From: Octopus sinensis
Lineage: Eukaryota
Direction: 5' to 3'
Length of the DNA stretch: 64,000 nucleotides
Assembly (NCBI RefSeq): GCF_006345805.1
Contig: NC_043015.1
Span: forward strand, 27,342,001-27,406,000
Below are positions 1 through 64,000 of this stretch, one piece after another. The first letter of the stretch is position 1, and each line of letters opens with the position of its first letter. The notes beneath the pieces were generated by a model, which was given only the letters and a program-made list of their open reading frames with translations, had not been told where the DNA came from and made no database searches. The translations under genes were made by a program, and so were the position numbers.

Positions 1-1772
1 AATCACCAATCCAACTGACTTTTTTACCACTGCAGATATAAAATCAGAGGCGGCGACGATAGATTACATCGATATAAAGGAAGACGATGTAACCAAGGCT
101 ATAGATGAAATGAAAACAGACTCAGCTACTGGCCCCGATGGATTCCCGGAATCCTCCTAAAAGCATGTAAGAGAGTCCTAGCAAGACCACTGCAGTTCCT
201 CTTTCAGAGCTTCCTTGCAGCTGGCAAAATTCCAGGAAAACTGAAGGAAGGTAAAATATGCCCCATTCATAAAGGAGGTAGCAGAGCGGAAGCCAAGAAC
301 TATAGACCTATCTCTCTGACCTCACACATCAGCAAGGTCATGGAACGAATAGTCAGAAGGAAGCTGATCACCTTCCTTGAAGAGAATGACTTGCTGCCCG
401 ACACCCAACATGGTTTCCGACCAGGGAGAAGCTGTTTAACTCAGCTCCTACAACACTATGACTGGGTGCTGAAACGGCTGCTCAACCACTCAAATGTGAT
501 ATATCTCGACTTTGCAAAGGCCCTTGATAAAGTCGATCATGGAATGATATGTCACAAACTGCGTGATCTCAACATAGTTGGAAAACTGGGAGAATGGCTT
601 CATGACTTTCTGAAGGATAGAAGTCAGGTGGTAGTAGCCAATGGGGCCACCTCCATTAACACACAATAGTGAGCGGTGTTCCGCAGGGCACTGTTGGGAC
701 CACTACTGTTATAATGGCCCTCTCAGACATGCCCTCAGCCACGCAGAGAGCCACGATCACAAGTTATGCAGATGATACAAAAGTTTCACAGGCAATACGG
801 AACCCTGAGGACACTAAACACCTGCAATGTGAGCTGGACGAAATATACAAGTGGGCTGAAAAGAATAGCATGCAGTTCAATGCTGAAAAGTTTCAAGCTT
901 TATACTATCAGCATGCAAAACTGAATGCAATACCCAATGAATACACTGGGCCCGGAGGGATTGCAATCCCAGAGGCACAATCAGTGCGTGACCTGGGTAT
1001 ACACATGAGTGATGACGCGACCTTTCATGTACATGTTGCTAAACTGACAATGAAATGTAGACGGCTGGCTGGCTGGATTCTTAGAACCTTTAGAACAAGA
1101 GAACAAGAAACCATGATGGTCCTCTGGAAGACACTTGTCCGAAGCCACTTTGACTATTGCTCTCAGCTATGGTCACCATCCAGTGTCAAGTTGATCACAG
1201 AACTTGAGGCGATCCAACGAAGCTACACAAAGAAGATAGCCTCTATGCAGAATGTAAGCTACTGGGAAAGACTCAAGAGATTAAAATTATATTCCCTGGA
1301 GCGTAGGCGGGAAAGATATGCCATAATATACATCTGGAAGATCCTGGAGGGAAGTGTCCTGAACTTTGGCATCGAGAGTTACGCAAATGCCAGAACTGGG
1401 AGCCACTGCGTGGTGGTGCCTAGGACTCCAAACCTGCCATCAAGATGTAGGACAAGATTCTGTGATAGCCTGGGCTTTCGAGAGGCCCACAGCTCTTCAA
1501 TATCCTCCCGAAGAACCTGAGAGACCTGCATGGGGTGGATACAGATGTCTTAAAATGAAGCTGGATCTCTTCCTGTCAGGTGTCCCAGATGAACCAACTT
1601 CACGGCAGGAGGGGCAGATGAGGGCAGCTGCATCGAACTCTCTCATGCACCAAATAGCAGTTGCTAGAAAGCCTCCATGAAGTGAAAACTAAGTAGCAAC
1701 ACCAAATGGCGGTGCCCCAGCATGGCCACAGCTCATAAGCTGAAACTAGAATCAATCAATCAATCAATCAAT
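1..1772 (+). mobile_element. CR1/L2-group non-LTR retrotransposon, 3' half (RT, frameshifted), copy 1
   Basis: ORFs 340-669 and 669-1520 carry RT motifs (QHGFRPGRSC, YLDFAKALDKVDH, GVPQG, YADD) and the C-terminal LYSLERRRERY. Ends in an (AATC)n tail. Colinear with 3971-5744. Confidence 0.92.
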
Positions 1773-1780
1773 CATATATG

Positions 1781-1814
<34 letters not shown>

Positions 1815-2147
1815 ATATGTATATATATATATATATGTATATACATATATATATGTATATATATATGTATTATACATATTATATGTATATATATATGTAT
1901 ATATATTATGTATATATAATTTATATTATTGTTATATATATGTATAGATATATATATGTATATATATAGGTATATATATTATGTATATATATATGTATAT
2001 ATATATATGCATATATATATGCATATAATATGCATATATATATGTATATATATATAATAATATTATATATATATATATGCATATATATGTATATATTATG
2101 GATGTATATATATATATGTATATAGACTATATATGTATATATGTATG

Positions 2148-2196
<49 letters not shown>

Positions 2197-2356
2197 GTAT
2201 ATATATATGTATGTATATATATTATGTATATATATATAATGTATATATATATATATAATATATATATATGTATATATATATATATATGTATATATATGTG
2301 TATATATATGTATATATATGTATATATATATGTATATATATGTATATATATGTATA

Positions 2357-2387
<31 letters not shown>

Positions 2388-2417
2388 GTATTATATTACA
2401 TTATATATATATATATA
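1773..2417. repeat. (TA)n/(TATG)n microsatellite tract
   Basis: Directly visible; source of the spurious YI-repeat ORFs. Confidence 0.97.
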
Positions 2418-5400
2418 TGCCACAGAAACCAACCACTGAAAGGAAATGGGATGGACCACGCATCACCTGCCCCAAAACGGAGGTACGCAGATGTGGTGCG
2501 TACCACAACCACCAACGTGTTGTTGAAAGGGCAGCTGCTGAGCAGAATCTTTTTGTGCATGGCACAAAAGATTGTACAGCAGCTAACCTGGCTCCATCAG
2601 ACTCAGGCTCGCAGATGGAACTGCCCACAGTTCACAAGACCGCCACAGCAGATGGACCCAGGGTGGACACCGCCGGCAACAGCATACACCTCACCTCGAT
2701 GCTCCTACTGAACATCAGAGGACTACTAACACACAGTAACAGGACAAAGGTCCCATTCCTGAGAGACTTTGTCGCATGCAATCAAGCCTTATGCATAGCA
2801 CTCACAGAAACGCATCTGAAACCGGACATAGCAGATGCGGAATTACACATACCACAGTATGTTGTACTACGGTCCGACAGGAAAGAAAGGAGTTATGGAG
2901 GAGTTGCTATGTACATCCGTGGGGACCTCACACCCCAGGTCCTTTTGTCATACTCAAACTCGGGTTTGGACACACTAATTGTACACATAAGGCAACTTGA
3001 TGTAGTTGTGTGTGCTACATATCGCCCTCCAGATGCCCCAAGTCATATGGGCAAGTTTGAGACTGCCTTTAAAAATAGAAGAAGTTCTAATCACATTAGA
3101 ACAACACATAAGTGTACTTCTCATGGGAGACTTCAATCTACCGAATGTCAGATGGCCCGAGGGCCTTTCTCTCCCAGGAATGACAAGATGTGAACGAGGA
3201 CAGGCGAGGTCCCTCCTGAACCTCATCAACACCCTGTACATGGAGCAAGTAATACTCCAACCAACCAGAGCAGGTAACACACTGGATCTCTGCTTAACGA
3301 ATAATATGGATCTCATCCATAATGTGAAAGTGACACCGACACTACTCTCGGATCACAACATGGTAGAGCTGACCATGTACGGGCCAAAAGAGAGCACGGA
3401 CATGCAGCCTACAAGAAACCCTCAGAATCTTTCCAGCTTGAACTTCAATAAGGCAAACTGGAAACAAATTGAGAAAGAGATCCTCAAACAAAACTGGCCT
3501 GAATGTCTCTCCTCGCCGGACATCGACATGATACTTCAACAATTCATGTCTGTAATGCAAACCATATGCTACAAATGTGTCCAGAGAGAAAGGCCACTGT
3601 ACACAAGAACAAAATCCCCAGAGAGAGGAAAATTTTAATGAGACGGCGTACAAAAATTTCAAATCGCCTAAACAAACAAATTGAAAGCAGTGAAAAGTCC
3701 CGCCTGAAAATAAAACTGTTGGAAATTGGAAAAATTGTCTGCAACTCTCCCATGAGAAGAAAAGAGCAGACAAAGAAGCCTGGGCTATAGACAACATAAA
3801 AACTAACCCCAGGCTTTCTACAGGTATGCCAAAGAAACAGCTGCGGTGCACTGTAGGATAGGGCCACTCCTTGAAAAGGATGGCACACTCACAGGAAAAC
3901 CAATGAGAGTAAGTGAAATACTGAATGAACAATTCAAGAGTGTTTTCACTCCACCCCTTGGGCATTTCCAAATCAGCAATCCAACTGACTTCTTTACCAC
4001 TGCAGATATAGAATCAGAGGCGGCGACGATAATTACATCGATATAAAGGAAGACGATGTTTGTAATAAAGCTATAGATGAAATGAAAAACAGACTCAGCT
4101 ATTGGCCCCGATGGATTCCCGGCAATCCTCCTAAAAGTATGTAAGAGAGTCCTAGCAAGACCACTGCAGTTCCTCTTTCAGAGCTTCCTTGCAGCTGGCA
4201 AACTTCCAAGAAAACTGAAGGAAGGTAAAATATGCCTATTCATAAAGGAGGTTAGCAGAGCGGAGGCCAAGAACTACAGACCTATCTCTCTGACCTCACA
4301 CATCAGCAAGGTCATGGAACGAATAGTCAGAAGGAAACTAATCACCTTCCTTGAAGAAAATGACTTGCTGCCTGACACCCAACATGGTTTCCGACCAGGA
4401 AGAAGCTGCTTAACTCAGCTCCTGCAGCACTATGACTGGGTGCTGAAACAACTGCTCAACCACTCAAATGTGGAAGTCATATATCTCGACTTTGCAAAGG
4501 CCTTCGATAAAGTCGATCATGGAATGATATGTCACAAACTGCGTGATTGGCATAGTTGGAAAACTAGGAGAATGGCTCCATGACTTTCTGAAGAATAGAA
4601 GTCAGGTGGTAGCAGCCAATGGGGCCACTTCCATTAGCACGCAATAGTGAGCGGTGTTCCGCAGGGCACTGTTTGGGACCACTACTGTTCATAATGGCCC
4701 TCTAGACATGCCTTCGCTACGCAGAGAGCCACGATCACAAGTTATGCAGATGATACAAAAGTTTCACAGGCAATACAGAACCCTGAGGACACTAGCACCT
4801 GCAATGTGAGCTGGACGAAACATACAAGTGGGCTGAAAAGAATAGCATGCAGTTCAATGCTGAAAAGTTTCAAGCTTTATACTATCAGCATGCAAAACTG
4901 AATGCAATACCCAATCAATACACTGGACCCGGAGGGATTGCAATCCCAGAGGCACAATCAGTGCGTGACCTGGGTATTCACATGAGTGATGACGCAACCT
5001 TTCATGTACATGTTGCTAAACTGACAATGAAATGTAGACGGCTGGCTGGCTGGATTCTTAGAACCTTTAGAACAAGAGAACAAGAAACCATGATGGTCCT
5101 CTGGAAGACACTTGTCCTAAGCCACTTTGACTATTGCTCTCAGCTATGGTCACCAACCAGTGTCAAGTTGATCACAGAACTTGAGGCGATCCAACGAAGC
5201 TACACAAAGAAGATAGCCTCTGTGCAGCATATGAGCTACTGGGAGAGACTCAAGAGATTAAAGCTCTATTCCCTGGAGCGTAGACGAGAAAGATATGCCA
5301 TAATATATATCTGGAAGATCCTGGAAGGTCTTGTCCCAGACTTTGGCATCGAGAGTCACACAAATGCCAGAACCGGACGCCACTGCGTAGTACCAAGGAC

Positions 5401-5744
5401 TCCAAATTTGCCATCAAGATGTAGGACAAGATATTGTGATAGCCTGGGCTTCAGAGGCCCACGGCTCTTCAATATCCTCCCGAAGAACCTGAGGGACCTG
5501 CATGGTGTAGATGCGGATGTCTTTAAAGTAGGACTGGATCTCTTCCTGTCAGGTGTCCCGGATGAACCAACTTCACGGCAGGAGGTGCAGATGAGGGCAG
5601 CTGCATTGAACTCTCTCATGCATCAGATGGCGTTTGCTAAAAAGCATCCGTGAGGTAAAACCGTGTAGCAAACCAAATGGCGCTGCCCCAGCATGGCCAC
5701 AGCTCATTAGCTGAAACTGGAAAAATCAAATGAAAACAATCAAT
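2418..5744 (+). mobile_element. CR1/L2-group LINE, near-complete ORF2 (APE endonuclease + RT), frameshifted, copy 2
   Basis: APE motifs (LLNIRGL, IALTETHL, GGVAMY, YRPP, MGDFNLP, LDLCLTN, SDHN) at about 2700-3370. RT motifs at 4314-5653. Same 3' end as copy 1. Confidence 0.93.
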
Positions 5745-5860
5745 ATCATATATATATATATAATATATATGTATATATATATATATATATAATTATATAT
5801 ATATATGTATATATATTATATATATATATTATATGTATATATATGTATATATATATAATG

Positions 5861-5912
<52 letters not shown>
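5745..5912. repeat. (TA)n microsatellite
   Basis: Directly visible. Confidence 0.97.
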
Positions 5913-7060
5913 GCAAAAAGCAAAAAGATTCAAGTTAATTAAATGAATTTACTTGAATATGGTACCTAACTTAGATGCACCAAAAAAAGCTATACTGTTT
6001 AACAATACAGTAATGTGGGGTGATTATAAGCGAGAAAGAAGCAACAAGAATGGATAGGTTTTTAGTTACAATCGTTTCATACAAGAACAGGCTTTATTAA
6101 AAGTTGTAAAAATTACAGCATATAAACGTGTCCCGTACTCATCAGCTAAAATACATGTGAGTTCTCTAGACATCCTAGTGGTTGAGGCTATACCATGAAG
6201 TAATGTAGATAATTAAGTAACATAAACAGATTTCCAAAGTTCATTAAAGTTCTTTAAAGATGATGTACAGTCTTATCACAGAATTTTAAAAAAGTTTTAA
6301 TAGCATCACAGAGAAGGTGACCTAATCCATAGAGCACATATGAATTTCCAGAGATATGATGAGGGATTACATACTCACAGAAGACAAATTTATCCATTGT
6401 TAATCACAACGAGGTGGGTCACAATTCCTGCTTATTAGCATTACAGAGAGGGTGAATTAATCCTTTGTATAGATGCACAATTTCCAATGGTGTAGATGTA
6501 AGTTTCCAGAGAAATGAAGAGGAATTTCATATTCACAGGCGATAAATTTATCAATGGTTGAACACAATGAGGTAGGTATCAATTCTTGCTATATGATTAG
6601 GTATTTGCCACATTAATCACATTACTGCTATTTACAAGAGGCTGTAGCTATTTAACTTTTAAAGGCTGAAGGGCTTTCTAGAGAGGCAAAGAATAGAAAG
6701 GGAAGGGAATAGAAGAAAAGAAAGAAAATAAAGGAGGAGGGAGCAAAAAAGGGGGGGGAAGGGGACTAAAAGAGAAGAGAAAAGGAAAAAGAGAATAAGA
6801 AGAAGAAAAAGAAAAAAAGAGGAAAGAGAAGAAATAGGGAAAGAAGGGAAAAAAAGAAAAAGAAAAAAAGAGGGTTCTAGTTATACAGAAGAATTAGTAG
6901 ACGGCAAGTCTGGTTTTAATTTACAGGCATCTAGGAACTAGAGGAGAATATTATTCTTTGGCCAGTAAAACAGCTAATTTATTGCTGTTGAAATCAGCTA
7001 TGAATTTAAAGAGAATCTAAAGAGATAACACAGTCAGGGGTTTAGGGGTCAGATGCTAAA
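5913..7060 (-). mobile_element. Probable inverted 3' portion/pseudo-LTR of a Penelope-like element
   Basis: Hammerhead core on the minus strand at 6061-6150. Abuts the plus-strand PLE RT at about 7060, and an inverted upstream partial copy is typical of PLEs. Assignment to the same family is inferred. Confidence 0.55.
6061..6150 (-). ncRNA. Type I hammerhead ribozyme motif with long loop II (slightly degenerate)
   Basis: Minus strand reads UUUUAG-CUGAUGA-GUAC..(long loop)..GUAU-GAAAC-GAUU-GUA-a-CUAAAA. Stems I and II pair, with one extra nucleotide at the cleavage junction. Confidence 0.55.
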
Positions 7061-8826
7061 ATCAATTTGAAGATAGAATTTGAAGATAAATTATGGACTA
7101 GAGCAGATACACCTAATTTTTTTGATATACCAATGGGTTCCAGTGATTCGGCTGAGGTAACCAACCTAGTGGGCACATATCTATTAAAATGCATAAGCAA
7201 GGATATACCAGAAATACAGGGGGCTCTATATAGGGATGATGCTCTGTTTGTTATCCCTAGTAATAATAAATCTGTTATAGAAAGGATTAGAAAGAAAATT
7301 AATAAGTTCTTTAAGGATTTCAACCTCAGTATAACGTATGAACCGGGCACTAAAATAGTTAACTTCCTAGATATTACGCTAGCCTTAACTCCAAGCTACA
7401 TTACCCATTTAGAAAGGAAGGCGAAATCACGAATTACGTAAATAAATTATCAAATCATTCCCCAATATAATAGAATCTTTAGTAAGAAATATTTCATTAA
7501 GAATTTCAAAATTATCATCCAATAAGGATATATTTAACTCCCATTCTGAGCATTATAATGAGGCGTTAACTAAGGCTGGATACAACTAAAAGATTACATT
7601 CGTTGATAAGGGGAACTCACGTATTCCTAATAATGAAGTTATCAGTAATCACGTAAGCAGCAATACAGACCAAGCCCGAAATAAAAGTAGAATTAAATAA
7701 TGGTAACGCTAATTAGCGTACAGGCCAACAATTCAAATAGAAGCATTGACCAGAACATAGGTAACTCGGATAAATGAAGTAGATAAACCTAAGATGCACA
7801 CAAATAAAAATAAAAATAATGGTAATAAATACAATAACTCTGGTGAGATGAATAGTAGTAATTCTACGAACCCTAAATTTAATAAAAAAGATATATTATG
7901 GCTGAATATCCCTTTCAACTGTGCGATACATTGGATATACAGAACAAATTCAAGTAATTCTGGAAAAAAAATTTCCCTATCTCTCATAGATATCATAGAA
8001 TTATATCTAGGAAAACAGTTAGGATTTCTTATTCAACCCTCCCAAATATGTCCACTTTAATAGCTAAGATTAATAATAAAAACATTAAACTAGCCAGGAA
8101 AGATAGAAATAAAAATAATAATATCAGCATGAATACCAATAGCATTATAATAATACTACCAACAATAAAAACAGCAATAGTAACTATCAAAACATAGGTG
8201 AAAATTAGTATCCACAGAATGACTAATAACATTAACATTAATAGTAATAATAACAATGCCGATATTAATAGAAGTAATATGTTATAATAGAAATAATAAT
8301 ATAAATATAAGGCTAATGGAGAAAATAAGGAGAATGAAAATATCAGTGATATTTATAACAGCAATATGCAGTCGGATAAAAAGACTAACAATAATAGTAA
8401 CATTACAATATATAAGCAATCATGGTAGGACTTTAGACCTAAATGATGAAGCTGAAGGATCAATAAATAATAGCAATACTTTAGATATCAGCACCAACTA
8501 TAGAAATGATAATCAAAATAATAGGAACCTAAGACATCTACCCAAGAATAATCCAAAGCCTGAAGTTGCTCCTCCTGTGTGTAAGTGTAGAATAAAATCA
8601 AAATGCCCGGCACCTGGTCTATGTGGGGAAAAATAATGTAATCTATAAATGTACCATATCCACGGAGAATAACAAATATCTTTACGTTGGATGTACAATT
8701 AATTTTCTAGCCAGAGTGAGAATCACATCTCGTCTTTAAATTACGTTATAAAGCTGGTACCACCACACTTTCAAACAAAATCTGGGAACTCAAAAATAAT
8801 AATAAAAATTATAACCTTAATTGGGA
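7061..8826 (+). mobile_element. Penelope-like element: RT + Zn-linker + GIY-YIG endonuclease (degenerate, cut by gap)
   Basis: FFDIPMGSSDSAEVTNLVG and LYRDD (PLE RT), VNFLDITL, ILWLNIPFN, CKCRIKSKCPAPGLC. After a frameshift comes VIYKC...YLYVGCT (GIY-YIG). Confidence 0.88.
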
Positions 8827-8926
8827 NNNNNNNNNNNNNNNNNNNNNNNNNNNNNNNNNNNNNNNNNNNNNNNNNNNNNNNNNNNNNNNNNNNNNNNNNN
8901 NNNNNNNNNNNNNNNNNNNNNNNNNN
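8827..8926. other. Assembly gap (100 N)
   Basis: Run of exactly 100 N. Confidence 0.99.
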
Positions 8927-9152
8927 GGACAAGTGTCTTCCAGAGGACCATCATGGTTTCTTGTTCTCTTGTTCTGAAGGTTCTAAGAACCAAGCCAGCC
9001 GTCTACATTTCATTGTCAGTTTAGCAACATGTACATGAAAGGTCGCGTCATCACTCATGTGAGTACCAGGTCACGCACTGATTGTGCCTCTGGGATGCAA
9101 TCCCTCCGGGTCCAGTGTATTTCATTGGGTATTGCATTCAGTTTTGCATGCT
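8927..9152 (-). mobile_element. CR1/L2-group LINE internal fragment, inverted
   Basis: Reverse complement matches about 911-1140 of copy 1. Confidence 0.85.
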
Positions 9153-9835
9153 GACTGGATGGATTCTTAGAGCTTTTAGAACAAGAGACCAGGAAACCAT
9201 GATGGTCCTCTGGAGGACACTTGTCCTAAGCCACTTTGACTATTGCTCTCAGTTATGGTCACCAACCAGTGTCAGATTAATCACAGAACTTGAGGCGATC
9301 CAACGAAGCTACACAAAGAAGATAGCCTCTATGCAGTATATAATCTATTGGCAAAGACTCGAGAGATTAAGACTCTATTCCTTAGAGTGTAGGCGAAAAA
9401 GATATGCCATAATATACATCTGGAAGATCCTCGATGGACTTGTCCCAAACTGTGGCATCGAGAGTTACACAAATACCAGAACTGAGCGCCACTGCATAGT
9501 GCCAAGGACTCCAAATTTGCCACCAAGATGTAGGACAAGATACCGAGATAGCTCGGGCTTCAGAGGTTCACAGCTCTTCAATATATCCTCCCGAAGGACC
9601 TGAGACCTGCATGGTGTAGATGTGGATGCCTTTAAAGTAGGACTGGATCTCTTCCTGTCAGGTGTCCCAGATGAACCAACTTCACGGCAGGAGGTGCAGA
9701 TGAGGGCAGCTGCATCAAACTCTCTCATACACCAAATGTCAATTGCTAAAAAGCATTCGTGAAGTAAAATCATGTAGCGACACCGAATGGCATGGCCACA
9801 GCTCGTGAGCTGAAACTAGATAGAATAAAAAAATT
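9153..9835 (+). mobile_element. CR1/L2-group LINE 3' end, copy 3 (5'-truncated)
   Basis: ORF 9082-9603 (HFDYCSQLWSP, LYSLECRRKRY) and the conserved 3' end CATGGCCACAGCTC...GCTGAAACTAGA. Confidence 0.9.
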
Positions 9836-9839
9836 AAAA

Positions 9840-10950
9840 ATCTATATATATATGCACATATATATATATATACATATATAATATATATATGTATATATAT
9901 ATACAATATATATATATGTATATATATGCATAATATATATATATATGCATATATATATATATCATCATCATCATCATCGTCGTATATATACGTCTATCTC
10001 CAATGCATATATATATATATATATGCATATATATATTATATATATGCAGATATATATATATATATATGCATATATATATATATATGCATATATATATATA
10101 TATATATATATATGCATATATATATAATGCATATATGCATATATATATATATGCATATGATATATATATATGCATATGCATATATATATATATGCATATG
10201 CATATATATATATATGCATATATATATATATGCATAATATATATATATAGCATATATATATATATATATTGCATAGGCATATATATTATATATATGCATA
10301 TATATGCATATATATGCTATATATATATGCATAGTGCATATATATATGATATATATATATATGCATATGCATGATATATATATATATGCATATATATATA
10401 GGCATATGCATTATATATCTATATATGCATATATATATATATATGCATATTATATATATATATGCATATATATATATATATGGCATATATATATATGCAT
10501 ATATATATATTATGCATATATATATATATGCATATATATATATAGTATTATATTATATATGCATATATATATTATATATGCATATGCATATATATATATA
10601 TATGCATTAGGCATATTATATATGATATAATATATATATGCATATGCCATAATATATATGCATATATATATATATGCATAGCATATGCATATATATATAT
10701 GCATATATATATATATATATATATATAGATGCATATAATATATATATGATGCATATATATAGATATATGCAATATATATATATATAAATGCGTGTATATA
10801 TATATATATATGGTGTATATATATATATATGCGTGATATACTATTATATATATGCATATATATATTATGTATATATATATATATATATGAAATATCTATA
10901 GGTATATATATACATATATATATATATATATTGTGTGTGCTTATATATAT
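9840..10950. repeat. Long (TA)n microsatellite with TATGCA variant units
   Basis: Directly visible. Confidence 0.97.
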
Positions 10951-11019
10951 ACACAACGTCCTTTATATCTTTATATACTTATTTTTTACATCTTTACTTT
11001 TTTTATTATATTACTTTAC

Positions 11020-11410
11020 TCTTTTCTCTTTTACTCGTTTCAGTCATTTGACTGCGGCCATGCTGGAAGCACCGCCTAAATCGAAACTCGACCCCGGGAC
11101 TTATTCTTTTGTAAGCCCAGTACTTATTCTATCGGTCTCTTTTGCCGAACCGCTAAGAAACGGGGACATAAACACACCAGCATCGGTTGTCAAGCAATGC
11201 TAGGGAGACAATCACAGACACACGCATATATATATGTATACATATATACGACGGGCTTCTTTCAGTTTCCGTCTACCAAATCCACTCACAAGGCTTTGGT
11301 CGGCCCGAGGCTATAGCAAAAGACACCTGCCCAAGGTGCCACGCAGTGGGACTGAACCCGGAACTATGTGGTTGGTAAACAAGCTACTTACCACACAGCC
11401 ACTCCTGCGC
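11020..11410 (-). mobile_element. tRNA-derived SINE (family A)
   Basis: Minus strand has a GTGGCTGTGTGGTAAG...GGTTCAGTCCCAC head (A/B-box-like) and a 3' tail resembling the CR1/L2 LINE end. Further copies at 14820, 22060, 28565, 30180 and 49165. Confidence 0.8.
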
Positions 11411-11624
11411 CTATTGTATATTTATTATTATCCTTCATAATTATGTTTAAATTTATATATATATTTTTTTCTTTTTTGCGATCCCAACTTCATTAAAGTT
11501 TCACCGCCTTCCCCTCCTTTCCTCTTTCTCTCAACATCCAATTCCTTCCCATATATGAAGTAATCTACCCAGTATTCATTCTTTATCGAGTGAAGAAAAG
11601 GTATGGATGATTTGTTTTGGAGTC

Positions 11625-11890
11625 TCTGGACTGGCTTCTGTGCCGGTGGCATGTAAAAAGCACCAACTGATCGTGCCCGCTGCAAGTCCCCCTGGCACCT
11701 GTGACGGCGGCACAAAAAAAGCACCCACTATGCTCATAGAGTGGTTGGCGTTAGGAAGGGCATCTACCTGTAGAAACACTGCCAGATCAGACTGGAGCCT
11801 GGTGCAGCCTCCTGGCTTCCCAGACCCCTGTGAAACTGACCAACCCGTGCTAGCACGGAAAACGGACGTTAAATGATGATGATGATGATT
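11625..11890 (+). mobile_element. RTE LINE 3' UTR fragment with (GAT)n tail
   Basis: Matches 25600-25798. Confidence 0.85.
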
Positions 11891-13401
11891 CTCCCTCTTT
11901 GTTTCTCTCTCACTTTCCCCACTCTCTTACTCTTCCTTTCTCTCGGACTCTCCCTCGCTTTCTCTTCTCTATCTTTATTATCTCTCTCCCCATTATAAAC
12001 AACAAAAGATTGAGTAAGTTGAGAAATAAAATATTTAGAAAGATCAATCATAAATATCAGGCAGTAACAATGGAAAGGTCTGCTTCAAGGCAGACAGCAA
12101 AACACTAACATTTAAAAGGGACAGACGAACTTGCGAGCTGAATTAAAATAATAAAATATTGGAAACCAAAGTTTGAAGGGATAGAATCTGAGGATAGTAG
12201 AGTCACCATGGCTGGCATTTCTTAACGACGGACAGCAATGTTTTAACAGTTTAACGGCTGGTGTAAAATTTTGCACTTGATGTAAAAGAAAATCCCTAAA
12301 CACCAAGTTCTGAAGTGATTCTTTCTCATGACAGTAGACTCACCATGGCAAGCATTCAAAACTTCTTCATCATGGACGGCAACACATTGACGATTAAAAG
12401 GCTGGCGCAAATTTTTTTAGCTTGATGTAACAGAGAATTCCTAAACACCCGCTCCTTTAACATTTTGGTTAATATAACCCGATTTCATTTGGGTCTACTG
12501 GGGCCACATTTTATAAGATGAGGAATTTTGTCCTAGAGGTCACGCCATTCATTTGAGGGAAAAAAATAGTTGTCATGCAAACTTGCGAGCATAGGTCTGC
12601 ATATTTTCAGCTCAACCGACCACATAATGCACACATTATATATATGTATATATGTGTGTGTGTGTTGGAGTCTCTCTCATACGTGAGCGTTGACGCTGAA
12701 TTCAACTGGTAAGCAGGTAACCTTGTCTTTGTTGAAATAGTTGTGAGCTGCTGGAGTTATTTCTCTGACGGGTAATAGGAATTTCCATATCCTCCGAGAA
12801 AATTAACTGTTGACCCAGACAATTAGAATTAATTTTAATAAAAGCATTAATTTAAGAAAAAATAATAAAGTAGTAAAAAATGAAAATTTAGCACGAAAAA
12901 TTTGCAGGGTTCTAAATAAATGTTAAAATGTAATAGATACGAAAAACCTACGTTATCACCAGAACACGAACGCTGGTTGGTGTGTTCTGTTTGTATTTGC
13001 TCCATCGGCGCGTTGACAGGCAGACAATAGTATGCGATGGCAGTGACAATGATAATTCTCTCTATGAATGCAGAGAGATACATAAAAGAAGGCCGTTTGA
13101 AGAGGTGAAAGTAATGGGAATGTATGAAATAGAGTGAGTGAAAAAGTGCTGGGAAGAGAGGAAATAGCGAGAGTGAGTTGAGGAAGACAGATACATTAAA
13201 GAACAGGAGTGGACTTGTCAAAGTGGGTTTTTGGCCCTAGCAACGACACCTTTTAAGATAGGGATTTCTAAGGTAGCCCACGGGCATCGTCACCTCATTT
13301 TACATGTCCCTGTAAATTTTGGAGTGAATCCAACGGGATGTAGTGGCCTTGAAAGTGATCCAAGCGGTAAAAATGCATTTCAGTTTTATATATAGAGAAG
13401 A
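11891..13401 (-). mobile_element. Non-autonomous Helitron, 3'-truncated (same family as 46182-48228)
   Basis: 5' end A|TC at 13401 on the minus strand. Extensive reverse-complement similarity to 46182-46620 and 47400-48160. Confidence 0.8.
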
Positions 13402-13405
13402 TATG

Positions 13406-13436
<31 letters not shown>

Positions 13437-14471
13437 AAAATAGGATTAAATCTTTATAAGAATTTATCAAGTAGTTAGCATGAAAAATATATACATTTCT
13501 ATGTAAGAAATGAACCATGGCTCATACACACACCAGCTTCACACTTATTTACTCATCCATATGCACACTCACACATATACACATACATACATACACACAA
13601 ACACAAATACATAAAACACATATCACTCCACACAGCACCTACACTAGGTTACTTGCACACATGCACACACACACAGGTCCATTTTTTTGCACACACACAC
13701 ACACACACACACATAAATAATATATATGGTGGGAGAGTATGTTTGTGTCTTCTTGTCTTCACATCACATAGTGGTAAAAAGAGGGTCTCTGTGTCATACG
13801 AGCAGTGTCATTCATTTCACATTTCCAGTATCCTGCGAGAACATGTCTTTTCATGGGAAAATATCACCTTGCTTAGTGACAGGAAGGGCATCCAGCCATA
13901 GAAAACCAGGCCTCAGTCAGCACTGGTGTTGTTTCTATGGTTGCATGCCCTTCCTAAAGCCAACCACTTTACTGTGTGTATTGAGTGCTTTATTTTTTTC
14001 ATGACAACAGCAATATGAGGCCATCAAGTAACTTGCAAGACCAGAAAAGAAACAGAAAGAAAAATTCCCCTTGACTGAATGGAGTGGAGGGATAGGAAGA
14101 GAGAGAGAGGAGGAGTGGTTTTATGACAGGTGTTGAAGGCAAAAGTATTGTAGAAGAACAAGCACAGGTATCTTCTTCAATGGAGATACATAGCTTCCCT
14201 GCATGATATGAAGGAGGGTGAGAGTAGCTGGAAAGGAAAAAGTGGTTGTAACAGCATACTGGAGCATATTTTCAAAGTACAATGTAACAATCAGAAGGAA
14301 ATGAAACACCAGTAGCATGGAATTTTTGTAAGGAAAACAAGTGAACTTACAGAACTGATATCATGAAAAATTAATTTAATTTGATTTATTTCAATTTAAT
14401 TTTTGCTGTATTTCTGTATGATAAATTGTCTTTACAAATGACTGAAAATTAAATTAAAAAAAAAAAAAAAA

Positions 14472-14755
14472 CTGGCACTTCATTACTTACAATGATCAGG
14501 GTCACAGTTGATCCAATCAATGGAATAACCTGCTTGTGAAATTAACGTGCAAGTGGTTGAGCACTCCACAGACATGTCTACCATTAACGTAGTTCTCAGG
14601 GAGATTCAGCATGACACAGAATGTGACAAAACTGGTCCCTTTGAATTACTGGTACAATGTAAAAAGTTTCTTGCTCAAGGACACAGTGCACCAGTGGGTA
14701 TTGAACTCATGACATTACAATTGTAAGCCAAATACCCAAACCACTTGGCCATGGC
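14472..14755 (-). mobile_element. Degenerate tRNA-head SINE (family B)
   Basis: Minus strand has a TGGCCAAGTGGTT...GAGTTCAATACC head followed by a TGTCCTTGAGCAAG core-like segment. Confidence 0.6.
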
Positions 14756-15714
14756 AGATATAGACACTCACATAAAAGTTTCTGCACACCCATATATATA
14801 TATATATATATACACACACACGAGAACATGTTTGCATCTACCAAATCCACTCACAAGGCTTTAGTTAGGCCAAGGCAAGAGAAGAAGAGACTGACCCAAG
14901 GTGCCACACAGTGGGACTGAACCTGGAACAATGCGGTTGGGAAGCAAACTTCATACCACACAGCCATATATATATATATACTTATTCAGAAATATATATG
15001 CATGAATATGACAATATACATTATACAACCACTTATGCATATAATGCATATGCTATAAAATTAGGACACAGCATGTGTGTGTGTGTATTTGTGTGTATAA
15101 ACATATGTACACAGCATCTATACTATACATACACGTATGTTTTATATAGAAATAAAAATTTCAGGAAATTCATAATGGCATGTTGGTCATGGTAGGGAAG
15201 ATGGTGAATGGGTGGCAATCATAAATATTAACTTTATTGTTCATTGTATTTGTAGCTAATGGCAAAGAAGTGGTGAAGTGGTGAGAAGACAAAGAGCCTT
15301 CTACATTTTTTTTACAACAATCTTCTAACACCTTTTTGTTGTTGTTAGTGTTGTTATTGTTGTGGAATATGTTATTATTTTGGTCACATTGTTGTTGCTG
15401 CTAAGTTTTGTTTTGTTTTTTGTTTCTTTGCCATGAGATGAGTTACCAACTCATTAGCAACAACTTGCTGCTGTTGCTAATATGAATATTTTACTCATTA
15501 TAATTGTTTGAGTTGCTACTCTTCTTCTTGTTGGTGGTGGTAGTGGTGTTATTACAGTTCATCACCATAAGAGGGAGTTGCTAGTATTGCTATTAATTTC
15601 TTTCACAAGAATAATATCACGTTCTATGATATAGAGATGTATACTATAAGTATAGATATATGTATATGTATATATGTGTGTGTGTGTATGTGTGTGTGTG
15701 TGCAAGTGTATTCA

Positions 15715-17665
15715 TCCTCATCGTCATCGTTGTCATTTAACATCTGCTTTACATGCTGGCATGGGTTGGACGGTTTGACAGAGGACTGGCAAGCCAGAAG
15801 GCTGCACCAGGCTCCAATCTGATCTGGCAAATTTCTACAGCTTGATGCCATTCCCAACGCCAACCACTCTGAGAGTGTAGTGGGTACTTTTACATGTCAC
15901 AGGCACGAGGGCCAGTCAGGCCGTGTTGGCATTGGCCACACTCAAATGGTGCACAGGAGCCTGTCCGGCAGCACTGACAATGATCATGCTCGAATGGTGT
16001 TTTTTTACATGCCACCGGCATGGGAGGCAGTCAGGCGATGCTGGCAGCAATCATACTCGAATGGTACTGTCATTGGCCACAACAGCGATTTCACTTGCCT
16101 CAACAGGTCTTCGCAAGCATAGTTTATTGTCCAATGTTTGAAGGGTACTCTTAAATGGTCTGGTTATACAGCACTGGCATAGGTCACAGTTAGGGGTCTC
16201 ACTTAGCTTGCCGGGTCTTCTCAAGCACAGCATATCTCCAAAGGTCTCTGTCACTTGTCATTGCCTCAGTAAGGCTCAATGTTTCAAAGGTCATGGTTCA
16301 CCACCTCATCACAAGTCTTCCTCTTCCACAGGTTCCCTACCTGCTAGGGGGTGACACTTTTTCACACAGCTGTCCTCATCCATTTCGCAATACATGACCA
16401 TACCAGCGCAGTCGTCTCTCTTGCACACCACATCTGATGCTTCTTATGTCCAACTTTTCTCTCAGGGTGCTTACACTCTGTCATGTATGCACACTGACAT
16501 TACACATCCAGCAGAGCATACTGACTTCATTCCTTGCGAGCTTACGCATGTCCTCAGCAGTCGCAGCCCATGTTTCACCGCCGTGTAGCATGGCTGTTCG
16601 TACACATGCATCATACAGTCTACCTTTTACTCTGAGCGAGAAGACCTTTGTCACCAGCAGAGGTAAGAGCTCTCTGAACTTTGCCCAGGCTATTCTTATT
16701 CTAGCAACTACACTGTCAGTGCACCCTCCCCTGCTACTGACTTGGTCACCTAGGTAACAGAAGCTATCAACTACTTCTAGTTTTCCTCCCTGGAATGTGG
16801 CGGAAGTTGTTCTCTGCACATTTTCAGTGTTTATTGCTCCTGAGCATCTGCCACATACAAAAACTATCTTCCCAGTTAGCCTTCCTTTGATATTGCTGTA
16901 CCTCTTATGTGTCCATAGCTTACACTGGGTACATCTTATAGAGTTTCAACCTACACCTTTTCTACTGATCAAGCAGGGCCATCTACCTGAAGGCATTTGT
17001 GGTTTGTCTGCCTTCCTACTTATTAGGACTTTGATTTTTGCTAGGTTGATTTTAAGGCCCTTCAATTCTAATCTTAGCTTCCACACCTGAAACTTCTCCT
17101 CTAGTTCTGATAGTGACTCAGCAAATAGAGCAAGGTCATCAGCATAGAGGAGCTCCCAGGGGCATCCTGTCTTGAATTCCTCTTTTATTGCCTAGAGGAC
17201 TATGATGAATAAGGGGGGAGGGCTGAGGACTGATCCTTGCTGTCCATCAGGTAGCCTTGGCTGAGGGGCATAGGCTGAGATAATGGTTGCTAACCCATGA
17301 TGCAGCACTAATCTAATCTTAAATATTCTATCGCAGACTCTAACTGCCTCGATTACCTTGTCAACCCATTTCTCCACAAGAAGTATACCTATGCCCCCGA
17401 CTCTGTCAGTATTCCCTGCCCAGAAAATTTTATACCTATGTTCTTTGTGAGGAACCTAGCAGAACCTCCTCTCCACCTTACTTCTTAGATGCAGCACAAA
17501 TCTACATGTCTCCATTCAAGCATCTCAACAATCTCACCAGACCTATCTTTCAGTGTACCCACATTAAGTGTGCCAACCCTGAAGGTGTGGGAGGTGTGGG
17601 CCCGTGAAACCCTGGGATGGGGGACAGTAGCATCATGTACCTGAAAAGAAAGGTCACATTTGGCA
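15715..17665 (-). mobile_element. RTE LINE with large internal deletion (APE N-terminus joined to the YADD region)
   Basis: Minus ORFs 17485-17691 (TLNVGTL), 17192-17377 and 16481-16819 (FCYLGD...LHGGETWA). 3' UTR and (GAT)n tail near 15720. Confidence 0.88.
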
Positions 17666-17729
17666 TAACTCATGTACATACAAGACTTCAACCTGCATAC
17701 ACCACACCATCATTTTTATGCGTTACATG

Positions 17730-18490
17730 ATCTGTTTTGTATCTGTTTTCCATGCTGGCATGGGTTGGACGGTTTGACTAGAACTGGTAAGCCAGAGAGA
17801 TGCACTAGGATCCAGTCTGATGTTGGCTTGGTTTCTACAGCTGGATGCCCTTCCTAATACCAATGACACAAAGAGTGTGTCACCATTATGGGTGCCCCTT
17901 ATGTGTCACCATGATGAGTGCCTTTTATGTCACCAGTACATCCACAACTACGGTTTCACTTTTCTCTTGCACACCATATCTGATGCCTCTTATGCCCAAT
18001 TTTTTCTCTCAAAACGCTTACACTCTATTGAACATGGACACTAACACTGCACATCCAGCAAAGCATTCTAACCACATTTCTTTCAAGCCTTCGCATGTTC
18101 TCTGCAGTCACAGCCCATGTTTTACTGTTATGTAGCATGGCTATCCACACACAGGCATCATATAATTTGCCTTTTACTTTGAGGGAGAGGCGCTTTGTTA
18201 CCAACAAGGTAGAAGCTCTCTGAACTTTGCGCAGCCTATTCTTATTCTAGCAGCTATGCTCTGGCAGCATCCACCTCCAATGCTGACATGGTCACCTAGA
18301 TAATGGAAGCTATCAACTACTTCAAAGTATCCTCCCTGGCATTTGACAAAGTCTATTTTCTGTATATTTCTAGTGTTTATTGTACCTATAAATCTATTGC
18401 ATACAAACACTACTTTCCCTGTTAACCTTCATCTGATATTGCTGCACCTCTTATGTGTCCATAGCTTGCACCAGGCACATTTATGGAGTT
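17730..18490 (-). mobile_element. Degenerate RTE LINE 3' fragment
   Basis: ORFs 18198-18410 and 18025-18207 match the RTE C-terminus. Confidence 0.82.
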
Positions 18491-18687
18491 TCTATCTACG
18501 CCTTTTCTCTGTATGTGTGTGTGTATGTATATATACACACATACACACATCTTTTAAATTTGTTAATGGGAAATGTTTTGAATATGCAAATAAAGCTCTA
18601 ATTCCATTATACTGGCCACAGTCTAAAGATGCTGACTTGTGAACCAGATTTTAAGCATTGCATTGAGTTGTACTAATATAATGTAGG

Positions 18688-19235
18688 ATCATCATCATCA
18701 TCGTTTAACAGCCGCTTTCCATGCTGGCATGGGTTGGACGGTTTGACTGAGGACTGGTGAGCCAAAGGCTGCACCAGGCTCAATCTGATCTGGCAAAGTT
18801 TCTATAGCTGGATGCCCTTCCTAATGCCAACCACTCTGAGAGTGTAGTGGGTGCCACCAGCACAAGGGCCACTCAGGTGGTTCTGTCAACAACCACGTTT
18901 AAAAGGTGTTTTTTACGTGCTACCTGCACGGGAACCAATCCGGCAGCACTGGCAGCGACCACATTATAATGTTTTTCACATGCCACCTGTGCCGGTAAGG
19001 CAATGCTAGCAACGATCACACACGAATGGTGCTTTTAACGTGGACAATAATCCTGGATGGAATTTATGAACATTTAATGCATTGCTACATGTGTTTCCAC
19101 AAATCATGTCTTTTAAGATCATCATCATCATCGTTTAACGTCCGCTTTCCATGCTAGCATGGGTTGGACGGTTCAACTGGGGTCTGGCAAGCCCGAAGGT
19201 TGCACCAGGCCAGTCAGATCTGGCAGTGTTTCTAC
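18688..19235 (-). mobile_element. Two RTE 3' UTR fragments (18688-19040 and 19126-19235)
   Basis: Both begin CATCATCATCGTTTAAC...CCATGCT(A/G)GCATGGGTTGGACGG. Confidence 0.82.
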
Positions 19236-20164
19236 AGTCTTTATTCCTGGGATGCCTACAGTGTAGTCTGTAGTAAGTGTAGGCATCGGGAGTTGATCAT
19301 TTTCGTGGATTCATTTTGTTCAGGTGTCATAACATTAATGGATGTTTAACAGAGGAAATGTTTATCCCTTTTGATCTTCACACTGGTCAATGAGAAAAAG
19401 AAAAAACAATAACCCATCCAAAAATAAAAAAGTATCAACTAAATAGAGAAATATAAATTTGCTTGGAAAGAGGTGGGGGTTGGTACCTGAAGGTCATCTG
19501 GGCATAGAATCTATACCTAACAAATTCCATCTGACCCATGGAAGCATGGTAAAGGAGATGTTGAAATGAAGATGATGATGATGATAATGAGACAGTTGTA
19601 GTTGTGATATTCATTATCTTTAGCATCTATCTCGGCTTTTAGGTATTAATCAAATGCATCACAAATAGTCTTTCCTAACCTTTTCACTCCCTGGTTTGTT
19701 AGTTCTTAATTATTCATGAACCTGTGTCAGGTCTAAATTCTTTATATAACATGATATGAAAAATTCTTAATCAGTTTTGTATTTTCACAAATGTTTTGGC
19801 ATCTTTTTTTCGAATCTCAGTCATATCTCAGTTTCTCTAAATCTATGAACTGTGGAAAACAAACATTAAATGATGATGATGACCAACCCATGCCAGCATG
19901 GAAAACAGATGATAATGATGATGTCTGTAGCAGTATTTTTAGCTATTTATTACCTGCAACATAAAATTTGAGACCATATACAAACAAAAATGATTGTCCT
20001 TCCATAGAATTTGTATATAAGTCCTGTCAGGTTTAACACATTTGTTGGCAGTGTTAACACCAAACTGATAGAAGTGCAGAGAGGGAGTCTCCCTGCAATA
20101 TTCCATTTTTAATAGAAATGGAATTAGCTTTTTTTATAGTTTTCTCTCTTGTCTGTATGTGCAG

Positions 20165-20172
20165 AATTATTG

Positions 20173-20207
<35 letters not shown>

Positions 20208-20625
20208 GAGTGAGAGAGCAGCACATGCCATCAAAGTGATACTGGGATAAAATATACGAAGCCCAGTATACCCATCATGACTACCCGTCTGATAAGGGTA
20301 CACTAGGCACATGCATCACAACCATATATGCGCGACATGGTGATCTCATATCAAGATAAACAGCACATGACCTTGCAGATGGGGCCCAGTTAGAATTTTC
20401 TTCTGGTCGAGTAACCCATCCCACTCAAAAGGTCCCTGAATAAGGGTTGTTTAAGGATGTCGAACAAAACACCCATGTTTCCAGAGGTGAATTATTCAAA
20501 CCCCAAAGAATCCCTCTCAACACATGGCTATGATGCTCCCCTACTACTTCTGCTCATGATCAGAGATGCACATATCATCAGCCACTAAGGGACATGCTCA
20601 ACTGGTTAAGGTCAAATTTATAAGT
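20165..20625 (-). mobile_element. Unclassified SINE-like retroposed element ending in (AAT)n
   Basis: Complex non-coding sequence ending in an (AAT)n tail on the minus strand. No ORF or head recognised. Confidence 0.45.
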
Positions 20626-20734
20626 ACCAGTTACACACTGGTGTCAACATAAGTAACTCATTCCCTCTCCCAAAATTGCTACCCTTGTGGCAAAATTTGA
20701 AACCATTATTATTATTATTAATATCATCATTAAG

Positions 20735-20950
20735 CAAAGTGACAGAGTTAGCATGTCTGCAAAAGTATTTGGCAGTATTTTTTCCAGTTCTTTCCATTCT
20801 GAGTTCAAATTCTGCTGAGGTCCACTTTGCCCTTCATCTTTCTAGCAGCTGATAAAGTAAAGTATCAGACATGTACTAGGGCTGCTGATATTATAATTTA
20901 ACCCCACTTCCCTCAAAATTGCTGGCCTTGTGCCTAAATCAGAAATCAAC
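20735..20950 (+). mobile_element. Degenerate Meta-core-like SINE (family C)
   Basis: GAGTTCAAATTCTGCTGAGGTCCACTTTGCCCTTCATC matches the 56270-56500 SINE. Confidence 0.65.
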
Positions 20951-20974
20951 ATCCACCTCATCATCATTACTAGT

Positions 20975-21006
<32 letters not shown>

Positions 21007-21272
21007 CATCATCAGTAGTAGTAGTGTTATCACGTCTTTGATCAGGATAAAACTGTGTCCATGTTGCTGCTGCTGCCTTCTGATATTGTTGCTATTGATG
21101 TTATGAGGTTTCTTCTTTCTTATTTTTTAAAAATTTCATTTTACTTTATTTTTTGGCTGAATACATTTAATCAACATCAACAACCAACGATTGCACACTG
21201 CATATAACAACTCACAAAAATACACCTGAAGGTACTCTCTTTTACTTCCCTGTTTATGCATATATATATATA

Positions 21273-21487
21273 TACCGGAGTAAACACATAAATGTGAAAC
21301 AAGGTGGAAAAAAGAGTACTCAAATACCAGTGGTAGAGTAATATGCTTTATTTAAAGCAGCAGAAAATTCAACAAAATCTGTTACTCTGAGTTTCTCGTT
21401 GCCGTTCAGCAAAAACTGTCTGATGAATGGCAACGAGAAACTCAGAGTAACAGATTTTGTTGAATTTTCTGCTGCTTTAAATAAAGT
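21273..21487. mobile_element. Short Penelope-pLTR-like element with inverted repeat (21345-21409 / 21420-21486)
   Basis: About 65-bp near-perfect inverted arms, flanked by (TA)n on both sides, containing a hammerhead motif. Confidence 0.7.
21416..21453 (+). ncRNA. Minimal type I hammerhead ribozyme motif
   Basis: CUGU-CUGAUGA-AUGGCAACGA-GAAAC-UCAGA-GUA-ACAG. Stem I is perfect and the core is intact, but stem II is weak. Confidence 0.6.
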
Positions 21488-22439
21488 ATATATATATATA
21501 TATATATACGAGAACTATAATAAACAGGAGTTTACATTGTGTGTGTGTGTGTGTGCGTGTGTTGGGCATAGGAAGAAGATACAGATAAAAAAGATTTTAT
21601 ATGTATGTATGTATATTCTTTCTTTTTAAACATACCTTTATTTATCGCTTCTTTGATCAAAATATTTGTAAATATTTCTGTTTCTAATTGCTTTTGCAGA
21701 CCTCCACCCCACCATAGACATAAATCTTACATAACAACAACAACAAGCTGTTAAAAATATACTAAACCACTCATCTCCCACACCTCCATCCCTGCTAGTC
21801 AACCTATCTGCTTTTTTGTGTCTCTCTCTCAAAAAACAAAAACAAAAAAAGTAAAAAAACACCCTTATGTTTACTACTTTGATCAAAATAAGAAATTTTG
21901 AAGAATAATATATCATCAAACTAATATGCAAAACTGGTCTATTCTCACACTTTCCTCTCTCTCTCTCTCTCTCTCTCTCTTTGTATATATATGTGTGTGT
22001 GTGTGTGTGTCTCTGTCTTTTCAAAAATACCATTATTCCTTACTGCTTTAGCTCTGTGTGTGTGGCTTAGAAGTTTGCTTTGCAATCAAGTGCTTTTGGG
22101 TTTGATCCCCACTTTGTGACACCTTGAACAAGTTTCTTTGTTTTAGCTTCAGGTCAACCAAAATCATGCGAGTAGAATTTAGGAGACAAAAGATTCTGCA
22201 GAAGCATGTCATGTGTGTATATATGTATTTATATACACACACACACACATAACATACTCATGCAGTTTATGTTGTATTTCTTTATGTCCTTAAGTTAACA
22301 GTCTGGCTGACAGAGAAGGATGAAATAAGTAACAAACTCAAATGTTGGAATTAATAGGATTGACTAAATCCTTGAAAGCAGAGTGCTAGCATGGCTACAG
22401 TCTAATGACTGAAACCTGTAAGTGAATAGAAGGCTATAG

Positions 22440-22470
<31 letters not shown>

Positions 22471-22472
<2 letters not shown>

Positions 22473-22679
22473 AGAAAAAATGAGGTAATCAGATCGGATG
22501 GTTCATATTTATAGATATTTATTTATATATTACATTTTTTACATATATATATCATATCATTCAGATCATATCATTCGGATTAGCGCTTTCTCCCAATCAA
22601 GTGGGCTTTTCAAATCCCACTCGAAAAGCCCACTCGATTGGGAGAAAGCGCTAATCTGAATGATATGATCTGAATGATA
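22471..22679. repeat. Left part and centre of a foldback palindrome split by an RTE insertion
   Basis: Internal hairpin with centre near 22617. 22471-22545 is the reverse complement of 25797-25870. Confidence 0.85.
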
Positions 22680-23930
22680 GCCACTAACCTGCTGAAAGCC
22701 ACCAACCTGCTGAAAGCCACTAACCTGCTGAAAGCCACCAACCTGCTGAAAGCCACTGACCAGATCTGTGGCTGGTGCAAAGTCCCCACAAGACCCAAAA
22801 TAACATGGTGGTGGAACAATACTGTTGACAGGGCTATTAGACAAAAGAAACAGGCTTGGAAGAACTGGAAGAACTGTGGTAGCAGGGAAGTGTATCAGAC
22901 TGCAAGAAGGGAAGCTAGGAGGCAGGTTTATTTAGCCAGAGGGGAAGCAGATAGGAAAAAATTTGCCAATGTCCTGCGCCGTGAGGATGAAAGACTTGAG
23001 GTATTTCGTATAGCAAGACAGTGTGTGAGAGAGAATCGTAACGTGGTAGGAGAAAAATGTGTTCGCACGGATGACGGCTCACTTGCGCTAAATGAGGATG
23101 CAAAGAGAGAGGTTTGGAGAAGCCACTATGAAAGGTTGCTGAATGAGGAAAATGAATGGGATAAAGAGAGTCTGCCGAATGTTGACCCAACAGAGGGACC
23201 AGCAATCCGAGTTGACAGTTCCTTAGTAGATAAGGCAATTAAAAGCATGAAAACAGGGAAAGCCCCAGGCCCATCAGCAATTACTGCAGAGATGCTCAAA
23301 ATATCTGGTAGTGTCGGCTATAGCCTAGTCACCCGTATAGTTAACCAAGTGATACACGAAGGAGTCATTCCCAATGACTGGTGTAGCAGCATAATAGTCA
23401 GCTGCTACAAAGGTAAAGGTGACGCCCTAGATACAAATAACTACAGGGGTATCAAGCTGCTGGATCAGGTAATGAAGGTTACGGAGAGGGTTATAGCCCA
23501 ACTAATTAGAGAGAGAGTTAGCCTAGATCAGATGCAGTTTGGGTTCGTGCCAGGGAAAAGTACTACTGATGCTATTTTCATGGTAAGACAGCTGCAAGAG
23601 AAATACCTAGCCAAAGACGAGCCCCTATACCTGGCTTTTGTTGATATGGAGAAAGCCTTCGACAGGGTCCCCCAATCCCTCATCTGGTGGTCAATGAGGA
23701 AACTAGGGATAGATGAATGGTTAGTGAAAGTTGTACAAGCCATGTACAGAGACGCTGCTAGTAAGGTGAGGGTTGGCACCGAGTACAGTGAAGAATTCAG
23801 GGTAGAGGTTGGGGTCCACCAAGGTTCAGTCCTCAGTCCCCTCCTATTTATCATAGTCCTCCAGGCAATAACGGAGGAATTCAAGACAGGATGCCCCTGG
23901 AGCTCCTCTATGCTGATGACCTTGCTCTAA
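22674..23930 (+). pseudogene. RTE ORF part 1 (pre-RT and RT motifs up to GVHQGSVLSP)
   Basis: KAPGPS, NYRGIKLL, QFGFVPGKSTTDAIF, FVDMEKAFDRV, QGSVLSPLLF. Confidence 0.92.
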
Positions 23931-24865
23931 TTGCTGAGTCTCTATCAGAACTAGAGGAGAAGTTTCAGGTATGGAAACAAGGTTTAGAATCGAAGGGCCT
24001 TAGAATCAACCTAGCCAAAACCAAAGTCCTAATAAGTAGGAAGGTAGACCAATCACAAACGCCTTCAGGTAGAGGGCCCTGCTCGATCTGTAGAAAAGGT
24101 GTAGGTAGAATCTCTATAAGATGCACCAAGTGTAAGCTATGGACACATAATAGGTGCAGCAATGTCAAAGGAAGGCTAACTAGGAAGATGGTTTTTGTAT
24201 GTGGCAGATGCTCAGGAACAATTAACACTGAAAATGCTCTGAGACCAACTTCCGTCACTTTCCAGGGAGAAAAGCTAGAAGTAGTTGATAGTTTCCGTTA
24301 CCTAGGTGACCAAGTCAGTAGCGGGGGCGGGTGCGCTGAAAGTATAACTGCTAGAGTAAGAATAGCCTGGGCAAAGTTTAGAGAGCTCTTACCCCTGCTG
24401 GTGACAAAAGGCCTCTCGCTCAAAGTAAAAGGCAGACTGTATGATGCATGTGTACGTACAGCCATGCTACATGGTAGTGAAACTTGGGCTGTGACTGCTG
24501 AGGATTTGCGTAAGCTCGCAAGAAATGAAGCTAGTATGCTCCGATGGATGTGTAACGTCAGTGTTCATAATCGACAGAGTGTAAGTACCTTGAGAGAAAA
24601 GTTGAACCTAAGAAGCATCAGTTGTTGTGTGCAAGAGAGACGTATGCGCTGGTATGGTCATGTGATGAGAATGGCTGAAGATAGTTGTGTGCGAAAGTGC
24701 CACACCCTGGCAGTTGAGGGGACCTGTGGAAGAGGTAGACCCAGGAAAACCTGGGTCGAGGCGGTGAAGCACGACCTTCGAGCCTTAGGTCTCACCAAAG
24801 AAATGACCAGTGACCGAGACCTTTGGAAGTATGCTGTGCGTGAGAAAACCCGGCAAGACCAGTGA
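23891..24865 (+). pseudogene. RTE ORF part 2 (YADD, embedded PHD finger, thumb/C-terminus)
   Basis: LLYADD, C4HC3 motif at 24080-24211, FRYLG, LHGSETW, RWYGHV, GRGRPRKTW. Confidence 0.92.
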
Positions 24866-24914
24866 GAACAGTCAAAATCAAAATCAAACCAAATTGAGGT
24901 CGATCAACATCAGG

Positions 24915-25625
24915 GCCCCCGTGCAGGTGACACGTAAAAGCACCATCCGTTCGTAGCCGTTTGCCAGCCCTGTCTGGCCCCCGTGTCGGTGGCACGTAAA
25001 AGCACCAGCCGTTTGTGTTCGTTGCCAGCCTGGCCTGGCGCCCGTGCCGGTGACACGTAAAAGCACCATCCGTTCGTGGCCGTTTGCCAGCCCTGTCTGG
25101 CCCCCGTGCCGGTGACACGTAAAAGCACCATCCGTTCGTGGCCGTTTGCCAGCCCTGTCTGGCCCCCATGTCGGTGACATGTAAAAGCACCATAAGCACC
25201 ATCCGTTCGTGCCGTTTGCCAGCCCTGTCTGGCCCCCATGTCGGTGACATGTAAAAGCACCATCCGTTCGTGTCCGTTGCCAGCCTCGCCTGGCCCCCGT
25301 GCTGGTGACACGTAAAAGCACCATCCGTTCGTGGCCGTTTGCCAGCCCTGTCTGGCCCCCGTGTCGGTGGCATGTAAAAGCACCATCCGTTTGTGTCCGT
25401 TGCCAGCCTCGCCTGGCCCCCGTGCCGGTGACACGAAAAAGCACCATCCGTTTCGTGGCCGTTTGCCAGCTCTTTCTGGCCCCCGTGTTGGTGGCACGTA
25501 AAAGCACCATCCGTTCGTGTCCGTTGCCAGCCTCGCCTGGCCCCGTGCCAGTGACACGTAAAAGCACCATCCGTTCGTGGCCGTTTGCCAGCTCTGTCTG
25601 GCACCTGTGCGGGTGGCACGTAAAA
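24915..25625 (+). repeat. About 61-bp GC-rich minisatellite (about 12 units) within the RTE 3' UTR
   Basis: AAAAGCACC recurs every about 61 bp, with two alternating unit variants. Confidence 0.92.
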
Positions 25626-25796
25626 AGCACCCACTACACTCACGGAGTGGTTGGCGTTAGGAAGGGCATCCAGCCGTAGAAACACTGCCAGATCTGACTG
25701 GGCCTGATGAAGCCTTCCAGCTTCACAGACCCCAGTTGAACCGTCCAACCCATGCTAGCATGGACAACGGACGCTAAATGATGATGATGATGATGA

Positions 25797-25870
25797 TGTA
25801 AAAAATGTAATATATAAATAAATATCTATAAATATGAACCATCCGATCTGATTACCTCATTTTTTCTAAT
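25797..25870. repeat. Right terminal arm of the split palindrome (pairs with 22471-22545)
   Basis: Reverse complement match by eye. Confidence 0.85.
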
Positions 25871-25900
25871 ATATAATACCTGTACATCATCTCCAAACCT

Positions 25901-25952
<52 letters not shown>

Positions 25953-25964
25953 ATGTATATATAT

Positions 25965-28485
25965 ATATCATCATCATCATAATCATCGTTTAACGTCCGC
26001 TTTCCTGCTAGCAGGGGTTGGACGATTCTGACTGAGGGCTGGCGAGCCAGATGGCTGCACCAGGCTCCAATCATTCTACAGCTGGATGCCCTTCCTAACG
26101 CCAACCACTCAGAGAGTGTACTGGGTGATTTTTATGTGCCACTAGCACAGGGGCCAGTCAGGCGGTACTGGCAACGACCTCGCTCGAATCTTTTTACACG
26201 TGCCAGTGAAGCGATGTTGGTAACGATCACACTCGAATGGTGCTCTTTTACGTGCCACAGGTACGGAAGCCAGTTGGCTGCTCTGGCAATGATCATGCTC
26301 GGATGGTGCTCTTGGCAACCTACTAGCACAGGCATAAGTGCCAGTAAGGCGATGCTGGTAATGATTATACTCGAATACCCGCTCTGCCAATGATCACACT
26401 TGTATGGTGCACTTTGCACCCCGCTAACACAGATGCCAGTCATCGAATTGATTTTGATTTTGATTTCATTTGCCTCAACAGGTCTTCGCAAGCAGGGTTT
26501 AGTGACCAAAGAAGGAAAAGGTACGCATAAGCGGGCTGGTTATGCTCCTGGCATAGGTCACAGTTTATGGTCTCATCTGGCTTGCCGGGTCTTCTCGAGC
26601 ACAGCATATTTCCAAAAGTCTCAGTCGCTGGTCATTTCCTTGGTGAGGCATAATGTTCGAAGATCATGCTTCACCACTTCATCCCAGATCTTCCTGGGTC
26701 TACCTCTTCCACAGGTTCCCTCAACCGCTAGGATGTGGCACTTTTTCATGCAGCTATCCTCATCCATTCTTGCCACATGACCATACCAGCGTAGTCGTCT
26801 CTCTTGCACACCACATCAAATGCTTCTTATGTCCAACTTTCTCTCAAGGTACTTACACTCTGTCGAGTATGCACACTGACATTACACATCCAGCAGAGCA
26901 TAATGGCTTCATTCCTTGCGAGCTTACGCATGTCCTCAGCAGTCACAGCCCATGTTTCACTGCCGTGTAGCATGACTGTTTGTACACAAGCGTCATACAG
27001 TCTACCTTTTACTCTGAGCGAGGGGCCCTTTGTCAACAGCAGAGGTAAGAGCTCTCTGAACTTTGCCCAAGCTATTCTTATTCTAGCAGCTACACTTTCA
27101 GTGCACCTTCCTTCGCTACTGACTTGGTCACCTAGATAAGGGAAGCTATCAACTACTTCTAGTTTTTCTCCCTGAAATGTGGCGGAAGTTGGTCTCTGCA
27201 CATTTTCAGTGTTTATTGCTCCTGAGCATCTGCCACATACAAAACCTATCTTCCCAGTTAGCCTTCCTTTGATATTACTGCACCTCTTATGTGTCCATAG
27301 CTTACAGTGGGTACATCTTAGAGTTTCAACCTACGCCTCTACTACAGATTGAGCAGGGCCATCTACCTGAAGGGATTTGTGGTTTGCCTGCCTTCCTACT
27401 TATTAGGACTTTGGTTTTAGCTAGGTTGATTTTAAGGCCCTTCGATTCTAATCCTTGTTTCCAAACTTGAAACTTCTCCTCTAGTTCTGATAGTGACTCA
27501 GCAATTAGAGCAAGGTCGTCAGCATAGAGAAGTTCCCAGGGGCATCATGTCTTGAATTCCTCCATTATTGCCTGGAGGACTATGATAAATAGGAGGGGGG
27601 CTGAGGACTGAACCCTGGTGGACCCCAACCTCTACCCGGAATTCTTCAGGTTTGCCTGCCTTCCTACTTATTAGGACTTTGATTTTAGCTAGGTTGATTT
27701 TAAGGCCCTTCGATTCTAATCCTTGTTTCCAAACTTGAAACTTCTCCTCTAGTTCTGATAGTGACTCAGCAATTAGAGCAAGGTCGTCAGCATAGAGAAG
27801 TTCCCAGGGGCATCATGTCTTGAATTCCTCCATTATTGCCTGGAGGACTATGATAAATAGGAGGGGGCTGAGGACTGAACCCTGGTGGACCCCAACCTCT
27901 ACCCTGAATTCTTCACTGTACTTGTTGCCAACCCTCACCTCACTTACAGCGTCCCTGTACAATGCTTGCACAGCTCTCACTAACCATTCATCTATCCCTA
28001 GTTTCCTCATTGACCACCAGATAAGGGATCGAGGGACCCTGTCAAAGACTTTTTCCATGTCAACGAAAGCCAGGTACAGGGGCTTATCTTTGGCTAGGTA
28101 TTTCTCCTGCAGCTATCTCACCAGAAATATGGCATCAGTGGTGCTTTTTCCTGGCTCAAAACCAAACTGCATCTCATCCAAGTTGACTCTCTCGCTAATC
28201 AGTTGGGCTATGACCCTCTCTGTAACCTTCATTACCTGATCCAACAGCTTGATACCTCTGTAATTATTTGTATCTAGGGCGTCACCTTTACTTTTGTAGC
28301 AGTTGACTATTATGCTGCTATACCAGTCATTGGGTATGACTCCTTCATGTATCACCTGGTTAACTATACGGGTGACTAGGCTATAGCCGACACTACCAGA
28401 TATTTTGAGCATCTCTGCAGTAATTGCTGATGGGCCTGGGGCTTTCCCTGTCTTCATACTTCTAATTGCCTTAACTACCAAGGAA

Positions 28486-28488
<3 letters not shown>
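25965..28488 (-). mobile_element. RTE LINE, 5'-truncated, with internal 267-bp tandem duplication
   Basis: Minus ORFs 28113-28604, 27813-28058, 26827-27201 and 26621-26809. Duplication 27381-27648 / 27649-27915. Confidence 0.92.
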
Positions 28489-28561
<73 letters not shown>

Positions 28562-28564
28562 TAC

Positions 28565-28719
28565 ATACACAGGCACAGGTGTGGCTGTGTGGATTCCCAA
28601 TCACATAGTTCCACGTTCAGTCTCACTTTATGGCACTTTGTGTAAATGTCTTCTACTTTAGCCTTAGGCCAAGAAAAGCCCTGTAAGTGGATTTCACAGA
28701 GTGAAACTGAAAGCCTGTC

Positions 28720-28752
<33 letters not shown>

Positions 28753-28773
28753 TGTATGTATGTGTGTATGTGT

Positions 28774-28811
<38 letters not shown>

Positions 28812-29020
28812 TGTGTGTGTTTGTGTGTGTCCATGTTGTTTGTCCCCCGCAAGTGCTTGACAACAAGTGCTGGCGTCTTTAAGTCCATGTAACTTAGTGG
28901 TTCAGCAAAAGTGATTGACAGAATAAGTACCAGACTTCAAGGGAAATAAGTACTGGGGTCAATTCATTTGAATGAAATTTTTGCCCCAGTATGGTCGGAA
29001 TTTAATGACTGAAAGAATTG
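28565..29020 (+). mobile_element. SINE family A, degenerate
   Basis: Head GTGGCTGTGTGG...CAGTCTCAC, internal (TG)n, and GAATAAGTAC core. Confidence 0.7.
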
Positions 29021-30179
29021 AAAGATAAAAGATTTATGATAACAAATTAAGTATTTTGTAGATAAACAAATGGGACACTACACACACTCATCTAGAAAGT
29101 CACGTCAGTGCATACACGTGTGTGTGTGTGTATGCATGTGTGTTTTGTACAGACAAATATCCAAAGGTGTAAACAGTTCAACAAGGTAAGTGGTTGGTTT
29201 GTCAGTTGGTAAAGAAAGAGAGAAAGAAAGAAAAAGAAATGAAGGAAGGAAAAAACAAAGAAAGTAGAAATGAAAAATACAAGAGATGCAAGAAGAAAAA
29301 AATGGGAAAATAAAGAAAGAACGACAACTGGACTTTAATAGACAAAGATCATGAGATTATGAGTAAAAGACAAGAAAAATCAAGAGATGATGGGAGAAAA
29401 GGAGTGGAAAGTTGGTGGGTGGAGGGGGTTCTAGTTCTTTTTGTTTTCTATTTTTTTATATTTTATATTTTGTTTGATTTTTGTCAATTTCAATCAAATA
29501 ATTCTTGATTCCTCAACTTATGGTTATGTGCGTGTGTGTGTGTGCACATGTCTGTATGTATATGTATGTCTGAGTGTGTATGTGTGTAAGAGGGTGGAGT
29601 TGTTAACAGGTGTTTAAATCTTAAACACCAAGAAGGGAGAGGAAAGAAAGGGGGAAGAGAGAAGAGAAGAAAAGAAAAACAAAAGGAAGTAGAATAAGTG
29701 TAAACAAGTCAACTACAACAAGATGTTGTGTATGTGTATGTGTGTGTGTGTATACAAAACATGTATAGGTCTATTTGAAGCTGTATGTAAATATATATAA
29801 GAATTAAAGGTGGTTCTAATGTTATTATTATTATTACATATATATATATATATATGCACACACACACACACACATACATATATACATCAGTGTTGGCCAC
29901 ACTTACCATATGTGGTCCTGTTTGTTTACAGTTTTGCATTGCAGTTGCTTAAAATAGTGGCACTATGTTGAATACTGATGATAGTGATAGTAGTATTGGT
30001 ATTGTAGCTGTGGTGGTGGTGGTGGTGGTGGTGGTGGTGATAATATTTAACATGAATATTCTGGCAGAATCACTGCAATTTCAAAAGGTGTGAGCTGTTG
30101 TTTAATCCTAGGTTAGTCATGACATAACATACCTGTAATCACAAGGATTCCAAACATGATCATCCTGATTATAGCATTC

Positions 30180-30379
30180 CCTTTGTCTCTCTATCTCTTT
30201 ACTCTTTTATTTGTTTCAGTCATTTGACTGCGGCCATGCTAGAGCACCGCCTTTTAGTCAAGCAAAGCCTAGTACTTATTCTATCGGTCTCTTTTGCCAA
30301 ACCACTAAGTTACAGGGACATAAATACACCAGCATCAGTTGTGAAGCAATGGTGGGGGGACAAACACAGACACACAAAC

Positions 30380-30414
<35 letters not shown>

Positions 30415-30575
30415 TACGACGGGCTTCTTTCAGTTTCCATCTACCAAATCCACTAACAAGGCTTTGGTCGGGCCGAGGTTATAGTAGAAGACATTTGCCC
30501 AAGGTGCCACGCAGTCGGACTGAACCCAGAACCATGTGGTTGGTAAGCAAGCTACTTACCACACAGCCACTGCTA
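30180..30575 (-). mobile_element. SINE family A
   Basis: Colinear with 11020-11410. Confidence 0.8.
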
Positions 30576-32463
30576 TGCCTATAGCAGCAGCAACAGCAAT
30601 AACAACAACAACAAAACTGCAATTCCATCAACAGCAGCCCCATTGCCATCAGATCAGTAGCAGCAGCATCATTACTGCAATAACCAGAAAACAAAATATC
30701 CTAACCACTACAATGACAGCAACAACAACATTAAGAAAACCAAAATTACCACCAAAAACAACAACTATTACTGTATTTTTTATCTGGCAATAGTTTGCTG
30801 ACATTTTCCCTGTATTTCTAAACAATTTAATCATCAAATTTATTTCTAATGCATCTATAAGGAATAATTATAAAAGACAAGAACAAGAAATCAAGTCAAA
30901 CCCATGACGGCATGGAAAGTGGATGTTCAAACAAGGAAGATGACGATGAAGATGGGGAGAATGGTGGTGGCAGTGATGATGATAGTTGTGATGGCAATGA
31001 TGGTGATGAAAAGTGTCAAACATGTTGTTTGTCTTTTTAAAATTCTAAGGTAGTTTGCAGGCCAGTCAACTTCATAAAGGCTTTGTTGTATAGTTAGCAC
31101 AGTTGCCTAGCAACACTTAGAAGACACTTGTCCAAAGTATTTTGCAGAAGGATTAAACTCAGTATCTCATGAGCACAAAACAAACTCATTAATCTTTCAG
31201 CTATACCTGCAATTACTACACAGCATAAATACAGAGCCCTACTCACACACAAGACAAACCTGGAGAGGGAACAAGAAGATTGGGCAGCAGACAACTAAGC
31301 AAAAAAGGGAGACAATCTATGAAGGAAAGTAAATGAGCAGCCAAAAGCATCAGACCACAAGCTAAAGGAGCAGACAGGGTGTGAGATCAAAATGGCAAAG
31401 GAATTGAAGAAACAACCAAGCTGCCAAGCACACCATACAACAAAACAAGAAAATATTCAACTAATTAAGGGCAGCCAACAACCAAGATATTAATTAGCTG
31501 GGGTAACAGACAAATCTAGGCCATGTCCCACTCCAGCAGATATTTTAAGTGTCTCGGAGATGATTCCTGATTGGCTAAAGCTGTCTTCATATCCTTCATT
31601 GCTTTATCTATCATGTTACTGCCAACTGATGAATGGTCTCTCAGTAGAGCTCACATTAAGAAGACATTTCTCCTCCCATGCATTCTCCACATGTAGCAGC
31701 TTTCCATAGTGACACTTCCATGCCTCTTTCTTTACAGAATCATTAAGTGCAAGTGTCATCATCATCCATCGGAACACACTTCTCTCTTGCAACATCATCA
31801 TCATTTTCTCTGACTCTCTCTTACAATCTACAATACCTCATACCTCTTGTCCACACACAACAGAATTTTGGCAAACGTCTTCACTTTTACTTCTCCCTTT
31901 ACTAAATGTAATAGTTGCCAAGCTTTCCTTCTCTGCTACCACCACTCTTCCACTCCTTCCGTGCTTGTTTCTTTGCTTGTGTGTGTATGTGTATGTAATT
32001 ATAAATAAGGGCCCTTATTTATAATTGTATTTAAAATTTCACCGTAAAAGGTATTTTTCATATGCTGGCCACTGATAAAGTTTTATCCTTATATTAGAAG
32101 TATATATATGTCTGGACACAGAATATAATTTGTTTTTTAAATAATTATTTTAAATTACCTCCTCCTCCTCCTCATCATCATCATCAGCAGCAGCAGCATC
32201 TTATGTTGTTTTTAAATCTTCTTGAAATGAGTTTTGCTTAAAGCTTCTTCCATCTGTTCTTGAGATGAAAACTACTTCACAACTTTTTTATGATGATGGA
32301 TGATGACAATGACGATGATGATGATCATCATCATCATATCAGTATAGTTTATTTTCTTGTTGTTGTTCTTCTTCTTATTATTATTTGTTATCATCGCCGT
32401 CATCATTATATTATTTTTTTATTGTTGTTGTTGTTGTTCTTATTTTTGTTATCATCATCGTCA

Positions 32464-32506
<43 letters not shown>

Positions 32507-35399
32507 CATCATCATTGCTCTTTTCAAGCTGTGATGGGTTGCAATAATTGTTAGAGCATCATAAAAATATGTTTTAAGGTATTTCTTTTCACTCTACATC
32601 CTGAGCAGGATCAAATGAAAGTCTACTTTACTTTTCAAGATTAACAAACAGAGCAGCAGTCAAGCATATTGTGCTCAATGCTATTAACTGACCCCTTCTT
32701 CCTAGAATTGTGGTCTTTGTGTCTAAATCTGAAACAGTTATCATCATCATCATCATCATCATCATTATTATATAATTGTTCAACATTTGATAGTTTGAGG
32801 CAAGTTTCTACTACATCACTTGCTGCTACACCTCCATGTTGCTAGGGTGTGTAGCATTGTGTGTTCTTTTCTGCTGTTGGCAGTGCACAAACACTCCCTA
32901 GTGTTGTATTGTGCTAGTTTTTTTATTTTTATTTTTCCTAGAGGTGTGGAACAGTTTTCTACAGCTGGCTGCCCTTCCGAACACCAACTACTTTACAAAG
33001 TGTACAGGCAGAGTCACTTGAAAAACAAGACAAAGTCCTTCAACCGAGAAGGTGAGTGATATTGAGGGAGGTGGCTTTTCCTAGAGATGCGGTACAGTCT
33101 TTTGTTATGTTGTTGCTTATACTGTGTATTAAGTGTGTAATGCGTTGGTTATTGCATTGCTGGTGGGAGTTTATTTGATTGGGTTAATATTTCAGTTGTT
33201 TCAGAATGACATTGATTCCCATCCTGACCCACCTGATAAACACTTGAAATGACCAAATCCTCCTTTGACCAGGTGACTGCCACAAACACATTAAATCTGA
33301 AGATTAGGTATATATTCAAAGTTTTTAGGTCACTATGTGACTTCCTTTTCTTTCCAAGTTTCCCTTTGGATCACATTCTATTTATGTCTCATTGAAGATT
33401 TTTATTTCCTTCTCTACAAATTTACAAACTGTGCATCAACACATGAAAATGGTCTTTTTTTTATCCTTTTTTTTATCATTTGATGAAGAAGATTTTATTT
33501 GGTTATACAGCTCACATGTCACCAGCCAATTTGAAGTCCCTGTGTAATTGTGTGTGTGTGTAATGTTCACAAAAGACTTTGATAAATGTAGGTGAGGAGT
33601 TAAGCAAAACACATGACATAATGTCAGTGAATGGAAACAAAAAGAGAAAAGATGTTGTATTACCTTACATATGGCTGCTTAATGATCCTAAAATATTTTG
33701 GGGAAAAATTCCCCTTTTCAAACAGAAGAGGCAAAATAAGAGTTTAGGAAAATGGGTTATCTGAAGGTCTGCTGATAACAAAACATCAACCTTATTTACA
33801 TATATTGCAATGCTTCAAGCAAATTACACAATGCTCTTTTGTCGTTCATATGCACACATACACAAACATATATATATACACAAACACATGTTGTGTGTGT
33901 GTGCATGCGTGTGTGTGTGCATGCGTGTGTGTGCATGCGTGTGTGTGCATGCGTGTGTGTGTGTGAATTGTTTCTCTTCTTTGATGGTAGCCCTAAACCT
34001 GTTGCTCAGTTTAACACCATAATGACTAAAGTGAAGTTCCTTCCAATTACTACTGAGGCCAAGTCTCTCTGCTCCAAGGATGCCATCATCTCTTTCTTAC
34101 ATCTGTTTCAGAGGCTCCTAAACAAAACCTTATCTGCTATGCCTTTCCTCCTCTCACTAAACTTGTTCTTGTTTAATCATGAGTCAACCCTTATTATTCT
34201 ATTCATGGCTATCCTGCCTCTTTATATAATTATGACTACTATACTGTCCAGTATATCCTTTACTTCTTTTAGAAAGTGAAATTTGAGGGAGATCTGGTGG
34301 TTATTTATAGTGGGTTGAGCTACCACATATGGGTCCCTTCTGTGCAGCAGGTCAGCCTCAATCTGACTGAATTATTACCAAATGGGTTGAAGCAATTGCA
34401 ACAGTTTCTTTTTTTTTTTCATTTTTGACATAATGAATTTAGGACTGTCCTATGCAATATGACCTTCATCTTTTTTTAAGATAGTATGATACTATTTGAG
34501 GATTTGGTTGCTATTTCCAACGGTCAAGTGACAACAAAGATGTTCCTTCGTTGGTGTAAGAGACTAGGATGTGATTGTGATAGTATGGTTTGGTACAGAG
34601 AATTACAGGAATCAGACTGAACAACATTGTACAACACTAGTAAAATGTGCTAACCTGCAAACCAACTCTATTTTATCTGCATATCATACAATATTAGATT
34701 ACTTGGGAATCTTGACTGTTAACTTGTGTATATGTGCATGCATAATATCAGCTTTGAAATAATGTAAATAGGTAAATAGATAGATGGATAGATATATGGA
34801 TTATAAAATATATATATATATATATATACAGTCCAACCCATGCTAGCATGGAAAACGGACGCTAAACGATGATGATGATGATACATAAGGAGCCATATAC
34901 ATATATGCATATGCAGATACACAAATACATATGTATTGCCTGTAAGGGTACATCTGAAATATGTGTTTGTGCACACACACACACTCAAGACATATCAGCA
35001 TATCATCATCATCATTTAATGACCATGTTCAATGCAGATAGATGTATACATACACACACAGACACATAAATAAATACATACAGATATGTTTTTGACTTTC
35101 TCACAAGAGGTTTCTTTTTAATATTCTTTGCGGTGTTAAAGAGAAAATAGTGCAATGTGATGTGGTCCACTTCCACCAGAGACCACCCAACCATCCCATA
35201 CTATATTTCCTTGGCTCTTATTGCAGTAAACAAAAAATATTCTAAGAAGGCAATGGCAAAGCTGAAGAAAACGACTCACGGCCACAATAGTGGAATGGAA
35301 GTATATTCCACATGGATATTGTCGGTTGTTTACTAGATTCTTGCTCCTTTGAGCATGAATAGCGTGATACGTATGAGTGTCAGTCTATCTCTCTCTCTC

Positions 35400-35686
35400 T
35401 TTCTCTCTCTATATATATATACGCGCACACACCTATATAAATAGATATGTATATATATAAATATATATATATGTGTATATACATAAATACAAATATATAT
35501 ATGTATACACACATATATACATATACCTATATGTAAAGATATATATATACATATATATATGCAAATATAAATATGTATACACACATATATACATATACCT
35601 ATATGTAAAGATATATATATATATACATATATATATGCAAATATAAATATGTATACACACATATATACATATACCTATATGTAAAG

Positions 35687-35748
<62 letters not shown>

Positions 35749-35786
35749 TAGATAGATAGATAGATATGTACATATATATACATATA

Positions 35787-35834
<48 letters not shown>

Positions 35835-35880
35835 CTATATACCTATGTAAACATATACAGATAGATAGATAGATAGATTT
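35400..35880. repeat. Compound microsatellite with about 72-76-bp higher-order repeats (35503-35715)
   Basis: The unit GTATACACACATATATACATATACCTATATGTAAAG occurs three times. Confidence 0.85.
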
Positions 35881-36639
35881 AAATATATCTATGTAAATTT
35901 ATATGAACAAAAACATAGAGCTCTACTCCAGTGTATATAGGAACGTGTATAACATATTCACATTATTAATTGAAAATTATAGCAGATATTTGAAAAGCAT
36001 GCAAGAACATGCTTACACACTAATATATACATATATTCACACTCACAATTGTACATATATATATGACAACATGACCATATACTCACATTATTTATTAACA
36101 ATAATATATTAATGAATACATATATATATATATATATACACACAGCTACTTACATAATTATGTGTATGTGTGGGTGTGTGTATATTCATGCAGCCATGTT
36201 ATTACATATATACATATACATCACCTATATATCACCTCCATGAGCCTCTATGCATAATCAGGTGTGTGTGTGTGTGTATAAGTATACATATATGCACACA
36301 TATATATGCACGCAATCATACACACATTACATATATCATAACCATTTCTAAAGAAAATAGGAAAATATGTTAATCAATTTCTTGTCTTTTTTTTCTTGAT
36401 AAGGCTAACACTCTCTCTCTCCCTCTCTCTACGAAACATCTTCATTTTTCTTTTACATCTCTTAAAATCCTATACATGTGCTTTTTAACATTGCATACAC
36501 ACCCTGTAGAACCATAAAAAAAATATTTGTTCTTTCAGAGACCTTTCATATGGAAAGTTCTTGAAAGTCTGGGACTATAGCTATGTCCTGCATGAAACAG
36601 TGAACACGCAAACTAGGAAGGGGGGTACTGTTCATACAC

Positions 36640-36718
36640 ACACACACACACACAAACATGTATATATATATATATACTATTATGTGTTTGTTACATATAT
36701 ACATACATACGAACATAT

Positions 36719-36767
<49 letters not shown>

Positions 36768-36958
36768 AATATATATATACATATATATATACGCATACAT
36801 ATATGCATAATACATATACATACATATATGCATAATACATATACATATATATATGTATAATACATATATGCATAATACATATATGCATAATACATATACA
36901 TATATATATGCATAATACATATACATATATATATGCATAATACATATATGCATAATAC

Positions 36959-37009
<51 letters not shown>

Positions 37010-37010
37010 T
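36640..37010. repeat. Compound (TA)/(CA) microsatellite with TGCATAATACATA units
   Basis: Directly visible. Confidence 0.9.
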
Positions 37011-37029
37011 TTTTCCTTTACTTTGTCCA

Positions 37030-38175
37030 TCATTGTTGACAATGACAAAGAACATCAAATGGGTGAAGAAGGCAGAACATGTCTGACTGTGGCTGATCAG
37101 GCCAATGTATGCTCGGAAGGCTCTGCTCGAGGTCACGTATTGCTGGTCTGCTGGAACTGAAGGCAAGGAGTTGACTCTCAACTTGCACAGTTCATATTTT
37201 CTTTGTTCCCCTGCAATCCTCTTCCATTCATAGGAGGTTTGCATCTCTGTTGGTGCAGATTAACCAGGCAGGGCAGTCTTGCACTTGCATTTCCCAGGTG
37301 TTGGGGTTCATCTCAAAGCTCTTCAGTGAGGCTTTGAGTATATCCTTGAAGCACTTTTTCTGTCCACCTTGCAGACGCTTCCCTTCAGCCAGTTCACTGT
37401 CAAATAGCCTCTTTGATAATCATTAATCAGGCATTCAAACATGGTGGCCTACTCACCTGATTTGTGTAAATTCTTGGGAGAACAGCTCAAGAGAAGACCC
37501 CAGTGTGCGAGACCTTGTTTCTCCACATGATTCTCAATAGTTTTCTCAGGTAACTCATGTGGAAGTGGTTTAGATTTTTTGTGTAGTATTCATAAACTGT
37601 CAAAGCCTCCCAGACATACAGTACTGTAGAAAATACAAATGCTTCACACACCAACTTGGTGGCCAGCTGAATGCCTCTCCTCTACCACATTGATTCACGT
37701 ATTCAGATGAATGTGAAGTTGCCTTTAGTGACACCTGTTCCAACGTCATCATCAATGTTCAAAGAACTGGAGAATACGCTGCTGTGGTATGTGAACTAAA
37801 CAACTTTGAAGGTTTTTCTCTTCTACAGTGACAGCTGGTTCCACACATGGCTTCTGCAGGGCAGGTTGGTGCCTGATCTTAGTCTTTTGAGTACTGATTA
37901 TGAGACCAAAGTTGTTGCAGGCAGTAGAAAAGTAGTTCACACCCTGCTGCATCTAGGCCTTTGTGGTAGCACTGAGCGTGCAGTCATCTGCAAACAGGAA
38001 GTCACTCACTTTGGTCTTGGCCCCTAGCCTTCGCAGGCTGAAGAGTCTGCCCTCAGTCCTAAATCTGATCTTGATGTTGGTTTCATCATCATTGCAGGAG
38101 GCATCCAACACTATGGCTGAGAACATCAGGCTGGACAGCTTACATAAAGGCCTTGGTTAGGTCTACAAAAGCCAT
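37030..38175 (-). mobile_element. Second RTE family (BovB-like), degenerate 3' half
   Basis: Minus translations FSTACNNFGLIISTQKTK..HQPA and C-terminal RAFRAYIGLISH. No PHD insertion between RT motifs 6 and 7. Confidence 0.8.
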
Positions 38176-38393
38176 GTATAGGTCAGTTTTGTTCCTGGCG
38201 CTTATATATAAATATATATGTGTATGCGCGCATGTATGTATATATATATATACACACACAATAGACAAATATGCACATACCTATGATAAATATAAGAAAC
38301 AGAGTTCTATATTTATATTTAAGTGACCTGAATAATAATAACAACATTAAAAAATACTTTAGGAATGAGAACCCAGGTTTGAAATTTCCCCAA

Positions 38394-38440
38394 GATACCT
38401 GATGAAGGCTGGAGGGTATATCAACCGAAAATGTTGTGTT
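38394..38440 (+). ncRNA. Degenerate hammerhead motif in a Penelope-pLTR-like fragment (about 38300-38490)
   Basis: GAUAC-CUGAUGA-a-GGCUG..CAACC-GAAA-augu-u-GUGUU. One stem II mismatch and an altered stem III. Confidence 0.5.
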
Positions 38441-39022
38441 AACAACAAACAAAATGAGGACAAATATCCATCAAATGTAAATAATGTATAAGAAACAGAG
38501 ATAGATAATTTTAAAAAATACTGTTTTCCATGCTAGCATGGGGTGTACCGTCCAACCCATGCTAGCATGGAAAACGGACGCTAAACGATGATGATGATGA
38601 TATAAAGAGCAGAGATACAAACAACATAGGAAGTGAACCCATATACACATACAAACACACATACAGTAACTTCACAGACAGCTGCAGTAATGTCAACAAC
38701 ATGACCAACAATGACAACAGCAGTAACAACAATGGAAACAACAACTACCATGAGGGCAGCAGCATAGGCGAACACACAAACACAGTGAGATACAGGAACG
38801 GTACAAAAAGTTGGGTTCAAGGACAGCAACAGTGGCAGAGGGAATGGGGTTAAGGGGTGAGTCATAGTGCTACTAAGAACAATGACACACACATGTACAC
38901 ATACATACACACACACACACACATACACAAACACGGATGCAAAAGTATGCACATATAAGGATACACATCATAGAAAAACAGTTTGGAATAAGCAAAGCAA
39001 GAGCACTCACGAAGACAGGAAG

Positions 39023-39067
39023 TGTCGCTGAAGAGGTCACAGATGTGTGATGAAAGATTTCCAGACA
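39023..39067 (+). ncRNA. Degenerate hammerhead motif in a pLTR-like element (about 38960-39175)
   Basis: UGUCG-CUGAAGA-g-GUCACA-gaug-UGUGAU-GAAAG-au-UUC-CAGACA. Same stem II as the 46004 motif. Confidence 0.55.
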
Positions 39068-39170
39068 ATGGACATGAGTTAGAATAAGAAAAGTAATAAA
39101 CGAGTAAAGAACAAATATAGAGTGTGTGTGTTTATTTGGCAAAAGAAAATGACCATCCTGAAATACAACA

Positions 39171-39208
<38 letters not shown>

Positions 39209-39380
39209 TAAATATTAGGGAATAAATCCAAATTTACAGGGAAAAAATCAGATTTAGGATTAAATCGATTTTATAGTAAAATATTATAAAATATTATTCG
39301 AGACAAAACCACTATTTTGCAAAACAAACAGGAAAGACTTAATTAATACATAAAATTTTAATAAATAGTCAAAAAAACCG

Positions 39381-39423
39381 CCACTACAATCGTTTCTTGT
39401 CTTGATCGACAATCTTCAGGTGG
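39381..39423 (-). ncRNA. Minimal type I hammerhead ribozyme, motif-complete
   Basis: CCAC-CUGAAGA-UUGUC-gaucaa-GACAA-GAAAC-gauu-GUA-GUGG. Perfect stems I and II, all core nucleotides present. Confidence 0.85.
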
Positions 39424-39477
39424 ACTTCCAATAATTCAGTGTCATTACTTCATAATTTGACACTGAATTATTGGAGT

Positions 39478-39520
39478 CCACCTGAAGATTGTCGATCAAG
39501 ACAAGAAACGGTTGTAGTGG
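39478..39520 (+). ncRNA. Minimal type I hammerhead ribozyme, motif-complete
   Basis: CCAC-CUGAAGA-UUGUC-gaucaa-GACAA-GAAAC-gguu-GUA-GUGG. Confidence 0.85.
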
Positions 39521-39607
39521 CGGTTTTTTTGACTATTTATTAAAATTTTATGTATTAATTAAGTCTTTCCTTGTTTGTTTTGCAAAATAGTGGTTTTGTC
39601 TCGAATA

Positions 39608-39650
<43 letters not shown>

Positions 39651-39665
39651 ATAGATATACATATA

Positions 39666-41610
39666 CTTGAAGAAATACCCGGTGTAGCCAAAGTTAAAGA
39701 GAATAATGAAATTTTAAAATGGTGCCTCGATTACGCAGGTCTCAACTGCTTGTAGCTTAGACACCAAATTTGTTCATTAATAACTCTGCAACCCATGCCA
39801 GCATGGAACACAGATGTTAACTGAAATGTTAAAAGAAAGTTCTCAACTCATATTTGTACATAAAGTAAATATATGTAATTCAAAAACACGTTTTGTGTAG
39901 CTTATTTCGTAACCAAAAAACAGGTACAGATTATAAACAATGGAAGGCCGATTTTGGTGATTAAGTAGAGAGCCAATCCGATGATAAATTTGATCTTGGA
40001 TCTTGAAAGTTTGCATGAATCTTAGCTCAGTAAATCTCTTGTGGCTCCAAATGATGTCATTTGTAGAGCAATGTTATATTGTCTAACTTTGCTTTGGAAG
40101 TGCTTGGAATCTTGGTCAGTTGATGACAACAGTTTCTTCAGTAGCTCTGGTGGTTAGGAGATTGCAGGGAGTTTAACATTTCCATCACTGCAGCACAGTG
40201 CAAGTGTCTCTCCAGGCCACTTCCTTGCTTTACAATGTATGCACTCAGTTGTCATTGCACCAATGAAAACTCTAGTGTCATCTGCATAATGAACTGCTGG
40301 ATCATAATGGAAAGCTGCTTCATAGCAGTTGCTTCGCTGAGCTGTTGCAACTGCTCTTCATTCTGCAGTGGAGATCCTATTCCTTGTCAGCTGTGCATCA
40401 CTTTGAGATGCTCTGGCTTTTGTAGTGCACAATCTGTTCGTTTCTTGGTATGCTTCTCTTTCTGCATCTCTCTCTCTTTCTCTGGACAGAGACATTCTTT
40501 TGGCTGAGCTTGCCATTGTGGACAAATTTGACACTTTTTTTCTAGGCATGGTTATATACGTATACAGAAATACACAGGTGCAGAAGATAGTAAACAATGA
40601 AGATAATTGGGTAACAGAAATTATATTTCTTAATATGATGGGCAGAAAGAAAATAAGAAATGTTTACGAAAAATAAAGAATTGTATGGGTTGAAGCAAAA
40701 TTTGTCATTTAGTGAACCAAAGAGCCAGTATCGAAGGAACAGAAAAATAGCCATTAACAACAGAAAATCACAAAACCATTGCAATAGTAAATAAGAAATT
40801 TTTAGAGAAATTAACGAAGTGTACAGATTGAAGTGAAATTTTTGAAGTTATTCTGTCATTAAATTATGAACTTATTTTATCAGATATTCCGTCAACAACA
40901 AAAAAATACAAAAAGTTGCAGAAGTAAATAAGCAACTTGTAGGCAAATTTAACGAAGTGTACAGATTGAAGTGAAATTTATGAAGTTACCTCTGTAAATA
41001 AATTATGTATGAAATTACTTTCATCAGTAACTGAAGAACTTCTTTCTGTCAGTAATTTGTTGTTGTCATTTGTAATTAGCAATTGAAAACTCACAGTGAA
41101 AACAATAGCGGATGAACTTAAAGTGAAAACAATACTGTCTGTAAAATGAAAGTGAAAACAAGAGAGTGAGATATGGAGAGAGGGGGAGACACAGAGAGCT
41201 AGCTAGTTAGACAAATAAGATAGATAGATAGAGAGATATAGAGTGACTGAGACAGATAGAGAGAGATGGCTAGAGAGATATAGACGTCACTGACACTAGA
41301 AAACCAGAAGTAAATATTTTTAAAAATTTTCAAAGATGTGAATCTAATATATAAAGCAATATTTTATAATTTTTAATGACCAATGGATGTAAGGGATACA
41401 ATCAGTTTCTGAAATTTATTTTGCAAAGAGTTACCTCCCTTCTCCATGTAACCCAAGAACAGGTGTTTTCTGACCTCAGGGGGCCCATTAATCATTATGT
41501 GGAAAATTTTTAGAGTCTAAAACCATCCCAGAACATAAGTAAAGTATGTTCCCAGTTTGAAGAAAATCAGTTGAAAAATACAGCCATTATAATCTTTTAC
41601 ACAGAACAGT
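39666..41610 (-). mobile_element. Internally deleted Helitron retaining the RepHel N-terminal region (about 39950-40540)
   Basis: Minus frame reads AAFHYDPAVHYADDTRVFIGAMTTECIHCKARKWPGETLALCCSDGNVKLP...SKHF...YNIALQMTSFGA, the Helitron N-terminal Cys-rich region. Degenerate 3' hairpin/CTAG near 39666-39690. Confidence 0.75.
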
Positions 41611-41977
41611 GTGTGTGTGTGTGTGTGGTGTGTGTGTGTGTGCGTGTGTGTGTGCACGTGTGTGTGTGTGTGTTGGAGTCGATTTTGCTCAAATCTTTGA
41701 ACTGAGAAAAAGCATGGTTGAATTTGATCAGATCAGATTGAGGACTGCTCCTTTAAATGAAAACTTTACCTATCATTGTGCTTTTGCCATCCACTCAAGG
41801 AAACACATAGTAAGTTATCCACAAGCACTTGAGGAAACTGACTCCTCATCTTGTTCCATTTGCCAAAAGTTTGCAAGGCACCAGCAGGCCTCAAGAGACA
41901 TATTTGTGTCTATAGAACATAATTACCACTTTATTTTACTGAACCCCCATTTGTCATTCACAACAGAATCCATCATC

Positions 41978-42008
<31 letters not shown>

Positions 42009-43459
42009 CATCCTTGTCACCATTTAATGCCCATGTTCCATGCTGGTATGAGTTGGATTATAGGTTGACTGGCTCCAATGGGTTCAAGGACTGCATCATA
42101 CTCCAATGTCTGCCTTGGTATGGTTTCTATGGCTGGATGTCCTTCCTAGCACAGACCACCTTATGTTGTGTACAGGGTATATTTTTTGTACCACCAACAC
42201 CATTGAGATTACTATGCAGTTCACAAGACAGTGAATTCTGAGGGAGTGGGGTTCAGCTTTATGCTAGGAAGTGAAGGGTTAAAGTATGAGAGAAAAGAAA
42301 AGCAGAGCAGGTTCTTGAAGTCGAGCTGCATGGTTATTCACATTTAGCAGGGGGAGGGAAAGAATGATTAGTAGTAGCTGTGAAGCTAAAGATATTAGAG
42401 ATGAGGTAACCCCTCAAGGCATGAGGTGAATAGAAGTGGTGGGTGAGTTTAGAGATTTATGAGGAGCAAGAGACAAGGGTAAGGGATACAGTCTGTAACT
42501 GTAAAAAAACCTGGGTAGAGTTGAAGGGTGATAACTAATGAGTCATGTATTAGAGAAGGATTGATAGATGTGGAACTGGGTAGTGGGGGGAGCAGCAAGA
42601 TAGTAATAAAACAGTTGACAGGGGGTGGGGGTCAAGAGAGAGAGAGATGTCAAGGTTGAGTAGACTGCAGAAGCAGAGAAATAGGTGTAGTACATGATGA
42701 GGTGTGGATCAATGTAACATGTAGATGGAGAATACAACAAACACAGTACTTCCAGAATTCAGTTTCAGTGAGGTGGGCGAGTCTTCTTGAGACCCTCACC
42801 AAACATCCCAATCCTTTGTAAGATCTTTTGAGAGATGGGAGACATTGGAGGAGGTGGCTTTGTGCCAGGTGATGGAAAGTGTATGAGAGAGGGTGAGAAA
42901 CAGGTGTCTTGCTGTAGAGGAGATACATGGTTACACCAGTCAGAGGAAGACAGTAAGAGAGAGAGAGTGAGCTAGAATGAGAAAGTGTAAGAGAGATGTG
43001 GTGATATGCCAGGGCACTCAAGGTATGGGGGTAGGAATATAAATGAGATGGTAAAACATTGTTGAGGGTACATGAGTAGTGGACGTTAAACGATGATTGC
43101 TTTACATTATGAGGGTACATTATAAGCTGATTGTGAAGGAGTGCTGCTAAAGCAGTGAAATCTTGCATGCATTCATTTTCAACTCTTCACATTAATAAGG
43201 AGGGATGCAGCAGTTGGTGAAATCTCGGTATATAGAGTTGGGACAACAGGATAACTATGGCAGGGCAGTGAGGACAGGATTGGACTGCAGGAGTGGCGAA
43301 GGAGAGATAAGCACAGTGCATGAAAAGAGGAGATGTAGTTTGGTTTAGTGGGGCTGTTTGTTAACTTAATGTTACATGTGAGTTGGACACATAGTGCTCC
43401 AGGAAATCAGTTTCACTTTTGCTGAGGTGGGTGGGTCTTCTCAAGAACTTCATATTGCC

Positions 43460-44620
43460 AGGCATCTTGGTACATTGTCATCTCCATTAGGCCCAACATC
43501 TTAAGATCAGTCTTCACTACTTCATCCTATGTCTTCCTGGGCCTCCCTCTTCTGCAGGTGCCTTCCACTTTAAGCAATCAGCACTTCTTAATACAGCTAT
43601 CTTCATTCATATGCATCACATGTCCAAACCAGCATAATCTTCTCTCTTGTATGCTGCATCTGATTCCTCTTATAACTCTCTCTGTAACTTTCATGACCTA
43701 GTTCAGCAGTTTGATACCTTCATAATTATTTCTATTAAGATATCACTTTTACCCTTGTAGCAGCTATTATACAACTACACCAGTCGTTGGGGATGACACC
43801 TTCCTGGATAACCAAATTAACTGTACGAGTGACTAGGTCATATCCTATTCCACCAAATATTTTAAGCATCTCAGCAGTCATTCCTGGTTGTCCAGGGGCT
43901 TTCCCTGTCTTTATATCCTTAAGTGCCTTTTCTAATATACTGCTATCAAATCTGATGGCTGGTCCTCGGTTGGTTCAATATTTGAAAGACTCTCCTTTTC
44001 CCATGCATTCTCCACATTTAGTAACTTTTCATAGTGGCACTTCCATGTCTCATTCTTTTCTGAATCACTAAGTGCAAGCATATTATCCATCTGCAAACAT
44101 TTCTTATCCACAACATCTCTATTCTCTCTGATACACAGCTTTGCAATCTTAGACACCTCACACTTATGATCTCGCAGTAGAACATTGGCAAATCTCTTAC
44201 TGACTGCTATTCCTTTTGCTATATAAACCTGTCACCTAGTTTCCCTTCTGGCTACCCAATATACTTCTCTGCTTTCACCATTTTTCCAGTCTTTCCAGGC
44301 CTGTCTCTTTGATTTTATAGTACTGTCTCCCTCCTTGTTCCACCTCCATGTCACCCTCAGCCTAGCTGAGACTTTGTACCAGCCACAGATTTGGTCTGTC
44401 GCCCTCAGTAGGTTGTCCTGTAAGGACTCCAATTGTCCTCTAAGCTAAACTCCTCCTCCTTCTCATCAGAAGCTTCCATTAGAAGCTTCCATTAGAATAT
44501 CGGTAAATTCCTGTTAGTTTGCTGGGTCTTTGAGCTTCCATAACCTTCTTTTCCAGACTGGTTTATTTCTCTGAATCCTTTTAGCTCTAATTCTGAAGTC
44601 AATAACTAGTAACCTATGTT
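43460..44620 (-). mobile_element. Old degenerate RTE LINE fragments
   Basis: ORFs 44232-44432 and 43932-44156 match the RTE pre-RT region. Confidence 0.8.
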
Positions 44621-44809
44621 GGGTTGTACATTCCTCACCAGAGAAAGACTTTGCATTTGCAATCCGCCAGTCACATTGCCTAATGAGGATGTAATTAATT
44701 TGGCTTATGTGCCTACCAGATTAACAAGTGATAAAAGTGGTTGGCTTGGTAGTCTCTCAAGTCTGAGAAAGGTGATTCCACAATTTCTTGCTGAACAACC
44801 TGCATGGAT

Positions 44810-45150
44810 GACAGCTTGGGCAAAGTTCAGAGAGCTCCTACCTCTGCTGGTGACAAAGGGCCTCTCGCTCAGAGTAAAAGGTAGACTGTATGATGCATGT
44901 GTACGAACAGCCATGCTACATGGCAGTAAAATATGGGTGGTGACTGCTGAGGAAATGCTTAAGCTCGCAAGAAATGAAGCCAGTATGCTCCGCTAGATGT
45001 GTAATGTCAGTGCGCATACATGATAGAGTGTAAGCACCTTGAGAGAAAAGTTGGACCTAAGAAGCATCAGTTGTGGCATGCAAGAGAGATGACCGCGCTG
45101 GTATGGACATGTGGTACAAATGGATGAGGACAGCTGTGTGAAAAAGTGGC
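44810..45150 (+). mobile_element. RTE LINE C-terminal fragment
   Basis: AWAKFRELLPLLVTKGLSLRVKGRLYDACVRTAMLHGS. Confidence 0.88.
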
Positions 45151-45887
45151 TCATCTCTACAAATTTTCAGATATATATATGTGTGTAGCATTGGGATGTT
45201 CTAGCTTTACGTATATATATATATATTTCAATTTATTTTATTTACTGATTGATTTTTCAAATTGTTAATTTGCAAATATTATACTAATGTTTTTTCATGC
45301 AGAACTACATTTCATCAAAAACTTCCCAAAAATGAATGTTTTTGTATTCTAAATATAACTCAAAGAGGAGTTATTCTAAATATAACTCAAAGAGGAGAAA
45401 AAGAAAGAAAGCAGGTGGGAAAGGAAAAAAAGGGAAGAGATAAAGAAAGCAAACTGAATTTCAGTGATGAGCAATTTTTTGTTTCTTTGAAGATGTCACC
45501 AGCCTTAAACCCATTCCAATACGATAGTAAAGAACTAAATAAATAAATGGTGAATAGGAAGGGGGATACCCCTTCTCTCTCTCTCTCTCCCTCTACCTAT
45601 CTGTCTGACTTTCTATATCTATCTATCTATCTGTCTTATCTATCTATATTTTTATCTGTCCATCTCCATTGTTATGGAACCTCATCCAAAAAAGCAAAAT
45701 CAATGTTCTCTTCTAACCAACGCCCCACCCCTCCCCAAAAAACATCTGTTTTATATAAATGTTGTTTGTACATACACAAAATTTTATTTGGCAAGTTCGA
45801 GAAAGGAACAACAGCACTAATAATAATGAAGAAATAAAAAGTTTTTTCCAAAGACTTTTTTATCTCAACATATATATATATATATTA

Positions 45888-46110
45888 TTGTATTTCGGAA
45901 TGGTCATTTTGCCAGTTTAGCCAATAAAAACACACGCACTATATATTTGGTGTTACTTTGCTTCAGTGTTATTTATTTTTTACATTAATCTTAATCTTAT
46001 TTCGGCCAGAGTTCTTTCGTCACACTCCTGTGACCGCATCAGTGGTCCTTTGTTTTCTTCTTTCTTATTTGTGTCTCTCCTTACTAACCGTCAACCATTC
46101 CGAAATACAA
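45888..46110 (-). mobile_element. About 220-bp pLTR-like mini-element with 17-bp terminal inverted repeats and a hammerhead-like motif (46004-46047)
   Basis: TTGTATTTCGGAATGGT (45888-45904) pairs with ACCATTCCGAAATACAA (46094-46110). Minus strand reads GACCA-CUGAUGC-g-GUCACA-ggag-UGUGAC-GAAAG-aa-CUC-UGGCC, with A9 changed to C. Confidence 0.6.
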
Positions 46111-46181
46111 CAATGTCTGTTTCAACACACGACTTCACATAAAAAATCTTGCACAACAAATATATAAACGTAATATATATA

Positions 46182-48228
46182 TCTCTATATTATAATTCTG
46201 AAATGCGAAAAGTTTGTTTGTCTGGTTTTGGCATTGAGTACGGGTTAAAGGCCACTAGATCCCGTCGGATTGACTCCAAAATTTACAGGGACATGAAAAA
46301 TGAGGTGAGAATGCGAGTGGGCTAGGTTAGAAATCCCCATCTTAAAAGGTGTCGTTGCTAGGGCCAAAAACGCACTTTGAAAAGTCTGCTCTCATTCTTT
46401 TATGTATCTGTCTTCCTCCATCACTCACTCTCTTTCCTCCCTTCCTTTCAATTTCTACCTATAATGTTGTTTCACAGTGTCTACCTCCCTTTCCTTAACT
46501 TTCTCTTTATAACGCCATTTCACAGCGTCCTATATCTCCCCCCCTCCCCGCCTTCGACAGCGCTTTCACACTCTCTCTCTCTATGTCTGTCTGCATTCAT
46601 AGAGAGAATTATCATCGCCACCACAACCACACAATCATGAGAACAAATATTATGAATCAGATATTTACTGAGTTAATTTATATGTGTGTGTGTGTGTTCT
46701 ATATATAAATACGTATATATAATGTATATATACAAAGTGTATATATCTGTATTTATGTATATCAAACATTTTAATACTTTTTGATAGTTATATATATTTC
46801 AAAAAAAAAATTATAAATATAAATTAATAATTTAAATTTTATATTTTATATATTTTGTATATTATATTTTTATTTTTATGTTTTGGTTTATGTTTTTCAC
46901 TGTTTGATAATAGTGGTTTTATCTCTAATTTTATATATATATATATAATTTGTATACATTTGTATATATAATGCTTACACACACACACACATATATATAT
47001 ATACATATAATGCGTAAATATGTATATATAAGTGATTCTTTCTCATGACAGTAGACTCACCATGGCAAGCATTCAAAACTTCTTCATGATGGACGGCAAC
47101 ACATTGACGATTAAAAGGCTGGCGCAAATTTTTTAGCTTGATGTAACAGAGAATTCCTAAATACCCGCTCCTGTAAATTTTAATCCCCTTCCAGCCTCAT
47201 TTAGACCCCTTTTCACATTTTGGTTAATATAACCCGATTTCATTCGGATCTACTCGGGCCACATTTTATAAGAGAAGAATTTTGTCCTAGAGGTTACGCC
47301 TTTTATTTGAGGAAAAAAATAGTTGCCATGCAAACTCGCCAGCACTTTTAACATAGGTGTGCATATTTTCAGCACAACCGACCACATGATGCACACATTA
47401 TATATTTGCATGGCAACTATTTTTTTCCTCAAATAAAAGGCGTAACCTCTAGGACAAAATTCTTCTCTTATAAAATGTGGCCCGAGTAGATCCGAATGAA
47501 ATCGGGTTATATTAACCAAAATGTGAAAAGGGGTCTAAATGAGGCTGGAAGGGGATTAAAATTTACAGGAGCGGGTATTTAGGAATTCTCTGTTACATCA
47601 AGCTAAAAAATTTGCGCCAGCCTTTTAATCGTCAATGTGTTGCCGTCCATCATGAAGAAGTTTTGAATGCTTGCCATGGTGAGTCTACTGTCATGAGAAA
47701 GAATCACTTCAAAACTTGGTGTTTACGAATTTTCTTTTACATCAAGTTCAAAATTTTACGCCAGCCGTTAAACTGTCACTACGTTGATGTCTCTCGTTAA
47801 GAAATGCCAGCCATGGTCACTATACTATCCTCAGATTCTATTCCTTCAAAATTTGGTTTCCAATATTTTATTATTTTTATTCAGCTCGCAAGCTCAACTG
47901 TCCCTTTTAAATGATAGTGTTTTGCTGTCTATCTTGAAGCAGACCTTTCCGTTGTCATTGCCTGATATCTATGAGTGATCTTTCAAAATATTTTTCTTTC
48001 ACAACTTACTCAAGATCTTTTGTTGTTTATAAATGGGAGAGAGATAAAGAAAGATAGAGAGTAAGAGAAAGTGAGGAGAGTCCGAGAGAAAAGAAGAGTA
48101 AGAGAGTGGGAAAGTGAGAGAGAAAGGAGAGAGAAACAAAGAGGGAGAATTGGTGATAAAAAACAGATAGGAAGTAACAGAAGTAACAACACTCTTACCC
48201 GCGCGTAGAGCGGGCGACCTTTAGCTAG
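46182..48228 (+). mobile_element. Full-length non-autonomous Helitron
   Basis: A|TC 5' end at 46182. 3' hairpin CCCGC-N7-GCGGG (48198-48214) followed by CTAG|T at 48225-48229. Confidence 0.88.
47030..47709. repeat. Inverted repeat with 305-bp arms and 70-bp spacer inside the Helitron
   Basis: 47030-47334 vs 47405-47709 appear identical by eye. Confidence 0.95.
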
Positions 48229-49122
48229 TCTATATATATAAGACTGAGAATTTTAACTTTTCCCCTAGGGCGATCCCACAGCAATATCATATCTTCTCCA
48301 CTATTTCAGTATTACGTGTTAAAAGTGAAACAAAAACATCTCTCTATTGTAATGCAGACACTTTCACTTTAATACTGAAACTATTAAAGTGAATGTATTA
48401 TATAACAGGGATGAACCATTAACAGTGGTCATCCATTTTGCTAGAAGAAGATCCACTATGGTCTTATATGCTACACCACTGGTTTTCAATTCATATTAAT
48501 CAAATTAATATTCAATTTTTCACCCTTATTATGTGTGTGTGTGTGTGTGTGTGTGTCTGTGTATTAGCAATTCGTATAAAATTGCATCAATGACTTGAAC
48601 TTGAATAAGTGGTTTCACATAAATGGGGATAAATTAAAAAGGTTTGTTGTTATTATTATTACTGTTTGACTATTGTAATCACGTTTGTTGGTTCCTCGTC
48701 AGGGAAACGTTGTTGTGTTGCATTTGTTAAATAATTGTAAACCGTAACCCTCCCCCTTTCGGAGAAGGGGCTTTGGTTATTGTTTAAAAATTGAATTGTG
48801 TCCCTGTTTGGGGAAATTGACAATATTTTCACCGTCTTTACGGAAGCATTTTTGTTAAAATGCCTTCGATAGAAGAAAGTCCAAAAATGAATTTTGGTGC
48901 AGCCATACACTTCTATACAAGAGGGAGGACAAGATCCAATTGATCAAAATTGCAAGAGATGGGCCTGTTACATATTTTGAGTATTGTTATCACTAACGAT
49001 ATCAAGATATAACTTTGTATTTTGTATTTTATGTGTAGATGTATATATATAGATGTACATGTAATACGTACACATATATATACACATATATACATGCATA
49101 ATATATCTACCCATACACACAT

Positions 49123-49163
<41 letters not shown>

Positions 49164-49419
49164 TAGGGGCAGGTGTGGCTGTGTGGTAACAAACTACGTT
49201 CCAAACACATGGTCCTGGGTTCAGTCCCACTGTGTGGTGACTTGGCATGTGTCTTCTGCTGTAGCCTCAGACCAACAAAAGCCTTCTTAGTGGATTTTGT
49301 ACATATATACAGGCATACATACATATATATACCCTTACATTTGAACCGGAATCTCAAAAACATTGTCCCCTTACATCTCATTCTCATTTCATTCCCAACA
49401 CAGGGAAATAAAACTTACT

Positions 49420-52400
49420 TCTCACTACAGGACAATGGATGATGGTAACAGATATTTACCACATGCTACCTTATCAAGTGAAGTACATTGTCATCCACTT
49501 CACCTATAACCTTCATAGCGTACAGACAATTCAAACGACCCCACACCACTATACCACCACTGATACCTTCATCCTTCTAACTGTCTACTTTCTTATAAAT
49601 ACAACAGAATTCATTTCCAGCCATTCAACAGCTTGCAGTGCACCTGGAAAATGGTCAAAGAGTGTACTTCACCGATGCTAATGCTTCTCTATTGGCAGAG
49701 GAGCCAAGGGATAGCACACTCACTGCATTCTTCAAGTTTTGTCAAGTGGATCCATTTGTCAAGTGGATCATTTTCCTCTGTAGTTAATTCTGTAGATGAC
49801 CTCAAAAACAAAGTCTTTCCCAACTTCACACAAAACTACCAAAATCACAATTGGCTGTGTGAAAGAGCAATATTAGCTCCAAAAAACGTAGCTGTTAACA
49901 GCTAATGCATTCTCTTCCCAGCACTATACACACTTACAAGTCTGTTGATACAATTCCAGATATAAATGAAGTTGTGAACTATCCTCCTGAATTTCTCAAT
50001 TCATTGGAGCCTCCTCAACTACCTCCACACATATTAGCACTTAAAGTTGGGATTCCTGTAATGCTACTCCACAATCTGGAACCACCAACACTTTGCAATG
50101 GAACACGACTGGTAATAAAGATACCTTGCTGTATCCACAGATTACATTGTACTACACTTGGAATGGAAAAAAAATGGGCCCCACAGAAAGCAGGTCAAAA
50201 TGTTCGTGGATACCCTGGCATTAAGTTTCACACTTGCCTTGGGCGAGTATACACAGTGCATCCCACTCAACAAGAGTGCTTCTACCTTCGTCTACTACTG
50301 CATGAGGTCAGAGGGCCAACGTCTTTCCAGGCCCTAAAAATCGTTCATGGACATGTCTGCACAACATACAGAGAAGCCTGCTATCGACAAGGTCTGTTAG
50401 AAGATGGTGCACAATGGGATGCAACTTTAGGAGAGGCTGCTTTATCACAATCACCTAAAAGTCTCAGGGCACTATTTGCAGTATTACTACAGGCATGTGA
50501 ACTGTGTGATCCAGCCACTCTATGGCTCAAATATAGAGACAACCTGGCTGAAGACTTTCAGCGCGAAGCTTAACTGCTCTATCTTGACATGGAGGGTATC
50601 AGCAATGAAATCTATAACAAAACACTCATTGACATTGAAGGCAGAATTGCTAAACTGGGTGGAAATGAATTGTCGACGTATGGCCTGCCACAAGCATCCA
50701 GGTCAGGGTCAAATAGCCTTCCCACTGCTGTCATTCATGAAACAACCTACGACACTCAAGCGCTTTCAAAGTACATTGTTGAAAATAAACCTAACTTACT
50801 TCCGGACCAGCTGCAGGCCTACAGAACTATTCTTAACAGTGTACGCCAATGCGAGGGACAAATCTTCTTCCTCGATGCTCCTGGAGGGACATTTATTACA
50901 AAGCTTCTCCTTGCAGAAGTTAGGCAGCATCAGGACATTGCAGCAGCTGTAGCTGCAGCTACTTTGTTACCCAGTGGCAGGACAGCACACTCAACTTTTA
51001 AACTCCCTCTCAATTTAGCAGCATCCGAAATGCCTTCATGCAACATCAACAAAAGCTCTGATCAGGGACAAGTACTTAAAATGTGTCAGCTAATTGTCTG
51101 GGATGAGTGCACTATGGCTCACAAGGGAGCTTTGGAAGCATTAGAGCCCTGAAAGACATCCGAGACTGTCAGGCTCCAATGAGAGGTGTAACGCTTCTGT
51201 TGTCAAGTGATTTCAGGCAAACTCTTCCTGTCACTCCGAAAGGCACTAGAGCAGAGGAAGTCCAAGCATGCCTAAAGTCCTCTACCCTGTGGCATCATGT
51301 TACAATCCTCAGTCTCACCACTAACATGAGAGCTCAGCTACATGGCGACAAAATGTCCACAAAGTTTGCACAGGACATTTTGACACTTGGTGAAGGCAAG
51401 ATGCCTCTTGATGCTGCAGGACAAATGGAAGTGTGGTCATTTTCCTCTGTAGTTAATTCTGTAGATGACCTCAAAAACAAAGTCTTTCCCAACTTCACAC
51501 AAAACTACCAAAATCACAATTGGCTGTGTGAAAGAGCAATATTAGCTCCAAAAAACGTAGCTGTTAACAGCTAATGCATTCTCTTCCCAGCACTATACAC
51601 ACTTACAAGTCTGTTGATACAATTCCAGATATAAATGAAGTTGTGAACTATCCTCCTAAATTTCTCAATTCACTGGACCCTCCTCAACTACCTCCATACA
51701 TATTAGCACTTAAAGTTGGGATTCCTGTAATGCTACTCCACAATCTGGAACCACCAACACTTTGCAATGGAACACGACTGGTAATAAAGAAAATGAGGTC
51801 ACACGTTATCGAGGTGATCATTCTTTCTGGATGTGGAAAGGGTGATGATGTTTTTATTCCAAGATTTCCTCTTACTCCATCTGGAGCAGAAATTCCATTT
51901 ACATTCAGAAGACTGCAATTCCCCCTTCGTGTCAGCTTCGGATTGATCACTGACAGAGATGGTGAATCTAGGATAACACCACCAAATGAAATAAAAAATT
52001 AAATTAAAGACAAGACTATTGTCTATAAAGTATACAATGTAGAGAAAGAAAAAAAGATTTGAACACCTGGAGGAAAGCACCATCGAAAAGTGTCTTGGTG
52101 CAACTATGAAAGATATCTAACCAGAGGCAATAAATTGGCCACAATAGAAGCAACGTTCGAGTCAACGGAGCGTGCAAGGGAGTACTTGACTCGAGCCTTG
52201 CAAAGTGGAAATATTTTATCTTTACCTTTATATCTGGGACGTAGGACGTCCCGGATAAAAATTAAAAAGTCCCCCCAGAAGTAGAGGTAGGCTGGATTGT
52301 AGCCACACTTCTATACAAGAGGGAGGACAAGATACAATTAATCGAAATTGCAAGAGACGGGCCTACAATTCCAGTCTGTTATATATTTTGAGTATTGTTA

Positions 52401-52550
52401 TCACTAGCGATATCAAGATATAACTTTGTATTTTGTATTTTATGTGTAGATGTATATATATATAGATGTACATGTAATATGTACACATATATATACACAT
52501 ATATACATGCACTAGGACTATCACCCGGCAACGACAGGTCATAATGCTAG
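49420..52550 (+). mobile_element. Degenerate autonomous-type Helitron (Rep C-terminal linker + Pif1-like helicase) with 3' end
   Basis: [49 protein letters not shown] (Walker A deleted), GRTAHSTFKLP, IVWDECTM, DFRQTLPV, LCNGTRL, RRLQFPLRVSF. Degenerate hairpin plus CTAG|T at 52523-52551. Confidence 0.9.
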
Positions 52551-52584
<34 letters not shown>

Positions 52585-52614
52585 GTTGATCCAAACATGA
52601 AAACACAAAGAGAA

Positions 52615-52790
52615 AACACAACAACGCGAGGATGTGGAATAAGAATAGTATTATTGGACACTCAGGAAAGGAAAGAAAGGAGGATTTAGCGTTTCAAGTG
52701 GAGCTCTTCATCAGAAATATAAAAAAAGGAAATAACCAAGGAAGAGAAGACGGAGGAAAAAAAAAAATCGCCAATGATACACACGTAGTC
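52615..52790 (-). mobile_element. pLTR-like fragment with degenerate hammerhead (52684-52718)
   Basis: Minus strand reads AUUU-CUGAUGA-agagcuccacuu-GAAAC-gcu-AAAU. Stems II and III are mutated. Confidence 0.45.
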
Positions 52791-52799
52791 ACATATATA

Positions 52800-55700
52800 T
52801 CATCATCATCATCGTTTAGCATCTGCTTTCCATGCTGGCATGGGTTGGACGGTGCAACTGGGGTCTGGGAAGCCAGAAGGCTGCACCAGGCCCAGTCTGA
52901 TCTGTCAATGTTTCTACGGCTGGATGCCCTTCCTAACGCCAACCACTCTGTGAGTGTAGTGGGTGAATTTTACGTGCCATCGGCACAGGTGCCAGATGAG
53001 AATGGCCTACGGATGGTGCTTTTTACATGCCACCGGCACGGAGGCCAGGCAAGGCTGGCAACGGCCACGATCGGATGGTGCTTTTTACATCCCACCAGCA
53101 TGGAGGCCAGTCGGGATGGGGCTGGCAACGTTCGGATGGTTCTCTTACATGGCACCAGCGCTGGTATCACAGCTACAATTTCCATTGATGTTGATCGATT
53201 TCGATTCTCACTTGCCTCAACAGGTCTTCACATGTAGAGTTTTGTGTCCCAAGAAGGAAAGGTATGCATAAGTGGACTGGCTACATCCCAGGTAAAGGCC
53301 ACGGGTAATGGTCTCACTTGTCCTGCCAGGTCTTCTCACGCACAGCATACTTCCAAAGGTCTCGGTCTCTAGTCATTTCCTCGGTGAAACCTAAAGTCCG
53401 AAGGTCGTGCTTCACCACGAGAGGCCTTTTGTCACCAGCAGAGGAAGGAGTTCTCTGAACTTTGCCCAGGCTATTCTTACTCTAGCAGTTACACTTTCAG
53501 CACACCCACCCCCACTACTGACTTGGTCACCTAGGTAACCTTGAATGTGGCAGAAGTTGGTCTCTGTGCATTTTCAGTGTTTATTGCTCCTGAGCATCTG
53601 CCACATACAAAAACTATTTTCCTAGTTAGCCTTCCTTTGACATTGCTGCACCTCTTAGCTTACACTTGGTGCGAGTTTCTACCTACGCCTTTTCTACAGA
53701 TCGAGCAGGGCCATCTAACTGAAGGCATTTGTGATTTGTCTACCTTCCTACTTATTAGGACTTTGGTTTTAGCTAGGTTGATTCTAAGGCCCCAACCTCT
53801 ACCTTGAATTTTTCAGTGTACTCGTTGCCAACCCTCACCTTACTTACAGCGTCCCTGTACATGGCTCGCACAGCTCTCAGTAACCATTCATCTATCCCTA
53901 CTTTCCTCATTGACCACCAGATAAGGGATCTGAGACCCTGTCGAAGGCTTTCTCCATGTCAACGAAAGCCAGGTACAAGGGCTTATCTTTAGCTAGGTAT
54001 TTCTCCTGCAGCTGTCTTACCAGGAATATAGCATCAGTGGTACTTTTCCCTGGCACGAAACCAAACTGCATCTCATCTAAACTAACTCTCTCTCTAATTA
54101 GTTGAGCTATGACCCTCTCCGTAACCTTCATTACCTGATCCAACAGCTTGATATCCCTGTAATTATTTGTATCTAGGGTGTCACCCTTACCTTTGTAGCA
54201 GTTGACTATTAAGCTGCTACACCAATCATTGGGAATGACTCCTTCATGTATCACCTGGTTAACTATACGGATTACTAGGCTATAGCCGACACTACCAGAT
54301 ATTTTGAGCATCTCTGCAGTAATTCCTGATGGGCCTGGGGCTTTCCCTGTCTTCATGCGTCTAATTGCCTTAACTACCAAGGAACTGTCAACTCGGATAG
54401 CTGGACCCTCTGTTGGGTCAACATTCGGCAGACTCTTTATTCCATTCATTTTCTTTATTCAGCAACCTTTCATAGTGGCGTCTCCAAACCTCTCTCTTTG
54501 CATCCTCATTTAGCGCAAGTAAACCATCATCCATGCAAACACATTTCTCTCCTACCACATCACGATTCTCTCTCACACACTGTCTTGCAACACAAAATAC
54601 CTCAAGTCTTCCATCCTCACGGCACAGAACATTGGCAAATTTTTTCTTATCTGCTTCTCCTCTGGCTAAATACACCTGCCTCCTAGCTTCCCTTCTGGCA
54701 GTCTGATACACTTCCCTGCTACCACCGTTCTTCCAGTCCTTCCAAGCCTGTTTCTTTTGTCTAATAGCCCTGTCAACAATATTGTTCCACCACCATGCTA
54801 TTTTGGGTCTTGAGGGAACTTTGCACCAACCACAGATCTGGTCAGTGGCTCTCAGCAGGTTGTCCCTTAGAAACCTCCAGTTGTCTTCTACCCCATGTGA
54901 AGCTATATCCCCTTCTATTTCGTCAAAGGCTTCAAGTAATATGTCTCTAAATCTCTGTCCATTCGCAGGATCTTTAAGCTTCCAGACCCTTCTTCTCTAT
55001 GTTGGTCATCTTCTGGTCTTCCTCTTAGTCCTGATCCTAAAGTCACTAACTACCAGTCTATGTTGCGGGGTAAATTCTTCGCCTGGGAAGGTTTTGGCAT
55101 TTATAAGCAGCCATCTTTCCCTTTTTCTGGCAAGGATGTAGTCAATTTGGCTAGTATGTCGGCCCGATCGGTAGGTGACTAGGTGGCTGGTAGGTTTCCT
55201 GAAGTTAGCGTTGCAAACCATAAGATCATTCGCATCGCAGAACTCCAGCAACCTGGTTCCCTCCTCATTGCGGGAACCATAACTGTAGCCTCCATGTACG
55301 CCCCCAGCATGTTGTCCAACATGCCCATTGAAGTCACCAGCCACAAAGAGAAGGTCCCTGTCGTTCATCAACACGTTAGTCTGCAGTAGGGTGTCATAGA
55401 ATCGGTCTTTCTGTCCATAGGGTAGCCTTGGCTGAGGGGCATAGGCTGATATAATGGTCGCTAATGAAGCACTAATCTAATCTTAAGTATTCTGTCACAT
55501 ACTCTGACTACCTCAATTACCTTATCTACCCATTTCTCAGCAAGAAGTATACCCACACCCCCGACCCCGTCAGTGTTCCCAGCCCAGAAAATCTTGTACC
55601 TGTGTTCTTTGCCTGTGAGGAACCTAGCAGAACCTCCTCTCCACCTCACTTCTTGAATGCAGCACATATCAACACATCTCCATTCAAGCAAATCAACAAT

Positions 55701-56230
55701 CTCGCCAGACCTACCTTTCAGTGTGCCAACGTTGAGGATGTGGGAGGTATAGGCTCTAGACACCTTGGGACAGGGGACAGTAGCTTCATGTACCTGAAAA
55801 GAAAACTCGCATTTGGCAGGATTCATAGACAAACAATAGACTTAAGTTCAAACCGCGTACACTACACTATCATATTTTGCAATGTATGATCACTACCTTA
55901 TATAGCAGGGGTGGGGGTGGCGTAAGACTTTTGAAGTGTACATGGGAGATAACCAAGGATGACAAAATTGAGACTTCCTGTAAAGGTGCAGTGGGTGGGA
56001 GGGCGGGTGTACCGTGAAAAGAGATAGGAAGACAGACAGTGTGAAGAGATAGAGATAGAGAAAAACATAGTGAGACAGAGAGGGGGGGTCGTGACCCGCG
56101 AAAACTAGCAGCCATGAAGGGGCGCCTCTCATCTCTTGGAAAAGGAATATTTCGTTGTAGGTATTAAGAGACATGATTGAGAGAGAGATATGTTGCAGAT
56201 TTAGGGGAGATGCGTGAGCTAAATTTATCT
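52800..56230 (-). mobile_element. RTE LINE, near full-length (5' UTR, APE, RT, 3' UTR) with internal deletions
   Basis: APE ORFs 55461-55832 (LNVGTL, CIQEVRW) and 55006-55374 (GDFNGHVG, SQIDYIL). RT ORF 53907-54449. 3' tail at 52800. The 5' boundary is approximate. Confidence 0.9.
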
Positions 56231-56269
56231 TAGACATCGATAAGTAAGAGGAACTATAGAATTATATAT

Positions 56270-56500
56270 ATTTCTTTACTGCCCACAAGGGGCTAAACAT
56301 AGAGGGGACAAACAAGGACAGACGAACGGATTAAGTCGATTACATCGACCCCAGTGCGAAACTGGTACTTTATTTATCGACCCCGAAAGGGTGAAAGGCA
56401 AAGTCGACCTCGGCGGAATTTGAACTCAGAACATAGCAGCAGACGAAATACCGCTGAACATTTCGCCCGGCGCGCTAACATTTCTGCCAGCTCATCGCCT
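56270..56500 (-). mobile_element. tRNA-head SINE with Meta-like core (family C)
   Basis: Minus strand has GGCGATGAGCTGGCAGAAATGTTAG...GAGTTCAAATTCC (B-box) then GAGGTCGACTTTGCCTTTCACCCTTTCGGGGTCGATAAATAAAGTACCAG. Confidence 0.78.
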
Positions 56501-56814
56501 ATATTATTATATATATTTAACACGAGACATGAGGCTGAAATAGACAGAGCAAAACAGAACAGAGATAAGCTAAAAAGGTTAAAAAATTGCGCAGAAATAA
56601 TACTAGGTAGTTAACAGGTTGAATTTAAAGAAATGCTTATCTGTGGTTCATCTTTTCCGTTCGTAGTTTACAGCAAAAGCCTTGAATCGAAAATGGGGGA
56701 GCTATAATGCATGCGTTAGTTTATATAGGGTGGTGGTGGAGGGGATGTAGGAAGTCCTGTCGAGTGATAATCGAAAGAGATAGGGAGACAGACAGATAGA
56801 GATAGAGAAAAACA

Positions 56815-58740
56815 TAGCTATCTCTATCTCTTCACACTGTCTGTCTCCCTATTGGGCATGTCAGATGGCAATCCAGTATTTTCCATGGTGTTCACGGGGG
56901 CCCTGGAATTAGTTCCAAAAACAAAGAGGGAACTAGGCTACTAGTTCTCTGGTGCCTGCAACCTATTAATCTGCAACACTAAGTTCAGGAAGCCAGACAG
57001 CCACCTGATAACCTATCAATCAGGCAACTTTGCTAGCCAGATTGATTTCATCCTCACCAGACAGCAGGATGCAGGGTTGCTCTTAAATACAAAGACCCTC
57101 CCTGGTGAAGAATGTACCCCCCAGCATAGACTAGTTATTAGTGATTTTAGACTCGAGGCCAGAAGGATGCCAAGAAGCAGAACAATCCAGAAAAGAAGGA
57201 TTTGGAAGCTTAAGAACCCTTCACATGGTCAGAGATTTAAGGACATCCTCACTGAGAAATTTGATGAGAGGTAGGAGGAGCTACAGATTTTGGACATAGA
57301 GGGTAACTGGAAATTCCTATGGGACAGCTTACTGAGTGCCACAGACCAAATATGTGGCTGGTGCAAAGTCCCTTCCAGACCTTGAGTAAGGTGGTCATGG
57401 AATACGGTAGTCAAGGCCATTAGAGGAAAAAAACAGGAAGAGTGGGGGTAGCAGGGAACTGTACCGGATAACCACAAGGGAGGCTGGGCAACAGGTATAC
57501 ATAGCAAAGAGAGAAGGAGAAACGAAGAAGTATGCCAATGTTCAGCGACGTGAGGACCAACAAACTGAAGTATTTCAGATTGCAAGACAGTGTGTGAGAG
57601 AAAAATGTGATGTCACAGGAGAGAAATGTGTCTGCATGGATGACGGTACACTTGCTTTTAATGATTCTGAAAAGAAAGAGGCTTAGAGAAGCTATTATGA
57701 AAGGCTGCTAAATGTGGAGAATGAATGGGAGGAGGAAAGCCTGCCAAATGTTGACCCAGCAGAGGGACCAGCACCCTGGTAGATAAAGCAATTAAGGATA
57801 TGAAGTCAGGAAAAGTCCCCGGCCCATCAGGAATCACTGCTGAGATGTTTAAAATATCTGGTGATGTCGGTCATGGCCTAGTTAACCATATTGTAAACCA
57901 GGTAGCTCATGAAGGAATCATACCCAATGACTGGCACAGCAGCACCATAGTCAAGTGCTACAAAGGTAAAGGTGATGCTTTAGATAGAAATAACTACAGG
58001 GGATTCAAAGATCAGGTGATGAAGGTCACGGAGAGGGTCATAGCCCAACTAATTAGGGAGAGAGCCTGCTTGGATGAGATGTAGTTTGGTTTTGTGCCAG
58101 GGAGAAGCACCACTGATGCTATATTCCTGGTACAGCAACTGCTGGAGAAATACCTAGCCAAAGATAAGCCCATATACTTGGCTTTTGTTGACTTGCAGAA
58201 AGCCTTTGACAGGGTCCTCCGATCCCCTATCTGGCGAGTGATGTGGAAACTGAGGATTGAAGAGTGGTTAATAAGAGCTGTACAGGCCTTATACAGTGAT
58301 GCCGTTAGTAAGGTAAGGGTCGGCAATAAGTATAGTGAAGAATTCCAGGTAGAAGTAGGGGTTCACCAAGTTTCAGCCTTCAGTCCCCTATTATTCATCA
58401 TAGTCCTCCAGGCAATAACAGAGGAATTCAAGACGGGCTGCCCCTGGGGGCTCCTCTATGCTGATGACCTTGCTCTCATAGCAGAATCACTACCAAAACT
58501 AGAGAAGAAATTTCAGGTGTGGAAGCAAGGTTTAGAATCAATGTTGCAAAAACCAAAGTTCAAGTAAGTAGGAAGGCGAACACATCACAAACCCCTTCAG
58601 GTAGATGGTCCTGCTTGATCTGTAGAAAAGGTGTAGGTAGAAACACCATAAGATGTACCCAGTGTAAGCTATGGATGCATATGAGGTGCAGCAACATTAA
58701 AGTAAGGTTAACCAGGAATATAGCTTTTGTATGCGGCAGC
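56815..58740 (+). mobile_element. Degenerate RTE LINE
   Basis: ORFs 57077-57274, 57800-58084, 58094-58567 (LLYADD) and 58519-58791 (PHD remnant). Confidence 0.88.
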
Positions 58741-59445
58741 ATATCAAGAAGTGATGCAGTACGACCATTTCAAGCGACTCCATTTAATTGAACAGAAACA
58801 AGAAACATAGGAAAGTCCAAAGGAAAAGGAAGAAGGAGGGAAAAAAATTACCAACAGTCGACAGGTAGTTACATTTTGGAATGACCAGAAGTAGAAGAAC
58901 TAAGAGAAAGTGCTTTCTGGGACAGGGGAATGTGAGGACCAGTTGATATCTGTGTATATGTGCACGCACGCACAGGTGTGTGTAGTGGCTTGTGTTTGTG
59001 TGTGTGCATGATAGCATGTGTGCGTGTGATGGTAACTGTGTGTGGTATTAACTGTTCACATATGTTTGTGTTTGTGTGAGTAGTCCGTGTGTGTATGTTA
59101 ATGTCATAGTGAGAGGTCAGCACCTATAATAAAAGGTATGTGTATGGGTGGATAGGTGTGTAAATGGAATAGTCAATAGTGAGTGGGGGCAATCTGAAAT
59201 GTGAGTGTGTGTACCTATCTCTGTGCCATTCTGTTGTTCCCTCTCTCAGTATATGTGTGCCTTGTGTGTGTGTGTATATATATATATATCAAAATAAGCA
59301 ACAGGATATCAAGAAGTGATGCAGTATGACCGTTTCAAGCAACTCCATTTAATTGAACAATGCAATCATTACATCAATTTAAATGCAGTGCTATAATCAG
59401 CTGCACAAATAAATAGAATTTTAACCAGTTGGACACATTGATTGA
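58741..59445 (-). mobile_element. pLTR/retrozyme-like non-coding element with repeated hammerhead half
   Basis: 58741-58794 is a direct repeat of about 59306-59358. Long-loop hammerhead-like motif at 59320-59405. Confidence 0.55.
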
Positions 59446-59491
59446 TTCTAGTTTCAGCTTGTGAGCTGTGGCCATGCTGGGGCACCGCCAT
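59446..59491 (-). mobile_element. About 45-bp 3' tip of the CR1/L2-group LINE
   Basis: Reverse complement of about 1707-1757. Confidence 0.85.
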
Positions 59492-59658
59492 ATATATATT
59501 AATATAATTTTTTTCAAATACTTTAAAAGAGCAAGAAGATGGAAGAAATTCATGTTATATATAATATACCTACATATGCAAGTACATGTAACTAGGTTTT
59601 TTAGTACGTACAGGTAACACACAAACACACACATATATATATATATAGTATATTAAGC

Positions 59659-59748
59659 TTATCACTCCTGTGTGTGTGTGTGTATGCATACATTCGCATA
59701 CACATATATACCCGAACACATTTACACACACACGTGAGTATGTATGTG

Positions 59749-59781
<33 letters not shown>

Positions 59782-59856
59782 GTGTGTGCGTGTGTGTAAA
59801 TGTGTTCGGGTATATATGTGTATGCGAGTGTATGCACACACACACAGGAGTGATAA
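59659..59856. repeat. About 200-bp palindrome centred on a (TA)n run
   Basis: TTATCACTCCTGTG...TACCCGAACACATTTAC pairs with GTAAATGTGTTCGGGTA...CACAGGAGTGATAA. Confidence 0.88.
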
Positions 59857-60096
59857 CATGCCATCTGGTTTGACAGCGAGCGAGTCTGTACTTGATGCTC
59901 GAAATAGCAGCCAAATCTCCCCCTCATTCAACTGACTTGAAAAGAAAGGGGTAAATTAATGTAGTCCTAGCTACAAAATGACCAAAAGGAAAACGATGAG
60001 GGTGGTCAGTCAGAGTCGGAACACCTTTACATGTAGGACTGTTCTGTCAGGATAGTCCTCCAGTTAAACAACAACCACGACAACAGCAAATTTTCG

Positions 60097-62980
60097 GTAC
60101 TTGTCTATTGTCGTGGTCCCGGTTTCTCACACGCGAGTTCGCGCGCGCGCGCGCACCAGACATAGGTACTCGATACTCGAGATCCTACGAGGTGACTTGC
60201 GCATGCGCAGTGCGATTCGCGCATGCGCGTTAAACCCCCCCCCTAAAAAAAAGGTGTTGGATTTCACTAAAAATATATGTGTTGTGTGTGTGTGTGGTGT
60301 GTTATATAACATTTTCAATTTACACAAAAAAATACATAGTCGCTTTCCTCGCGGATTAAGATAAATGAATTAATTACTATTTTACAGAATAAAATTAATG
60401 AATTAATTATATAAATTAATAATTCTTGAAAATTAATTTATTAATAATATTTTTTGAACAAAGTAAATAATTTAATAAAACTTGGTTAATAATTTTTTTT
60501 ACACAAACGCGAACGTATATAATTTGTGAAACTTTTTTTTTTTTTACAGACGTATATAATTTGGTAAACTTAATGAATTAATTTCTTCTCATCATCATCA
60601 TCGTTTAACGTCCGTTCTCCATGCCAGCATGGTTGGACGGTTCGACCGGGGATCTGGGAAGCCAGAAGGCTGCACCAGACTCCAGTCTTATCTGGCAATG
60701 TTTCTACAGCTGATGCCCTTCCTAACGCCAACCACTCCGAGAGTGTAGTGGGGGCTTTTTACATGCCACCCGCACAGGTGCCAGGAGAGGCTGGCAACGG
60801 CCACGGTCGGATTGGTGCCAGTCGAGGCGGCTCTGGCATCGGCCACGATTCGGATAGTGCTTTTACGTACCACAGTCCAGGGGTCCTGGCATTTGCGGGT
60901 GCCACCACTTGCCCCAACATGTCTTCGCAAGCAAAGGGGGTTGGCGTGGGTGCCTGTCATGGGAGGAGGTTCGATATCAACTTCGCTTGCCTCAACAGGT
61001 CTTTGTGTATAAATGTATAAATTTTTCGCACTAAATTCTGTCCGTAGAATTTATCAAAAAACGCACAAAATTATTCCGTAGAATTTTCAAATTAAAAAAC
61101 GCAAAATTAATATATTTTTGAAATTGCAAATTATTTAGAATATAAAAAAAATGAAGTTAAATTTTAAAATAAATGTCATATACTTATACTCTGTAAGGTG
61201 CTGTGTTCACACTTCAATTTACTTTTCTAGAAATGTTGCTTTTCTAATTGAAACAATTTTTCTCAATCTCCATTTAAAAGTCCATAATGCCTCTTGAGCC
61301 ATATCAAAATGAACAACTTTGAATTACGCGGCGGCGGTGGTGGTGTGAGGTTCTAATTTTTTTTCTGATCTCTCTTTGCCCCCTCTTTATCTCAGTTGTT
61401 CATTCCGCTAGATTAGAAAAAAATTTTCGCGCCCAATTTTTATTGTCGCGGGAAAAGATGAACGATTAAAATAAATATATCTTAATTGTAGTGTGACGAT
61501 AAAGTATATATTTCTGATGACAAAATAATATTATCTTTTTCAAAAACATCCCAAATTTACACACTAGATATATCGTGTAGGTTTAAGAAATATATATATA
61601 TATCTTATCATATATATATATATAAATATAAGAGAATGAAAATCTTTCATCTGTCTCCCCACCACACCTCCATTAGGGGGCAAAGAGAGATCAGAAAAAA
61701 AATTAGAACCTCACACCACCACCACCACCGCCGCCGCGTAATTCAAAGTTGTTCATTTGATATGTCTCAAGAGGCATTATGGACTTTTAAATGGAGATTG
61801 AGAAAAATTGTTTCAATTAGAAAAGCAACATTTCTAGAAAATAGTAAATTGAAGTGTGAACACAGCACCTTACAGAGTATAAGTATATGACATTTATTTT
61901 TAAATTTAACTTCATTTGTTTTATATTCTAAATAATTTGCAATTTCAAAAAATATATTAATTTTGCGTTTTTTAATTTGATAAATTCTACGGAATAATTT
62001 TGGCGTTTTTGATAAATTCTACGGAAAGAATTTAGTGCGAAAAATTTATACATTTATACACAAAGACCTGTTGAGGCAAGCGAAGTTGATATCGAACCTC
62101 ATCCACGACAGGCACCCACGCCAACCCCCTTTGCTTGCGCGAAGACATGTTGGGGCAAGTGTGGCACCCGGCAAATGCCAGGACCCTGGACTGGTGGTAC
62201 GTAAAAAGCACTATCCGAATCGTGGCCGATGCCAGAGCCGCCTCGACTGGCACCAATCCGACCGTGGCCGTTGCCAGCCTCTCCTGGCACCTGTGCGGGT
62301 GGCATGTAAAAAGCACCCACTACACTCTCGGAGTGGTTGGCGTTAGGAAGGGCATCCAGCTGTAGAAACATTGCCAGATAAGACTGGAGTCTGGTGCAGC
62401 CTTCTGGCTTCCCAGATCCCCGGTCGAACCGTCCAACCCATGCTGGCATGGAGAACGGACGTTAAACGAGATGATGATGAGAGAAGAAATTAATTCATTA
62501 AGTTTACCAAATTATATACGTCTGTAAAAAAAAAAAAGTTTCACAAATTATATACGTTCGCGTTTGTGTAAAAAAAATTATTAACCAAGTTTTATAAATT
62601 ATTTACTTTGTTCAAAAAATATTATTAATATTAATTAATTTTCAAGAATTATTTAATTATTATAATTAATTCATTAATTTTATTCTGTAAAATAGTAATT
62701 AATTCATTTATCTGTAAATCCGCGAGGAAAGCGACTATGTAATTTTTTTGTGTAAAATTGAAAATGTTATATATACACACACACACCACACACACACACA
62801 AATATTTTAGTGAAATCCAACACCTTTTTTTAGGGGGGGGGGTTAACGCGCATGCGCGAATTCTGCACTGCGCATGCGCAAGTCACCTCGTAGGATCTCG
62901 AGTATCGAGTACCTACGTCTGGTGCGCGCGCGCGCGAATTCGCGTGTGAGAAACCGGGACCACGACAATAGACAAGTACC
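60097..62980. repeat. Large inverted duplication: about 1.3-kb arms (60097-61384 / 61676-62980), about 290-bp spacer
   Basis: Colinear reverse-complement match throughout. Each arm contains the same RTE 3' UTR fragment (about 60590-61010 minus and about 62055-62480 plus). Differences are mostly single-base indels. Confidence 0.93.
62847..62880. promoter_or_regulatory. Tandem NRF-1-type palindromic motifs in a CpG-rich patch (mirrored at 60198-60229)
   Basis: CGCGCATGCGCG (62847-62858) and TGCGCATGCGCA (62869-62880) match YGCGCAYGCGCR. Function is inferred. Confidence 0.5.
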
Positions 62981-63045
62981 AAATTTTCTTTTATCAAAAG
63001 TAATGGAAATAAAAAACAAAAACGAGTAGTAATCCTTGAACTCAC

Positions 63046-63348
63046 CAAGGGAGTATAACCAGACGTATCCGTGGCATTGGCCGTACAACCATATCGCTGT
63101 TTCTCTAGTTTACGCCGAACCCCTTCAATGTCCCCAGTCACAGCATCATTCCATAAACCTCTTTCGAAATCTAATTCTGGTAAAGTTTGATGTAACGAAG
63201 GTTGTAACGACTGACTCTGGCAACACACATGGTTTTCGGCACTTGATAACCTTTGAAAGTTACTGTTATTACTATTAACAGTGGTGGAACTAGTTTTACT
63301 GTTGTTTGTGTTGTTTTGTAAACAATTGCAGGAGTGGAAGTTGTTCAT
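63046..63348 (-). CDS. ANKRD39: First coding exon (101 codons) of ankyrin repeat domain-containing protein 39-like
   Basis: SLHQTLPELDFERGLWNDAVTGDIEGVRRKL...DTSGYTPL resembles the ANKRD39 N-terminus ([21 protein letters not shown]...DSAGYTAL, from memory). Phase-0 donor TTG|GTGAGT at 63046/63045. Confidence 0.85.
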
Positions 63349-64000
63349 GTTGGTCTACAGACACCGTCTTAATGGGCGGTGTTCAATGAATTATGCTTCT
63401 TAAGACATTTTCATCCGACTGTCGCTTTTAAAGAAGTGGAAATAGTGATTAATTTTTGTTGTGTTTGTGATTGTGCTTTTATTTTTCTCTCTAAATTTAA
63501 CATTTGAAGTTCAAATAAGCTAATCAATCTCTTTGCGATAGCTCGATCTACTAGAAATACAAACTGTATCTCTCTAATATTGTATGTCCTCTGAAATGCG
63601 ATAGAGACAACCTTACAAAAGTAAGGACATTATGTGATAAGGTGAAAACACGGATTAACCACGGTTAGACTTAGATCGTAGATTTGCTCGATCAAGAATA
63701 ACCCAGGATTAAAAGGCAACAAGGACTGCGTGATGTAACTTATGTTAAATAGCAACAAGCGAAGTTACGGACCGCCCCTCTCTCTCTCTCTCTCTCCCTC
63801 CCTCTAGATAGACAGACAGATAGATAGACAATAACGTCTCGTTATTTAGTGAGATGAAAAACCTCGATTAACTAAGTCGCAAATAAACCTGCGTGTGTGT
63901 TGTGTGTGCGCGCGTGGAAAGACGACTGAGAGAAGAAGTGAATATTTGAATGAACGGATCTTTTCCTTTTGAACGGCACTTTGTAACATAATTTCTAGGT

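What the first reader, a model, noticed from the sequence alone, without database searches (positions are those of the whole stretch)
60097..62980. 2.9-kb palindrome ending about 65 bp from the ANKRD39 exon-1 splice donor
Seen: about 1.3-kb inverted arms with an about 290-bp spacer. Both arms contain the same RTE fragment, so the duplication post-dates that insertion and this is not a simple TIR transposon. Arm differences are mostly single-base indels, which looks like unpolished long-read consensus of near-identical sequence. Inference: either a recent template-switch inverted duplication or a foldback assembly artefact. If real, the pre-mRNA would form a >1-kb dsRNA right behind the 5' splice site. 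That would be a strong ADAR substrate, relevant because coleoids have extensive A-to-I editing, and could affect splicing.
Basis: partly seen in the sequence, partly recalled or inferred. Interest (0 to 1): 0.7.

Follow-up and report, generated by a model that had tools for sequence, protein, structure and literature searches.

The report
Hairpin-shaped Merlin transposon in octopus intron
The 2.9-kb palindrome is a real but ordinary kind of object: a defective "jumping gene" of the Merlin family, folded into two mirror-image 1.3-kb arms, that inserted into the first intron of the Octopus sinensis ANKRD39 gene after this lineage split from O. bimaculoides.

Summary
Window 60096-62980 has two ~1.29-kb inverted arms around a 290-bp spacer and ends 65 nt from the ANKRD39 exon-1 splice donor. 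The unit is flanked by a perfect 8-bp direct repeat, and the orthologous O. bimaculoides site holds that 8-mer once with both flanks contiguous, so the whole unit is a transposon insertion. Its origin can be named. It has an 8-bp target-site duplication and 5'-GG termini. It shares a terminal motif (GGTACT-N11-GTGGTCCCGGT), in register, with an O. sinensis element encoding a DDE_Tnp_IS1595 (Merlin) transposase. Each arm is collinear with that element's 3' side and keeps a 34-aa transposase remnant. It is therefore a non-autonomous, foldback-shaped Merlin derivative in which one half was replaced by an inverted copy of the other, after a LINE fragment had landed in it. Formation of long intronic dsRNA that ADAR could edit is a sound inference but was not tested. 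Interest is modest.

The parts
60088..60095 (.). Left copy of the 8-bp target-site duplication (AAATTTTC on +; GAAAATTT in gene orientation)
   Evidence: It abuts the arm end exactly and is identical to 62981-62988. O. bimaculoides has this 8-mer once (GAAAAGTT) with both flanks contiguous.
60096..61384 (.). Left arm (1289 bp), an inverted copy of the right arm
   Evidence: Gapped alignment: about 99% identity at aligned bases plus 35 small gaps.
60096..60123 (+). Merlin-type terminal inverted-repeat core, GGTACTTGTCTATTGTCGTGGTCCCGGT (starts 5'-GG)
   Evidence: It occurs only at the two element ends in the window; 0 matches expected by chance. It shares GGTACT-N11-GTGGTCCCGGT in register with the 5' TIR of the L004 Merlin element.
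60589..61003 (-). 5'-truncated LINE 3' fragment with (CAT)n tail, nested in the arm
   Evidence: About 10 other copies in the window. It is collinear with the 3' end of the EN+RT LINE at 52800-55832.
61036..61190 (-). Region homologous to the 3' subterminal part of the L004 Merlin element
   Evidence: blastn against L004 11560-11391: 69% over 177 bp, E = 5e-13. Short-word hits are 94-96% identical.
61203..61302 (-). Remnant of the Merlin transposase N-terminal region (left-arm copy, frame broken by an arm indel)
   Evidence: tblastn with P0124 aa 57-83: 48% identity, E = 6e-5. DNA match to L004 10269-10209: 88.5% over 61 bp, E = 2e-17.
61385..61674 (.). Spacer / middle domain (290 bp, AT-rich, contains an (AT)n run, non-palindromic, non-coding)
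   Evidence: It lies between the inner arm boundaries. It has no significant match to L004 or other loci apart from the microsatellite.
61675..62980 (.). Right arm (1306 bp), collinear with the 3' side of a Merlin element read towards its terminus
61762..61863 (+). Remnant of the Merlin transposase N-terminal region (right-arm copy)
   Evidence: tblastn with P0124 aa 57-90: 59% identity over 34 aa. E = 1e-8 against the element and 2.6e-7 against the whole window.
61876..62030 (+). Mirror of the Merlin subterminal homology
   Evidence: Coordinate mirror map of the match.
62063..62480 (+). Mirror copy of the LINE 3' fragment
62953..62980 (-). Merlin-type terminal inverted-repeat core (right end)
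62981..62988 (.). Right copy of the 8-bp target-site duplication
63046..63348 (-). ANKRD39 exon 1 coding sequence (context, not part of the element); donor GT at 63045-63044, 65 nt from the element

Best explanation
Window 60096-62980 is a non-autonomous DNA transposon of the Merlin superfamily (IS1595/IS1016-like DDE transposases) that has taken on a foldback shape.

Shown. The 2885-bp unit is an insertion that created an 8-bp target-site duplication in intron 1 of ANKRD39, 65 nt downstream of the exon-1 donor. It inserted in the O. sinensis lineage after the split from O. bimaculoides, which retains the empty site. Each arm, read from the centre outward, contains a 34-aa remnant of a Merlin transposase, then a subterminal region homologous to a transposase-bearing Merlin copy elsewhere in the O. 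sinensis genome, then a nested LINE 3' fragment, then about 490 bp of terminal sequence ending in a Merlin-type 5'-GG terminus.

Inferred. The ancestor was an internally deleted Merlin element that had received a LINE fragment in its 3' half. That half was then copied in inverted orientation over the 5' half. This most likely happened by strand or template switching between the short original inverted termini during repair or replication. It lengthened the terminal inverted repeats from tens of bp to about 1.29 kb. Whether this happened before the element jumped here, or in place afterwards, cannot be decided from one copy.

The arms are probably nearly identical in reality. Most of their 35 small indels look like long-read consensus errors that short-read polishing could not fix in a self-similar region.

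The element encodes nothing and has no evident selected function. Its expected effect is passive. When ANKRD39 is transcribed, the intron should fold into a duplex of about 1.26 kb close to the 5' splice site. That kind of young-repeat dsRNA is what ADAR enzymes mainly edit. At the DNA level, a long palindrome is a potential site of instability.
For: Insertion and TSD. A perfect 8-bp direct repeat sits flush with both ends. O. bimaculoides L002 reads GATAAAA-GAAAAGTT-GCTGTTG, with the flanks contiguous and about 92% identical to the O. sinensis flanks.

Merlin hallmarks. PMC8101967 gives an 8/9-bp TSD and a conserved terminal 5'-GG. Both are met. The same paper reports 191 Merlin sequences in O. 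bimaculoides, so the enzyme family is abundant in octopus.

Direct relation to a Merlin copy. The L004 element carries P0124 with DDE_Tnp_IS1595 (Pfam E = 3.8e-14). Its TIRs at 9415 and 11751 begin GGTACT...GTGGTCCCGGT, in the same register as this element. The motif occurs only at these termini across all loci; 0.02 matches are expected by chance per 20 kb even with 3 mismatches allowed.

Collinearity. Window 61036-61190 matches L004 11560-11391 (E = 5e-13). Window 61204-61262 matches L004 10269-10209, inside the transposase CDS (88.5%, E = 2e-17).

Protein remnant. P0124 aa 57-90 aligns at 59% identity, E = 1e-8, and is mirrored in the other arm.

Non-coding. No Pfam or Rfam family matches within the element.

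Arms copied after the LINE insertion. The same LINE fragment lies at mirrored positions.

Error-like arm differences. 2.69 gap events per mismatch against 0.14-0.21 in the flanks, and 22 of 29 1-bp gaps are homopolymer-length changes.

Hairpin. MFE is -2274 kcal/mol against -704 for a shuffle, with 1261 inter-arm pairs.

Editing. A-to-I editing primarily targets dsRNA formed by young repeats across metazoans, O. bimaculoides included (PMC9989829).
Against: Only one copy of this element was seen.

The related L004 copy is itself degenerate. Its TIRs are 74% alike, no TSD is visible and its transposase model is partial. It is only distantly similar at the termini (17 of 28 positions), so it is a relative and not the direct parent.

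The 34-aa remnant lies outside the DDE domain and gets no Pfam call of its own.

Six of the 8 TSD bases (AAATTT) are self-complementary, so the TSD alone was ambiguous. The empty site resolves this.

The arm length (about 1.29 kb) is far above the 24-462 bp described for Merlin TIRs.

No read-level or second-assembly confirmation of the palindrome was possible. The O. vulgaris locus could not be fetched.

Transcription, dsRNA formation, editing and any splicing effect are untested.
Confidence: 0.85

Rival explanations
1. Fold-back assembly artefact. Only one arm (or a conventional short-TIR element) exists in the animal, and the long-read assembler created the mirror arm from chimeric or palindromic reads.
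For: The assembly is long-read based and the arms differ mainly by 1-bp indels typical of uncorrected long-read consensus. No independent assembly or reads could be examined.
Against: The unit has two proper termini, each flush with one copy of an 8-bp TSD, and O. bimaculoides has a clean empty site. The centre is a 290-bp non-palindromic spacer, not an abrupt turn-around. The sequence beyond the right arm is not the reverse complement of the left flank; it is the collinear continuation of the same gene, with exon 1 on one side and the rest of intron 1 on the other. The structure is 51 kb from the only N-gap in the window and inside a 53.9-Mb scaffold. Indel-rich differences are equally expected if the arms are real and near-identical, because short reads cannot be placed uniquely for polishing.
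Confidence: 0.06
2. In-place arm duplication. A conventional, short-TIR Merlin deletion derivative inserted here and made the TSD. Only later did a template switch or repair event at this locus replace its 5' half with an inverted copy of its 3' half. On this view the foldback never transposed as such. This is a sub-variant of the best explanation and the part of the first reader's 'template-switch' idea that survives.
For: The arms are nearly identical (at most 1.0% substitutions) while the flanks differ by about 8% from O. bimaculoides, so the duplication is recent. No second foldback copy was seen. A switch between the original short inverted termini would place the new arm boundary exactly at the TSD, as observed.
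Against: There is nothing direct. High arm identity is also expected for a foldback that transposed recently, or whose arms are kept alike by intra-element gene conversion, as in other foldback families. Only about 215 kb of a roughly 2.7-Gb genome (size from my own knowledge) could be searched for copies.
Confidence: 0.35
3. The element belongs to another cut-and-paste superfamily that makes 8-10-bp duplications (Mutator/Foldback, hAT or P/Galileo-like), and the similarity to the Merlin copy is secondary, for example a Merlin fragment captured inside it.
For: 8-bp TSDs also occur in hAT and P, and 8-10 bp in Mutator/Foldback elements such as Tetris and Tm1. Most described foldback elements are assigned to Mutator. 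If the shared G is counted, a 9-bp duplication cannot be excluded.
Against: The similarity to the Merlin copy is not only internal. It includes the very termini, in register (GGTACT-N11-GTGGTCCCGGT), plus collinear subterminal and transposase-derived sequence. The terminus GGTAC fits Merlin's conserved 5'-GG. It does not fit the hAT (YARNG) or P (CANRG) terminal motifs; those two motifs are recalled from memory and were not checked here.
Confidence: 0.07
4. Local inverted duplication of host intron sequence by replication template switching, with no transposon involved.
For: It is a palindrome with a spacer, a shape that template switching can produce.
Against: None of the 2885 bp is present at the orthologous O. 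bimaculoides site. The unit is bounded by a TSD. Its arms contain transposon termini and a transposase remnant.
Confidence: 0.02

Closest known systems
Merlin superfamily DNA transposons (eukaryotic relatives of bacterial IS1016/IS1595; DDE_Tnp_IS1595 transposase)
   Same: It has an 8-bp target-site duplication and termini starting 5'-GG. Its terminal motif, subterminal DNA and a transposase fragment are homologous to an O. sinensis element that encodes DDE_Tnp_IS1595. Merlin is reported as unusually abundant in octopus (PMC8101967).
   Different: It has no transposase gene, only a 34-aa remnant per arm, so it is non-autonomous. Its inverted repeats are about 1.29 kb, against the described 24-462 bp. 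The arms include a nested LINE fragment. Only one copy was seen.
Foldback-like elements (Drosophila FB, Tetris, nematode Tm1 of the Mutator superfamily; Galileo of the P superfamily)
   Same: Nearly the whole element consists of two long inverted arms around a short non-coding middle domain. It has an 8-10-bp TSD and no coding capacity. [quoted passage not shown]
   Different: Its ancestry is Merlin, not Mutator or P. The arms are not built from tandem sub-repeats; only 28-bp x2 and 34-bp x1.9 repeats were found. They are a straight inverted copy of one half of a deletion derivative.
Intronic inverted Alu pairs in primates as ADAR substrates
   Same: It is an intramolecular long dsRNA formed by a young inverted repeat within a pre-mRNA intron. 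This class of substrate is the main target of A-to-I editing across metazoans (PMC9989829).
   Different: Here a single transposon supplies both arms, the duplex is about four times longer than an Alu pair and near-perfect, and no editing data were examined.

Membership tests
Merlin superfamily | 8-bp or 9-bp target-site duplication (PMC8101967) | tested here: met
   A perfect 8-bp direct repeat sits flush with both ends. It was verified as a duplication by the single-copy empty site in O. bimaculoides.
Merlin superfamily | Terminal inverted repeats whose ends are a conserved 5'-GG-3' (PMC8101967) | tested here: met
   Both ends read GGTACTTGTC.... The repeat length of about 1.29 kb exceeds the described range of 24-462 bp. 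That range is descriptive, not defining.
Merlin superfamily | Encodes, or for non-autonomous members is derived from an element that encodes, a DDE_Tnp_IS1595 transposase | tested here: met
   The element has no intact gene. It shares its termini in register, collinear subterminal DNA (E = 5e-13 and 2e-17) and a 34-aa transposase remnant (59% identity, E = 1e-8) with the L004 element. The product of that element, P0124, matches DDE_Tnp_IS1595 at E = 3.8e-14.
Merlin superfamily | Mobilised by a Merlin transposase | not testable with these tools
   This needs an excision/integration assay, or population data linking mobility to an active Merlin copy.
Foldback-like elements (structural class) | Very long inverted arms making up most of the element, a short middle domain, and no coding capacity | tested here: met
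   Arms of 1289 and 1306 bp plus a 290-bp spacer make up 2885 bp. Only spurious ORFs are present, with no Pfam or Rfam hit.
Foldback-like elements (structural class) | Arms composed largely of tandem sub-repeats (FB, Tetris, Tm1, Galileo) | tested here: not met
   Tandem Repeats Finder finds only 28-bp x2.0 and 34-bp x1.9 units plus microsatellites in the arms.
Foldback-like elements (structural class) | A family of several copies with different target-site duplications | not testable with these tools
   No whole-genome octopus search is available. There is no second copy in about 215 kb of fetched octopus loci, and nothing in the metagenome or viral collections.
Mutator/Foldback superfamily | Relation to a Mutator-type (MuDR/Phantom) transposase | tested here: not met
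   The only transposase-derived sequence in the element is Merlin-type.
hAT or P superfamily | Characteristic terminal motifs (hAT YARNG; P CANRG; recalled from the literature, not checked here) together with a 7/8-bp TSD | tested here: not met
   The TSD length would fit, but the terminus is GGTAC and the homology is to a Merlin element.
Palindromic long-read assembly artefact | An abrupt turn-around (no unique spacer), a far flank that is the reverse complement of the near flank, and often a position at a contig end | tested here: not met
   There is a 290-bp unique spacer. The flanks are collinear, carry a TSD and match one continuous O. bimaculoides sequence. The structure is 51 kb from the nearest gap. 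Read-level depth was not testable.

The most novel reading that the evidence does not exclude
This could be the first recognised foldback-type family in the Merlin superfamily. On that reading it is recently or currently mobile in the O. sinensis/O. vulgaris lineage, its copies seed kilobase-long near-perfect intronic dsRNAs, and they act as strong ADAR sinks or splicing modifiers in a clade known for heavy RNA editing. For this copy specifically, the hairpin 65 nt from the ANKRD39 exon-1 donor, or its CpG-rich termini, might contribute to the exon-2-less 149-aa gene models.
Probability: 0.12. Interest if true: 0.6.

Novelty: new variant of a known kind. Interest (0 to 1): 0.3.

Why it matters
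The result turns a puzzling structure into an explained one. A 2.9-kb palindrome that looked like either an assembly error or an unusual rearrangement is a dated, lineage-specific transposon insertion with identifiable ancestry.

[quoted passage not shown] It also shows the steps in one molecule: internal deletion, LINE insertion, then inverted copying of one half.

In practical terms, it marks a locus where long-read consensus errors persist because the arms are self-similar. It also gives a defined natural substrate of about 1.26 kb of near-perfect intronic dsRNA next to a 5' splice site, in which editing and splicing effects could be measured in octopus. None of this is surprising to a transposon specialist, so the interest is modest.

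Tried and rejected
1. The TSD taken alone was ambiguous. AAATTT is self-complementary, so 6 of the 8 bases could be read as an extension of the inverted repeat with a 2-bp gap. The O. bimaculoides empty site resolved this.

2. Argonauta hians (L003) was tried as an outgroup. Intron 1 is too diverged for a base-level call.

3. An independent assembly was sought. The O. vulgaris orthologue P0004 was found in the 90% cluster, but its gene range of 100,086 bp is over the tool's 100-kb limit, so no DNA was returned. No other gene model lies close enough to reach the site.

4. Other copies were sought. The unique arm parts and the 27-nt terminus were searched in the window, L001, L002, L004 and L005. 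A 21-mer was searched in the metagenome and viral collections. None was found.

5. Rfam was run at a permissive threshold over the element. Only two chance-level hits came back, far below gathering scores.

6. P0010 (O. sinensis Merlin) was not on record for DNA retrieval. The O. bimaculoides Merlin copy in L005 lacks the terminal motif and belongs to a different family.

7. Pfam on the transposase remnant alone found no family because it is too short.

8. hAT, P and Mutator assignments were considered from the TSD length and rejected on the termini and the homology. I also noticed a 9-mer (GTGGTCCCG) that I recall from the Drosophila P-element TIR. I treat it as coincidence, since the same motif is shared in register with the Merlin copy.

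9. Twin-priming, LINE-mediated or DIRS-like origins were rejected. The termini are symmetrical, there is no tail at either outer end, and the insertion has an 8-bp TSD with transposase-derived content.

10. The original O. sinensis genome paper was not found in the searchable library. The statement that the assembly is PacBio plus Hi-C based rests on my own knowledge.
Full report
**1.

The repeat finder lists a chain of inverted segments that together span 60093-62983. A gapped alignment of the left side against the reverse complement of the right side gives:
- a left arm at 60096-61384;
- a right arm at 61675-62980;
- a 290-bp spacer at 61385-61674.

The alignment has 1262-1274 matches, 13-16 mismatches and 35-36 gap events. 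The 27-nt terminus occurs only at the two ends of the unit, with 0 matches expected by chance.

Exon 1 of the neighbouring gene lies on the minus strand at 63046-63348. Its donor is CTTG|GTGAGT, and exactly 65 nt separate the exon from the element.

**2. Source and gene**

The exon-1 peptide is 100% identical to Octopus sinensis LOC118767104 (P0001, 149 aa) on chromosome CM016877.1 of assembly GCA_006345805.1. The O. bimaculoides orthologue (P0002, 218 aa) is named ANKRD39 and has ankyrin Pfam domains. An Argonauta hians orthologue also exists.

**3.

AAATTTTC abuts the left end (60088-60095) and the right end (62981-62988). Because AAATTT is self-complementary, this alone was ambiguous.

The orthologous O. 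bimaculoides locus (L002) settles it:
- window 63734-62980 aligns to L002 9624-10374;
- window 60095-60031 aligns to L002 10366-10424.

Base by base, in gene orientation:
- O. bimaculoides reads GATAAAA-GAAAAGTT-GCTGTTG;
- O. sinensis reads GATAAAA-GAAAATTT-[2885 bp]-GAAAATTT-GCTGTTG.

The whole palindromic unit is therefore an insertion that duplicated 8 bp of target. This is the signature of cut-and-paste transposition. The flanks differ by about 8% between the species, so the insertion occurred on the O. sinensis side of that split.

**4. Which transposon**

A review of the Merlin superfamily gives its hallmarks: TIRs with a conserved terminal 5'-GG, 8- or 9-bp TSDs, and a DDE_Tnp_IS1595 transposase. 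It also reports that O. bimaculoides is unusually rich in Merlin sequences, with 191 found (PMC8101967). This element has the 8-bp TSD and begins GGTAC.

To test the lead, I aligned five octopus Merlin proteins from that paper's supplement. I used the alignment to find octopus gene models and fetched their loci.

In L004, an O. sinensis gene (P0124) matches DDE_Tnp_IS1595 at E = 3.8e-14. It is bracketed by inverted repeats at 9415 and 11751 that begin GGTACTATTTAAGAAGAGTGGTCCCGGTGC and GGTGCTACTTGAGAACAATGGTCACGGTGC. The palindrome's terminus is GGTACTTGTCTATTGTCGTGGTCCCGGTTTC, so positions 1-6 and 18-28 are identical in register. The composite motif GGTACT-N11-GTGGTCCCGGT occurs only at these termini in all fetched loci. 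With three mismatches allowed it also picks up L004's other end, against 0.02 matches expected by chance.

The arm is also collinear with L004's 3' side:
- window 61036-61190 matches L004 11560-11391 (E = 5e-13);
- after an internal deletion, window 61204-61262 matches L004 10269-10209, inside the transposase coding sequence (88.5%, E = 2e-17).

At the protein level, P0124 residues 57-90 align to 61762-61863 (+) at 59% identity (E = 1e-8 against the element, 2.6e-7 against the whole window). They also align to the mirror position 61302-61222 (−).

A second octopus Merlin copy (L005, O. bimaculoides) lacks the motif and belongs to a different family.

I conclude that the element is a non-autonomous Merlin derivative related to the L004-type family.

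**5. How the palindrome arose**

Both arms carry the same LINE 3' fragment at mirrored positions (60589-61003 and 62063-62480). The fragment is collinear, including its (CAT)n tail, with the 3' end of a LINE at 52800-55832 that has endonuclease and reverse-transcriptase ORFs.

The right arm keeps the natural order and orientation of a Merlin 3' half: transposase fragment, then subterminal region, then terminus. The simplest history has four steps:
1. A Merlin element lost most of its transposase gene.
2. It received a LINE fragment in its 3' half.
3. That half was copied in inverted orientation over the 5' half.
4. This lengthened the inverted repeats to about 1.29 kb.

[quoted passage not shown] The copying mechanism is inferred. 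I favour strand or template switching between the short original inverted termini during repair or replication. Whether the copying preceded or followed the insertion at this site cannot be decided from one copy.

**6. Artefact or real?**

A fold-back artefact does not explain several features:
- two proper termini, each flush with a TSD copy;
- a clean empty site in a sister species;
- a 290-bp non-palindromic spacer;
- flanks that continue collinearly through one gene.

The structure is also 51 kb from the only gap in the window.

The arms differ by 35 gap events against 13 substitutions. Of the gaps, 29 are 1 bp and 22 of those are homopolymer-length changes. Clean orthologous flanks show only 0.14-0.21 gap events per mismatch. 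Such errors are expected to persist where short reads cannot be placed uniquely. That the assembly is PacBio-based is my own knowledge; the paper was not in the library.

Read-level confirmation was not possible.

**7. Consequences**

As assembled, the intronic transcript (minus strand) folds into a single hairpin. MFE is -2274 kcal/mol against -704 for a shuffle. There are 1261 inter-arm pairs, and the longest perfect stem is 111 bp. The real duplex is probably more perfect.

**8. Comparison and novelty**

The element meets the Merlin criteria that could be tested: TSD, 5'-GG termini, and derivation from a DDE_Tnp_IS1595 element. It also has the structural features of foldback-like elements: long arms, a short non-coding middle, and an 8-10-bp TSD as in Tetris and Tm1.

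It differs from both groups in these ways:
- its arms are about three times longer than the longest described Merlin TIR;
- its arms are not built from tandem sub-repeats;
- its ancestry is Merlin rather than Mutator or P.

No paper in the searchable library pairs Merlin with foldback or long TIRs. I rate it a new variant of a known kind, of modest interest.

**9. Side observations**

ANKRD39 exon 2 (70 aa, two ankyrin repeats; L002 29560-29769) has no counterpart anywhere in the 105-kb O. sinensis locus. The syntenic interval contains a 100-N gap, duplicated blocks and satellite arrays. The O. sinensis and O. vulgaris models are both 149 aa, joining exon 1 to exon 3. Other items are listed separately.

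Noticed in passing
L001 58489-93073 (includes window 1-14860); L002 29560-29769: ANKRD39 exon 2 (70 aa, two ankyrin repeats) is present in O. bimaculoides but has no tblastn or blastn counterpart anywhere in the 105-kb O. sinensis locus. The O. sinensis and O. vulgaris gene models are both 149 aa (exon 1 joined in frame to exon 3). The gene spans 85 kb in O. sinensis and 100 kb in O. vulgaris, against 23 kb in O. bimaculoides. This is either an assembly gap or misassembly, or a real loss of the exon.
   Followed up: partly
window 8827-8926 and window 1-5912: A 100-N scaffold gap is flanked by duplicated blocks (window 1-1953 against 3608-5912, about 91% identical). ~55-60-bp satellite arrays lie further on in L001 at 86-90 kb. 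This stretch of the assembly looks unreliable.
   Followed up: no
window 59659-59856: A second, smaller inverted repeat (arms 59675-59731 and 59790-59846, 96% complementary, rich in TG/TA microsatellite) lies about 240 bp from the element. It aligns to O. bimaculoides L002 10419-10675 in both orientations, so it predates the species split and is unrelated to the Merlin insertion.
   Followed up: partly
window 60199, 60219, 62848, 62870: Each arm terminus is CpG-rich (first 150 bp: 60% GC, 21 CpG) and holds two GCGCATGCGC palindromes. These are the only four in the 64-kb window. The motif resembles an NRF1 binding site (my own knowledge). They could be transposase-binding or promoter-like sites now sitting 130-150 bp into intron 1.
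   Followed up: no
window 52800-55832 (-), 58094-58567 (+): A LINE has Exo_endo_phos_2 and RVT_1 ORFs, and its 3' end is the same sequence as the fragment nested in the arms. A separate reverse-transcriptase fragment lies 1.5 kb from the element. The clade (RTE or other) was not determined.
   Followed up: partly
window 49905-52002 (+): There are PIF1-like helicase ORFs (Pfam E = 1e-23), with a duplicated N-terminal segment (the same ~70 aa at 49905 and 51574). This suggests a rearranged Helitron-like element.
   Followed up: no
window 25020-25445: A tandem array of ~62-bp units is derived from an internal segment of the LINE 3' region (it matches window 60757-60818). This is a small satellite seeded by the retroelement.
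   Followed up: no
L004 9415-11751: An O. sinensis Merlin copy has a partial DDE_Tnp_IS1595 gene (P0124) and 74%-identical TIRs. It has no recognisable target-site duplication, so it is an old, degenerate relative of the element's ancestor.
   Followed up: partly
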